A stretch of 56,732 nucleotides of DNA, counting the filler, from Piptocephalis cylindrospora (Eukaryota), in the NCBI GenBank assembly GCA_003614145.1. It is 4 parts of 4 records of this genome, joined end to end, with 100 filler letters (N's around TTAATTAATTAA, not from the genome) between each part and the next. Parts side by side here need not be neighbours in the genome. Positions count along the whole stretch, not along the records: positions 14,264 to 28,419 come from KZ987928.1; 3 more parts are not named here. One strand, written 5' to 3'. Under the pieces are notes generated by a model. The model saw nothing but the letters and a program-made list of their open reading frames with translations, searched no databases and had not been told where the DNA came from. How positions within the stretch are numbered: position 1 is the first letter of the stretch; every line of letters starts with the position of its first letter. Both the position numbers and the translations under genes were made by a program. Below, piece after piece: positions 1 through 56,732 of this stretch.

Positions 1-904
1 GGGGGGGGTAATGAAGGGTCCCGGTTCTTATAACGGTACTCTTATAGTTTAATCCCTGAAGTTATTTAATGATCAGTTTATATTTGCTTTAATTCTTGCT
101 GATCGTGTTGCCCTTGCGCTTCTAGTGTATTTTATTTCATCAAGTATGGTTCCCCGGAAGAGGAGTGACGAAAAAAAGAGTCCATAGTGGTATAAATACT
201 AGTGCACTTTCGTGAGGCCGCGCATGTTGGATTGATCTTGGCTGTTACCATTTGGAGTACATTAACGGCCTTAGGGCTAGAAAGAGGGAATGACGGTCTA
301 ATTACCGGGCATGTTCAAAGAGAGGGTGTATCAAGGCGGAGGAAGGGTAAATTAGAAGGGGGCGATTGAGGAGAAGAGATACGAGAGAAAGGAATCGAGG
401 ATATAGAGCGGTAAAGGTGATTTACATCCTTATCTATTATTAGGCCAGTAGTGTAGATAAGGAAAATAAAATTGTTCTTCAAGGAAAGCGTACAGCCCAG
501 TAAAGATGGAGATCATGATGAGTTGGCTGGGAGAGGCATCTAAGACTATTGCTTTTTCCCTCTGTAAAATAGTAGCCTAATCAATCTACTAGTGCTATCT
601 TCTCAATCATCTAGTCACACGCAGAAGAGCAAAGGTATTGAGAGGAAGAGAAAATGGGTCTGTGTATATTCTGCATGGATTGGCCCTATACGTAGTGCCT
701 CTTGGACGAGCTAAGGAAGCACCATTCACAATACAGAAAAACTAGGCAGACAACCATAGGGCCGATCTCATCCCCAAGAGATCCTATCCTCCTTGATACA
801 CCTATCGGGTAGGGTTCCGGTAGGAGCACCATCAGATAGGCAATAAAGGTAACGGCTTCATCGTTACCAAGTGGATAATGACCAGGATAATGCTAGTCTC
901 ATCA

Positions 905-3900
905 TCAGGAAGAGCGGGAGGAAAATCGTGAAAAGGAGAAAATTCTGCTCAACAACGAATCTCTCGACATTCTCGTGGGCTTCTGGGCGCCTCTGGAGGC
1001 CTCGGCATAGTTAGCTTCACGCTTGATGATAAATGATCTCTTCTAAAGTACATAAGACGATAGGGAATTCAGAGATTATAGGCATCAAAGATAGAGAGAG
1101 AGGTGTGAGTGATTAAGAGACACAATTCATGGAGCGGCCACCATCATCTGAAAGTACGATACCTTGGTAATACCAAATGCCCTCTTCGTCTTGCCGAGTA
1201 GCTTGTTGAAGCGCTATATTCATGATGGTAGGGCATAAAGTAAGTGGATTGTTGGTTAGTTGGTAAAGTCGTTAGTATAGGCTAGAGGGTATTTATATGA
1301 AATCAACACAGCTGCTAGATGACCTACAGAAGTCTTTGTCTACATCATATCAATTATAAATGATTGACGATTTAACTAGTTAATGAGTGGATATTATACA
1401 AGGATACCAAAACCGCTGATCAGCTTACCGGAGTGGTTGGCTACATTACATTGTATGAATTCTAGACGGTTAGTAATGAATTGGGTGAGAGATCGAGAAC
1501 TACCAATTGACTTACCAATTCCATTGGCTACGTCATATTAATTATGGTTGATTGGTAATTCCAACAGTTAATGGCAAGTTAGATGAGAGCACCAAAACTG
1601 TTGACCGACTTACCGGAGTGATTGCCTATATCGTATTAACCATGGGTGGGAGGGAGCATGGATGGTTGAGGCGGATAGTGATTGGGGATTAAAAGGAAAG
1701 GGAGAATCAATGAGTGGTAAGGAGACAGTTGAAGAGAGGGGGTGCATGCAAAGTAGACAACTCCCTTCTAAAAGCCACTCTTCTTCAAATCCCCCAATAA
1801 GCCTACAATTTTCCGAGCGTTCTTGACAGCATTCTCGATAGGATCAAGAATTTTCGATAGATTGGGATCTTGATTCCTCATCCTCATGATGTCATCAGAG
1901 AACTTTGCATATTTTACCTCAGCATGTGCAGTAGCCAATGCAGATGATTCCGATGTGATTTTCGAGTATTCAATGAGCAGCTCGTTCCTTTTCTAGTCAA
2001 TGTGGAGGCGCAGGAACACCAGTATAAATGAGTGCATAATTAGGCTGTGAAAAAAAATGGGAAATCCTTCATCAGACTCCTCATCCCTCTGATTAGTCCT
2101 TATCCATTTACCTTCTCAGCTTCCCGCTTAACGGATATCTGGTCAGTTGCAGGTAATTTCCGAGCTACTTTCCACTCTTCATTGATCAGCTTATTATGTT
2201 CCCAATCAATGCGGAAGCGCGGGGACATCAGTATAGATGAGTGCATAATTAGGCTGTGAAAAATGGGGATTCCTTCACCAGACTCCTCGTCTCTCTATGA
2301 TGAGTCTATATCCACTTACATTATCGGGACGGGCTTTGGGCAAGGTCATTCCCTGATTTTGATCCTTTAAGGTGGCGCCAGCTACATTAGAGAGAGAATG
2401 ACAAAGATGCTTAGAGGATAAGGAAAAGGAGGAGGGAAGTACTCGATAAATTCTTATATATCTTACACTTTTGACTATTCGTGTTCTATCAAGTGTAAGG
2501 ATGAGAACATGATGGGAGGGTAATGGGATGAGAGGGTCCTTGACAGAGATTTGTGGAGGTGACAGAGAGATCAAGCAGTAGTTTACTCCTCAAACGTTGC
2601 CTTCCATCTATATCAAGCAAGGGGACATATCTCACGAGGTGTGTAATGTAAGTTGACTTACCGGTTTGTCCATGACGAGAGGATAATAACGATCACCAGG
2701 AAAAAGCTCATCAGGCATGCTCTGTATCAATTGTTTAAATAAACGAGATTTTTCAGAATCATTCAAGTCCTTGATCAATGGATCAGCCTTAAATGCGTTG
2801 TTTCGCTCTGTAGAGGTTGGTCTGATCTATTATTTAGAGTAGCGTCAAGGCGCATCACATGATGGATGGTGGTGGATATGTAAGTAAAAGGTGGAATTAA
2901 GAATAATGTAAGAAGAGATTGTGCGCATCTCTCCTACATCCATGAACAATCCCACATTCCCCATCGCAGCTGTATGACCTACATACAATGCGATGATCAT
3001 CTTAGAACCAAGAGCACCTACATTTTCGTTAAATATAATTTTGATAAGGCTATCTTGCTCGGCGTCCGTGAGATCTGAAATGTCTGTGATCTTCGACCTG
3101 CTGCCTGTGGGCTTGTCGATCTATTATTATTATAATTACCAAAGAAAAGTGGATATCGGTTTTTGTAGGCGGGTGAGTATTATCCACTGGTAGCGCTAAA
3201 GCGCGATGACGACGGATCTTATTATTCAAGGATCAATCTCTTTTCGTCAATGGGAAATGCCCCTTGGACGAAAGAGGTTCACCAAGTGTGAAAGCGCTTT
3301 GTGGGCATACAACCGTCTATCCATTGCCTCCGCGATAGATCATCAGCAATGGTAAATAAGAAAAGCTTACATCAAGTTTGGTTGTATCTGTACGTCCATT
3401 CACGGATCGTGGGGCCGCTTGGGGGTTTGTCTGTCTCTGGGATTCCGTCTGCAATTTATCCTAGTGGTGATGATATAGAAGCGGAGCGTCAGTAAGCAAA
3501 AATAAATAACTCTGATTGATTAGAACATGCACACAGATTTTATCAGACTACTTGATAGAGTCGTCTCTCATCCGGAGAAGAGAACTGGGCTTTTCTAGAA
3601 AGCCGCAATATGCCTTTCCCTCCACACACACTGAGAAATTCATCCTAAAAACGCAAACGCTCTTACCTTGGCGATTCGGCTCCTCCCAAATGCTTTGTCT
3701 AGCTTGAGGTTCATTTCCGAAAGCTGCTACGGAAGCAAGGAAGATGTGAATAATGTGAATCCTTTCGAAAGAAGGAAAAGTGATTGTGCGTCTCCATGTA
3801 CGCCCTCTCTTCAATCCAGGAAGAAAAGAAGCATCTACAAATCAAAGAAAATACCTTGGGGTTCCCTAAAGGCTTGGCATCATCAAGTGCTAAACGTGCC

Positions 3901-5756
3901 TTATCAAGGGACTATATGAGTGTTGACGAGCATGTGAAATTGAAAGATCAGTGAGCATTGAGCTAGCTAAAATTATATCCTGGATCAATGAACCTGATAC
4001 GAAATAGGTTATGAGGCGTCTGCGTCAACTTTACTTACCTTTCTAATGTAATCCATTGACATCTTGTAATTATTTATAGGGCATAGGAAAAGTGAATGAA
4101 AAGTATTAATTAGTGAGATTAGACAGGAGTGTCCCGTGAAGCATGTGTAAAGCCAAACCTGTGATTACCTTTGCGGCCAAGCTCGGGTCCTTCTAATTTA
4201 AAGAAACATGATTTAGAAAAGAGTGAGTGAAGGTGTTCATGAGAAAAAAACACACACACCCGATCAACTATATCGTTCTAGTGCTATCCCAATTGTTTTT
4301 GCACCACTGCCATTACCTCAATATCATCCAGTCGCCGGGTAGCCCTGGCCAAATGCTAATAAGCATATAGAAGGAATGAACAAGCTCATTGTAAGTCATC
4401 CAAGTCCCAGAAATCTTAACCATTGCCGTAACCAGAAATTACCGTATTGAATTTCTTGACATTTTGCTGCTGTTAATCGATTATAGTGGGTTGGAGAAAT
4501 GAGCTAACAATTTCAATGGGCTACTCATTCCAATAACGAATTACCTGTTCTGGGGTTACCTGTTCTGGGGTTAATGTTTCCTCTTTAACAACAGGAGTTT
4601 TCGTCTACCGTGCATTTTGGGGGGTTGTTATCCGAGAGAGTAATAGGACAATCGAGAAGGTTTCACGTCCATGACACAGGATGATGAGGGTGGTGTCGTT
4701 AGTGAATAAATTCTCCGAACCATTGATGCGTATTATATCCTTACGTTGTCGGGTTGGCGATTCTGTGTCACTTTCGTGTTGGTCTTCCTCTTTTCGGTAT
4801 TCCCGACAGTAACTTTTTCTGGTTCTTTGTTGGTAATCTATGAAGCATAGATGGGTATCGTAATAGGATGGGGTAAGTGAATGGTCACCAATCATTTCTA
4901 CCCTATACGAGATGCTGAGCATTTCAAGGCCTTTTATATATAGCATTGTGGCTTACCGTGTTTTTACCTGGAGAGGGCTTCGAATAGACATGGAAAGGCA
5001 CATTGGGATCATCTAAGGGTAGAAGACAATAAGAAGCCACACCTTATCAAAAAAAGCCTCGAATGCTGCTCAAAAAGGCTAAAAGGATCAATGAACCCAT
5101 GAAAATAAACATACCGTGACTGGCGAGTTGAGGTTCCTATACAGCATACATAAGGAGTTTTTTTAAGTAGTTAGATTTTAGTACAATCCGAACAAATATT
5201 AAACATTCATTTGGACTCCCGATCCCCTCAAAAAGAGGTATGAGGAAGAAAACTTACATATTGCTTTAGTGCTGATTCATTTATGTACAATATGCGCAAG
5301 ATACCATATATCGAGGAGGAAGATCGAGGATAACCGATCAAAAAAGGGACGAGAAAATGAGTATTTAAATGACATGACCATGGGTTTATGTGATCCAGAA
5401 AAAAATGATTCCTCAGAAGATCACATCCCAACGAAATAGAAAGCCGTGCGCTTGTACCTCATATAAAGATAAAGATCCCCTACCCGCACGCCATTAATGT
5501 GAAAAAAGGTAGTGTACTCACCTGGGTGGACTACCACTGGTTTGGCGCCTCCACCAGGGACTGAAGCTATGAACAGAGGATAGGCCGTAAGTGAACCTGC
5601 TAATTTACTTTTATCCCCTATTCACGTCATGATATTGTATCCGCACAGGTCATCTGCATGGGAAATAAAGATGTACTCACCATGTCCCGGAGAAGGGGCA
5701 ACAATAGGATGGGCGGCCAAGCAGGCCACGACGAAGATGAGAGCGGTGACCTTCAT
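905..5756 (-). CDS. Secreted protein of unknown function, ~25-26 exons with many micro-exons (~484 aa; ~514 aa with the doubtful exon 2201-2112)
   Basis: Hand-spliced model with GT..AG boundaries and no in-frame stops. Exons: 5756-5681 (signal peptide MKVTALIFVVACLAAHPIVA), 5566-5522, 5271-5258, 5136-5115, 5012-4957, 4837-4745, 4604-4545, 4469-4443, 4355-4317, 4192-4169, 4062-4039, 3911-3855, 3726-3667, 3460-3371, 3120-3022, 2826-2662, 2485-2467, 2381-2320, [2201-2112, acceptor reads TGG], 1992-1807, 1625-1614, 1527-1516, 1440-1429, 1339-1328, 1213-1163, 1042-905 (ends ...SFSRFSSRSS*). Intron phases are consistent throughout; individual exon choices remain uncertain. Confidence 0.7.
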
Positions 5757-8700
5757 GGTGACAACTGAAAGGAGACGTGTGAGGCCGGACCAGACGAGAT
5801 TGGATGATAGAAAGGGATTGATGGTTGGGATCGGGTGAGAGGTTGCTCAAAGTCAATCTCAAAAGACGATACGGAGGTGGTGCAATGGGCAGAAGCGGGG
5901 AGAAGATCAAAGGAGCGGTGCGAGACTGTATAATTTGGAGGATGGCCAGCACAGAGATGAGAAGGAGGAGGAGAAAGAGAATGGTTTAAGAGAAGGCTCG
6001 CAACAGGATGTGAGTAGGGGTGTTGGAAGCTGGAAGGGATTGCACCAGGCAATGCACAGCAGCAGGAGGGATAGGGAGAGTGAGGAGGAGGAAACGAGAG
6101 GAAGGGGAAGGTCGCGAGGGCGAGGAGGAGGAGGAGGAGGGAGATAAAGTGGGACGGGAGGGAAGATGGCGAAGGAGAAAGTGCGAGGAAGAGCGGGAAT
6201 TGGTGAAAGGAGAGAGAATGGGTATAAATAAAGAAGGGAGGAGTAGGCTTCGCAAGATATGCTTTATCGGACCTTTATACCCAGTGGATCGGTCGAGGGT
6301 TCTCGCCTCCCAAATTCGGTAGAACGAGTGACTTGAGGAAAGCAGAGATTTCCAGGGTCCCGATTACGGAGTTTGAACAAGAAGATGAAAGGTCATTCTA
6401 TCAACTCAGTCTATGCTATTAGCTTTGCACAGTGGCCGTTACATGGGAAAATCCGAGTTTGAAAAGGCACCTCCGCTCCAGAGCAGCATCGTCGTCGCTC
6501 TCCCTCTCGCCGCAGTATTCGTTGTACCTTCCGTCCTAATATTCGGAGCTTATTCAGCGTGCTTTTTTACCATGACTTTCGGAGTTTGAGACAGAAAAAT
6601 TATACAACCGACCAGCCATAATGTCCGCAGTTTACCATTGTTCTCTCTCTCCTGACCGCTTGGCACTTTATAATCTTATGGTGTCTACGGGTTTCTTCCT
6701 TCCATGATCTCTCCTCTCCGCCCTCCATCGGAGGTGTACGATAGAGAGATATGCTGATGATTGTGGAGTGGATTTATTGTGATCCATCGCTAGATCGGCG
6801 GAACTGGATGGCAGATGCCTGGTAAGGATATGTAAAGAAAGGGATGTAGGTTCTGGGAAGTGGGATAATTGAGGATGACAATAATGATGACTAGAAAAGT
6901 GGGGAAATGAGATGACTTATTTCTCAGAGAAAGACGTACCAGAGATGAAGGAAAAAATCACAGGGGGGGTTTAGAATTCTACTTCAGTTTCCATCTCAGT
7001 TTCTATCATTCTCATCTTCATCTCCATTCTAGTCTTCTCATTTTTGACCCTTCTACAGAAGGCGGTCTTCCTTTGGTTCAAGTGCCTTTCAGCATGCTTT
7101 TACGCTTCTCTTCCTCCTTCAGAGACCCAGTCAGTTGGTTCGGATAGGGAAAGGAGTAATGTCAGAAGGTTGGGCCTGAGTGCTATGGGTCTCTATCCAA
7201 CGGCCAAAATCAGCCCCTCTAATCTCAAACAACGATTAGGTAGTAAAGTACAGCTTGGTGTATCCATCAGGGATCAGAGAATTCCAAGGCGCCAAGGAGC
7301 TATCTAGATGGACTACCTATAAAACGGATTTATCCCGCCCGGGATTTGAATGGTTTATCGTGCATTCAAGCCCTAGGCAGATGTGTCCTCGCCATCTACC
7401 CCAGATTAGATGCATGAGTACTCCATACACTTCTCATGTACTCGAGTCCCAGCAATTGTGCATGAATCACTGCCTTACCGCTTGAATGATACCCGTCGCG
7501 GTCTCAGTCTTTAGCAATGATTCAGGGAATATATCGGTGAAGAGTACGACCAAACTAGGCCCAGTTCTTTTTGGCTCACTGCACTCTTCTTGAGCCATCA
7601 CATATCCATCGTATATTTTTTGGATCTTTAACTTCTTCTTAAATCCCGCCCTCTTCCCCATCCTCTTTTGTATTGGTCCTGAAGACAAGCAATAATCAAA
7701 TTATCATAAAAAACATTTCTTGTAGGAATTGAGAATGCTTTTCTTTTGACTTGTACTTTCCTGGGTACATACTGCGAATGCTCTATTTACAGGGCGCTTC
7801 TATGAATAGACATCCCTTCCATTCCTTTTTTCCTATACACATCTACCCCAGCGGAGGCCAAAGTATGACGAAAATATGATGATAATAAAATCGCTTTGCT
7901 TTCCTTCAACAAAGTAGGCTGACAGGTATCCGAGCGCAGTATTCATTTGAACGGTTAGCATGCGCATGCATGAGAACAGTGCCTAATGAACAGTAATTCT
8001 CATCAAGGTGGTGTGCATTCTGATATTTTATTTATGTAATAAAGGATGTGATTTTAACGGTTTAAAAATATTCTCTATCTCTACTACTGATAAAAGAGTG
8101 AGTTATTATTGGTATTATATGTTGAGTGTCAAAGGAGCATATGGCATGGTCACCCTGGTACCACACAGGCCGGCTTAAGGGTGGGTATTACGTTCGGATA
8201 TCCATCAGCCTACCCCACCTAGGGAAAATAGAATGGGCTCACTATTACTACAGCATATGATATGGTCAACATCTGTGTAGTTATGTAGAGATACAATATC
8301 TGCCATAAGCACTCATCCAATATGCATACACTCAACCGTTTCACTTGTCTCAGAGCATAGCCTTGGGCGTTGTGGTGATTAGAAGCGTGTGCATCATCCT
8401 GACTGCGAGGTTAGTGGCTAATTATAGTCCTTGTCCAACACAGGAATCTCCACTTTTCTCCAAGTTTAGTACGGCACACTCACCTATGCATGTTGCATTC
8501 TAGGCTTATCCAATGGTCCCATATGCACCCCAAACCTCCTACCCTCTGAACCAATCCTGCTTAATCAATCCTGGGCACCTCTTTCGTCCTCCTCCTCACT
8601 TGCCTTGCGCCTTAGTCACAGCGGGTGTGCGTACGCACGCGTTCACTCCGCTTAGACATAAAAAGGATTAGGCTTGGCAGGCCGTGCCCATCTTCCTCCC

Positions 8701-8863
8701 TTCCCCTCTCCTCCCCTCCTCCCCGCTTCCTTCCTTAACTGCTCATTTCGCGTTCGTAAAGTCGTCTCTTCGTGCCCAGTTCCGTCCCTACGTTAGTTCT
8801 TTCGTATCCAAACCTTCGTGCCCCCTAGCTCTTTAGCCCGTTCATCAGTTTTCTTTTGCCTAG

Positions 8864-9008
8864 GTAGGTCATCTGCGAAGGATATACGGTGGTGCATTCT
8901 GAGCGCTAGCTTTGATTTTTTTTACCGCCCCTTGGAGGCGTGTGAGCTTGGGGCTTGAGGGTGTGCTAATCTAATCATCCCTTCTCCCCTCCCCTCGCCC
9001 CTACCTAG
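8864..9008 (+). other. Probable 5'-UTR intron of the kinase-like gene
   Basis: AG|GTAGGT donor at 8864, GCTAAT branch-like motif, pyrimidine tract, and TAG acceptor at 9008 (or 9012) just before ATG 9017. Confidence 0.5.
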
Positions 9009-9016
9009 CTAGCACT

Positions 9017-11564
9017 ATGTCCCACGTCACTCCCGAGAATTTGTGGAGCGAATCCAAGAAGACCATTGAGGTCTTAGAGCAAGCCCCTGTCCAGACCGAG
9101 TCTCTGATTCAGCTCTGCGGGGTATACCGGCGCCTAATTGCCCGAGAGCAAAGGATTGATCAGTTGGATAGCATGGCTATCGATCTGCTCATTGGACTGA
9201 CGGAACCTCTGCAGGCCCTGGTCAGTCATGGTGATCTGGTGGAATGCACCTCTTTGGACTCTCTTACGGCTGAAGGCCTTGGGATTGCTCAGGGCTTGCA
9301 AAAGTTTCTCCTCAATTACCATGCCCAGGGAGTCTTGTACCGGGCGTGCAACTGGATCAGCTCCTGGAATGAGCGGTCGGTTGAGACTTTTCTGAACCAA
9401 TTGGATGGATTTGATGACGGGGTAATCCGATACATCGCAAAGTACCTCCGCGCCCCAGCTTCCATTGACAGACCTGAGCGGGAGAGGCAGTCGAATGGAA
9501 TAGCACTGGAGGGAAAGGTGCAAGAGGAGGATAAGGTTCAAGTGGACGACCTTCCCGATGTGGGCGCCGCCCCTGGCCCCAAGTTTAACCCTCGTGATGG
9601 TAAGTGACATGAGGGATTCATCTGTATGCTGACTCTCTGCTCCACTCACCTTTCCCTCTCTCCTTCCCCCCCTCTCTCCTCCCCCCCCCTCTCTCTCTCT
9701 ATGTGCTATTTACTTTCGATAGACATGTTCACAGGGTCCCTTCTCGGAAGAAAGTTTGTCCTCCTCAACACTCCCATCTTGGGAACCTCGGACGCGGATG
9801 TGATTTGGAAGGCTAAGAATAAGAGGATTTGCACGGAGGTGGCCCTCAAGTTTTATCGGGTCGAGGAGCGCTTTGAAAAGGAGTGTCAAGCGCTCAAGGA
9901 CCTTGGAAGCGCCGAGTGCAAGCACATCCCCACCATCATCACGACGTTCAAGGGAAAGACAGAGACTGAAGGATGGGAGAGTTACAATTGCCTAGTGATG
10001 GACTTTTGTGAAGTTCCGCTATCCGAGTTTATCCATCAAACTCGAGGTCCAGAGCTGACCATCCACTACATCAAGATGGTGATTAGTGATATTTCCGATG
10101 CTCTCTTGGCGGTTCATCGGACAGGTTATGGTAAGTAAGCCGAGAGGGATTGTAGGAAGGTCTTGCCTCTCTCTAGAGTCAGCGTCTCATCTAACAACAC
10201 ATCCTTTCCTCCTCAACCACCTCCCATAGTGCATTGCAATGTTAAGCCCGAGAATGTGCTTCAAAAGAGGAATCCTGGCGCCTTGGTGCCCACATGGATG
10301 CTTGTGGACTTTGATTCGGCCACCCGGATCAACGAGCCCATGAGGATGACAGGAGGAGTCAACTATGTGGCACCAGAGGTGGCAGAAAATGAGCTCTTGG
10401 ACCAGGAGAGCACAGCATTCCCTGCTATTGATGCCTATGCACTTGGCCGGATCCTTCAGTTCATGATGACACCTATTGGATGGTGGCCCCGGGTGAAGGA
10501 TACGGATGAAGAGAAGATGCGATATCTCTCAGAGATGACGGAGATCAAGGTGAAGCAGACTGGGAGCGTGGATGAGCACACGGCTCGCGCAATCAACCAT
10601 CTAATCCACCGGGATCCCGATATGCGTCGGGACATTGAGCGGTTCCGGAACAGTACGTTCATCGGAGGAGGCAGCGATACAAAGGAGATGGATGATCTAA
10701 AGAAGGATACCGATGTGGCCAGGGCGGTGCACCAGCAGATGAAGACCATGCAGAGCAGTGTGGGTAACATTAGCCAGGGTATGTCGGACATTAAGCTTGG
10801 AGTGGATACGGCGGTGAACAAGATGGATGACATTATGGACAGTGTGCAGGCCATGCGTAACCAGGCATTGAACATGGCCGTGAATGTCGTTCCCCGCCTC
10901 TTCCTCCTTATTCCGGATCCCTCGAGGAACATCCTTAATGTGAGCGACTGGGGCCGAGACCATTTCACCTTTGTGTTCATGTGCGAGTGCGAGAACCCTC
11001 ATCCCGGGTACCATCCCGGGTACAAGCTGTCGGAGCCCAAGAAATTCCTGGTCAAGTACGGACCGCACATCCGACTGGTCCTCCAAATGACTTTAACCGC
11101 GGTGTCGGTGGCAGGAAAAGTCGCAGGCATCCCAACACTCTTCCCCCCCGGTACCATGGATGCGCTTCAGTCTATTGGAAAGAGCGGGGAGGAGCTCTTT
11201 GCTCGGGTGGAAGCGTTTAGCAAAAAGCTTGCGGTCATTGGGACCGAGTTGGACAAGGCCAGCGTAGTGGATCCGGTGATGAGTCAGACGGGTGGACAGG
11301 GGAAAAAGGCCTATGGTACTTTTAGTGAGAAGGATATGCGCGCCATTGAAGGTAAGGCTTTTGCGGATATGTGAGACGTGTGGCCCATACTCATGATCCC
11401 CTTTCCTTCTTCCCCCCTCAGCTTACCTTGAGAGCAAGGACCCGAGCCGGAGTCTTGGAAACCTTCGTCGGTGCACGCATCGAAAGTCCGGGGCTGTGAG
11501 ATGGCTGTGTGATGACCATCTGGATAGTGGCGAATATCTTGTGGCGAATACCGAGGAGGAGTAA
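9017..11564 (+). CDS. Protein kinase-like (probable pseudokinase) with helical N-terminal domain, coiled coil and conserved C-terminal domain
   Basis: Exons 9017-9599, 9723-10130, 10230-11351, 11422-11564. Kinase motifs: VALK, HCNVKPEN, DFD, YVAPE, DAYALG. C-terminal motifs: VPRLFLLIP, FMCEC, HPGYKL..P..F...YGP, LGNLRR...G.VRWLC..H. Confidence 0.85.
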
Positions 11565-12829
11565 GAGGATGAATTACTTGAGCTAAGCTAGCGGGGGAAG
11601 GGAAAAAAGACGGGTATGGGATGGTCAATGGGATACCAGTGAGATTGATCATGCTTGCTTTTGCCTCTTGATTGTGGTTTGATATGATTAGTGTCTAGCT
11701 GGTCCTCTTCATCCTTTGAACGATGCATTGGAATGACCCGGCATTTGTTTCCTAATGGGATATAAAAAAACACGATTCAATCTTATGGACATCTCAATAA
11801 AACACCTGATCATCCAATCTGATGGGACGCCTTTGCAATGAGACGTGTTTGTGACATAATGATTTGTCGATCTTCGTCATAGAGTACACTGCTACTCCTT
11901 CCCTGTCATTCAAGTGGGTGATTCAATGCAGTCATCATGTCTACTCTAGACTAACCAATGGACTTGAGCCCAAAGGTCAAGCTGGCTGAATGACGTCGAT
12001 TGATCATGGTAGTGTGATGGAATCAGGAGTCATCCTTTTTTGCATCCTTGCTCTGTAGGACAAAGCGCCCTCTTGCGTGTTGGTGGAGGGAGGGAGGAGG
12101 CCCTTTCAAACCAGCCGCACATCAGCCCAACCTCTAGTGCCTCCCTCGCACATTTGTCCCAGCAACAGCCACATCCTTCCAGTGCGTGTACACGACTGTG
12201 TGTGCTCCCCCTCTTCTTCTCCCTCCCCCTCCTCCTGCTCTTCCTCTACACCCACACACACTACCCATTTTTTCCACACCCACCACACACGCGGTCGTCT
12301 CTTCCCCCTCACCTTCACAAAGCCCCATCTTTCCGTCACCGCCCGGCGTCCCACTGCTCGCTCCCAGCCCTCTCTCTTTCTCTTTCTCCTTCCCTTCTCC
12401 CTCCCTCCTTCCTCTCCTTTTCCTCCCCCGTCTCCTCTATCAGTACCTGAGCACCACCCCCTGGTGCTTCCCTTGCCCACCATTCTGCGCTCCAAGCCCC
12501 CGATCCTTAAGCCAGCCATCCATACGCCGGCCTACTTGATCCTTCTTGTGTCGGTCCTCCTTCCTTTTCTTTTCGTCTCCGTCTACCGTCCCCATCACCC
12601 CGTGGTCCCAGGTACCACATCCTCTTCCACCACCACGTCCCCTGCTCCGCCTCCTCCTGCTGCAGCTGAGGAGCCCGCCAAGCAGGAATCATCCACCCTC
12701 GCGCCCCCCTCTCCCTTAGTGGATCCCAAAGTCGTTCTGGAGGACATTGCTGAACAGGCTGCCCTGAAGCGCGCAGCCGCCACTTCTGGCACCTACAAGG
12801 GCCCCAACAACTACAACGTCAACCCCAAC

Positions 12830-13922
12830 ATGACCAGTGTTGCCCGGGTGTACGCGAACGTCCTGACCCAGGAAGACCGAGAGTACTGGGATTATGATAA
12901 TGTCCAGATCACCTGGGGTTCCCAGGAGAATTACGAGGTCGTCCGGAAGATCGGACGTGGCAAGTACTCGGAGGTCTTTGAGGGTGTGGCTATCCCCGCT
13001 GACCCGACCGAGCCGCCTCGTCGGTGCGTGATCAAGGTGCTGAAGCCGGTGAAGAAGAAGAAGATTAAGCGGGAGATTAAGATCCTGCAGAATCTCTCGG
13101 GTGGCCCCAACATTGTCCAGCTCCTTGACGTGGTGCGGGACCCCACGTCCAAGACCCCGGCACTAATTTCGGAACACGTCAACAATCAGGATTTTAAGGT
13201 TTTGTACCCCACTCTGACGGATATGGACGTCCGGTACTACATCTATGAGCTTCTCCTTGCCCTGGACTACTGTCACTCTAAGGGTATCATGCATCGGGAT
13301 GTCAAGCCCCATAATGTCATGATTGATCATGAGAAGCGGCAGCTTCGTCTCATCGACTGGGGCCTCGCCGAATTCTACCATCCGGGTACGGAGTATAATG
13401 TCCGTGTGGCTTCTCGGTACTTTAAGGGTCCAGAGCTTCTCTTGGACTTTCAAGAGTACGATTATTCTCTCGACATGTGGTCTCTTGGCTGCATGTTTGC
13501 TGGCATGGTGAGTTCTATCTTGAATTACCTTTTTATCCTTCTCCTTTTGGGGTAGGAGGGTGCACCGACTTACCCCAACCTACGCGTAGATCTTCCGTAA
13601 GGACCCCTTCTTCCACGGCCAGGATAACTATGACCAGCTGGTCAGGATAGCTCGTGTCCTCGGGACGGATGCCCTGTTCCAGTATGTGGAAAAGTACGAG
13701 ATTGATCTGGATCCCCAGTACGATGACATTCTGGGTCGGTATCAACGACGACCCTGGGAAAAGTTTGTCACGCCCGAGAACCAGAGGTACATCTCCAAGG
13801 CGGCCCTGGACTTTCTGGACAAGCTCCTTCGGTACGATCACCAGGAGCGACTCACTGCGCAAGAGGCCATGGAGCACCCCTACTTTGCCCCCGTCCGTGC
13901 TGAGCGCGAGGGTAAGATGTGA
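12830..13922 (+). CDS. CKA1: Casein kinase II catalytic subunit alpha
   Basis: MTSVARVYA...[56 protein letters not shown]. Exons 12830-13507 and 13590-13922. The first in-frame ATG is 12830. Confidence 0.97.
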
Positions 13923-14074
13923 GTTGGAGTGTAGGGTCTATCCTGGTTCTGGGATGGCTAGAGTGGTGTTGGTGTGTGTGTATGGCGTGTGTGGCTGTCA
14001 CGAGAGACTCAATGGATGTGAAGAGGATTTGTCCATGTGTTCTGTTATCGCTTGAAGAATTCAATGTGATTCAT

Positions 14075-14105
14075 GTGTGTGTGGTGTGTGGTGTGTGTGT
14101 GTGTA

Positions 14106-14163
<58 letters not shown>
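14075..14163. repeat. (GT)n / (ATGTGT)n microsatellite at contig end
   Basis: Directly visible; abuts the N-run. Confidence 0.9.
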
Positions 14164-14263
14164 NNNNNNNNNNNNNNNNNNNNNNNNNNNNNNNNNNNNN
14201 NNNNNNNTTAATTAATTAANNNNNNNNNNNNNNNNNNNNNNNNNNNNNNNNNNNNNNNNNNNN
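14164..14263. other. Artificial contig linker (N-TTAATTAATTAA-N)
   Basis: N-runs flank a six-frame-stop spacer; the same structure occurs three times. Confidence 0.95.
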
Positions 14264-14582
14264 ACAAGGGTGTCTTGAGATGAATACTATTCACCTTTCT
14301 TCCCTCTCTTACTTCCATTTCTATCTTTAGCCCATCTTGTCGTTCGTTGATCACTCGTCTCTTCCTCAGCTTGTTTATTTGACCGCCTGTGCTTCGTATA
14401 CGTCCCGTTCATCCTACTCCACATCCTTATCCGGGTTCAACCCTTGTCTATTTATTCGCTACGGGCATATCATTGCCACTGATCTCCTCGTCTCTTCCAC
14501 AACCGCTTTATTCACCTTCTTGTCTCCTGGTCTTGTTCTCTTCATCAGCATTTTGCTGACCCTTTCCATATCCCTGATCCTC

Positions 14583-17303
14583 ATGCCCCCTCCCTCGCTA
14601 CTAGGGCAGTATGTAAGTTCAAGGGTGGAAACGGTGACCATCCATCCTTGCCCCACTCACCCATCTCCCCTATGTGATAGGCCTTGGGGGAATGTCTGGG
14701 GAAGGGTGCATATGGTTCGGTTTTTCGGGGATTTAACACGCAAACCGGAGAAAGTGTCGCGGTAAAACGCATCAAGCTCAAAGCCCTTTCTCCTTCAGAT
14801 ACTGAGCGATTGATGGTGAGTCACAGGTCTTTTTACTGGGGTGGGACCATGCTAAATCCAATATATCCTTACAACTCACTCTTCCCTCTCTTTCTAGGAC
14901 GAAGTAACGATCTTGAAGCGGGTCCGGGTATGTCCTGCTTTTGATGATATGGCAGAGAAAGGAAAAAATATTCATCTTCTACTCACACGACCATCTTGAA
15001 ACCATTTCTCTTCCTCCCTCCCTTCCTTCAGCACCCTAATATTGTGTGCTTCTACAATTATCACCTTGACGCCCGGTACTTGCACATTTTTCTCGAGTAA
15101 ATATTCATTTATGGATGGACGTATGCTCAGAAGGAATGTTCAGACCTACTCAGTCCATCTTCAACCCTCTCTTACCATCAGATATTGCGAAGGGAGTTCT
15201 TTAGAGGCTTTGTACAGAAAGTTTGGTGTCATGGCCGAGCCATTAGCAACTCGGTACATCGTGCAGATCTTGGAGGGTTTATGTTTCATTCATGATCGAG
15301 GTATTATCCATAAGGACGTTAAAGGTATGTGCACGGGTTTCTCTTGCCTTTGAGCCTCCCATCTCACGCTTGTTCTGCACTCTTAGCAAGTAACATTCTC
15401 ACGACAAAGGATGGGTCTATCAAATTGGCCGACTTTGGCGCCTCTTCGGAGGCCAACCGTCCGGACCAGAGTACCATAGGATCGCCATATTGGATGGCCC
15501 CGGAGGTCATTCACTTACAAAATGTGGATTTTGCCTCGGATGTGTGGAGCCTTGGGTGTACGGTCCTGGAACTCTTGCAGGCTCGCCCTCCCTATGCTGA
15601 CCTTTCACCCGTGCAGGCCCTTTTCCGGATGGTTAATGATCTCCACCCTCCCTTTCCGGAGAAGATGAGCGACGCGGGAGATGATTTTTTAAGGAGGTGT
15701 CTCCAGCAGGATCCCAAGCATCGATATCCCGTCCGCCGACTATTGCAGCATTCATGGCTGACAAGCGCAAGAAGAAAGGTAGGGGAGAGAGGGAGTGGTG
15801 TGTATTTACAATATTTCTGATGTAGTATATCTGTAGATATTCTTGAAACAAGCTGGATCAGATGAAAAGAGATTGTCAAGTCCTACCAGTGCACCTGTGA
15901 GCCAGACAGCCAGGACCCAGGTTCCTAGAAGGGCCAAGACCATGGCCGAGGCTGACATGGGATCCGAAGAAAGGTTTTATCTGGCTGATGAAGAGGGGGA
16001 CGAAGGGGAAGAGGCAGGCGGGGATGGGGATACAGCGGGCTTATCCTCCGAGGGAGAGGTGAATTGGTCCAGTTCCTCATCTCATCCTGATTCACCTTTG
16101 CACGAGGACAAGGGAAAAAACACAGGGATTTCAGTATTCCCCTTGTCCTCTCCATTATCCCTGAATCCCCAGGGGGAGCCCTCATCTGCCTCATCTACAC
16201 CCAAAGCTCCCTTGAAGCGTATGGTTTTATCGGATTCTGAGGAAATAGGAGAGAGATTGGGGAGGGGGGGAAGGGGAGCTAGAGGAAGGGCCGGAAGTGT
16301 GGAGGGGGTTTGGGAGGAGGGAATAAGGGGTCATCCTCAATCCCACCCTACCGCTTCCTCTCCAACACCTCAAAAGTCCAAGATTGGTGGGATGAGGAGA
16401 AGGCTAAAAGGAAGGAGCGTGGAGGGGAACAGGACAGTTAGGCCGACATCCTCTTCAGGAAGCAAGTATGGAGTAGCTAATGATGAGGAGGAGGCAGATA
16501 ATTTGGATGAGGCGTTTGCTCAAGCTGCTACGAGAGTTCAGCTTCCTCGGTTCCGGTCGATCTATGAGCAGGTGGCTTTTCTTACCCTGTCAGGGCCCTC
16601 CTCTAGGGATCCCACTCTCTCGCCCCCTTCCCTCCCAACAACGACGATGCAACCCACCTCCTTTTCCTTCTCCTCTGCCTCCGCCTCCACCTCTACCAAT
16701 ACCACCACCAATACTACGACTAGCACGGCCTCCAACCCCTCACCTCCACCAGGGGCTCATGGAAGGATGAGATGGAAGGGTCGATCTGGGGGCCATCGGA
16801 TCCGACCCGAGTCTCCGGGATCCCCACTGGATGACTATGCCCGTCCTAGGTCGGTAGACCGTTGTAGGTCAGTGGATCAGCCAGGATTGACTGAGCGGCC
16901 AGGCTCAACAGACCGGACCAATAGTAGTATAGGAAGCTCAAGATGGAGTGAGACGCAGGACGAAGAAGATGAGTATGAGGGCCTGGTGAGTGGGGAGGAG
17001 GAGGAAGAGTTTGTTCGACGGATTCATGATTTCCAGGTAGGTGCTCTGAAGACATGCTAGGGGCGGGGAATGAGAAGGATGGACAGAACACTCATTCTTT
17101 GCCCATATGATCTGTGGATTTGCAATGGGGAGGGAGATAGAGAAGGACCCACCAGCTTTCCCATCCCATAGCGACGTCAATCCCCTCCCATCTGTCCTCC
17201 CCCCCAGATTCTGGAGAGTCCCATAAAATGGGGTTTCCTTGAAGAGAATGAAGGAGAGGAGGAGGTGAGCAGTTTGATGAGTGAGGGGAGGAGGGAGTCA
17301 TAA
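14583..17303 (+). CDS. STE-group Ser/Thr kinase, Cdc7/SepH/Cdc15-like kinase domain with a low-complexity tail
   Basis: LGECLGKGAYGSVFRG..TGESVAVK, HPNIV, HKDVK.ASNIL, KLADFG, GSPYWMAPE, QALFRMVND.HPP.P. Approximate exons 14583-14612, 14681-14815, 14898-14927, 15033-15096, 15182-15324, 15388-15778, 15837-17036, 17209-17303. The 3' end is less certain. Confidence 0.85.
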
Positions 17304-17424
17304 TAGATGTTGTATAGGAACTGCTTACTCCCATAATCAGTACCACGTCCTTTTTTCTTCTTTACTTTGATCTATTTCCTAGTATTTTTGTTGAGGTATC
17401 CTACGCAGGAGGCCCGCTGACAAC

Positions 17425-18890
17425 CTATTGATCAACACCAAAGGAAGGGATACCCGTGATGGCTTTGCCGAGAATAAGGGCATGTATATCGTGGGTACCC
17501 TCGTAGGTGTTGACGGCCTCGAGGTTCATGACATGACGGATGATGTGATACTCGTCGTTGATGCCATTTCCACCCAGGATATCCCGCATCTCTCGGGCAA
17601 TGGCTAGGGATTTGCCGCAGTTATTGCGTTTGATTAATGAGATCATCTCCGGGGCCACGCGGCCCTCATCCTTGAGCCTGCCTACCCGAAGGCACGCCTG
17701 GGTCCCAAGGGCAATTTCGGCATGAGCATCTGCCAGCTTTTTCTGGATGAGCTGAAATCGGGCTAATGGAGCGCCAAATTGAGTTCTAAGGTGAAGGGGA
17801 TGAGCTTGACTGTATGAATCTCAAAATACTACTGTGGCTTACCGGTTCAAGGCATATTCCCTAGCCTGGACAAGACAAGAGTTGGCGGCACCAAGGGCGC
17901 CCCAAGAAATGCCATACCGTGCATTGTTCAGGCAGCCGAAGGGGCCCTTGAGGCCATGGACATTCGGAAGGAGGTTTTCCTTGGGGACGGGAACATCCTC
18001 CATAAAGATGCCTCCGGTAATGCTCGCACGAAGGGAGAATTTCCCGTTGATCTTGGGAGCAGAGAGACCGGGCATACCCTTTTCCAGAACAAATCCCTTG
18101 ATCTTACCTCCGTCGTCCAAGTCCTTGGCCCAGACGACAAATACATCGGCGATGGGGCTGTTGGTAATCCAGGTTTTGGAACCGCTCAGACGGTAGGAGT
18201 CACCGGAGCGACGGGCAACCGTAGACATGCCAGCGGGATCAGAGCCATGATCGGGTTCGGTGAGGCCAAAGCACCCCACGAGTTCGCCGCTCCCCAGGCC
18301 CGGAAGCCACTTTTCCCTTTGGGCATCGGTGCCGTAAGCCCAGATGGGATGCATGACTAGGGAGGATTGAACGGACATGGCGCTTCGGTAGCCCGAGTCA
18401 ACGGCCTCGACCTCTCTGGAAATAAGTCCATAGGCTACCGAGGAAGCCTCGGCCCCATATGGTCCTGGTAGGGTAGCACCTAGCATGCCTAGTTCACCGA
18501 ATTCCCGCATGATATCTAGGTCAAAGTGTTCCTCCCGAGTGGCTTTGATGACACGGGGAAGGAGCTTTTCCTGGCAATAGGACCTTGCAGTGTCACTGAA
18601 GAGGAAGTAATGTATGCGAGCTGTGAGGGGAGAGAGAGAGAGAGAGAGATGGTGAGAAGGAAGAGAACTTACCGAACTAGAATTTCCTCCTCAGTCAATT
18701 GACTCTCCAGGTCCAATGGGTCCTCCCAGTTGTACTTGGCTAGCTTGGCCGGACCATTGGAGGCCAGGGTCCGGGGGGTAGCGTGTAAGTTCCGGAGGAG
18801 ATACTGACTAGTGATGGGTCTCTTGGAGGCAAGGCCGAATCCACGAGTGAGCATTCGACCAGAAGTGGGCATACCGGAAAGGAGGGACAT
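17425..18890 (-). CDS. GCDH: Glutaryl-CoA dehydrogenase, mitochondrial
   Basis: [70 protein letters not shown]; Arg/Ser/Leu-rich presequence. Exons 18890-18673, 18595-17843, 17785-17425. Confidence 0.95.
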
Positions 18891-19351
18891 GGTGGTGGTG
18901 GTGGTGGTGGTAGCGAAAGATGAATAGATGGTTGGATTCAGAGAAGGCGAGGATGAGAGGAGTTGGAATTCCCCCACCAGGATGGACGGGGCCAAGAGCC
19001 GGGGGAAGGGTGAATATTTATACTATGTCCGGGAGTGCTTATCCGGTCACCTGATCCAGTTCTCTCTTCCACGTTAGAGCGTCTCCATGACGCCGTTTCC
19101 GTACGCGCTGGTGTGTGGGGCGGGGAAAGGCCGTGGGAGTTCGGTGGGGCTTTACCCCACGCGCAGACGGGTTCTTTCCCATGGGCGCTTGCTCTGGGGG
19201 AAATTTGGGGCCGTGTATGTATGTATGTATGTATGTGTTATTGTTATCATTACTATCCTCACTCTCTTTGGGCCTGGTGCTGGGACTAAATAACGCATTT
19301 GCAGGACAATGGCCATTTGGTTGTATAAAAATTTATTGTCTTATGGGGAAA

Positions 19352-19844
19352 CATACTGTTGTGTAGCTGGATGGCAGTGGTGAGGTCGCTCGGTAGGCCT
19401 AGGTGTGCGGCGAGTAGGGCTGAGTGAGCAAACATAGCTGGGCGGTGTCTGTGGAGCTACGTATGGAAGAAGTCTATGTAAGGGATTGGTCTGAGAGGCC
19501 GCTTTAATAGGCATTGATGCGACGACGGGCCACATAACGGATGATGGTGATATATAAGGCTGAGCGCGTAGCGCCCAGGAAGATGGGCCAGGGGCGTGGG
19601 AGAGGTTCGATCCTTCCCTTTTCCTTTCATCAGTATACTCTTATTCTCGTCCAGTTCCCCTTCTCTTTTCCCTCTCTGATTTATACTGTGTTTGCGTTCT
19701 AGTCGTAGCGTTCTGTCGACCCCATATTCATCTCACATCATATCACCCGGCACAGCAACTGTCTCTCTGACTGACCTCCCCCCAGTCAAATCAATCACAC
19801 CTGCTAAATTCGGCGAAATCAAGCACAGAAAAATTACCCAACAG
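19352..19844 (+). repeat. Left arm of a long inverted repeat
   Basis: 19438-19844 is the reverse complement of 22410-22816 (407 bp, only ~3 mismatches seen by eye); more diverged homology extends outward to ~19352/~22897. Confidence 0.95.
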
Positions 19845-20141
19845 TGTCATCCTTGCGTTTCTAGCGCATTTTATTTCATGAAGAATGGTTTTCTGCAAGA
19901 AGGATAATGAAGAAAAGGTTCCATGGTGGTATAAACATCGGCTCAGTTTCACAATAGATAGTATAAGACAGCAGTCAAAATGATCACGCTATACTCAATC
20001 ATACTGCATACATAAGGGATAAATAATAGCGTAATACGTATTCCCTACACAATTGGATGGTTAAACGATAAATTCTATATTGATCAGGAGCTTGGTCCGC
20101 TCAGATAGGTAATGATATCGATTATTTTTCTGCCGAAAATC

Positions 20142-21312
20142 TTAAAAAAGAAAACGATAGTCTTGGACGGGTTCAGGGGCATTTCCGAGAATATCGTCCA
20201 CCTCCTTCATCAGATCATCGGTGAGGAGCTTGGAAATTTTCAAGGCCTTGATGTTCTCCCGAACCTGTTCAGGTCGACTGGCGCCGGTGATAACTGAGCT
20301 AATATGAGGATTGCGAAGACACCAGGCCAGAGCCAGTTGAGCTTGTGTGCATCCGAGCTTCTCAGCCACGGGAGCAAGGAGCCGAACTCGTCGAATTTTG
20401 TCCTTGCCCTCATCAGTCTCGAGCCTCGAGCGGATGTCGCTCATCACAAAGTCATTCTTAAGGGAAAGACGCGTCCCCTCGGGGATCCCATCGTTGTACT
20501 TGCCGGTCAGAAGGCCTGAGGCTAGAGGAGACCAGATGGTCGTACCCAGGCCTGGGTTCTTGTAGAGTGGGGCATACTCCACCTCCACCCGCTTCCTCTG
20601 GAACATGTTGTATTCGGGCTGCTCCATCACTGGGCCCACCAGGCCCAGACGACTAGCTACCGCATGTGCTTCCGTGATCTGGGCTGCGCTCCACTCACTG
20701 GTCCCCCAGTAAAAGGCCTTTCCCTGATCGATCACATGGTTAAACGCTCGGACCGTCTCCTCCATGGGAGTCGCTGGGTCTGGGCGATGGGCGTACAGGA
20801 GATCTACGTAGTCAAGACTGAGCCGGGCCAGAGAGGCATTGGTGCCCTCGATGATGTGCTTTCGGGAGAGACCTCGATCATTAGGGCCCTTGCCGGCCCA
20901 GAAGAGCTTGGTGGAAATGACCAGGTCGGACCTTTTCCACCCATACTTTTTAATGGCCTGCCCCATCACAACTTCACTTTGTCCATCTATAAACGGCAGA
21001 GAGGTAAGGGGGATGTCGGGTCAGAGGCTGGGTAGAGGGCCCCTAATGGACGTCTAGGAGGACTTACCGGCATACACCTCAGCCGTGTCGAAAAAATTGA
21101 TGCCCGCATCATACGCGGCCTTCATGCACTCAAAGGTTACATTTCCATCGACTTGATTACCGAATGTGACCCTGAGACAGACGGATGAGTAGAGGCCAAA
21201 TGGGCTGTGATGCCTTTCGCTCTCCAGGGATAACTTACCATCCTCCAAGTGAAAGGGCGGATACTTTGAGGCCGCTGTTGCCAAGAAAACGGTATTCCAT
21301 TTCAGTAGTCAT
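20142..21312 (-). CDS. Aldo-keto reductase, voltage-gated K+ channel beta-subunit-like (AKR6 type)
   Basis: [72 protein letters not shown]. Exons 21312-21239, 21171-21068, 20986-20142. Confidence 0.93.
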
Positions 21313-21573
21313 TTTGAGGGGATGTGATATAGCTTAGGAGGAAAGATATAATGGGGAAACAATGAATGGTTTTCTTTACAATCCCCCCCTTCTCGCTTGC
21401 TTCCTGTGAGGGGTATTTATAGATTTTGGGCTGGTCTGATGTTACAAAACCCTTAGGAACTTGCTATCTCATTATATTGGAGAATGGTAATCTTTTCCCG
21501 TGAAGCCCAGTAAATTAGATGATTATATCAGCAGCATGCCAAGGAAAAAACCATTAAAAGCATCAAAGCATTC

Positions 21574-22119
21574 CTAGTGCTTGGAATTCGCCACGTAGCT
21601 GAAAGAGGTAGGCATGGGAAGGAAATGACAAAGTATTTAGGATGTATCTAAATCCTTTTCTGTGAAATCTGGTAAATTACCTTGTACTAGTAATGCGCTC
21701 AAGAAAAATCAGGTCTAGAGCGCCTCTAGTGTTTGGAATTCGCCACGTAGCTGGAAGTGGTAGACGTCGGAAGAAGATATAGGAAAACTCCGAGGATGTA
21801 TCTGAATCCTTTTCTGTGAAACCTGGTAAATTGGTTGTACTAGTAATGCGCTCAAGAAAAATCAGGTCTAGAGCGCCTCTAGTGTTTGGAATTCGCCACG
21901 TAGCTGGAAGTGGTAGACGTCGGAAGAAGATATAGGAAAACTCCGAGGATGTATCTGAATCCTTTTCTGTGAAACCTGGTAAATTGGTTGTACTAGTAAT
22001 GCGCTCAAGAAAAATCAGGTCTAGAGCGCCTCTAGTGTTTGGAATTCGCCACGTAGCTGGAAGTGGTAGACGTCGGAAGAAGATATAGGAAAACTCCGAG
22101 GATGTATCTGAATCCTTTT
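21574..22119. repeat. 153-bp tandem repeat, ~3.6 copies
   Basis: Units start at 21574 (diverged), 21726, 21879 and 22032 (CTAGTG[T/C]TTGGAATTCGCCACGTAGCTG...). The last three look identical over their shared length. Confidence 0.95.
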
Positions 22120-22409
22120 GTATACAACCTGATGGGAATACTTCTTAGGTTGGATTATATCAGCAACATGCTATGACGCTAAACGCTCCTGGCCCTTGGG
22201 ATCGACCACACTGTCCCTCCTGTCCCCTGATCGTGCAGAGGGTCTAGCATTATGTCAGGTGTAAGTCTCACAAGCACACACGACAAAGCAGATGTGCCCA
22301 CTCGCCGAGGTCCTGGTTGCACAGGTGTCAGAATGACAACGCGACCTATCAACTCACAATTAGAAAAAACGTCAGAATAGATAGAAAACCTATATATTTT
22401 TTAGGGCCT

Positions 22410-22897
22410 CTGTTGGGTAATTTTTCTGTGCTTGATTTCGCCGAAATTTGCGGGTGTGATTGATTTGACTGGGGGGAGGTCAGTCAGAGAGACAGTTGCT
22501 GTGCCGGGTGATATGATGTGAGATGAATATGGGGTCGACAGAACGCTACGACTAGAACGCAAACACAGTATAAATCAGAGAGGGAAAAGAGAAGGGGAAC
22601 TGGACGAGAATAAGAGTATACTGATGAAAGGAAAAGGGAAGGATCGAACCTCTCCCACGCCCCTGGCCCATCTTCCTGGGCGCTACGCGCTCAGCCTTAT
22701 ATATCACCATCATCCGTTATGTGGCCCGTCGTCGCATCAATGCCTATTAAAGCGGCCTCTCAGACCAATCCCTTACATAGACTTCTTCCATACGTAGCTC
22801 CACAGACACCGCCCAGTTACGCTGGCTTAGTCCTACTCGCCACACACCTAGGTCTACAGAGCGACCTCATCACCACCATTCCGCTACGCAACGCCAT
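22410..22897 (-). repeat. Right arm of the long inverted repeat
   Basis: Reverse complement of 19352-19844. Confidence 0.95.
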
Positions 22898-23622
22898 GCT
22901 GTATGGGCTCTAATTTAGTAGTAAACAGCGAAATGTATTGGGAAAATTACACAATGGCCATTTGAAGAGGCGCTTGCTCGCAAATCACGGCGAGACCTAG
23001 TCTTTTTGAGAATAATTTACTACACCATCACCCTTCTGAGTAGACACCGTGCAAAGTGGTATCCGGGGAGTAAACTGATGATGGCGATGGTTGATCCTGA
23101 CCTACTGAAACTGATGGTAGTTCTTTCCTGTTATATACTGCCCCCTCTTGGAAAGGGTCTAGGAGCCCTGATGCTAGCCTATCAATTACTTGAAGGTCAA
23201 ATGCCCCTATACAGTGATGGTACTATTTCCTTGGAGGATGTTCTAACAGATAAATCATCCTCAAGGTCCACTCTACTATGAAAGCCCTCATTCCTGAACT
23301 CCTCCCCACACCTTACACAAGACTGGTCATCTCTGACAAGCCTTTTGCCAGCTAGTGCAGTCAGAATGTGTGGGCGCGATCCTTTGCGCTGTCTGGGGGC
23401 CACACAAATACAAAGCGCGAGCTCTGTCCACTCGGCATCCTCCTCGTCAAAGGACAGCGGCGTGGATGGGGCGATTTTTCTTTTTTCCCCGCCAAGCACC
23501 AGCTCCTAATCTTATAAGTCGGCTCGTCTTCTCGCTTATCACGATCCTTCCTCTTCCTTTTCTCTTCCCTCTTTCCTCGCCCTTCCCTCTCTCACACATC
23601 TTCCTTTCCCTTCTTCCTCCTC

Positions 23623-26600
23623 ATGTCGGACGCTGACCGTTTGTATCAACTTCTCAGTGCCACGTTTCACGCGGATACGGCCACTCGTTCCCATGCTGAA
23701 GAGCAACTTAAACAGGTAATTTTCTCTTTCCTCCTTGACCTTCTCCCTCGTTCTTAACCTGTCCATCTCCTCTCCGTGAAATAGTTACACTCCTCCCCGG
23801 GATTTCTACCCCTCCTCCTTCAAATACTGTCAGCGGACAGCGCTGATGGAGCCGTTCGACAGGCTGCGGCAGTGTACTTTAAGAACCGGGTGAAGAAGGA
23901 TTGGGACCCTTCCTCTGAAGAGACTAATTTGATCTCGGAGACAGACCGAGACACCATCCACTCCAACGTCCTCCCTGCTCTGGTTCAGGCACCGGCCTCT
24001 CTCCGATCCCTGTTGACCCCGGCCCTGGCCTCCATCCTGACCCGGGATTTTCCAGATCACTGGCCCTCCTACCTCCCTCAGCTGGGGTCGCTCATTCACT
24101 CCCAAGACCCCCAATCGGTCCACGGGGCCCTCATGGCCCTTCGAGAAACCATTAGGGTTTACCAATGGCGGGTATCCTCAAAGCGTGCGCCGCTTGTAGC
24201 TTTGGTCAATGAGACCTTCCCCACTATCCTCTCCCTTGGTCAATCCCTCGTCCCTTCCCTACTTACTGGGCCCTCAGCCGAGATGCTCACTCTGATTTTC
24301 AAGACGTACTTTGGTAGTGTTCAATATGACATGTCCGAGGCCCAGCAGGACCCGGAGCGCATCACCCTTTGGACTACGCTCATGCTTCAGGTCATCCGAC
24401 AGGAAGATCCTGCCTCCCATCAGCTTCCCGCCCTCCTTACGGCTACGGCATCTCCAGAGGCTCTTGGGGCAGAGGAGGAGAGGGAGGCCTCGTCGCTGTG
24501 GAAGGCCAAGAAGTGGGCCATGCATTGTCTCAATCGCCTCTTCACTCGGTATGGAAACCCTGCCCTTCTCGGGACTCATTCTAAGAGGTATGAGGGCTTT
24601 GCCAAGTGGTTCTCTACCCATATTGCTCCTTCGGTGCTGGAAACGTATGTAGGCCTCATCGAGTCTCGTGTGTGGTTGAGCGCTCGATGCAACTGCCTTC
24701 TCTCCCTCTTCCTTGGAGATGCCATCAAGTATGGAGATACCTGGGCGCTCCTTAAGCCCCACACGATGACCCTGGTATCCAACCTCATCCATCCCCGTCT
24801 TTCCCACTCGGCCAGGGATGCGGCTTTGTGGGCCGAAGATCCAATTGATTATGTGCACAAGCGTATTGATCCTCTGGAAGACTTCCGGACTCCGCTTTCT
24901 GCTGCCTTAAACCTCCTCACTGACCTGGCTCGCGATCGGAACAAGGCCACATTCCTCCCTATTCTCGGATACATCAATGAACGTCTTCTCGCCTACTCCT
25001 CCTCCGCCCAGAGCCTGGATCATGTGTACGGAAAGGATGGAGCCCTGTGCATGATTGGGGCCATGGCCGGTTTGACCCTCCGGAAGAAAAGCCCGGTCCG
25101 GGCACAGATGGAAGAGTTCCTCCTCACTCACGTCATACCCGAGTTTACCAGCCCACACGGGTTCATGCGGGCTCGTGCCTGTGAAGTCATGTCCCATTTT
25201 GCCGGGCTAAACTTTTCCCAGCCGGATCGTCAGTCTCATATCCTTCAGGCTACCCTGCAGTGTCTTCATGACTCGGAGATCCCCGTTCGTATCCAGGCCT
25301 CCCTCGCCCTTCGTCCTCTGATTGGGATGGAGGAAGTACAGGAAGTGATGGTACCACAGCTTCCGGGAATCATGCAGGAGCTTCTGTCCTTGGCCAATCG
25401 CGTTGATGCCGACACGCTCTCCGGGGTCATGGAGGAGTTTGTGGAGGCATACGCCGAAGAGCTATCCCCTCTAGCCGTACAGCTGTGTCAGGAACTCCGG
25501 GATACCTTCCTTCGTCTCCTCGCGGATGTCCCTCTGGCTGGAGGCCCTGAGGTTAGCNNNNNNNNNNCGGATGTCCCTCTGGCTGCAGGCCCTGAGGTTA
25601 GCTTGTCCGAGGGTGACATAAACGCTATGGGTGAGAAGACCATGGCAGCCATGGGGGTGCTCAAGACCATCGGGACCCTGGTCCTTTCCCTGGAAAACGG
25701 CTCTCCGGAGACCATGCAGCAGATGGAGGATGCCTTACTCCCAGTGATCAGCTTTACTCTAGAACGTCGCCTGGTCGATTTGTACGATGAGGTCTTTGAG
25801 ATTGTTGACTGCTGCACCCTTGCCGCCAAAAACGTCTCTCCCGGCCTCTGGAGGATCTTTGACCTGACCCACCAGGTCATCCTCGAGGACCATGGCACGG
25901 GCCTAGAATATGTGGATGAGATGCTCCCATCCCTCGATAACTTTATAAACTACGGGGCCCAAGCCATTAAAGAGGATCTTGGTCGGCAACAGCAGTTTGT
26001 CTCCATCATCAACACGATTCTCCAGGGTGAGTATGCCGGCGAGACCGATCGCGTATGTGCGTGCAAACTCATGGAGCGCATGATGCTGAATATGCCTGGA
26101 GCCATTGACCAGCTTATCCCCCATTTCCTCGACATCATCTCCCCTATCCTCCTTGCTCCCCCCTCTGAGGACTCAAAAAAGGGAGGGGCTCGCACCAAGG
26201 CTCTCCGGGTACATGGCCTGGAAATCCTCCTCAATGCTCTATTCTATAACGCCTCCCTCACTCTAAGGTACTTGCAGTCCAAGGACCCTCAGATCATCAC
26301 TTCTCTCTTCTCTCTGTGGTTCCAGTCTCTAAGTGACTTTACCCGTGTCCACGACAAGAAGATCTCTATTCTTTCCCTGTGCTCCCTCCTTGAATCTGCT
26401 GGCCCCGAGCTCTCCTCTCTTCCTCCATCCATTGCCTCCTCCCTCCCCGATCTCCTCTCGGCCCTGGCTCTTCTTCTTCAGTCCCTACCCAAGGCCTTGG
26501 AAGGTCGCGAGCGTCTCTCTGACCTCTACGGAGATGGCAGTGGGGAAGGCGAGTCGGATGACCTGATTGAGGATGGAAGCTTTGACGATTCCTACGAAAT

Positions 26601-26940
26601 CGACGAGAATGCCGATGAGGATGGAGACGTGGCCGGGGAAGATGATGAGTACCTTGAATTCCTTGCCCAGCACGCCGCCAAGATGAATGGTGAAACCGCA
26701 GATGGGGATTGGGAGGATGCTGATGAAGGCGATGAGGAGGACGAGGAGGACGATGGCCTCGGTGAGGAGCTTCTCTTTGAAACCCCCCTCGATGCCATCG
26801 ATCCGTATGTCCGCGTCCGCGGGGTTTTGGAGTCCCTTGAGGCTCATAAGCCCCAGATCTACTCTGCTCTCACTGCCCAGGTAACTCCCGAGCAAAGAGA
26901 GATTCTTACTGATGCCGTATCTCGTGGCGCTACAGCCTAA
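23623..26940 (+). CDS. NMD5: Importin-7/8 family karyopherin (Nmd5-like)
   Basis: IBN_N region (RQAAAVYFKNRVKKDW, DFPDHWP), WKAKKWAMHCLNRLFTRYGNP, FMRARAC, RVHDKKISIL, acidic C-terminal tract. Exons 23623-23715 and 23785-26940; contains a 10-N gap. Confidence 0.9.
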
Positions 26941-27652
26941 TCTTACTGTTACTGCTGTGTCTGTGTGGGCGACTGGGAACTTGGTCTTCTGAATGTGTCT
27001 GCGTGTGTCTGTGTGTCCAAGTAAGGGAATGTAACCAGTGTGCTCCTTTACACAGGAGATTAACTCTGATTCGAATGAGCTTTATCCCATGATGTATTTC
27101 CCATTAATCATGTATCCGTTAACGATAATAATAATATCCCTACGAAAGAGATTGAGGATATCATCATCCAAGTCTGTATAAAAGTTCTTCGCTCTTACCC
27201 ATCCTTCCCACGCATCTCCCTCTTACATTGATCCCTTCTTTACACCCTGTGGAAGGGCTTGCAGGGTAGGAGATAAAAAGGTCAAAAAATCTTCCCTCCC
27301 GCTCAATAGCACCCAGTCAAGCACCCTTTCCATGCCGATCCTTTCCCAGATCCATTTTCCACACATACACACATACAGGCATACCCACATTTGCCCTTCC
27401 CATTGTACCTCAGATAAACCCCTTACTGTGTAAAGATACTCTCCGCTATCCTCAACATTGCCACTCCGATCCCCCGCTCCACCCACCCCAGTCATTCCCC
27501 GCCCATCTGCCCGCCCACCCCTTTCTTTCTTCCTCTCTTCTTCCGCCCACTGCCTCTCCTTCTCTTCCTTTTCCTTTCCTCTTACACATTCTCCCTCTTC
27601 CGTACTCACAAGCTACCCCCTTAATCGTTCGTTCTCCTTCCGTCATCCCCCA

Positions 27653-28419
27653 ATGACATCCATACCCTTCCCATCCGATACTCTCAACGACCACGAAGAG
27701 TATGATGCCATCTCTGTTTCCCTGCCTCGTAGGGAGGGATCTGTGACCCCGTCCACTGCTCAACGGCACCTTCCTTCCGCAAACCCAGGTCAGGCCAATG
27801 GACATGGTCCCTCTCATGGGCATCGCCACTCCTTTTCCTCAGCCTCGGGCTATTCGGCTGTCTCAGGCTACTCGGCTGCCTCGGCCACCCCAATCTCTCC
27901 CTCAGCGGACCAACCAGGCTACACTCATGCCCATGGGACTTTCTCTCCCTCCGTCCTCGTCCGTATGCCCAGTGGCAAGCAATCCTCCTCGGCCCATCCC
28001 CAGGATCAGGCTCTTCCATCCCCCACCTCTCCGGCCTCCGTCAATGGGCATCCTGCCTTTCCCATGCATCTATATGAGGTGGATGATGTCCCGGACGGTC
28101 TTCCCGATCCTTCTCGATATGTTCACACTATCCTCCCCCCCTCTCGTACACGACCCAACCATGGCCGTCATCAGAGTGCCGTGTACGATGGGGATCATGA
28201 GGGCGCTGGGTATGTTGATGAGGAAGAAGAGTATCTGTCCACCTATTCCTCCGAGGTCATGTCCGTCGTCAGCGCCTCCTCCCACGCCTCTTCCCTTCTC
28301 TTGGCCGATTCCTCCAATTCCGATTCCTCAAATTCTGACTCTGACTCTGATTCCGGTGATTCGGCCACCACCACTGATTCGGCCACCACCCTCTCCACCC
28401 TCACCTTCCTTTTCTTTTG
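27653..28419 (+). CDS. 5' fragment of a Ser/Pro/His-rich protein, truncated by contig end
   Basis: ATG 27653 follows a CT-rich leader; the frame is open to the N-run; no recognisable domain. Confidence 0.55.
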
Positions 28420-28519
28420 NNNNNNNNNNNNNNNNNNNNNNNNNNNNNNNNNNNNNNNNNNNNTTAATTAATTAANNNNNNNNNNNNNNNNNNNNNNNNN
28501 NNNNNNNNNNNNNNNNNNN
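28420..28519. other. Artificial contig linker
   Basis: N-TTAATTAATTAA-N. Confidence 0.95.
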
Positions 28520-28935
28520 GGAGATGGAGTGACGGATGTGGCGGGGGAAGAGAGCAGATGGGGCGTTATGGGGCAGGGGGGGGGGGAGAGCTCGAAGCGA
28601 GGGGGAGAGGAGGGGGGGGGAAGGGGGGGGGGGGACCGGGGGGGCGGGGGTGTGGCGGCGGGGGCGGGGCGTGGGTGGTGGTGTGTGTGGTGGTGGGGTT
28701 GTGTGGCGTGTTTGTGCTTGGGGTGTGGTGGTGTGTTTAAGACCACGGTCTTCCATGTGTAATGTACATGTGTTGTTAATGCTGCTACCGCAGACTCGGC
28801 GAAATTCCAACTCAACAAGGCCAGAAGGGGAATCAAGAATGCAATTTATTGGAACTTGAATGAGGAAAATGAAAAAGGATGGATTTGGATGTCATGAAAT
28901 TACTGCTTCTAGTTCACACGGCGCCAAAGCTGTGC

Positions 28936-31329
28936 CTAGACCATCTTGCCAGTAGCCAATACGGTAACCTCCTCTCCCTGAGCCGGCCTGGACTTGTGCC
29001 CCTCCTCTTCCTCGTCTTCTGTGACCTCTGCTCTTTTTCTTCGGCTCTGACCACTATTTCTACTCTCCGTCTCCCTCTCCACCTCCTCAATGACATCATC
29101 ACCTGTACCATCCTCATCAGTATCCTTATGCCGACCATGTTCATCGTCATCCTCCTCCCAGCCGGTTTCTTCCACATCTTCCAGCATCCATTCACCATGG
29201 CCATGAAGCCACAGACGTTTACCACCCCGAGGACCAACATCGCCATGGCCAATACGAATGGCGGAGATGCCCCGATCGAGTAATTCCCGATCCACCATGT
29301 CCTTTCCAGTGGGGTCCATAGCGCTAGTGGCCTCATCCATGAGGACAAGCTTAGGCTTATGGAGAAGCATACGGGCAAAGGCCAGACGCTGCCGCTGACC
29401 TGGGGTAAGCAGCCAATCCCATTCGCGGGAATGAACGACATGGAGACCACCCACATCAACCTCAAGGGATGAGAGACCGACGATGAGGAGGACCCGACGA
29501 ACTTCCTCCCCAGAAACATCCAAGGCATTGGGATAATGAATCAGGTCCCATAAGGAACCAAGAGGCAAATAAGGAGTCTGAGGAAGGAAGTGGACAGAGC
29601 CTTCTGGACCAAGACCAGAGAGCCCTGAAGTGGTGAGCTTGCCAGCGGTGAAGGGCCAGATCCCCGAGATGGCCCGGAGAAGCGAACTTTTGCCCACGCC
29701 ATTGGGACCCTCGATGTATAGGTCCTCTCCGTAGGCCAGGGAGACGGTGAGATCATTAATCAAGGGAACATGGGCGGGGGAATCAAGGTAGATGTGCTCT
29801 AGGCTCAGCAGCGGAGCAAAGGGAGATGAGGCCAACGGAGAGGATGGGGAGGGAGGGGAGGGCGGGGTGCGAACCAATCTTCCCTCTTCCAGGGAAGCCT
29901 CAGTGTCAAATCCACCAGATTCTCGACTAAGCAGTGTAATGGCCGGAACAGGACCGGGAGCCCGAAGGGTCCCATCCGCCTGGGTCACTGAGGTCACCAC
30001 CCCAGCCAGAGGTGAACGACCAGGTGCGCGGGAGGAATGGTGCCGACTAGGTTGAACAGGGGCAGAGGAATCCTGGGCTCCCATCCCCCCATCTCCACTC
30101 CCCTCCTCTCCATAGTCGAGAGTGACAGTCCTTTCAGGGTCCCCGCCGCCCTCATGATTCTCCCAGGTATCCTCCCCGGAGGCGGGACCCCCTTTCTTCT
30201 GAGTCCTGGAGGCTTCCTCGAGTAACTGGGAGATACGAGCGGTGTAACCAGCCAGATCGGAGAAGAGAGTGGCTTGATCGGTGATGGTCGTGAAGCGGAA
30301 GATAAGGTACATGGTAACGAAGGAATTCTTACTGACCATGGAGGCCAGATCCCCAGGACCCAAATCATCGTACTTGCCAGTAAAGATGGGAAGGGCGACG
30401 ATGAGGTAGGAGAGGATGGAGCCAAAGTAATTAACGGACTGGGAGACCAAATTGACCAGTACCTCCCGGTGGACGATGCGCCTCTGAAGGGTAAGGAGAT
30501 ATTCGAGGGCACGGTCCAGGACGCGCCTTTCCCGGGTCTCACCCCGGTGGAATGCAATGGCCTCAGCGTTAGTGAGGACCCGGGTATGCTGGTAGCGAAA
30601 AGCACCCTCCTGGCGCTCTCGACTATAAATGGCTCGGACTACTGGGGACATGACAAACTTGCTGATGATGGCGGATACAACGAAGAAGCCGTAGATGATT
30701 CCAGGACCAGCAGGGCCAGCAAGATTCCAGCACTCGTAAGTATAATAGCCAATGAGGACGGGACTAAGCGCAAGCTTTTGGAGGATGGTGCGGATGGAAA
30801 AGGCCCACCGCTCAACGTCCTGGGCAATGCGCTGATCAGGGTAATCGAGTTCCGGGGTCATGGATAGGGCATACAGGGTTCCGGGACGGAGATAAACCCG
30901 GTGGAGCCACCGAGTGAGAGAACGGCGAGTGGCGACCTCCAAAATGCCACTGACCCATTCAACAAGGGTGTTTGCGATACCTGCGGATAAGACGACGGCC
31001 AGGGAGATGAGAGCCTTGGTGCGAAAGCCATCCTCATCCCGATCGATGAGGGGTTTGATGATCTGGGATGGAACATTACCCGCGTAGTATACGGCAAACT
31101 CCATGCCCACGGATGCAATAAGGAGGAAAAAGTAGAGGTAGAAGAGTCGACCCTGATGATCCCACAGAGGAATCCGGGTAGTGAAGAGGTACCGGAGAAT
31201 GCGGTAGATACGACGGAAGAAGCGACGGTCAAATCCATGAGACTGGCTCTCCGCCCTCCTTTCCCTCTCGGGCTCCGGGGTGAGCGGACGGGTGGGCAAG
31301 TAGGGCTTAGGGAGGTCAATCACCGGCAT
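28936..31329 (-). CDS. ABC subfamily D half-transporter, ABCD4-like
   Basis: Intronless 797 aa ORF. PDQRIAQDVE, EGAFRYQH...NAEAIAF (EAA-like motif), Walker A GPNGVGKSS, FLPQTPY, signature LTPGQRQRLAFAR, Walker B LMDEATSA. Confidence 0.92.
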   Translation of the reverse strand: MPVIDLPKPYLPTRPLTPEPERERRAESQSHGFDRRFFRRIYRILRYLFTTRIPLWDHQGRLFYLYFFLLIASVGMEFAVYYAGNVPSQIIKPLIDRDEDGFRTKALISLAVVLSAGIANTLVEWVSGILEVATRRSLTRWLHRVYLRPGTLYALSMTPELDYPDQRIAQDVERWAFSIRTILQKLALSPVLIGYYTYECWNLAGPAGPGIIYGFFVVSAIISKFVMSPVVRAIYSRERQEGAFRYQHTRVLTNAEAIAFHRGETRERRVLDRALEYLLTLQRRIVHREVLVNLVSQSVNYFGSILSYLIVALPIFTGKYDDLGPGDLASMVSKNSFVTMYLIFRFTTITDQATLFSDLAGYTARISQLLEEASRTQKKGGPASGEDTWENHEGGGDPERTVTLDYGEEGSGDGGMGAQDSSAPVQPSRHHSSRAPGRSPLAGVVTSVTQADGTLRAPGPVPAITLLSRESGGFDTEASLEEGRLVRTPPSPPSPSSPLASSPFAPLLSLEHIYLDSPAHVPLINDLTVSLAYGEDLYIEGPNGVGKSSLLRAISGIWPFTAGKLTTSGLSGLGPEGSVHFLPQTPYLPLGSLWDLIHYPNALDVSGEEVRRVLLIVGLSSLEVDVGGLHVVHSREWDWLLTPGQRQRLAFARMLLHKPKLVLMDEATSAMDPTGKDMVDRELLDRGISAIRIGHGDVGPRGGKRLWLHGHGEWMLEDVEETGWEEDDDEHGRHKDTDEDGTGDDVIEEVERETESRNSGQSRRKRAEVTEDEEEEGHKSRPAQGEEVTVLATGKMV

Positions 31330-32542
31330 GGTGGGTGAGAGGGGGTGGAGGAAGTAGGGAGGGGAGGGATTCCCGAGTCAAAGTAAGAGTCGTGAGGCTG
31401 TTTAAGTATGATGATGAGGGAAGGTAGGAAGAAAGAGCGCTTAAACAACCAAGGCGCGGTCGTGTTCGTTAGCGTGTCGAGTCCGTGTACGTGATCGTGG
31501 GGGTGAGGGGGAGGAGGAAGAAGGAACGGGTAGAGAAGAGAAGGAGGGTGGGACAAAGGTACAAAAAAGCTATGGGAACCCCCGGACAGCGAGTAGCCTT
31601 GAAAAAAGAGAGGCGGGGAAGAAGAAAAGCAAGCTCGAATCGGAGACGAGGGAGATGGCGAGGAGGGAGATGAGGGTCAAGGCTACTACGGAGTGACTGG
31701 ACAAGATTGACTGGGACGAACGGGGCGGAGTTGAAAATGGGGTCCGAGGGTGTGAGTGGGGTATTGGTGCTTGGACTGAGGATTCAATGTGGTTTGACTA
31801 AGATTAGGGGGAACAGGGCAGAAGATGAACCATGGGGTAACCTCGTATTGGACTCGGTGCTTAAAAGAATGGATCAATTATTGGGTGAGGGAGGATGGCC
31901 TGAGAAAAATGATGAGAAACCCGCATGCTGTTGCCTCTCATGTACAGGGAATTGATGAGAAAAAATCGTGGGGAAGGGATCGACAGAATTAGACAACAGT
32001 AATAGGTTAGGTTAAGCTAGGCTTAGGCTTAGGCTTAGATTTTAGGGCTGGACGAGACATCAGTAATGTTGGATCTTGGTGAAACCCATACCCAGCCTCT
32101 CTCTTGATCTGCACGCACACATCTGATCACGAAAGGGACCGTGTGTTTCCAGGTAGAGAGGTGCCAGGAGGGTACACAGGGTATAAGAGGGAGTCCCAGA
32201 CGATAAGAGTAGGATGTCGCTGTTCAGTTACATGCATCCCTCACCAAAACTTGCGAATCAAGTGAGGAGTCGCATAGGTATTGAACAAAGAATGTGGCTT
32301 TTGAGGGCACACTCAATAAAAGAGAGGATGGATAGAGGCATGGGCCTTTAAACTGAGCATTGTGGCCTTGGTTCATTGATGGGCCACTCCGGTCTCACCA
32401 TCCATCATCTCCCAGGAACAAGGCAAAAGTGCTGATCATGGATCGGCAATCCGGATCACGCGTAAACCCATTTGAGTGGAATATTAGGTATAGGGAAGTG
32501 TGCTTTTGCTGATCCCCTAATGATCATCTGGCACTGATATCT

Positions 32543-33223
32543 ATGATTTACAAAGTCCAACTGCAGACCAATATCAGGAAAGTACTTTTTGAGACGAAAC
32601 GATGACTATTTGAAGATACGCCAATACGTCTCTTAGATAGTACTTTTCTTCCAAGGAGTTCAACAGAGTAGCTCCCTAGCTGGGTATATATGAAAAGTAC
32701 ACCCCATGATGGCAACAAAACGATACCCTCGGCGAGGGTGGTAAGAGATTTCGAGACGGATGATATATCCGATATCTCCCGTAGCTTGGCCATCTAACAT
32801 TATTTCTTTAGTTCGCAAGGCTCCATGCTCGACTCCAAGTGCGTTATCCCTTCCTTACACTAGGGCAAGTTCAAGAACCCCAATGGCACCGTCTCCATTA
32901 TCGGCCACCATCTTCCTGTGGATTCCATGGTCATTGATCCCAAGAAGGGATGCACTAATGGCTTTCTGTAGTATCCATTTCAAAATTTACTGTACAGGGC
33001 ACACGTCGGGAACACTGTTTCTGGTATCACGCAGGCCAGCCGAATGAGATAGGTATTATGTTCGGATGCATTTAGCGCCTATCCCACTGGGGAAAATAAA
33101 ATGGTTTCAACAAAAGGCGGATGGTATATCCATACCTCTCCTTACTCAATTAAAGCGCTTCGTGAGGACGCCATCTACTCTCACCGAGCAATAAACAGGA
33201 AAGAAGCCATACGGATCAATTGA
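32543..33223 (+). pseudogene. Possible decayed coding sequence
   Basis: One + frame of ~225 codons reads protein-like (e.g. GKFKNPNGTVSIIGHHLPVDSMVIDPKKG) with about 6 internal stops; no family recognised. Confidence 0.25.
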
Positions 33224-33813
33224 TCAGAAATATTGAATAGAAGAAGCCATTTCCTCCCTCTTGGGAATGTTTGTTTGGGAAATGCCACCAGAACACACCA
33301 CAACCCTACTCCGAATCGCTGGGACATCCATATGCCCATCTGATCTGGGATATGGGTAGAAGATGAGATGAGATGAATATATCACTCAAAAGTCATTTCT
33401 AAAGAGACGATTAAAACGAGTAAAAACAGAGTGAATGAGTCCGAGGGCATGTTGAGGATGTGATCCATCCTCAAAGTACGGTACCACATGCCTTCCCGGT
33501 CGTCATAGCTTATAGATGATCTTTAAGGAGCTAACGGTCTCTATTGAAAGGCTGAAATACTCCTTGACCTTCCTATCCTAATAGCCATGATGCGTCTCCA
33601 ATTGGGATGCCCAAGCGTCTTAAGGCACGCCTTGGACAGAGATCTGAGATGACAGTGCACCCAGTACTCAAAACCTATATAAAGCAGCCAGTCGCATCCA
33701 CACGCATACGTCTTATTCCGATTTTCCTCATCCTGCCCCACCCTCTGAATTTTTTCTTCTTGATTCAACCACCTATACCACGTTTGAGCCTTTCTCCATA
33801 TCATCCCTCGAGC

Positions 33814-36058
33814 ATGTCCCAAGCTATCCGTTCCGTCTTTGCCAAGTGCAAGGCCCAGGGTAAGCCAGTTTCATCAGTCTTCCATGCCCTCTCCCCCCTT
33901 GACTCACGCCCGTCTTTCATGCAGGTCGCGCTGCCTTTGTCACCTTCATTACCGCGGGGTTCCCGAACCCCCGTCTTACCCCATCCCTTCTGCTTGCACT
34001 ACAGAAGGGTGGTGCGGACATTATTGAGCTTGGTAAGTGACCAATCATCTGGATAGTGCCACTTTTTTTCAATGCTCATCTTTCTGATCCATAGGCATCC
34101 CATTTACGGATCCTTTGGCCGATGGCCCCGCCATCGCTGCTGCTAGCAAGGTGGCCCTGTCCCACGATGTCCATATCGACACGTGTCTAGACCTCGTCCG
34201 CACCTCAAGATCTCAGGGTCTCAAAGTTCCCGTTATCTTTATGGGATACTACAACCCTGCCTTGGCTTATGGGGAGGATAAGCTTGTTCGAGAAAGCGCC
34301 GCGGCGGGAGTCAATGGTTTCGTCATTGTTGATCTCCCCCCAGAGGAATCCACCTCATTCCGTGCAAAGTGCTCTGAAGCTGGTCTTAGCTACGTCCCTC
34401 TGGTCACTCCCAGCACCACCGACGCCCGCATCCAACACTTGGCATCCATCGCCGACAGCTTTATCTATGTCGTAAGCAAGATGGGAGTGACCGGCGTGAG
34501 CAAGGATGGGGTCAACAAGGCCCTTCCCGACCTTCTTACCCGGATCCGCCAGTACACCCCGATCCCTCTTGGAGTCGGCTTTGGTGTCGCTACCCGGGAG
34601 GACTATACCAAGGTGGCCAATTTGGCGGATGGAGTTATCATCGGAAGTCAGATTATCCACGTTATTAATGGAGTAGAGGAGTCTTTGGCTGTTCAGGCTG
34701 TCCAGGACTATGCTTCCCAGGTCTCGGGGTCCAGCGACGCCCTGGTGGAGGCGGCGCTCATTGAAGGCCAAGAGCTCGGGATGGCTGAAGGATCTGAGTT
34801 TGTCCATCCCCCAAAGGATGCTGCTGACCTTCCCAAAGGTCTAGTTCATGCTATGCCAGAGAAGTTTGGAGCCTTTGGTGGACAGTACGTTCCCGAGGCC
34901 CTGGTCGATTGTCTCAGTCAGCTGGAAGCGGCTTATCTTGAAGCCTCCAATGATCCTGCATTTTGGGCCGAGTTCCGCTCACACTACTCCTACATTGGCC
35001 GTCCATCCTCGCTCCATCTGGCTCCTCGTCTGACGGAAATGGCTGGTGGCGCGCGAATCTGGTTAAAGCGCGAAGACCTTAACCACACTGGATCTCACAA
35101 GATCAACAATGCCATCGGGCAGATCCTCTTGGCCAAGCGGATCGGTAAGCGCCGAATCATTGCCGAGACAGGTGCAGGCCAACATGGGGTAGCCACGGCT
35201 ACCGTGTGCGCCAAGTTCGGCATGGAATGCCTAGTCTTTATGGGTGAGGAGGATGCCAGGCGCCAGGCTCTTAATGTCTTCCGTATGCGTCTCCTGGGAG
35301 CTGAGGTCTGCACGGTCAAATCGGGGTCCCGGACGCTGAAGGATGCAGTGAACGAGGCCATGCGTTACTGGGTGTCCCACGTCGACTCGACTCATTACTT
35401 GGTTGGATCCGCCATTGGCCCCCACCCCTTCCCTACAATTGTCCGTGATATGCAGCGGGTTATTGGGGAAGAGGTCAAGGCCTCCTTTGCCGAACAGAAC
35501 GAGGGCCGCCTTCCCGATGCTCTTGTGGCTTGTGTCGGAGGAGGTAGTAATGCCATCGGTCTCTTCCATCCCTTCATCAATGACCCCTCGGTCCAGATGA
35601 TTGGTGTGGAGGCCGGAGGTGAGGGAGTGGACACGGAGTTTCATTCAGCCACCTTAGCTCTCGGCACCCCTGGTGTCTTCCACGGGGCCAGGACCTACCT
35701 TCTTCAGGATGAACGGGGCCAGATCACTGAGACCCATAGTATCTGTGCCGGTCTTGATTACCCCGGAGTCGGGCCCGAGCACGCCTGGCTCAAGGATGAA
35801 GGAAGGGCATCCTACCGGGTGGTAGGAGATGTTGGAGCCCTCCAGGGCTTCAAAGCGCTCAGTCAAACCGAGGGCATCATCCCTGCCCTCGAAACCAGCC
35901 ACGCTATCACAGCTACCATTGATGTGGCTCGGGAACTGGGCAAGGGAAAGGACGTTGTACTGTGCGTGAGTGGACGTGGAGACAAGGATGTCCAGAGTGT
36001 TGCTGAGGCCCTTCCCAAGCTGGGACCCAAAATGGGATGGGACTTGCGATTTGAGTAG
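33814..36058 (+). CDS. TRP5: Tryptophan synthase (fused alpha-beta)
   Basis: [83 protein letters not shown]. Exons 33814-33859, 33925-34032, 34095-36058. Confidence 0.98.
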
Positions 36059-36685
36059 AGGCACATGAGAGTGAAGATGAAGAAATGTCCAAGATGGTTT
36101 CTTTCCAGTTTTCCCATTTTTCATTGACTGTTATTGATCATGGTTAACATGTCTTCTTTCTTCGTACTTTATCATCGCATCCAGATCTTGATGGATTCCT
36201 GGACGACATATACTCATCCATTGATCCGGTAAAATGGGGAGTGCCTTAAAGTGCGCTCACACTGTACAGCTTACGAATGTGTACAGGAATTGTACTATGT
36301 GCATATGGGGGTACACCGATCCCCTCTGCCATACATATACTCACACAACACTTGTCTAGAACCCCTTCAAACCTCATTGACTGGACGATGTCACTCCCTA
36401 CTATCGGCCACAACCCCCCTAAGCGGACTTTTTTTCCTGAGCAAATCGGGAAGACCCATTTGTCCCGCCCCCGCCCTCCCAGGGCTTGGGAAAGGTGAGG
36501 TGGGAGGCAAGATCTTTACCCGCCTTCGGGAATATAAGGACTCGTGTGGCACCAGGATATTCTCCCCAATCCTCTTTCCTTCCCCCCCCCCCCTCATCCC
36601 GCCTAATTAACCATCATCCTCATCACCCTTTCGTCTCTCCGGTCTAAAGCCGGCTACCTTCCCCTCCTTCTTGCCTGTTAGCCTT

Positions 36686-38453
36686 ATGTGGCATTATCTG
36701 CCCACGACGGGATACGACCCCACACCATTAAGTACTCATGGCCCTATTATCTTTGGGGTGATCGTGGGTCTCTGGGCCCTCGTCCTCCTGGGCCTGTGTC
36801 TTGCGGTAATCCATTTTCGACGTTTGCCTTCATTGGCCAATCGCTCTCCCGTCCTGACGGTCATGGCCGCAGCGCCTGCCCTAGCTAATGCAGCCTGGAT
36901 TTTGTGGAGACCGCTGCTAGGCGGGAGAGTGAGCTGTGCGATGGATTTATGGCTTATGCTATTTGCCTTTTCCTTTTGGATCCTTCTGAACGCCTCCCGC
37001 TTCATTCGTCTCATCTTTCTCTTCCGCATGCACGATGCATTACTGGACTCCGTAGACAAGGTCGCGATTTCCCGTACCCTTTCCCCCATCTCCACCACTG
37101 CCTCCATCACTACGGAGACTAGCTCTATCTCTAAAGCTGATCCCTCCATTCAGACCGACCCGCATTCCTCAACTGTACCCAAAAAGAGTTACCCAGATCC
37201 GCACGTCTCGGCTAGTCTTAAGCCCTCTTCTGAGCCCTTTGATCCTACGCATCCCGCCATGGTCCACTCTCCCATTGTAGAGGTGGGAGGCATGGAGTGC
37301 ATTGACTTAATGCCCATGGATACCCGAGGATACCAAGGGACCAAGGCCGATGACCGGGGAAAGGCTCGGCTCCTAGGAAAGCGCAAAGGTCCTCGGGAAG
37401 AGCCTATGTCTTGGGGGCGGGACGAAGGGATAAGCCGATTATGGTGGTACAAATATCGACATCTCCTCCGGGAACGGTCCCTTGTCCTGCTCGTTATCTC
37501 CCTTGAACTACTCTATATCATCCTCTTCATCGGCATCCCGCATGCCATCATGGGATCGAGCCCTCTCGAAGATCCTCGGGGGTATGCCCAGGGGCAATGT
37601 CTGGTGGATTGGCCCTTTTGGCCAGGCTATGTGATCCTTGTCGGGCTCAAGACCGTCGTTTATCCCGCTCAGTTTCTTTTCATGCGGGACGTTCGAGATG
37701 CATATGGACTACGATGGGAGCTACGGGTTCATACAGTATGCAAGATGGTGGCAACCCCATTTTTCTTCCTCATCATCCTCATCCCAAACATCCCTCAGAC
37801 CCCTCGAACCTGGGTGATGTTTGTGATGAATGGGATCTTCCTCCTTGGGGGTATCTTTACCTCCTTTCTTTTCCCCCTCTACGATGCCCTTTCCATGCGG
37901 TCTCGTCGGAAGAATGTCTCCTTTTCCCTAGATTCCTTCCATCACATGCTCAAAGACGCCACTGAGTTTGATGAGGTGAGCCATCATCTTCTTTGCTATT
38001 TTAGGATAGACAAATTACCTTTACTGACCCTACCCTACTCTTCCCCCCTATCAGTTCCTCATCTTTTGTGTCAAGGACTTTAGCGTAGAGAATGCCCTGT
38101 TCCATCGAAGATGCGCCCGACTCTTTTCCCAGCATGAATCCACCACATCAGCCTCCTCCCATGCAGTAGGAAGGGCAGATCTGGGTCTGAGCACCTCCTC
38201 CCCCACCTCCTCAGCCTATAAGCTAGAGGTCAACTCCATCTACGATACATACCTCCAGTCCAACTCTCCCTTTGAACTCAATATGGACGTTCGGACTCTC
38301 CGTCGGTTCCAAGAGCGATGGAATGCTGGAGAGGATGGACCAGAGGTGTTCCGGGAGGTGGTGGATGAGGTAGAGCGGATTATGTTCCAACATACCTACC
38401 CACGCTTCCTTGCCACTCGGGAAGACCGGTCGGCCCGGCATAGTGATCACTAA
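36686..38453 (+). CDS. Multi-pass (7TM-like) membrane protein with C-terminal RGS domain
   Basis: About 7 hydrophobic segments; RSP, DAYGLRWEL motifs; after intron 37976-38054 the RGS motifs F..FCVKDFSVENALF, IYDTYL..NSPFELN, VF.....EVERIMFQHTYPRFL. Confidence 0.88.
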
Positions 38454-38663
38454 TGTTCTGATAGCAGTAATAGTAATACCTAAGCGTGTATGTACACTGG
38501 CACGTGTGTTCTATGAATCATGTTGGTGAAAAGGTGGGGGAGACGCAAGAAACCATCATTATTGCCATTGTCAGTCAGCTTCTTTCCCATGGTGTCTGTA
38601 CTGCTTCTAGAAGCAATAAGATACGATTGTACAGGGAGGATCTATATGTGGCGTTTCATTATA

Positions 38664-39565
38664 CATTGTGTGTCAAAAGTATAGGCCCGGTCCCATTAAA
38701 AACCCCTTACACAATATATCCTTTCGTACAGAGGCCCTAGATAAATGATAACATATCCATTAGATTCCTCCCGTTTAGCGCTATTGAATAATGTATAAAT
38801 TAATATATTTGGTTAAGTTCCCATACTTTCGAAGTTTATCTTTCAAAAGTGTAGATCCGGTCGACATTCCCATCACATACTAAATGATAACTTCCTTTAT
38901 ATTACTTCAAATAGTTTTAAACATGACATGGTAATAGCTTAAAAGAAGAGGGTTCGAATAAAGTATTAACTCTCTTGCTAGCTAACCGCATTTCAATTTT
39001 ATTTTAATTTCCCCAATCCTCATCATCCATAATTGACCCTCCAACAATGCCCCATGGAAAGGGATTTAGTGAAGGCTTCAGGAGCATTATCTTTTAATGC
39101 CATGGTAGGAAAATGGATCCCACGGCCATAGGTAAGATCCTGGATGTCTTGGTGAGCACAGTCAAAAGCAGTATTCAACGATTCAAACCTCGCGACGGAA
39201 CGGGGTCTCTTCCACGCACCGACAGGCCCCGCAAGACAATTAAACGGAACGATCGTGCTATTCAAAAGCACGCAAAGGCTTCCCGTACGGCTTCGATCTG
39301 TAGATTCTTTTCAATGCTTGCGGCAATGGAAGATGTCGAGGGTTCCCATTCGACAATCAGAGTTCTTCACAAAGATAAATTGAATTTTTGGATCTTTTTG
39401 AAGTCTTAATATATTTATTGTCTCTAAACATTTATATCACTAGAAAATCCTTTGAAATTTGCGTCTAATGATTGTATTTGCATTAAATCATTTTTATTGC
39501 ATAAGGAAATGCTGTTAGTGAGCATATCTGGCTAAATGGAGGAGGTCTATACTTTTGACACTGTG
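38664..39565 (+). mobile_element. Non-autonomous, internally deleted Tc1/mariner DNA transposon
   Basis: Inverted repeat core GTGTCAAAAGTATAG (38670-38684) and CTATACTTTTGACAC (39547-39561); TA at both ends; transposase N-terminus from ATG 39047 (MPHGKGFSE..*..IGKILDV..STVKS.IQRF...G.LPRTDRPRK...RNDRAI...TIRVLHK) with an in-frame stop and no DDE domain. Confidence 0.82.
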
Positions 39566-39826
39566 TAGTATAGTAGCACTCCACATATTCATTATAGTGC
39601 TCCACATACTCACTGGGCACACACACACACACATACATACACTCACACCTCACACTCACACAGAAATAGGTACACACACAACAATGCCCCATCCTTAGAG
39701 AATCCTTGCCTAAGCCTCACCTTCACTTACAACGCACTACCTAACCATAAGGTCAGTCCAAGCCTCTTTTTCATACAACGATCCTACCTTCATTATCCTT
39801 TTCCCCCTTTTCTTACCCCACTTAAA

Positions 39827-41541
39827 ATGGAAAGGGTCGTCTGCGAAACCTGCAACGTGGACTTGACACAGAACGTGAGGATCCAGTGTGCACACGAGGC
39901 CTGTGCCGAACTTTGCATCTGCATCCCTTGTTTTGCCAATGGCGCCGAGGTTGGACCCCATCGCCACTTTCATCCCTATCGTGTCATTGTAAGTGCTAAA
40001 GTACATGGACTTTGGTAGGCCAGTACTCACCCCTTGTCCAGGATAAAATATCCTTTCCAATTTACGAAAAGGAATGGGGAGCCGATGAGGAACTTCGTCT
40101 CCTGGAAGGTTTATCCTTGAGAGGGATGGGGAACTGGGTGGATGTGGCAGACCATGTAGAGACACGAACCAAAGTGGAATGTGAAGAGCATTACCTTCGG
40201 GTCTATGTCAATTCCCCGACCTGGCCTATCCCGGTAAGAATGATTGAGGTCACCATGTCATGATCCTGGTGCACTTACCCTGCATCTTACTTTGTAGATG
40301 GAAAGAGACTTTCCAAAAGGCTTGGATACCTTGGTGCATCGAAAAAAGAGAAAGCTGGGAGGGGCAGAGAAGAAGAGGACATGGATCAGTGGTCCGTGCT
40401 ATCATCCTGAGGTGTACGGGTTCATGCCTGCACGAGGAGAGTTTGAGATGGAGGCGGAGAATGAGGCGGAGATGGATGTCAAGTCCATTTCCTTCTCTCC
40501 GGATGAGTCTCAAGTATCGCGTGGTAAGAGAGAGCAGGAGAAGAACAAGAAGATAACCCGGTTCTCATTATCCCACGTCCCTCAGAGTACAAACTCACCC
40601 TTTTGGAAATCTACAATGAACGATTGGATCGAAGATTACGCCGTCGACACTTTGTACTAGACCGTGGATTCCTCAACTATCGTGCACATCAGCAATATGA
40701 AAAGGCTATGCCCAAGGAAGATAAGGATCTCCTGCAAAGCCTCAAAGTGTATACACCCCTAATGACCAAAGGAAATGCGGATGCATTCGTTGAAGGGATT
40801 CTTCGGGAAAGACAGCTTCGTCAGCGGATTGCCCTGCTCCAGGAATGGAGACTGAATGGGATTCGATCACAGGACGAGGGCATGTCCTACGAGTATGCCA
40901 AGTCGGCCCGCGCATCCGGTCAAGGATCCCGTGGCTCTGCCCCCTTGACCCGTGAAGGTTCTCATCATCTAACTGGATCTCCCTTCTCTGGGTACGGATC
41001 CACAGGCGCTCTATCCGGTTCAGGACCCTCCCGATTAGGACAAGGTAGGAGGGAGGATGGGCCTGGGCCGGGCCACCCCGCCTCCACAGCCACTCCCCCC
41101 AAGAGCAAGGTTATTGGAAGGAAGCAGGGTAAGCTGAATGGATAAAGCGTAGGATTTGTGTGCAGTACTCATCCCTTCTCCTCTCCCCAATCAGCCATCC
41201 CACTGGATATTACAGATGCAGCGGATGTTCATTTACTGTCGGCCAAGGAGGTGGAGTTGTGCTCCAACCTACGTCTCCTCCCCCAGGCCTATCTTCCCAT
41301 CAAGGCAACGGTCATTCGGGAGGCGTCGAGGAGAACGACGATGCGAAAGAGAGATGCACGAGACCATATCAAGATCGATGTCAACAAGATTGGGGCTCTA
41401 TGGGACTTTTGGGTGGCTTCCGGCTGGATCAGACCAGCCAGTGCCAACAAACCTGATCCCAATAGGGCTGCTCAAGCTGCTGCTGCTGCTGCTGCTGCCG
41501 CAGCAGCCAATGCTGGCTCCACCCCTTCATCCAAATCGTAG
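39827..41541 (+). CDS. ADA2: Transcriptional adapter Ada2 (SAGA complex)
   Basis: ZZ zinc finger (CETC..CAHEAC..CIPCF..H...HPYRVI), SANT (WGADEELRLLEG...GMGNWVDVADHV), GFMPARGEFEMEAENEAE, SWIRM (KIDVNK...W). Exons 39827-39988, 40042-40233, 40298-40523, 40586-41128, 41195-41541. Confidence 0.95.
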
Positions 41542-41947
41542 GAGGAGGGGGATGTGTGTTGTTTGTTGGATCGATCTAGGAAAGGGATGGTACTATGTGT
41601 GTGTGCCTCTCTTTCCCATTATCCCAACGAACAAAATGTATGGGTTGCTCATTTCACTCTCTCTCGACCCAATTCAAGCAATAGTAGCATCAAATGTCCA
41701 TGCGCGTAAAAGAATGTGGGTGCATGTTGTTTGCCGTAGTCATGAGGACATGGGACCAAGGTATATGGGAGTGTCCTTCCATTTCGGACGCACACAGCTC
41801 TCTATCCAAAGGACCATGGCCACACAGACACACACATCACCCTCCCAACAACCCGAACCTATCCAAGGTAGAGGGGGGGAAGAAGGGAAAGGGATGACGA
41901 GAAGAGACTCACCACCATCCTAGGGACAAGTGAGGAAAGAGAAGCAA

Positions 41948-42418
41948 TTAGAACTTGGCAAACTGCTTGCTGCCCTTGACGGTCTTCTTGGAGACCTTAA
42001 GGACGTTGAAGCGGACGGTCTTGGAGAGAGGACGGCACTGACCGACGGTGACGGTATCGCCGGGGGCGACGCCGATGAAGGCGGGGGAGAGATGGGCAGC
42101 GAGGTTCTTGTGACGCTTCTCGTACCGGCTGTACTTGGGGATGAAGTGAAGGTAGTCGCGACGGATGATGATGGTGCGGTTCATCTTGGTGGAGACGACG
42201 ACACCGGTGAGGATGCGGCCACGGATGGAGACCTCTCCGGTAAAGGGGCACTTCTTGTCAATGTAGGTACCGTTGATGGCCTCACGGGGGGTCTTGAAGC
42301 CGAGGCCAACCTCCTTCCACCAGCGCTTGGTGGCGGTGGACTTGACGGCGGTGCGGGACTTGGCGTTCTGGAAGATGCCGACCTGCTTCTGGAAAGCGCG
42401 CTCAACCTGTTCGGACAT
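41948..42418 (-). CDS. RPS11: 40S ribosomal protein S11 (uS17)
   Basis: [55 protein letters not shown]; strong C-ending codon bias; intronless. Confidence 0.99.
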
Positions 42419-42584
42419 GATGGGATAAGGGACAGATGTTCCGGTGAGGGATGGGAAGGGATCTCTTGGCTAGGGACGGGTCCAAAGTGGGAGAGGAAGG
42501 AAAAGAGGGAGAAAAAAAGGATCCGAGTCTTGAGAGGAGGCTTGAGGCGAGGAGAATGAGTGTGTGTGGATGTGGGTGTGTGTG

Positions 42585-42683
42585 NNNNNNNNNNNNNNNN
42601 NNNNNNNNNNNNNNNNNNNNNNNNNNNNTTAATTAATTAANNNNNNNNNNNNNNNNNNNNNNNNNNNNNNNNNNNNNNNNNNN
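42585..42683. other. Artificial contig linker
   Basis: N-TTAATTAATTAA-N. Confidence 0.95.
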
Positions 42684-42721
42684 NCGAGAGACCTCTGGCG
42701 GGGGTGGGGGGGTGGTCGACG

Positions 42722-42765
<44 letters not shown>

Positions 42766-43608
42766 AGAGGGGGAGGGGAAGGGGGGGGGGGGGGGGAGGG
42801 GGGAGGGGGGGTGGGGGGGAGGGGGGGCCTGGTCATCATTGTATTGAGTCTCGAGGTGATGGAGAAGACTATGGGTACGGGGAGGGGAGATGGGCATACG
42901 ATCCCAGACCGGGTCATGGGACTCGGGCTTCCTAGGAGGGCCGATGATGGGAGGGGCCGGGGCGGTGAGGGGGCTGGGAGCCGGAAGGGAGGAGGTGTGA
43001 AAGGAGGCGGTTTGATGAAGTTGATGGAGGGTGGAGGTGAAGAAGTCTCCGTCCTCCTCATCGCCGAAGTGTTGCTGATGGGTAGGAGAATGATTCATGG
43101 AATGGGATCTCGGAGGACGGGATAGACCATGAGTGGAGAAGTGATCTGTGGCCGAGGCGGAGGCAGAGGCGGAGGATAGGTCCTGGATGGAGAGGGAGAT
43201 GCCGCCACCAAGAGGAGTGGTGGTGGTGCTGGAGGTCGAGGTCTCCTGGGTGACATAGTGGGGGGAGGAGGGTTCGGGGAAGGAGGGCTCCGGGAAGTTG
43301 AGATAAGGGGCGGAGTTATCGGGCAGGGAGGAGGGGGGGGCAAAGTAGTTGGTGGAGTCACCCGGGTGAGGGAAGGTGGGTGGGGGAGGCTGAGGGGAGG
43401 AGGAGTAGGGCAGACCAGCGGATGGGACTCTCTTGTGTGGGTGGTGGGTGGAGGAGAGAGATTTGGCCGGAGGGGTGGGGAGGGGACGGGAGGAACGTCC
43501 TGTGCTCGTGGTAGTGTTTGGGGTGATCATAGTGGGGGGAGGAGGGGGAGGAGAGGAGGAGGGTTCACCTGGGGGTCTGTAGTCCTGTTCTCCCTGTAAC
43601 CACGACAT
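42684..43608 (-). CDS. 5' fragment of a proline-rich protein, truncated by contig end
   Basis: ATG 43608 (MSWLQGEQDYRPP) follows a long CT-rich leader; frame open into a poly-Pro/poly-G tract at the contig edge. Confidence 0.6.
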
Positions 43609-43995
43609 GTCACAGGTGGGGTTCTTTTTGGGGAGTGGGTGGAGGGAGGGGAGGAAAGGGAGGGGAAGGAGGGGGATGGGTAGGTAATGGCGGAGAGGAA
43701 AGAGAAGAGAAGGGAAGGAAAGAGAAGGGAAGGGATGGAGGATAAAGCGAAGAAGAGGGAGGGGGAGGAGGAGGAGGAAAGAGAGGGAAAAAGTGGGTGG
43801 AGTGGGCAAGGCGGAGTGAGTGAGAGGGAAATAGAGCGAGCGAGCGGGCGAACGAGCGAGGAGGAGCAGGGTGAGTGTGGACGGGTCTAGAAAGGAGGAG
43901 GCCTTACTCTTGTTGGTGGGAGAGGGAGGATGATTACACACTGTTATTTAATGATGATGATGAGTCTGGGAGGAAAGGGATGAATGGGGAAGGAT

Positions 43996-44100
43996 GTGAG
44001 TGAGTGAGCGAGTGAGTGAGTGAGCAGTGAGTGAGTGAGTAGTGAGTGAGTGAGTGAGTAGTAAGTGAGCAGTGGGTGAGTAGTGAGTGAGTGAGTGTGA
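43996..44100. repeat. (GTGA)n imperfect microsatellite
   Basis: Directly visible. Confidence 0.9.
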
Positions 44101-44793
44101 ATGTGAATAGACTGGATGGCGGTGTGAGGTGAGCAGAGGAGAGGCATTGAAGGGTGGTGGGATATGGAAAAGGGGCCTAGTGGGATCGGCCTTCACTTTC
44201 TATGTGGAGGGCAAGTGTAGATTACGCTTCATTCCTCTGGTTTCTATTCTATTATTCTTTCTGCTCATAGATTTCCTGGCAGATCTCTGCCTTTATGATC
44301 CATTGCGCTGCTTATGTGATTAGGTCAGGATAGGCAAAAGGATCTTGGTGGAGGAGAGACACGAGCTGGTAGGATTCAAGCGAGGAGACGTATGGATCGG
44401 TAGACAAGGATGTTTTGAGGGAGAGGGGGGAGGGACCCTTGTGTCTCGCACATAGGAGCTGTAGCGGACAAGGCTTACGCCATCCAGCGCACTAGCTTCG
44501 AAGATGAGAGGGAAATAAATGAGGTTCGGCTTGGATAGGACCACTGCTGAACAAGAGCCGCCATTTGCACACTATATATACTGTGTATGAGGGAGGACAG
44601 CCCCAAGCGGGATGAGGCGGTGGGTGTTTAAACTCACCCTAGCGAACTCATAGACGGTGATTTGGTCCTCCGCCAAAGCGCTAAGGGTAAGGGTGAGAGC
44701 CCTCCCCCCACAAGGAAAGACGCTGGTCATCTTCTATACCCCATCCCATCTCGCCCTCTCCATCCCATTCTACCCTGACTCCTCCCTCCCAAC

Positions 44794-45470
44794 ATGACCA
44801 CAGACATCGGTACCCCACACCCTCCTATGCAAGCGTCTTCCCCGTTTGCCCCGGTGGAAACCCGACTTCGACTCCTTGAGAGACAGATACTGGCCAAGCC
44901 TCAGGGCAGGATGGCCGAGTTGGCCGCGCAGACTACCCAGGCGCTGGAGTCACATCGAGAGGCCGAGGAGCAAGAAAGGATGGAGAAGGAGAGAATGGCT
45001 GCATCGGCCTCCTTGTCCGAGGATGGGGAAGAGGGAAGGGGCTCCCCACTGGCCCCTCCTCCAATCGTCGCTCCCTCCACCATTCCCGATTCCTCTCCCT
45101 CTCGACCCAAAGTGATGGAGGAGCTTCCGTTGATCCAGCAGGTTCAGGCCTTGCAGCTCAAGGCCCAGCAACACATGCATCAGCGTCAAGTGCTGGTGAA
45201 TTTTTGGAAAAAATGTAAGTGGCTTCCTTGGAATGTGATCTCGATAGGATCATCTCACCTCATCCCTCATAATGCGCTTAGACGAGGTACACCAATCCAT
45301 GCTGGAAGCCGATGATCTCTCCTTGGCCAAAGAGAGGCTGGATGTCTCTGCCAAGCTTGAAATCCTCCTGGCTGCCGAAGAGGATATTTCCCAGGTCCTG
45401 GCTCATCTACAGACCTGTGCGGATCTGCAGGATCATGTGAACCCCAAGGCCTTTCAAGGTAAGTCTGGGT

Positions 45471-45509
<39 letters not shown>

Positions 45510-45896
45510 GCGGTGATGGCTGATCTAGCTGGTAGCACTAGTGCATTAGAACCCTGTCCCCGCTCACCCTATCCTCCTACAACAACAACAACATATGAAC
45601 GTAGATGTGGAGGAGCACATCCCGGTCCTAACAGAAGTCATCAGTAACCATGAGAATCAAGTCAAGCAGAGTATGGCCTTGACTCGTCAGATCACCTCTA
45701 TCCTGGGTGCTTATAACAATCAGGTCGGTGATTCGGCGGTGAAGGAGTGATGGGATGGGATGGCTTGGCCTTACCCTAACAGCTCGCATCTTCCCCATTC
45801 CCACAGGTCAATGCCTTTTCCGAACTCTTCCTCCATTGGGACTCTGTGATCAAGGCCGTGGAGGCTCGTGTTTCCCTGTTGGAGAAGAAGGTCTAG
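44794..45896 (+). CDS. Dynactin subunit 3 (p22/p24)-like
   Basis: ETRLRLLERQI, AKLEILLAAEEDI, ILGAYNNQVNAFSELFLHWD..I..VE. Exons 44794-45214, 45282-45458, 45605-45723, 45808-45896. Confidence 0.75.
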
Positions 45897-46488
45897 AGGA
45901 TGAAACCTCTTCTGGCTGTTGATGGAGATGGAAAGGATGGGTTATGATGAAGGGAAATATGAACACGATCACCACAAGATGGATCGAGTCATATGTAATA
46001 CAGCTGCCGTAGTGATTACACCCGATGAGGAGGACAAACAGTCTCGGTGTACTTTGGCTCATCTCTCCCGCAACACCCACTTCCCCTAGTGAAAAAGTAC
46101 ACATCCTACAAAAGATGCAAGCTGGAGGAGATTAGGTCAGCGTCTCCATACGGCACTCTCCACCATCGCCATCCAGCTTCCAACTCCGATCACGTGTGGA
46201 GTGGGAAAATCAGAGATGAGCCGACAGCGGAGGAACTAGAGGATAATGTACGATGGGAAGGGTTCTGTGTGTTCAGGGAGCTGGGTTACTCAGTGCGGGG
46301 TGGGAAAGCGGGGTCAAACGGGAGTGGACAGCTGGGTAGGGACAGATGGGGGCTAGGCCCTATAAAGGCTTGGGGACAGGGGTGACCCTTGGATGAGATG
46401 CACCTGTCCACTTTTTGTTTCCCTCTTCCTCTCTCTCCTTCCCATTGTCACTTCACTTCTTCCCTTATACACTATCTACTAAGCCTGC

Positions 46489-47259
46489 ATGATCACCCTT
46501 TGTAACCCTCCGGATGCGAGAATGACCCGCGCCTCCAAGCCCACTTTAAGCCTAAAGCAAGATGGGCAGACGCTGAGTCAGCGGCTACTCACTCAGCTGG
46601 ACCCATGGATCCAACCCTCGTCCCAGGAAAAGAAGAATCCGGGATCTAGCGTCCTCCATCTCCTAGTCACCACCTACGGTGTCATTCATGCCGTAGGTAT
46701 TGATAGCACCCCTATGGATCAAGACCTCTACCTGGGTCACTCCATCTTCCGGCACGTCTCCCCCTCCCAGGTCCCCATCCTGTGTCGATCCCTCCTTAAA
46801 GCTCAAAAGTGCGGGTATGGTCAATGCCGTCTGGATTGGCTGTCCGACCCCTCCCACTCTTCTTCTGACCTCCCCTCGGATCATGCCGCCCAGCCACTTC
46901 ACTGTACCATCCTACCCAGATCCAACGAATATCTGGCATGTCGATTAGAACCATTTCTCCCATTCGATCAGCATACCATAGCTTCATCACCACTCCGTGT
47001 CCCTGATGCGGACTATCACTGTCCAGCAAGGAAGACGATCTCTTCTCCTTGCAAGAAACGGTTCGAGGGTGAGCAATGCAACTCTCCAGACCCCTCCTCC
47101 CCACCCCTCCTTCATCGTATTTATCATCAAATCCAAGGGGCCTTCCAAGGCTCCACACCTCATCCACCCTTTGGTCGCAATTGGCCTCTCTCATTCGTCG
47201 ACATGGCCATGGCCCTCTCTTCCTCTGTTGTCTATGAGGTTTATTATGAGTTGCTATAA
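46489..47259 (+). CDS. Hypothetical protein with a possible PAS-like segment
   Basis: Intronless 256-aa ORF downstream of TATAAA (46361) and a CT-rich leader; LLVTTYGVIHAV...YLGHSIFRHVSPSQVPIL resembles a PAS core. Confidence 0.55.
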   Translation: MITLCNPPDARMTRASKPTLSLKQDGQTLSQRLLTQLDPWIQPSSQEKKNPGSSVLHLLVTTYGVIHAVGIDSTPMDQDLYLGHSIFRHVSPSQVPILCRSLLKAQKCGYGQCRLDWLSDPSHSSSDLPSDHAAQPLHCTILPRSNEYLACRLEPFLPFDQHTIASSPLRVPDADYHCPARKTISSPCKKRFEGEQCNSPDPSSPPLLHRIYHQIQGAFQGSTPHPPFGRNWPLSFVDMAMALSSSVVYEVYYELL

Positions 47260-48058
47260 GCCGTATCTTTCATTCTCTTTAGATCACTATGGAGGAGTGG
47301 GATGAAGAGCTTCTGCTCCTATAATGTACTGCTTTACAAAGACACTCAAAGTGCTTTACCCAAAAGTTCCCTGGCACCATGCATTCTAGTGGCTAGGCGG
47401 TCGTACGTTAGGAGACCCACTAGTCCATTATGTAACGTGAAAATAGAGTCATTTTATTATTATCTTATCAGAAAGGACGAACGATAGATGAATATAACCT
47501 TGATATTCTCCCTCAATGGGACAGGCTGTTAGGCATCCGAACACATAGCCCGCCCGGGGAAAGTAAAATGGCTTTACTACTACTATTACTCTTTTTTCTT
47601 GAGTAAGAATACTGAGAGCAGCCCAATCGTTGTCATCAGCACCTTAAAAACCCTGATCGATGTCCTTTTCCCTTCATCCCGTCACTACTATTCACGCTGA
47701 ACATACTCTGTGTGTTTCCTCACACATACACTTTCCTCCCAGACGTGATCAGCATGTGTGCTGCGATGATTGCGGTTGCTGGGGCGCAAACCGTCCTCCG
47801 CCTCTCCCGTCAAAGACACGCCCTCTTCCCCATTTCACTTAGCACTCTGTGTCCCTGAACTTTCCTCCTCCTGGTCAAATCACGCTGATCCCCAGACGAA
47901 CAGGGAAGGCTTGATCCAGTCTCATATTCTTTTTGTTCATCTGATCCATCTGATTTCTGTTGTTTGCTTTCATCTCTCTTTCTCTCTCTCTCCCTCATCC
48001 TCACCCTCTCCTCCATCACCTCCCTCCTCTCGCTTACCTTACTCCCTCCCCACCTAGG

Positions 48059-51000
48059 ATGAACACGGTTCGTCAAAAGTGGGCCCTGTACCAAAGTTAC
48101 CGTAAGGTTCAAAGGCACTGGGAGACCTACCAGGCTCTCGAAACTGAATCGTACGTCTGATCCCCTTTCCCTTTGTTCCTTCCATCCCGCTTATCCGTTT
48201 CCCTCCTCCCTTTCCCAGAGAGCAGGAAGAGGCCTTGGATGTTTATCTAGCCACCTTTCATCAAACCTACCAGGACTGGGCTTCCTCTGGTCTGGTCACT
48301 CAGACTTCCATGGATCCCTTGGTCGATCGTGTCTTTGGCGACTGCACTCCCATGCTTATCCAAATCATCCATCATATCGACAGGTAACGTCCCATCCTCT
48401 CATATCCCATCTATCCCATTCCTCTCATAATCTAACCCCCATCTCCTTCCTAGCTTGATCCATCGTCCTTCTGACAAGGTGGATACGCACCACTCTGAGA
48501 AGTTGGGTCGGGCCTTGGATATGGTAGAATTGCTTGTCAGAGAGGAAAAGTATCAGAGGGCCTTGGCTTCGCACCCTACCTCCCTAGGTCAACTCCTACA
48601 ATCCCTTCAGCACAGCCCCTCCCCCTTACCCTTCCTAAGGATCATTGCCTCCTTGGGTCAACTTCCAGATGCATCGGCTCAATTGGGCCTCCAACGCGGT
48701 TTTCGTATCCTGACCCTCTGTATGGCCGATCCTGACCCAGACATCTCATTGCAAGCCCTCATTACCCTTCGTGATATCCTGCGCGGTGTCACCCCATATC
48801 TCCACTCCAATCTCCTTGGCCCGACCAAGGAGATGCTTGCCCTACTTGCCCCCTATCCCCCCCTTGCGGAGGATGAATCCTTTGTTGATTCATCCAATCC
48901 AAATCGTCCTCCTTCCCATCCTTCCATCCTTCCCCACTCCTCTCATCCCTACCCGTCCACTCGGACCCCCACTAGACCTCCCAAGGCAAGGTCCATCCTT
49001 TCCACCCTCTCTTCCACCCTCTCCCTCCCCTCCGCCTCGGATCCTCCCCCCTCCCGCCAACGCACACTAGGCTCAAGTGGGGCGCGGGATGGAAGGAGAA
49101 ATATCCACCATGGCAAGAGGGGACGGGGTAAAAGGAGGAGGCAAAAAGGTAATCCTAGGCACTCGGACGATACTGCATCCACCGATTGGGCCTGGGGAAA
49201 TCGGGTCTCCCATCTCGTTACCGAAGTTCGTGGTATCCTCGGCGGATCTCCTCACGAATCAGGCCCCTTTCTCCCCTTCTCCTCCCGACCTGTCTCTCCA
49301 TCCTCCTCCCTTTCCTCCACCACCACCTCCAACACCTCCTTTTCCTCTTCCTCCTCCTCCCCCTCCCCCTCCATCTCATCCTATTCAATCGCCTCGGTCG
49401 CCACAGCCACCTCCTCCCCCCTTGCCCATCCTCCCTATCCTCAACAACAGGCCCAGAGCCCCATGCATCCACGTCCTGTCTTCTCAGGCCATTGGAAAAT
49501 ACCTGAGGAGGACGTCATCCTTCAGGGCCTTACCTCCATTACCGTATATGTGTCGGGAGCGGAGATCCCCTCTCCACCCCATCATAATCATCACTCTCCA
49601 TCCCCTCCGAGGGAGAAGCGCCCCATTCCATCCAAGAACCTATCTCATGATTCATCCCATCCCCCTCTCATCCCCTCCTCCCCTTCCTCCTCCACATCCT
49701 CGGCCATCCCTCAAGAAACCAGTATGGGGCTCCTAAGGAGACTTTCCTCCAAGCTTCAATTGCATCGCTCCTCCTCTTCCACCTCCACCTCCTCTGCATC
49801 CTCCTCCTCCCCTTCCCTCCTCCATTATCATCTGCATGATCGGCCCTCCCTTCTCCCTCCCTTTCCTGTCGATGGGGCTGAGGGTCTTTCCCCCACCTTG
49901 CCCATCCATACCTCACCCACCACTACCGCCTTTATTCCATCTTCCCCCTCATCTACCTCCATTTCCTCTTCCCACTCTTCCTCATCCTCCTCTGCCTCCT
50001 CCACCATATCCTCTCTTTCTTCATCAGATTCCCTAGGAGGGGAGCCAAGCTTACGTGTTCGGGAATTCATCGGCATTCAAGGGGGCCTTTCTTCCCTTAT
50101 CTCTATCTTACGCAAGATAATATCCCTGGACCCTTCCTCTTCTCCTTCCTTTTCTCTCCCAGAATATTTGACATCCCTTACGAATGCCCTAGAGTGTCTA
50201 GCTAGACTCTTGGACGCTCATCCCATTCATCAGGCCTCCTTCGGCGAATCCGGTGGCTGGGATGTGGTGGAGAGAGCCATTGAAGCCTCCTACATTATGG
50301 CTCGCTCCCATCTCTCTTCGGGCCCTTCGTCATTCGAGGGATGGTCTGAACCTCCGCTACTCACCGAATCCCTTTATTCCATGTACAATATCCTCTTTAC
50401 ATTGTGTGTCAAGGGTGCTAAGGATCAAGACACTGAGGGAAAGGGAACAGGGGACACGGCTTCGCAAGAAGTCCTGGTCCTTCTTTTCCGTCTAGCAAGT
50501 CAATCCCCTTTTCTTCTTCTGAGGCACCTTGCTCTTACCACCCTCCAAGACATCCTCAGCGCCCACCCTATTCTCGCTACTCTAGCCTGGGGTTCCGGAG
50601 GAGTCGGATGTCTCATGAGTCAGGTTCGTCGTGTTTACTCCGAGTCTCATCAGCATCATTATCGGGGTGAAGGAGAAGAGAAGGAGCTTTACACTCTCTT
50701 GGGCCTTTCATGGGACGGCTGGCACCGTCCTCATCCCATCTCCTCCTCCTCCCCCCCACCTTCTTCCCTTCCACGTGACACTTCTTCCCCTGGTTCCATC
50801 CTCCTTACCGATCATCTCGACCGGTCCAATGGTCTTACCTACGTTGCTTCCCTTATTCAACTTGTAGAGTTTATTGCAATCCTCCTCCCCAGACATAATA
50901 TTGGCATTCTTCAAGCTTGGACCGAGATGATGCTTCGGTGGGCTGAGCATTCCCCAGGTGATCCCGAGGGCATCCTTACTATGCTTGTCCTTTCCAGTGT

Positions 51001-54000
51001 TCGACGAATTCTTGGTGTAAGTCATTATGGGATTTTCATGGGAAAAGGTCGAGGATAAATAAGAGATCCACGAGGGTGAATGAGGAGAGTTCATTCAATT
51101 TACATATTCGCCCATTTCTCTCCCAATAGGAAAGCGCTCATGGAACCATGGATTCTCTCATATCTTTACTCCCATCCTATTTAAAATTACTTCGGAATGC
51201 CTATGGGATGAAGAATAAGGAGATGGCTCAAGGGGAGGATAAGGAAGAAGAAGAAACCGGGATGGCGGATCAAATGGTCTCCCATTGGCATTACTCCACT
51301 CAGCTTCCTTCAGACTCCGGGGAAATGTCTCCTTCAGCCGTGAGGGTTATCTTAGCCAGAGAAAGGGTTCTAGGGCTTTTAGAGTGCCTGGGGCTTTTCC
51401 TAGGCAAGGGTATGAAGGGAAGAAGAAGCCCGGGTATACTGGATACTGTCTACCCCACCCTTTATCCCATTCTTCTTGCCTCCACCCCCTGGTGCTGGGA
51501 TTGGGAGGAGGTGGCTGTGGAGGAGGAGGGGGATGAGGAAAGATTTCCTGGACGGAGAATTAAATGGGAGTATGCAAAGGGATATGAGACCATGCTAGCC
51601 GAGTTGACCCTATGGATCCTTCAATCTATCTTCCTTTCCATGGAAGAAGAGGAGGACGACGAAGAGGGAAAGATGAATGAAGCGATTTCTGAAGGGATGA
51701 AGGTACATATAAACACTATGTGACCGTGATGTTGCCTTTTATACTCACTACTAACCTTTCACACTTACAATTTAGTGGATTTTAAAATTGTTGGAAACCA
51801 TTCTCATGCGTATCAATTTGCGTGGGGGTACCCGAATGTCCCTGGAGGGTCCAGAGGAGGAGCGAGGAAGAGTCCCACAGCCCCCGGGTAGGCCCGAGTA
51901 CCCTTGGTTCCAGTACGTCGTTTGTGGCATGCTATCCTCCCTTTTTCGCCATTCCCGTCGTGTAAAGCGAATATTTGGAGAGATGGGTGGGATGCAGCTT
52001 CTTCTTGGTATTCTTGGGGTAAGTTTTCCTCGGATAGTATGCGTGATGATGCACGGAATAATCCCCTAACCATCTATGCTCGCCCTTTCTATGTAGAGTA
52101 CGGGCGATCCCGTAGTGTGCCAAGCTGCCCTGATGGCGGTTGGTGATTTCTTCACTGGGTATCAGGGTACAAATGAGTTGCTGGGTGAAGGATTTGGATA
52201 TGAAGGGTTTCTCGAGTTAGTCTTGTCGTCTTGTCGACCTATCGATCGGTATGTTTGATGGAACTTGACAACGGGTGAGGTTATGGGATTTATGCTTATA
52301 CCATCCTCCTCGATCCTAATTCCTCCTTTAATTAGGCTGTCTTGTGAGGTACTTTTGGAAGTAGCCACCGTCGGTCGAGTAGTTACCAACCCACCTGATC
52401 CTAGAAATCCGACTCGGGGAAAGGGAAAAGAAAGAAAGAGAGGAGGTGGTAAACGTCCCTCTCGTCCACGCATCAATGGGGTCAAGGGCTACGCTCGCCG
52501 AATGGAGGATCCTCCCAGGCTCTATCTTCAACCTATCCCTTTCGCCCCATGGAGAAGGCCGGGCTATGGGTAAGTTCAACCTTCTCCACGCTCTAGGTCA
52601 TGGGTAGATACTGATACGCATTCTTTATCAATCCGCATTGCTTTTCTCATCCTGTAGTGGGATGGAGAAGAAGATTCAGAGGAGTGTGGAGGCCCCTGAT
52701 ACAATTACCACAGCCTCCCTTATCTCTCACATGGAGGAGGATGGAATGGGTAGAAACTATGTCGCCTTTTCTGGTCCACGTCGAGCATCTCAACCACCAT
52801 CTCTTTTTGGTGACTTGGGTCGTCGTGGTTCAAGGCCCCCTTCCCTCTTCAGCGACTCCCATCGCCGAGAATCCAGGCCTCCTTCGCTCTTTAGTGACCC
52901 GAGTCGTCGGGCTGGCTTAACCACCACAATCACTACCCCCTCCGCCACCACCACCCCTCCACGAGATACTCTGTCCATAAGATCAATGGGCCCTTCGAAC
53001 CCCCCTATTAAAGGTTCCAGAAGAGGGGGGACGAAGGGAAGACCTAGGTCCATTTCTTCGCTGACGATTTCCTCCAAGACTATCATGTCCTCGGGAGGAG
53101 GTGGAATCAGCCCTTTTACTGGAGGAAGAGAGGAAGACGACGTGGCCCATCCCTTCCTCGAGGGTCTTGATATGGAAGACACAGGGGGAAGGCCTGGGGC
53201 TGAAGGCGATATAGAGATTTCGAGTCTCCCCAAGGCCCCCCTTTACTGCGCAAATGCCACCTCTGCCATCACTACCACCAATTCCACCACCTCATCACTT
53301 TCTTCCTTATCTACTAGTCCCCATCCTCCCTCTCAGAACAATCCTTATGCCCTCACGACGTGGAGGCAGGATGAGAGTGGTGGTGAAGAAATTGGGGAGG
53401 GAGAAGAAGATGGCTTGGTGATGACTGGGGAAGAGGAAGAAGAAGGGATTCATCCAGACCAAGCTGATTGGACTAGTGACACCGAAGATGAAGAAGAGGA
53501 GGATGAGGACAACAAAGTGGCTCACTCCTCCTATCGCCGTCCCCATACCCCTTACCCTCCCTCTCCTCTCCAAGGTATTGGATTTAGGGACGCAGAGGCT
53601 GCTGGAATGATCGTATCGGCAATATTAAAGCTGGAGCAAGTGGATCTCCTCCATGCTCGGGAGCTCCTGCGCCTTGTCCAACGAATGGTCCGACTCAGCA
53701 AAGCCAATGCAGCTAGTCTCCTTGTTTCCCCCGGGGCTTGGCAAGGCCTAATGACCCTAGCCATGAGAGATAGGGACGAGACCCTGGGCTGGGAAGCCCT
53801 TGAACTACTCCTCTCTCTGGGTCAATACGATCTTGGCCCCAAGGGGGTAAGGCATTTAATCCGTGAGGCCTTAGCCATTGGGGGCCCCGAAAGGAGGAGG
53901 GCTATGTGGCTCTTGGAACTTTTGGCCCGGGAGCGGGGACCAGAGGACTACTGGAGCTTCGAAGAGGGCTTTCTCGGACAATTAAACCTCCTTCCTCGGA

Positions 54001-56732
54001 TGACCTGGGAGGGAGATATGACATGTGCATTTTGGTTCAGGCTTGGCCGACTCCCCGAGGGTTGGGGTCCAGGGGGCATCGAGGATATTGGGCTGATCCG
54101 GTGCGTGGGTGATGCAGGTATCCTTGATGTACACATCCGATCCGTTCCTGGGAGCGGTGAGGGCGGTGGGTGCTTGTGTGTTCGGAGGCAAGGATCTGAG
54201 GAAGCGCCAGAGGATGCTGTCTTTGACGGAATCTTTGACCTGGGCAGGACTGGGGTATGGAGGCATGTAGTTCTTGTTATTCACCGAGGTCCTTCCTGGT
54301 CCATGACCCTATGGGTGGATGGGGAGTGCGCGGGCAGTCATGTATCCCCCGGTGTAGACTCTCGGGCTCGGGCTGAGCGAGTGGATCTAGTTCAGGTGGG
54401 GGGAGAGGAATCCCGAAGGCTGTGTGGGGACCTTGGACGGATCTATCTTAGAACCGGGGCCTGGACGGCTGATCGGATTCGACAGGAGTACTGTCGATGG
54501 TCAGGTGGACTTGGACCTGACGGCTCAGAGGAAGAGGTGGAAGTAGTAGAGGAAGGAGGAGGTGAAGGAGTAGAGAAGGATTTAGGGATGAGAGGAGGAC
54601 CTGAATCAGTGGATTGGACAATTTTGCTGAGCCCACGCAGGATAGAAGCCATCAGGATGGGTAGTAAGGAGGCTGAAGTTGAGAGGGAGGGATGGAGCTG
54701 GGCTGATCCCCTCCTTGATCCATCTCTCTACTGCGTTGCCGCTGGAAAACTCGGAGTGAAGGAGGACTCAGAAAGTCGGTCCTCGGGTTCTCCAATCCAT
54801 GATATTGATAATCTAGGAGCCCTTAGTAGCCGATATGGGAGGGGCTGTACAGCTCATGGGACAAGGTCCCTTCATTCTATTCTTGGGGATTGCTCCCCTC
54901 TCATATTTACCCTTTTGGCCTCCACTCCCATCTTGGATCCTCACACGATTTCATGGGTCCCCGAGGCCTTTCGAGCGATGGTGTCGGCCGTCCTTAGGGG
55001 TGGAGATTGTGGAAGGGGGTTCGCGGCTTCAGGCGGTTATTTGGCCCTAGGATGCACCCTTCGAGGGGAAGGGGTCAAGGTGGGATTTGAAGAGGTTGAG
55101 GGCCTCCTCTCCTTGGCCATCCCTGGATTCTGGGGGAAGGCTGTCAAGGGGGATGACTCTACCTCTGGGAAGGATTCATCAAGTCCGGTCCATCAAGGCT
55201 ATCCAAGAGACTGGAGGGCCGTTCGACTGCTTCTAGATATATTTCCAGGCATTAAGGACCGGGGAGTTCAGTTGCATGGCGTCCGGTCCCTAATCGAAGC
55301 CATCCTTTACGATACTTCTCATCTTCATCAAGCTTCCGGTTCTCGTAGGGTAGCTGGTAGCTGGTCCCCATTATTTTCCTCCAAATCCCCAGCTCCTCTC
55401 GCCAACAGCCCCTCCCCTATCCTTCCGGGCTTACGGGCCTGGCGAAAGATGTTTGGGGTAGCCGGCATTGGTGTTCTTCTCCTCGGGGTGGCTGTGGAGT
55501 CTCGAGGTGTGGTACTACGACTGGTGGATGCGCTTCTAGAGGCTCCAGATCTACGAGTGGAGGAGGTGAGGGAAGTTTTGGGTCTAGTAATGGCTCCGGC
55601 CATCCCGGATGAGGTGAGAGTTGCAGTTGCGGGAAGGCTACTCCGAAAAGCTAGAGTGACCCCTCGGTTAGTGGAACGAATTAAAACAGCTGGAGGCCTG
55701 GGCCTTCTGCTTGTCGGTGTAGATGGGAATGTGGAAGCCCTGAGACTGGTGATGCTTCGGCTTCTTGGAGTTCTCATGTCCACGGGTCACCGGGCCTCCC
55801 GAACTATGCTGACCCGAGCATGGGGCTTTGAGGCCCTGCGGCTTTTTCTTTCCCCATACGTCCTCACTGGGGAAACGGCCCAGGTGCTTCTTGGTCTTGC
55901 TCTCGACTTTTACCGTATAGGGGATCGAGTAGGACAAGCTGAATCAGGAGGACATCGTAGAGATAATCACCTTTCCCCCAAATCAGCCTTGACCCCCTCT
56001 TCTCCATCGGCTTCCTCCTCCCCCTCCTCCTCTTCCTCTTCCCAGCCCCATTTACCTAAGCTTACAGATCCGTTAGCCTTCCCCGAAATTCTTCATCTCC
56101 TCTTCCAATTACTTCAGGAAGATTGTGCAAGATCCGAAGATGACGGAGCCTCTGTGGCCTCCAATCCTGACAAAACTCTTTATGGCATTCTTGGAGACCT
56201 TCGAGTCATTCTCTCCACCCCAGGGAACATGGATGCATTGTGGCAGCATGCTTGGCCCGATTGGTTCTGCTCTTTTTTACTACATCCCACCATCCAGAGT
56301 AGAGGAGATTACGCACGGATTGTGGATCTAATGGAGCCACTTATCCAACGGATGATGGCGTACGATCTAGCTAGGCCCTCCTCCTGCATCATGCGCCTCA
56401 AGGGCACTCTGACCGAGGAGCCTGCCCATGCTTCCAAGCTGGTGGCCATGCTCCTTTCTTGGTATGAAAGACACCCTTATCTGCAGGATGTGGAAGGACC
56501 AGAGGTTGGGGGGGCTGAGGGTATCCTCAAGGGCCTGGTTCTCTTGCAGAGAGCCCTTGAGGAAGCGGGTCTAGTGGGGAAGGTGAGATTGGACCGAGCT
56601 TTCGCCACTACCATCCACACTCTTGCCTCGCACAACGGACCACATGTCCGGACGCTGATGCGATCCCTAGGGGTCTTGGACCTTCGGGATCGGCTGGTTC
56701 TCCGTTTACTCCTAGAGGCCTCGGAAGACCCC
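48059..56732 (+). CDS. Large ARM-repeat / ConA-like protein, probable N-terminal part of a BEACH-domain protein (3' truncated)
   Basis: Multi-exon from ATG 48059. The last exon starts at 52658 and appears open to the window end (absent from the ORF track because it has no stop). ARM-like motifs (FGESGGW, FGEMGGMQLLL, GGYLALG) and a LamG/ConA-like WRHVVLVI...TLWVDG segment match the BEACH-family layout; the PH-BEACH-WD40 region itself is not in the window. Confidence 0.65.

Follow-up and report, generated by a model that had tools for sequence, protein, structure and literature searches.

A predicted 26-exon gene lies on the minus strand of Piptocephalis cylindrospora DNA between positions 5756 and 905 of the window (the whole stretch of 56,732 nt that was analysed). 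It probably encodes a secreted, cysteine-free, basic and helix-rich protein of the host interface, one that would be diversified in the DNA over generations and not by splicing. The species is a biotrophic mycoparasite (available part of PMC6784888), and we infer the host role solely from this lifestyle and the pattern in the sequence. The gene itself was known before as an annotation; what is new is the tandem duplication of intron-plus-exon units and the divergence of exons beyond that of their flanks. The original interpretation holds up in part: the analysis supports a secreted orphan gene with mostly symmetric exons and signs of host-driven diversification, with secretion being predicted.

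The frame is stop-free from the ATG at 5756 to the stop at 905 (Table 1), in agreement with the roughly 26 exons first proposed. The product has 514 aa and not about 484, and its 514 codons and 25 junctions contain neither a stop nor a frameshift. The internal exon lengths are exactly those listed originally, including the pair of 19 and 62 nt, with the caveat that the 90-nt exon 19 (2201-2112) begins at a GG acceptor, and the nearest downstream in-frame AG gives an exon of 78 nt. No difference at this site was found in the contigs of runs X1, X3, and X4. Donors are GT at all 25 positions (weak after exons 20 and 25), the introns are 75-250 nt long, internal exons have a median length of 48 nt and exon G+C is 46%. 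Each of the four 12-nt exons has as its acceptor the sole AG candidate of its interval. The model is uncertain at the last exon, at the acceptor of exon 7 and at the donor that follows exon 20.

Table 1. Features of the 26-exon gene and its surroundings, in window positions
Feature	Positions	Strand	Description
Exon 1	5681..5756	-	76 nt with the ATG; encodes the predicted signal peptide (~20 aa); phase-1 donor
Exon 2	5522..5566	-	45 nt, phase 1-1; Pro/Gly/Val-rich
Exon 3	5258..5271	-	14 nt, phase 1-0; hypervariable when the two copies are compared
Exon 4	5115..5136	-	22 nt, phase 0-1
Exon 5	4957..5012	-	56 nt, phase 1-0
Exon 6	4745..4837	-	93 nt, phase 0-0
Exon 7	4545..4604	-	60 nt, phase 0-0; shorter form in annotation
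Exon 8	4443..4469	-	27 nt, or 24 nt via tandem acceptor; start of helix 1 of predicted bundle
Exon 9	4317..4355	-	39 nt; remainder of helix 1 (predicted)
Exon 10	4169..4192	-	24 nt; turn joining helices 1 and 2 (predicted)
Exon 11	4039..4062	-	24 nt, AAG acceptor; start of helix 2 (predicted)
Exon 12	3855..3911	-	57 nt; remainder of helix 2 and loop (predicted)
Exon 13	3667..3726	-	60 nt; helix 3 (predicted)
Exon 14	3371..3460	-	90 nt; helix 3 ends here, then a disordered linker (predicted)
Exon 15	3022..3120	-	99 nt; peptide weakly resembles that of exon 16
Exon 16	2662..2826	-	165 nt
Exon 17	2467..2485	-	19 nt, phase 0-1
Exon 18	2320..2381	-	62 nt, phase 1-0
Intron 18	2202..2319	-	85% identical to intron 19; ends GG where intron 19 ends AG
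Exon 19	2112..2201	-	90 nt from GG site, or 78 nt from AAG before 2189
Intron 19	1993..2111	-	Duplicate of intron 18
Exon 20	1807..1992	-	186 nt; predicted helices; weak donor, whose read-through would end at a stop at 1768
Four 12-nt exons	1328..1625	-	1625-1614, 1527-1516, 1440-1429, 1339-1328; Pro/Thr-rich linker
Exon 25	1163..1213	-	51 nt, predicted helix; annotation reads through to stop at 1127
Exon 26	905..1042	-	138 nt including stop; absent from annotation; least certain
TATA-like word	6274..6279	-	Putative promoter by sequence, upstream of ATG, with a long C/T-rich stretch after it
Second copy in run X2	5224..6069	-	~90% identical; paralog or diverged allele

Symmetric exons, with a length divisible by 3, make up 19 of the 24 internal exons, and 19 of 24 can be removed singly without a frameshift or a new stop. 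When acceptors were chosen blind to frame, 16 of 24 exons were still divisible by 3 (p 9e-4). The predicted phase-0 architecture was also found: 21 of the 25 introns are in phase 0, whereas the window's other genes have 7 such introns in 20 (p 0.002; 20 introns from 10 of 14 finder models of housekeeping genes, with 4 doubtful models omitted). A rough gene finder gave these other genes 0-4 introns (0-7 had been claimed). Micro-exons are usually limited to 36 nt. Only 10 of the 26 belong to this class, with 11.5% of the coding sequence, which qualifies the micro-exon label first given to the gene; exons of up to 81 nt (19/26) hold 44%.

The gene is real, and its chain of splice signals is far from random. 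On the minus strand 14 of the 15 GTRAG words are model donors (shuffle mean 5.5, maximum 13 in 500), and 12 of the 17 CTYAC branch-like words sit 12-65 nt before model acceptors (p 3e-4). A chain finder using splice signals only, whose weights were chosen after the region had been inspected, started at 5756 and recovered 23-24 of the 25 donors and 16-18 exact introns. Its score was 56.7, against 10.7 +/- 4.0 (maximum 23.7) across 60 shuffles; exons 8-10 were put into a different stop-free frame (phases 15/4/5). A codon model trained on the housekeeping genes of the window missed the gene, its sole output there being a 44-aa read-through of exon 1. Contigs of runs X3 and X4 were considered as RNA and rejected: they are unspliced through introns 16-19 and have strand-switch joints, and an X4 contig has a loose end which we take to be a transposase adapter, so they were read as amplified DNA. 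Run X6 contigs matched only 570-767, and those of run X5 gave no match to the region; none of these runs bears on expression.

Although first described as hidden, the gene is already in the public annotation as BJ684DRAFT_15762, a hypothetical protein of P. cylindrospora (P0002, 506 aa) at the same locus. The two models share 23 of the 26 exon peptides verbatim, including all four 12-nt exons. The annotated protein differs in a shorter exon 7, a longer exon 15 and an exon 25 read through as the end, and a 25-nt intron sidesteps the GG acceptor. The annotation gives no function and mentions neither the architecture nor a second copy. Apart from this protein itself, no relative was detected among 5.8 billion or 1.84 billion proteins (E 0.001 for the latter). 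The protein searches compared exon 20 with longer proteins and covered proteins of 278-886 aa (7994 candidates scored); residues 1-200 had no relative among shorter proteins, the N-terminal part being compared with proteins of up to 886 aa. Metagenome contigs had no match by protein or by a 27-nt pattern. Pfam returned 0 families for seven single exons and for the whole protein only two sub-threshold matches, none at the cut-off, and ESM Atlas features gave no usable match. The protein is thus lineage-specific, devoid of a known domain and, by prediction only, secreted, as is typical of an effector candidate.

Two pairs of introns are duplicates. Introns 18 and 19 share 99 of 116 bases (85%, z 36), and introns 21 and 23 are also alike (z 16); these are the top two of 300 intron pairs. 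Exon 19 duplicates in tandem the first 90 nt of exon 20, with 47 of 90 bases identical (52%, null 24 +/- 4), and is far less conserved than the introns (Fisher p 2e-7). The differences between the two exons are distributed 18/14/11 over the codon positions, with pN 0.50 and pS 0.41 on 30 codons and no significance test. The silent sites of the exons (0.41) are more divergent than the introns (0.15), and therefore gene conversion homogenising the introns could yield the same contrast. Not every exon is fast, because micro-exons 21 and 23 match at 10 of 12 bases. A likeness of the exon 15 and 16 peptides (9/2000 shuffles) is suggestive only, since it is the best of 120 exon pairs. Copying of intron-plus-exon units in tandem accounts for at least part of the exon symmetry.

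Two further resemblances were considered. A repeat of exons 8-13 in exons 20-25 was not significant in a domain-level alignment (217/2000 shuffles); only the hand-picked pair of exons 13 and 25 scored well (1/2000 shuffles), so the repeat is no more than a lead. The 3' half of exon 20 looked similar to intron 18 (6/1000 shuffles) but not to intron 19 (107/1000), and this resemblance was dropped.

The search for paralogs uncovered one second copy, in run X2, and none elsewhere in the window or in the protein searches. It consists of three low-depth contigs (~4x) from that single run and retains the frame, the splice sites and the signal peptide. In exon 3, 8 of 14 bases differ and 4 of 5 codons are changed, while its acceptor and donor are kept; exon 2 has an in-frame 3-nt deletion. 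Non-coding DNA differs at 39 of 374 positions, against 8 of 14 in exon 3 (p 4e-5) and 12 of 43 mature exon bases (p 0.003). The 14-nt difference cluster of exon 3 could conceal a misaligned indel. Residues 1-20 show five silent changes and one conservative codon change, so that 5 of 6 are silent in the signal peptide, whereas all six changed codons of the mature part alter the residue. Between the copies the mature part thus appears to evolve faster than the predicted signal peptide, in a small sample from one low-depth run.

The signal peptide anticipated for the protein was recovered by hydropathy and, by eye, from its pattern. The N-terminus is the only hydrophobic stretch (15-residue hydropathy 2.46, against at most 0.74 past residue 25). 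The mature part has no cysteine and a pI of 9.8, there are two N-glycosylation sequons and no C-terminal hydrophobic anchor, and the N-terminal part is long, of low complexity and rich in Pro, Thr, and Lys. The whole-protein structure model is poor (pLDDT 48). Single-sequence prediction gave pLDDT 90.8 and pTM 0.80 for a 91-residue stretch over exons 7-14, with exons 8-14 modelled as a single three-helix bundle. Junctions 8/9, 11/12, and 13/14 fall inside its helices, which argues against free exon skipping; the amphipathic register is unbroken over 8/9 and 11/12 and broken at 19/20.

Many three-helix bundles (spectrin/plakin repeat, SNARE Habc, BAG, MIT) share the predicted fold. Exons 8-14 match them with Z 9-11 and an rmsd of 2-3 A over 81-91 residues at 3-22% identity. 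For example, a spectrin-like bundle, a common match for helical bundles, is among the top hits (Z 11.0, rmsd 2.1, 88 aligned), and a V-SNARE-family cluster reaches TM 0.82. Foldseek with the predicted bundle gave no match at E 0.001, only generic bundles. The matches are tied, identity is low and Z falls short of what would count as meaningful among helical bundles. The predicted domain is like many unrelated bundles, and no family can be named.

Diversification of a host-facing protein in the DNA would proceed as follows. Intron-plus-exon units would be copied or lost without a frame shift, letting phase-0 exons accumulate, and selection imposed by the host would speed change in the mature protein with the signal peptide held. 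Most exons would be constitutively spliced in and would form one or more three-helix bundles able to bind a protein of the host. Splice variation, if any, would likely be limited to linker exons (the four 12-nt exons, exon 19 and alternative ends). Two comparisons, made separately, show exons diverging more than the introns beside them, and in one duplicated exon the AG acceptor turned into GG. The likely cause of the excess divergence of exons over adjacent non-coding DNA is an arms race with the host. A literature search found no paper on effectors of zoopagalean mycoparasites. The locus would offer a concrete effector candidate whose mature exons change fast while its signal peptide and introns are conserved, a molecular arms-race signature. 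Its gene architecture would also be a pointer for effector mining in this lineage. It further illustrates how duplication of such units could build up a gene with 25 introns in a genome that is poor in them.

That the symmetric exons are skipped combinatorially, giving each individual a pool of related secreted proteins as in schistosome micro-exon genes (MEGs), is unlikely. The removable exons and the phase-0 excess suit it, as do a linker of 12-nt exons that could vary in length, the broken acceptor of exon 19 and the weak donors after exons 20 and 25. MEGs likewise have a mature part that evolves faster than the signal peptide (available part of PMC4350168). However, skipping is rare in the fungi studied, at 0.5% of splicing events in Coprinopsis (PMC12230235) and 3% across fungi, for which intron definition was proposed (PMC3925392); the consulted portions of both sources contain no zoopagalean species. 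The short introns and the small share of coding sequence in tiny exons also argue against it, loss of exon 8, 9, 11, 12, or 13 would cut the helices of the predicted bundle, and duplication alone can account for the symmetry. Doubtful for now is also the wider idea of an independent cassette-built effector system, a secreted helical family whose frame-neutral exons would be duplicated, hypermutated between conserved introns and combinatorially skipped. If true, it would set a variable protein pool against the non-self recognition of the host fungus and provide a fungal counterpart of MEGs in a kingdom where skipping is rare. A literature search, with subscription literature largely outside its scope, found no micro-exon secreted gene in Zoopagales and no fungal MEG counterpart.

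Less probable again is a young or decaying orphan under relaxed selection, with drifting exons, introns kept alike by gene conversion and a lost acceptor marking the onset of decay. The GG acceptor, the dearth of relatives, the exon G+C of 46%, the failure of the housekeeping codon model and the divergent silent sites of exons 19 and 20 would all fit. Drift, however, would not cluster changes in a 14-nt exon, and both the intact frame over all junctions and the preserved frame, splice sites and signal peptide of the second copy speak against decay. That the protein has a structural or adhesive role at the surface of spores or hyphae, instead of being delivered into the host, seems quite improbable: this would agree with the predicted signal peptide, the low-complexity N-terminal part and the spectrin-like match, but usual fungal wall proteins and mucins differ in cysteine content, anchor, N-glycosylation and pI. 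The notion that the chain is an artefact of GT/AG pairs picked out of intergenic DNA can practically be dismissed, for although GTRAG words are as many on the plus strand (17 vs 15), that excess is the mirror of the minus-strand CTYAC words, the chain score far exceeds shuffles, the public annotation agrees and exon 1 of the second copy varies by codon position as coding sequence does.

Among known systems, schistosome MEGs resemble the gene in combining numerous symmetric exons with a signal peptide (predicted here), in lacking a known domain, in the parasitic lifestyle and, on a small sample here, in a mature part faster than the signal peptide. There is no sequence relationship (no relative of the fungal gene at E 0.001 in 1.84 billion proteins). 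In MEGs up to 75% of the coding sequence consists of micro-exons and skipping was demonstrated in transcripts (available part of PMC4015677), and most exons are 15 nt with introns of 0.1-5 kb (bioRxiv 2023.06.21.545858, in part). Here, in contrast, most coding sequence lies outside very small exons, introns span 75-250 nt, a folded bundle is predicted within a large protein, and exon skipping is hypothetical. On the best reading it is not a schistosome-type MEG and likely encodes a host-facing secreted protein diversified at the DNA level.

In the exon-rich genome of Coprinopsis cinerea, about 9% of genes have an internal exon of at most 15 nt, and omission would add a stop in 835 of 1,165 genes (available part of PMC12230235). 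Those exons are mostly not frame-neutral, whereas the exons described here are, and the other genes of the window have 0-4 introns.

An analogy, in evolutionary pattern only, is with venom and toxin gene families such as conotoxins and snake phospholipases A2, where exon evolution is accelerated and a conserved signal peptide and introns accompany hypervariable mature exons. Those proteins are animal, mostly short and Cys-rich or enzymatic, with few exons, whereas this one is fungal, Cys-free and spread over 26 exons. Even without MEG-style skipping, the locus would be a clear case of accelerated evolution at the level of exons.

The chain of 26 exons on the minus strand is not due to chance. 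Spliced from ATG to stop, with exons numbered 5' to 3', it reads through 514 codons with no internal stop, and both the exon lengths and the stop-free frame of the original prediction were reproduced. All 25 introns have GT donors, and 24 of the 25 have AG acceptors. The exception is a GG before the 90-nt exon 19, which has the same letters in contigs of three sequencing runs (X1, X3 and X4); an AAG 12 nt downstream gives an alternative exon of 78 nt in unchanged phase. Among the 15 minus-strand GTRAG words 14 are model donors (500 shuffles: mean 5.5, maximum 13). The 17 plus-strand GTRAG words are the reverse complement of a branch-site-like CTYAC, and 12 of these sit 12-65 nt upstream of a model acceptor (p 3e-4). 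CTYAC-like words are also found in introns of other window genes. Throughout the window, branch-site-like words of introns often read CTYAC or CTCAT; the usual fungal word is CTRAY.

A chain finder given generic splice signals only, with weights chosen after the region had been inspected, scored 56.7 here, against 10.7 +/- 4.0 in shuffles (n=60) and 25.7 on the plus strand. It found the same start ATG and 23-24 of the 25 donors. It put exons 8-10 in a different frame from the model, so the model frame there rests on annotation and fold, not on stops. Frame-blind acceptor choice agreed with the model in 16 of 24 cases (expected 9.1) and gave exon lengths divisible by three in 16 of 24 (p 9e-4). 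The gene was missed by a finder whose codon model came from housekeeping genes.

The gene had been described as hidden, but the locus is already in the public annotation. A protein search with exon 20 returned one match, P0002 (hypothetical protein BJ684DRAFT_15762, Piptocephalis cylindrospora, Zoopagales), which maps to the same locus. In it 23 of the 26 model exon peptides recur unchanged, those of the four 12-nt exons among them. No relatives of P0002 were detectable among 1.84 billion cluster representatives, none were found in two more searches, both length-limited, and Pfam returned no family at curated cut-offs. The species lives as a biotrophic mycoparasite, and completeness of its genome is about 73% (from part of PMC6784888). 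This is a real orphan gene, annotated but without explanation, with an unusual architecture in a little-studied mycoparasite.

The architecture stands out within the window. A rough gene finder gave 10 credible models of other genes (14 regions tried), with 0-4 introns each. Phase-0 introns make up 21 of 25 in the 26-exon gene versus 7 of 20 in these models (Fisher p 0.002), and the median intron is 119 nt versus 73.5 nt. Because N runs divide the window into pieces, physical linkage to the gene holds only for bases 1-14163; genes further on are not shown as neighbours. A divergent neighbour gene encodes 751 aa, has 3 introns and contains a protein kinase domain. Its catalytic loop looks degenerate, reading HCN where HxD is usual; its N-terminal 194 aa have no match, and the C-terminal region after a helical stretch has no Pfam match. 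Elsewhere, a simple repeat that is not a gene accounts for a cluster of donor-like words. Very deep short contigs near the scaffold end suggest a high-copy repeat or hairpin element.

Coordinates of the features discussed
Feature	Position	Strand	Remark
26-exon gene	5756-905	-	ATG at 5756, stop at 905
Exon 13	3667-3726	-	AFG
Exon 19	2201-2112	-	GG acceptor
KREA, end of exon 19	2112-2135	-	
Exon 25	1163-1213	-	AFG
KREA, near start of exon 26	1010-1030	-	
Span of second copy	5224-6069		X2 contigs
Kinase neighbour	9017-11564	+	
Paired 44-nt N runs	14164-14263, 28420-28519, 42585-42684		
(GAGT)n repeat	44001-44100		
Very deep short contigs	1-150, 570-767		depth 1000-3000, strand switches, X2 and X6

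The only hydrophobic stretch of the protein is N-terminal and resembles a signal peptide about 20 residues long. The mature part lacks cysteine and an anchor, has a pI of 9.8 and carries two N-glycosylation sequons. The full-length structure prediction was poor (pLDDT 48), with residues 101-190 as the exception. Folded alone from a single sequence, a 91-residue segment that begins at the end of exon 7 and reaches the start of exon 14 gave a three-helix bundle (pLDDT 90.8, pTM 0.80). It fits spectrin, Habc, BAG and MIT equally well, so no family can be named. In the predicted bundle junctions 8/9, 11/12 and 13/14 would lie inside helices and exon 10 would form the first turn; the hydrophobic face keeps its register across junctions 8/9 and 11/12 and loses it across 19/20. 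Exons 13 and 25 carry AFG at an identical offset from the exon start, a hint of a possible second three-helix unit with the four 12-nt exons as its loop; domain-level alignment of this unit was not significant. The word KREA, similar to a Kex2/Ste13 processing site, occurs in exons 19 and 26, where cleavage might split the protein into modules.

The exons carry traces of unit duplication. Two of the 300 intron pairs stand out, 18/19 (z 36) and 21/23 (z 16). Exon 19 and the intron before it, intron 18, together form a tandem duplicate of intron 19 and the opening 90 nt of exon 20; copying also produced, at least in part, the array of 12-nt exons. Since copy or loss of phase-0 units would leave the frame intact, duplication can explain the exon symmetry and no skipping is needed. 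The GG acceptor sits in one of the duplicated units and looks like the mark of a unit undergoing trimming or loss.

Within the 18/19 unit, introns are identical at 99 of 116 aligned bases and exon 19 matches the start of exon 20 at only 47 of 90 (random 24 +/- 4; Fisher p 2e-7 against the introns). Differences fall 18/14/11 at codon positions 1/2/3, and pN is 0.50 versus pS 0.41. The silent sites of exons 19/20 also diverge faster than introns 18/19, and gene conversion among the introns is an alternative source of this contrast. Not all exons diverge rapidly, as micro-exons 21 and 23 still agree at 10 of 12 bases.

Faster change in coding sequence was also seen in a second copy of the 5' region. 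It is present in X2 as three contigs at a depth of about 4 beside the main copy at 8-13; X1 has a single copy. Non-coding bases differ at 39 of 374 scorable positions, exon 3 at 8 of 14 (p 4e-5), and the splice sites of exon 3 are identical. An in-frame deletion removes 3 nt of exon 2 in the second copy. Of the 6 changed codons in the signal peptide 5 are silent, while in the mature part 6 of 6 alter the residue. The orphan gene likely bears an arms-race signature, on small counts and a second copy from one run. Alignment at 80% is lost below 5224, which may reflect divergence or an amplification chimera. Upstream the second copy merges into one contig of 3650 nt and may accordingly be either a paralog or a diverged allele; of the four Zoopagomycota in PMC6784888 three are non-haploid, a figure for the group rather than the species (part of that paper). 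At 5650 the window has the second copy's letter and X1 and the X2 main copy carry another, which suggests that the assembly merged both copies.

On the model, 19 of 24 internal exons can be removed singly with neither frameshift nor stop. Dropping exon 8, 9, 11, 12 or 13 would cut helices of the predicted bundle. Exon skipping is rare in the fungi studied, at 0.5% of alternative events in Coprinopsis (part of PMC12230235) and 3% in fungi at large, for which intron definition has been proposed (part of PMC3925392), and these priors speak against it. Combinatorial splicing is an improbable reading of the gene; splice variation, if any, likely affects the 12-nt linker exons, exon 19 and two weak 3' donors.

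The original prediction had proposed a convergent counterpart of schistosome micro-exon genes (MEGs). As described in parts of PMC4350168, PMC4015677 and bioRxiv 2023.06.21.545858, the coding sequence of a MEG lies mostly in very small symmetric exons, skipping is proven in transcripts, and the product has a signal peptide that evolves more slowly than the mature part. The Piptocephalis gene shares exon symmetry, a predicted signal peptide and a fast mature part. However, its micro-exon share is only 11.5% and it has no sequence link to MEGs. It is not a MEG, but it may evolve like one.

Follow-up and report, generated by a model that had tools for sequence, protein, structure and literature searches.

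Intron gain by repeat expansion has been described in the fungus Cryptococcus neoformans (Sharpton et al. 2008, PMC2395259). In its gene CNN00420, tandem multiplication of a ~100-nt unit, exon sequence together with intron, gave rise to new introns and new exons; the copies are identical, supported by ESTs, and polymorphic among strains. Runs of frame-preserving microexons also occur in the nank genes of the fungus Tuber, where single-codon exons are alternatively spliced in an expanded family of intracellular, NLR-like proteins (a 2012 study, as cited in PMC4986451). In Coprinopsis cinerea, ~9% of genes have internal microexons of 15 nt or less, lying between short introns. Most of these would break the reading frame if omitted (835 of 1,165 genes), and the passages on them describe no tandem arrays of homologous microexons (PMC12230235). 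In schistosome micro-exon genes (MEGs), finally, very small exons make up most of the coding sequence, the introns measure 0.1–5 kb, and alternative splicing is proven (bioRxiv 10.1101/2023.06.21.545858; PMC4350168).

Piptocephalis cylindrospora, a member of the Zoopagomycota, is a biotrophic mycoparasite (PMC6784888). Our literature search, which covered papers outside subscription, found none on microexons in Zoopagomycota and nothing on the gene discussed here. This gene lies in a stretch of 56,732 nt, filler included (‘the window’), in which an earlier note had singled out four consecutive 12-nt exons. Tandem duplication of a ~90-nt unit has produced four copies, and we think it probable that the exons are all spliced in, adding a probably unstructured stretch of 16 residues near the C-terminus. 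The duplication mechanism itself is already known, being of the CNN00420 type. Unlike those of CNN00420, the Piptocephalis copies are old (only ~60–70% alike), their exons are 12 nt long and diverged, and they are known here from DNA alone.

The predicted gene and its product

The four microexons are exons 21–24 of a predicted gene of 26 exons (Table 1), a setting that escaped the earlier note: the array makes up only a small part of this mostly phase-0 gene with its signal-peptide-like start. All 25 introns of our model are GT–AG and 75–250 nt long, a density of 16 per kb of coding sequence, and 21 of them are in phase 0, a count that is not fully independent because donors were chosen by eye and acceptors partly by frame. 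Nineteen of the 24 internal exons are symmetric and 10 of the 24 are no longer than 27 nt; exons of up to 36 nt hold 11% of the coding sequence, and those of up to 81 nt hold 48%. A frame-blind rule, which takes the AG after the longest AG-free gap, recovers the model acceptor in 18 of the 25 introns, and the AG-free zone before model acceptors has a median of 58 nt vs 8.5 nt for 244 other AGs. Branch-like motifs in these introns mostly lie 15–64 nt from the acceptor. By eye, introns throughout the window (e.g. at 9600 and 52570, plus strand) appear to have such motifs ~20–75 nt before the acceptor, and long, pyrimidine-rich tracts free of AG.

Table 1. Features of the predicted gene, in window coordinates
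Feature	Position	Strand	Description	Evidence or remark
Predicted gene	5756-905	minus	26 exons, 523 codons; orphan; signal-peptide-like N-terminus	open frame without stop
Exon 1	5681-5756	minus	carries the start codon and a hydrophobic leader, a predicted signal peptide	hydropathy
Second tandem intron+exon duplication	1918-2319	minus	~209-nt unit, same gene	intron 99/116, exon 34/54
Exon 20	1807-1992	minus	upstream neighbour of the array; phase 0 at both ends; predicted helical	
Intron 20	1626-1806	minus	181 nt; only last ~25 nt in repeated unit	133-nt AG-free zone before acceptor
Microexon 1 (exon 21)	1614-1625	minus	AITP	splice rank 8 of 10,991
Intron 21	1528-1613	minus	86 nt; chimeric	resembles intron 24 in its 5' part and intron 20 in its 3' part
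Microexon 2 (exon 22)	1516-1527	minus	PMEL; most diverged	5/12 to each other copy; splice rank 24
Intron 22	1441-1515	minus	75 nt; TACTAAC and competing upstream AG	alternative exon start 1461, into stop
Microexon 3 (exon 23)	1429-1440	minus	PTTP	10/12 identical to microexon 1; splice rank 9
Intron 23	1340-1428	minus	89 nt; competing upstream AG	68% identical to intron 21; alternative exon start 1375, into stop
Microexon 4 (exon 24)	1328-1339	minus	TKTS	weakest splice score; rank 222
Intron 24	1214-1327	minus	114 nt; only first ~45 nt in repeated unit	
Exon 25	1163-1213	minus	basic; predicted helix	
Exon 26 (candidate)	905-1042	minus	candidate last exon, own model only	103-nt AG-free zone before acceptor; weak preceding donor

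Donors and acceptors were listed by hand before comparison with P0004, a hypothetical protein of 506 residues from Piptocephalis cylindrospora, to part of which the exon at 1992-1807 is 100% identical. This public model contains the same four microexons and agrees with ours in 21 of 25 introns, including all of those around the microexons; as an annotation of this same DNA it counts as another prediction, and not as RNA evidence. The annotation passage of the species' genome paper names the JGI pipeline alone (PMC6784888), and a term search of the supplements of PMC8042348 turned up no figures on introns or annotation in this species. In the public model exon 25 reads on, without splicing, to a stop at 1127. 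We rejected that model's 25-nt intron at 2319-2295 as implausibly short, and prefer an acceptor at 2189. Two other places allow more than one splice site: exon 15 ends (2983-3021, minus strand) in two GTAGGT donors 39 nt apart, both in phase 0, and at the end of exon 7 (4541-4573, minus strand) a perfect 15-nt tandem repeat duplicates the donor. The sites that the exon 7 repeat offers, as donor or as acceptor, are 15 nt apart and keep the frame; the public model uses it as an acceptor.

G+C content is 43% in the first 8 kb of the window vs 52% in the rest, and among the neighbouring genes are some whose frames run unbroken for 1051, 875, 813 and 656 codons. Elsewhere in the window, three consecutive frames joined by two introns (8975-11374, plus strand) resemble, by eye, a helical domain at the N-terminus, a protein kinase domain, and a C-terminal domain of unknown type. 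A 153-nt tandem repeat at 21574-22119 (3.6 copies, 94% identical) has an open frame on the plus strand; a 37-nt inverted repeat (439-475 and 545-581, 70%) lies within 439-767; and a frame for a ribosomal protein falls into the same 90% cluster as a protein of Piptocephalis tieghemiana.

The product is predicted to begin with a hydrophobic leader, a call made by hydropathy; the best 15-residue window, residues 5–19, averages 2.46. An AlphaFold2 model built without an alignment places three helices, with pLDDT 65–90, at residues 105–195, a stretch encoded by seven small exons. Such a bundle, if correctly modelled, fits a stably spliced product. Many three-helix bundles match residues 104–195 in a fold search, which makes this a generic bundle; assignment to a fold family was rejected, as the best match (Z 11.7, rmsd 1.8, 88 residues aligned) falls under the bar of ~13 used for helical bundles. 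Homologue searches, one with 7,994 candidates scored and another over 1.84 billion representatives, matched P0004 alone. Residues 1–75 have no homologue among shorter proteins, and metagenome contigs contained neither a match to the leader nor a related locus. P0004 has no Pfam family above cut-off, DUF5788 (E 0.005) and ArlX (E 6.6) being rejected as both under it; the Atlas search gave no feature match, and its structure rows were under the bar.

In several respects this gene resembles the schistosome MEGs: it comes from a parasite, it has a lineage-restricted product with a signal-peptide-like start, and it combines many short, symmetric exons with exon duplication and hints of fast coding change (compare bioRxiv 10.1101/2023.06.21.545858 and PMC4350168 for the MEGs). 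The symmetry, as counted above in the predicted model, is shared with them. It differs in that only a small part of its coding sequence is in tiny exons, in that its introns are short (75–89 nt within the array), and in the size of its product, ~520 residues. By anatomy it would be a partial MEG, lacking two of the defining features, and we claim no homology. Nor does it closely match Tuber nank: its product is a predicted secreted orphan in which Pfam gives neither NACHT nor ankyrin above cut-off, and its microexons encode four residues rather than one. Going by this anatomy, its product may be a secreted protein peculiar to this lineage of mycoparasites, acting at the cell surface or in interaction with the host, and the gene would grow and be remodelled by such exon duplications.

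Origin and conservation of the four-microexon array

Each unit of the array consists of TAG, 12 nt, and a GT donor (in order GTAAGT, GTAAGT, GTAAGC and GTAGGT), and the coordinates, flanks and translations given by the earlier note are exact. The units are spaced 98, 87 and 101 nt apart, in agreement with the 87–101 bp it reported. Pro, Thr or Ser make up 10 of the 16 encoded residues, all of which descend from one exon. Splice matrices trained on the gene's other 20 introns place the units among the AG-N(3-30)-GT candidates of the window at the ranks shown in Table 1. The AG-free zones before the four acceptors measure 133, 68, 19 and 34 nt, vs the median of 8.5 nt for the 244 other AGs (p 0.0015). 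When the window was shuffled 100 times with its dinucleotides preserved, no shuffle brought together, within 350 nt, four YAG-N(k)-GTRRG units of equal length; the best clusters had 2–3 units. The only other real cluster of this kind in the window, larger than the array, is a GTGA microsatellite at 44028-44111. The array is not a chance product. Tandem Repeats Finder did not report it.

That the array arose by tandem duplication of intron plus exon is borne out by its introns, which are chimeric because the duplicated unit spans the end of one intron, the exon, and the start of the next. The 5' part of intron 21 matches those of introns 22, 23 and 24 at 21, 23 and 23 of 39 positions, vs 3–14 of 39 for the gene's other 21 introns; none of 189 control pairs reaches 21. 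Its 3' part matches that of intron 20 at 17 of 27 positions and that of intron 23 at 19 of 27, vs 3–10 of 27 for the gene's other 22 introns; among 189 control pairs, a single one attains 17. For the 3' end of intron 22, a match requires gaps. At the edges of the array, the 5' end of intron 20 (10/39) and the 3' end of intron 24 (8/27) do not match intron 21. The breakpoints of homology thus lie inside the outer introns 20 and 24, and adjacent units are homologous across exon and intron.

Aligned as wholes, the introns resemble each other to varying degrees, and the general likeness claimed at the outset holds only in part. It is strong for introns 21 and 23 (52/77, z 9.0) and moderate for 21/22 (41/65, z 3.7) and 21/24 (49/77, z 4.3), but weak or absent for 22/23 (z 2.8), 23/24 (z 1.9) and 22/24 (z 0.4). 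Likewise, both intron motifs quoted in support are real, but each occurs in only two of the four units: ACCAAAAC at 1406 and 1591, and the second at 1340 and 1528. A blastn self-comparison matches 1336-1446 with 1524-1631 (70% over 111 nt, E 3e-8), and the identity of microexons 1 and 3 (those beginning at 1625 and 1440) has p ~8e-5. As an order of events, copying of a two-unit block agrees with the data only in part: introns 21/23 and exons 1/3 conform to it, whereas exons 2/4 (5/12) and introns 22/24 do not. An amplification chimera or assembly artefact was rejected, since the copies are only ~60–70% alike.

Across the four copies, 7 of the 9 columns of the splice core are invariant, vs 7 of 39 in the flanking intron (Fisher p 0.001) and 3 of the 12 exon columns, so that the splice sites seem to have been retained, and the codons to be free. 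Conservation of the splice signals, one part of the earlier claim, is upheld by this excess over the flanks. Divergence of exon content is only partly so: microexon 2 has indeed drifted far, but microexons 1 and 3 remain close. Selection on that content finds no backing, exon columns being as invariant as intron columns (p 0.68). Nor do the pooled values for the microexons (pN 0.51 vs pS 0.31), from just 16 codons and non-independent pairs, amount to a demonstration of positive selection. The length of 12 nt is constant as claimed, but this is weak evidence for selection because few intron indels separate the copies: alignments with intron 21 contain 1–4 gaps per pair.

How the array is probably spliced

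We propose that unequal crossing-over or slippage produced the copies. Each new intron of 75–89 nt would then have had its own donor, branch-like motif and acceptor, and would be recognized across the intron, the established model for this kind of layout (discussed in PMC6142364). The size of the exons would be irrelevant because each short intron is recognized across itself, and the copies would have been tolerated because phase 0 and a length of 12 nt kept the frame. Selection would hold the splice sites while the four codons between them drift. Constitutive inclusion of all four microexons is accordingly a reading we hold with moderate confidence, and the best of those considered. It is favored because the array introns are short and have their own signals, because exon skipping is rare in fungi (0.5% of alternative events in Coprinopsis, PMC12230235; see also PMC6142364), because skipping of all four microexons needs an intron of 593 nt vs a maximum of 250 nt in the gene, and because retention of any of introns 20–24 leads to a stop within 3–24 codons. 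The same short-intron architecture and fungal norms speak against the variable-length linker envisaged by the earlier note. The array residues (464–478) are modelled as coil between helices at 443–463 and 479–491, as a linker should be, but at pLDDT below 50 this proves little. Three sequencing runs guessed to be RNA have unspliced contigs at 1893-2717 (two runs) and 600-767 (one run); these have adapter-like tails and strand-switch joints, and we treat them as amplified DNA. Contigs from the four runs mapped leave 1321-1645 uncovered, which weighs neither for nor against splicing there. At 600-767 the contigs of run X6 reach a depth of ~1,400–3,200, from a repeated element or amplification bias.

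Two other readings accept the array as part of the messenger but differ in how it is used. The microexons could form a cassette array, skipped in combinations to give up to 16 in-frame isoforms, with other symmetric exons behaving likewise and a secreted protein diversified at the host interface. All four are in phase 0 and 12 nt long, every one of the 16 combinations is in frame, most internal exons of the gene are symmetric (19/24), and to skip one microexon takes an intron of just 173–279 nt, mostly inside the gene's range. Alternative splicing of the codon-sized microexons of Tuber nank (as cited in PMC4986451), a regulated microexon in Trichoderma Xlr2 (PMC11121469), and the parasitic lifestyle with an orphan, predicted secreted product all point the same way. 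Symmetry, however, is also what lets a duplicated exon survive, and skipping is not needed to explain it; fungal exon skipping is rare, as noted; the introns are short, unlike those of MEGs; and skipping among the seven small exons would break the predicted three-helix bundle. We regard this as unlikely. The array could instead be a switch between acceptors, or between splicing and retention, in which AGs within introns 22 and 23 are often used, transcripts stop in the array and lose the basic C-terminal tail, and microexons 3 and 4 are only sometimes 12 nt long. It is the AGs at 1461 and 1375 that come after the longest stretches free of AG, and the frame-blind rule therefore prefers them for microexons 3 and 4; both are in frame and run into the downstream TAG as a stop, ending the protein; and the acceptor at 1375 outscores that at 1339 (5.8 vs 3.1). 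Retention and alternative 3' sites, moreover, account for 67.5% and 23.5% of alternative events in Coprinopsis (PMC12230235). But these AGs are only a few bases past the best branch-like motifs (TACTAAC and CATTAAC), vs mostly 15–64 nt elsewhere in the gene, a distance that would argue against their use, and the units have kept the distal TAG, their length of 12 nt, and a frame that stays open through exon 25. This reading, too, seems to us improbable.

More radically, the units might not be exons at all, but decayed, unused remnants of duplicated splice sites within one long intron, or the gene might be a pseudogene. No homologue was found in our searches, and the exon content evolves like intron. 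Such remnants would hardly keep splice cores conserved above their flanks in four copies, or 16 codons free of stops; the resulting intron of 593 nt would be more than twice the gene's longest; and a frame of 523 codons stays open across 26 exons. We consider this very unlikely. Introner-like elements, inserted repeatedly into one pre-existing exon and cutting it into 12-nt pieces, would account for the mutual resemblance of the array introns, and for little else: homology stops within introns 20 and 24 rather than at intron boundaries, the exons are homologous too (10/12, p ~8e-5), independent insertions leave the equal 12-nt spacing unexplained, and blastn shows no further copy in the window. 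We give this explanation almost no credence.

Other duplications in the gene, and what the array means

The gene contains a second tandem duplication of intron plus exon (Table 1). Here the exon has diverged further than the intron (63% identical over the first 54 exon bases vs 85% for the intron, p 0.002; exon pN 0.39, pS 0.30), for which diversifying selection or intron conversion would both do. The homologous acceptor has been lost in the first copy, and an AAG lying 12 nt beyond has probably taken its place. Where the second half of exon 20 begins (1807-1917, minus strand) there is a donor-like site, the homologue of the intron 19 donor; this half weakly resembles intron 18 (z 4.1, 1/500 shuffles) and hardly resembles intron 19 (z 1–2), and is possibly an exonized third copy.

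The leader, too, appears to exist in a second version. Contigs 3–6 of run X2 form a bubble at 5492-5897, in which the second copy, ~6.5% diverged, spans the end of the 5' UTR, the leader exon, intron 1 and exon 2; the depth of the shared, flanking contigs is the sum of both branches. At 5524-5815 the run has two contigs, one like the window and the other with 19 differences and a 3-nt gap, at a depth of 4.3, which falls under the depth of 5 below which contigs are flagged as error-prone. Changes in exon 1 are 6.5 synonymous vs 4.5 non-synonymous. The second copy would be either a paralogue or an allele. A larger proposal is that Piptocephalis possesses an independent MEG-like system: a secreted family with a common leader cassette, phase-0 modules, tandem exon duplication, exons changing faster than introns, and combinatorial splicing in host attack. 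We consider this distinctly unlikely.

Exon and intron gain has left a clean fossil in this array, with breakpoints that can be read from its chimeric introns, in a place where several neighboring genes keep long, unbroken frames. If skipping should prove true, it would be a fungal counterpart of the flatworm MEGs; otherwise, it neatly illustrates a mechanism already known. Of greater interest as a lead is the gene itself, a phase-0, exon-rich, predicted secreted gene in a mycoparasite. Orphans of this type, here in an AT-richer region, are easily mis-annotated and are unstudied in Zoopagomycota, and this one is a candidate for the secretion of a biotrophic mycoparasite.

Follow-up and report, generated by a model that had tools for sequence, protein, structure and literature searches.

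There is a 3.65-kb insert in the 1.1-kb head-to-head gap between the genes GCDH and NMD5 of the fungal parasite Piptocephalis cylindrospora, and it carries an intact aldo-keto reductase (AKR) gene between long inverted arms. With a probability of roughly 0.5, we consider this insert to be what is left of a DIRS1-like (tyrosine-recombinase) retrotransposon, namely its two termini, with the interior probably replaced by duplicated host DNA that includes the AKR gene. The locus lies within a stretch of 56,732 nucleotides, filler included (assembly GCA_003614145.1), which is called the window here and along which all positions are counted. Its features are as follows.

17425 to 18890, minus strand: flanking host gene GCDH (glutaryl-CoA dehydrogenase), start codon at 18890; Pfam Acyl-CoA_dh N/M/C, 99% to P0122
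19306 to 19319, plus strand: left 14-bp direct repeat, overlapping the start of the repeat family (19316-19317) by its final 3-4 bases
19316 to 19356, plus strand: left outer extension, AT-rich and high-copy, NTT at its start, a candidate DIRS lE (sequencing-run contigs)
19357 to 19437, plus strand: left arm, divergent outer stretch with about 77% identity to the right arm, first letters TGTTG (arm alignment)
19438 to 19844, plus strand: left arm, conserved core, last letters CAACA (arm alignment)
19846 to 19956, no strand assigned: piece of another repeat ('C') of very high copy number, belonging to the cargo; a further copy is at window positions 112-196
20142 to 21312, minus strand: AKR, intact, 3 exons, Kv-beta (AKR6-like) subfamily, 340 aa (336 from the second Met) (gene model, TIGR01293)
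21574 to 22119, no strand assigned: tandem array with 3.6 copies of a 153-bp unit, identical among the middle copies, lying 260-800 bp upstream of the AKR start
22410 to 22816, minus strand: right arm, conserved core, pointing inward, sense to AKR (arm alignment)
22817 to 22893, minus strand: right arm, outer divergent part, with family-type letters where the arms differ (arms compared with the contig table)
22894 to 22950, plus strand: right outer extension, a candidate DIRS rE, whose distal part recurs in family copies just behind the arm's inner end
22951 to 22964, plus strand: right 14-bp direct repeat (exact repeat search)
23623 to 26940, plus strand: flanking host gene, NMD5-like importin-beta, start codon at 23623; Pfam IBN_N, 99% to P0136

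The initial annotation had described inverted arms of about 490 bp with a near-identical core of 407 bp, a complete 3-exon AKR gene and a tandem array between them, a 14-bp repeat in the same orientation at 19306 and 22951 outside the arms, and no transposase, and all of these descriptions are borne out. The arms (19357-19843, plus, and 22411-22893, minus) measure 487 and 483 bp and are 95.5% identical over 487 bp. Their 22 differences are graded along the repeat, wherein the outer 81 bp hold 19 (15 substitutions and one 4-base gap), the next 364 bp none and the inner 42 bp three, which are also the only mismatches of the core pair (19438-19844 and 22410-22816). Identity is accordingly 99% in the conserved part and 77% in the divergent part. 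Beyond the arms lie extensions of 41 bp on the left and 57-70 bp on the right, for which homology to one another was rejected (p 0.9).

Other copies of the family are known here only from sequencing-run contig tables, in which 24 of 89 loose ends and 32 of 136 pieces are listed. Both the arms and the left extension belong to a repeat family at hundreds-fold depth: relative to unique DNA, the X1 contigs give approximately 305-344x for the left extension and 214-347x for the arm, and the X2 contigs have the left extension at far greater depth than the arm. A reading of the arm as a duplicated host promoter was given up because the arm proved to be high-copy. The AKR gene stands at single-copy depth, and therefore the cassette has not multiplied. 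Exact-pattern scans returned no matches in viral contigs and none in metagenome contigs.

The boundaries of the family are also visible in these contigs. At its left end, two X2 contigs join from unrelated flanks, giving TTT and CTT, and with the TTT at this locus the pattern NTT is found in three of three flanks among those listed. A further TTT at 22961-22963, on the right side, may be target DNA. The unique left contig stops at 19346, which puts the start of the family at 19317 rather than 19306, and thus a circular permutation of the tyrosine-recombinase type through the whole 14-mer is unlikely.

In family copies, the inner end of the arm continues into the sequence that forms the right extension here (29 of 30 displayed letters agree with 22917-22946; the contig at this loose end, behind 19845, has depth 3019), and the left extension continues, at loose ends behind 19350 and 19347, into sequence that is not part of the arm. 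The two continuations may represent the halves of an ICR-type junction of about 47 + 35-40 bp, as compared with 55 + 33 bp in the ICR of DIRS-1. There are two deep inner continuations of the arm (X1 records 4 and 5), and one X2 contig extends 5,498 bp beyond the arm's inner end, a stretch that would suit a DIRS-sized interior and so counts for this reading. In addition, X2 record 10 ends exactly at the merge point expected for a contig of right arm plus extension, 22945, by arithmetic calibrated on the array. Some letters are common to both arms and absent from the deep family contigs (e.g. 19697, 19720, 19727 and 19759, plus two indels), as would be expected from replication in which one repeat serves as template for the other. 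The joined form, right extension - NTT - left extension, was not seen among the loose ends listed, and a 5.7-kb X2 contig has no joint to the left extension in the contig table, where a close match should have shown.

DIRS1-like termini are described as an extension followed by a divergent and then a conserved repeat, with both extensions present in fungal elements (PMC3266345, PMC3783388). The insert resembles Dictyostelium DIRS-1 and the fungal RoDIRS1, MciDIRS1, PblDIRS1 and AmDIRS2 in its inverted repeats, which are divergent outside and conserved inside, in its unpaired extensions, in the NTT at its left boundary and in candidate family junctions of ICR type and similar size. Its extensions fall within the published ranges (12-64 bp left, 9-75 bp right), whereas its repeats exceed them, with a divergent part of 81 bp against 8-36 bp (50-85% identity) and a conserved part of 407 bp against 31-304 bp, and are longer than in all 28 tabulated elements. 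Also unlike those elements, this copy has TG...CA arm ends, and it holds a whole intron-containing host gene instead of ORFs and an ICR. The putative family ICR would leave the divergent 81 bp uncovered, which counts against the reading, and the 14-bp direct repeat conflicts with the description of DIRS integration as leaving no target duplication. Nevertheless, extensions, graded inverted repeats, NTT-bounded left ends and candidate ICR-type junctions are together best fitted by DIRS1-like termini. DIRS elements have been reported from Mucoromycotina and Kickxellomycotina.

The 14-mer occurs at 19306 and 22951 only, and its copies lie 37 bp (left) and 57 bp (right) outside the arms. The analytic expectation for such a pair is 3e-5, and in a random control 2 of 19,380 pairs of 100-bp windows had at least 14 letters in common. 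The left copy likely reflects target sequence that was duplicated at integration.

The copy between GCDH and NMD5 lacks gag, RT, RH, MT and YR genes by ORF list, Pfam and six-frame scans. No transposase, reverse transcriptase or recombinase family was matched in the scanned ORFs or in a six-frame read-through of 19021-20144 and 21313-22124, and the interval 22125-22410, covered by the ORF list alone, has no ORF longer than 73 aa. Six-frame Pfam read-through of 1-9000 together with the same two intervals gave weak matches in 6 of 24 frames and no transposon family; the best, DUF6334 at 25.4 bits, has a score inflated by the tandem array. Eight local alignments between the termini and the interior all failed to score better than shuffled sequence (lowest p 0.18), so that there is no sign of an ICR inside this copy. 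Lacking both an ICR and element genes, the copy is not filed as a DIRS member and is probably immobile. An Rfam scan gave two matches (E 0.21) far under the gathering score and no ribozyme, and therefore a Penelope-like reading is without support.

In the related species P. tieghemiana, the GCDH and NMD5 accessions are consecutive and AKR is on a different contig. Judged by this accession order, the site appears empty, as the initial annotation had proposed to look for in relatives, and the AKR gene appears not to be ancestral between GCDH and NMD5. For these reasons AKR probably arrived at the P. cylindrospora site. The idea of a gene-carrying mobile cassette is thus upheld in that an apparently non-ancestral gene is packaged by mobile-element ends, but not as regards spread, with AKR at single-copy depth. 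Similarly, the counter-proposal that the arms are a common dispersed repeat around an AKR gene in its ancestral place is correct for the repeat, but ancestral synteny was not found.

Under the DIRS1-like reading, a family member would first have integrated in the GCDH-NMD5 gap, its ends joining at staggered short homologies such that 14 bp became duplicated. Perhaps the paired arms were then opened at the base of the stem and the interior was refilled at the DNA level from the parental AKR locus, which would keep the introns, the promoter and the neighbouring repeat fragment. Without an ICR, the resulting unit would be unable to retrotranspose again. From their sequence we infer that the arms could act as inward promoters: the left core carries a TATA-like box at 19551 and a C/T-rich tract that point inward, antisense to AKR. 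If both arms are active, sense and antisense RNA would be produced over AKR. Inversion of the interior by recombination between the arms, as raised in the initial annotation, is possible, and would let 2.57 kb flip while leaving the context of AKR unchanged.

The foremost competing explanation, which we regard as less probable but a real rival, is that each arm is a solo LTR, derived from an ordinary LTR retrotransposon and lying within what remains of an older AT-rich LINE/SINE-like insertion whose 14-bp target duplication survives. AKR would have come in by ectopic LTR recombination, and later gene conversion, perhaps with inversion of the interior, would have made the cores identical. The TGTTG...CAACA ends and the clean junctions at all four arm ends speak for this, since TG...CA ends are an LTR signature; the left arm ends in TG...CA with a terminal inverted match of 8/9, and the right arm starts with CG. 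In their outer 81 bp the arms are about as different as two independent members of the family would be. A 14-bp duplication fits target-primed insertion, and the minus strand of the left extension, which ends in AATAAA and a short CAA-like tail, also speaks for the older insertion. There is, however, no duplication of 4-6 bp at either arm in either interior orientation, which recombination between copies would erase, and no primer-binding site or purine tract was recognised by eye. Coincidences would also be needed to explain why one short sequence follows the arm's inner end in family copies but lies beyond its outer end here, in opposite relative orientation. A precedent is AVR-Pita of Magnaporthe, flanked by Inago1/2 solo LTRs (PMC3145791), in which retroelement ends likewise flank an intact gene away from its ancestral site and ectopic recombination is a candidate route. 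Unlike in that case, the brackets here are near-identical and inverted, the gene encodes a metabolic enzyme and one move is evident.

A bolder variant of the DIRS1-like reading, which we think unlikely, might be called 'Pack-DIRS'. It would have a DIRS-family element take up the complete intron-containing gene first and then move it to another chromosomal site by means of the family's reverse transcriptase and tyrosine recombinase acting in trans. The introns would have survived because the cargo runs antisense to the transcript of the element, and the pair of inward promoters would now silence or tune the gene. If this were true, it would also be the first DIRS family from Zoopagomycotina.

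Far less probable than either the DIRS1-like or the solo-LTR reading is the proposal, close to that of the initial annotation, of a DNA transposon resembling Pack-MULEs, whose long terminal inverted repeats captured a gene that then moved by cut and paste. As in Pack-MULEs (PMC5861414), there is a non-autonomous unit with long inverted repeats of a high-copy family and host DNA inside, with a likely parent elsewhere, and the apparently empty site in a sister species also speaks for the proposal. Unlike those elements, the unit lacks an 8-11 bp duplication directly adjoining the arms, the 14-mer being set off from them, and it is a single copy with a complete gene and promoter. Furthermore, the family starts 40 bp outside the left arm, the two outer extensions are unrelated, and this model does not predict that the right extension recurs inside family copies.

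Similarly improbable is an artefact, either a fold-back chimera that produced one of the arms or an assembly path that ran through repeats and drew in the AKR contig. Published genomes of this species stem from single-cell amplification. Between the unique left contig (ending at 19346) and the AKR contig (starting at 19934) lie about 590 bp of repeat, and none of the contigs listed bridges this interval or has the left arm's letter at 19802. Collapse could inflate both the 100% core identity and the array copy number. A fold-back chimera would, however, be an exact inverted copy up to an abrupt junction, whereas 22 differences separate the arms, and at four of the five such places with a displayed family row it is the right arm that has the family letter (the fifth falls in the gap). 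In addition, a second library has a 99% core copy whose length fits the right terminus, and the path rejoins the ancestral neighbour NMD5, which is not expected of a chance mis-join.

Mutator, CACTA, Helitron and LTR elements, as well as Starships, are well known to capture genes. A literature search of titles and abstract openings showed no report of a host gene carried by DIRS termini and none of a Piptocephalis DIRS family. Were the shell of DIRS origin, a retroelement with a tyrosine recombinase would have helped to duplicate and relocate a whole metabolic gene, which would now stand between two facing promoters, in a fungal lineage described as very poor in transposons. With solo LTRs as arms, this would be an ordinary repeat-mediated gene move. 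Either way, there is one locus, with no sign of spread or phenotype.

The AKR gene itself is composed of exons at 21312-21239, 21171-21068 and 20986-20142, with GT..AG at both introns and 340 codons ending in one stop. The RNA pieces listed for X3 and X4, which cover a small share of the stretch, include no contig of the window's own AKR type; this is not taken as silencing because contigs cannot show absence. A 91%-identical, parent-like version of AKR is represented by one X1 contig (depth 2.6) that has 12 displayed letters in common with RNA contigs of another study, and spliced RNA contigs of this version match the intron lengths of the gene described here. Asp53, Tyr58 and Lys86, which we take to be the catalytic residues, are in place. 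The protein scores 392 bits against TIGR01293, above the family cut-off of 365.4, and in these respects it resembles Kv-beta/AKR6-type reductases (PDB 1exb, 8hw0), although in the alignment Kv-beta2 has Asn where this AKR has His126.

There is a complete aldo-keto reductase gene (AKR) with a tandem array between long inverted arms, as the initial annotation proposed. The features of this 3.65-kb unit and its flanks are:

17425..18890, minus strand: GCDH, flanking host gene
19306 and 22951: starts of the two copies of a 14-bp direct repeat
19316..19356: left extension
19357..19843: left arm
20142..21312, minus strand: AKR
21521..22171: array region upstream of AKR
22411..22893: right arm, inverted
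22894..22950: right extension
23623..26940, plus strand: NMD5, flanking host gene

The arms are 95.5% identical over 487 bp, and their 22 differences are unevenly spread: the outer 81 bp hold 19, the inner 42 bp three and the 364 bp between them none (Fisher p 1.5e-12, boundaries picked post hoc). The two junctions with the cargo lie no more than 1-2 bp from the inner arm ends. The 14-bp repeat, previously placed just outside the arms, occurs only twice in the window and is not explained by chance (among 19,380 random window pairs, 2 did as well), but its copies are separated from the arm edges by 37 and 57 bp.

AKR has three exons and 340 codons, its introns of 67 and 81 bp are both GT..AG, and its product scores above the Kv-beta cut-off and retains Asp53, Tyr58, Lys86 and His126. 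A 19-bp direct repeat flanks the 153-bp array on both sides, and the array units range from identical to 63%. The array resembles a promoter segment that has recently expanded, and it could alter AKR expression.

Contigs from four sequencing runs (X1-X4) were mapped to 18700-21570; X1 may be the window's own source and is thus not independent. Contig depth in X1, which is not a copy count, has single-copy values in the left flank (22) and AKR (27), and rises to 5,200-8,500 in arm bins, 2,700 in the left-extension bin and 20,000 at 19852-19947. Identity to the window is below 95% in 60 of the 87 mapped contigs. The arms and left extension are clearly part of a large dispersed family, and the cassette as a unit has not multiplied. 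Short-repeat copies at 112-196 and 19851-19935, 79% identical, carry the highest X1 depth (20,000-28,000) and are present in the RNA runs too.

The junction evidence for this family comprises 24 of 89 loose contig ends and 32 of 136 pieces. Among the ends listed, a unique left contig stops at 19346, and two X2 contigs, whose unrelated flanks give TTT and CTT, enter at 19316/19317; together these place the family's left end here, beginning NTT. In other copies among these ends, the left extension runs on into non-arm sequence. Beyond the inner arm end, a contig of depth 3,019 has 29 of 30 listed letters in common with 22917-22946, a segment that lies outside the right arm in the window, yet behind the inner arm end in the family contig. 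A second deep contig departs there into 92 bp of different sequence, and an X2 contig extends 5,498 bp beyond. In another X2 contig (record 10), 245 of 247 letters match the conserved inner core (19438-19844 / 22410-22816) starting at 19438, where the two arms diverge from each other; the remaining 129 letters, by count alone, bring the contig to 22945, the very position at which the depth-3,019 junction and the right extension would meet. The same length arithmetic correctly predicts the end of the AKR contig at the array (21711). With its 51 additional letters, an X1 contig (record 2, depth 1,524) would end one letter before 22945.

According to the available part of PMC3266345, DIRS1-like ends have NTT at their boundaries and are built of an extension, a divergent repeat and a conserved repeat, the internal complementary region (ICR) adjoins the right repeat and mirrors both extremities, and fungal elements carry both extensions. 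In the DIRS model the left repeat is restored from its right counterpart, and the ICR (33 + 55 bp) was needed for retrotransposition by experiment (PMC7192593, in part). Such anatomy predicts the family junctions seen here, private letters common to both arms, and similar depth of left extension and arm, as in X1. However, the 14-bp duplication counts against it, and the arm repeats are longer than any tabulated for DIRS1-like elements. There is no joined ICR among the listed junction evidence, and a 5.7-kb contig has no joint to the left extension. Because neither an ICR nor element genes were found in the window's copy, we do not class it as a DIRS1-like member, although it looks derived from one.

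We favour, at roughly even odds (about 0.5), a DIRS-like shell with a replaced interior. The paired arms may have been cut at the stem base and the interior refilled from the parental AKR locus at the DNA level; the position of the cargo junctions suits such cutting. In a bolder variant, AKR would have been captured before the move and the ICR lost later; the expected transcript of the left arm would run antisense to AKR and thus spare the AKR introns during an RNA step. Promoter activity is reported for both DIRS repeats (PMC3950715, in part). For the window's copy, inward promoters, antisense RNA and interior flipping are predictions only. The interior may lie in either orientation between the arms.

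The TG...CA arm ends, with an inverted match of 8/9, count against DIRS1-like anatomy and suit an LTR. Perhaps, then, two solo LTRs sit inside an older repeat and AKR was brought by ectopic recombination, a tentative alternative; no 4-6-bp duplication was found around either arm. Ectopic recombination has been proposed for AVR-Pita (PMC3145791, in part). A Pack-MULE seems improbable: such elements have a duplication of 8-11 bp (PMC5861414, in part), and none of that kind lies flush with the arms here. Published P. cylindrospora genomes derive from single-cell amplification (PMC6784888, in part), and assembly may thus have polished both the array length and the 100% core, but an outright assembly or amplification artefact is improbable: the right arm has the family letter at four of five listed positions where the arms differ, and both arms share core letters absent from deep family contigs, which argues against a fold-back chimera.

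AKR exon 3 matches a P. cylindrospora protein at 100% identity, and no second protein of this species is found among the best 120 of 7,994 matches. The GCDH, AKR and NMD5 accessions run in series (RKP13870-13872). In P. tieghemiana, GCDH (KAI9228292.1, 90.3% identity) and NMD5 (KAI9228293.1, 78.0%) are each on a 135,654-bp contig, and AKR (KAI9227777.1, 82.6%) is on a 110,462-bp contig. An empty GCDH-NMD5 site can thus be read in one sister species, via accession order rather than DNA; without the insert the gap between these head-to-head genes is 1,087 bp. AKR probably arrived at this site in P. cylindrospora, though it may instead have been lost from it in P. tieghemiana. The initial annotation had also weighed a common dispersed repeat around an ancestrally syntenic AKR; X1 depth bears out the repeat, whereas the separate contig of the P. 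tieghemiana AKR speaks against the synteny. Within NMD5, a 35-bp duplication around 10 N (25523-25602) is an assembly overlap and not biology.

RNA contigs of X3 and X4, one sample from another study, differ from AKR at 74 positions over 833 bp (91% identity) and have both introns spliced. An X1 contig of depth 2.6 agrees with them at 12 of 12 letters listed for 20295-20397, out of its 17 differences in total and with 40 of 170 variant rows listed. The 22 listed variants touch 18 codons, and 12 changes are synonymous; at the six non-synonymous codons the second version has the P. tieghemiana residue in four, that of the window in one and neither in one. It is thus nearer P. tieghemiana at most listed amino-acid differences, and it (20153-20985) has a stop a few codons earlier. 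The simplest reading of these sequences is that the second version would be the parent copy, possibly unassembled, and the cassette AKR a diverged, intact duplicate; the alternative is a contaminating strain.

DIRS elements are reported in Mucoromycotina and Coemansia (PMC3783388, in part), the available part of PMC13465315 mentions neither Zoopag- nor Piptocephalis, and Zoopagomycotina are said to have very few transposons (PMC10386755, in part). DIRS ends carrying a host gene were not found among the open-access literature entries listed. The unit is a real, single gene-carrying shell and is probably immobile.

Elsewhere in the window, 1-8000 is gene-poor and low in GC (43% vs 52%), with degenerate local repeats at 1336-1631 and 1939-2325, short pieces of multi-exon look and no Pfam match in six frames. 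The gaps at 14164-14263, 28420-28519 and 42585-42684 (44 N + 12 bases + 44 N) are read as scaffolding joins. Several protein-kinase ORFs (Pfam) lie close together on the plus strand at 8975-15820.
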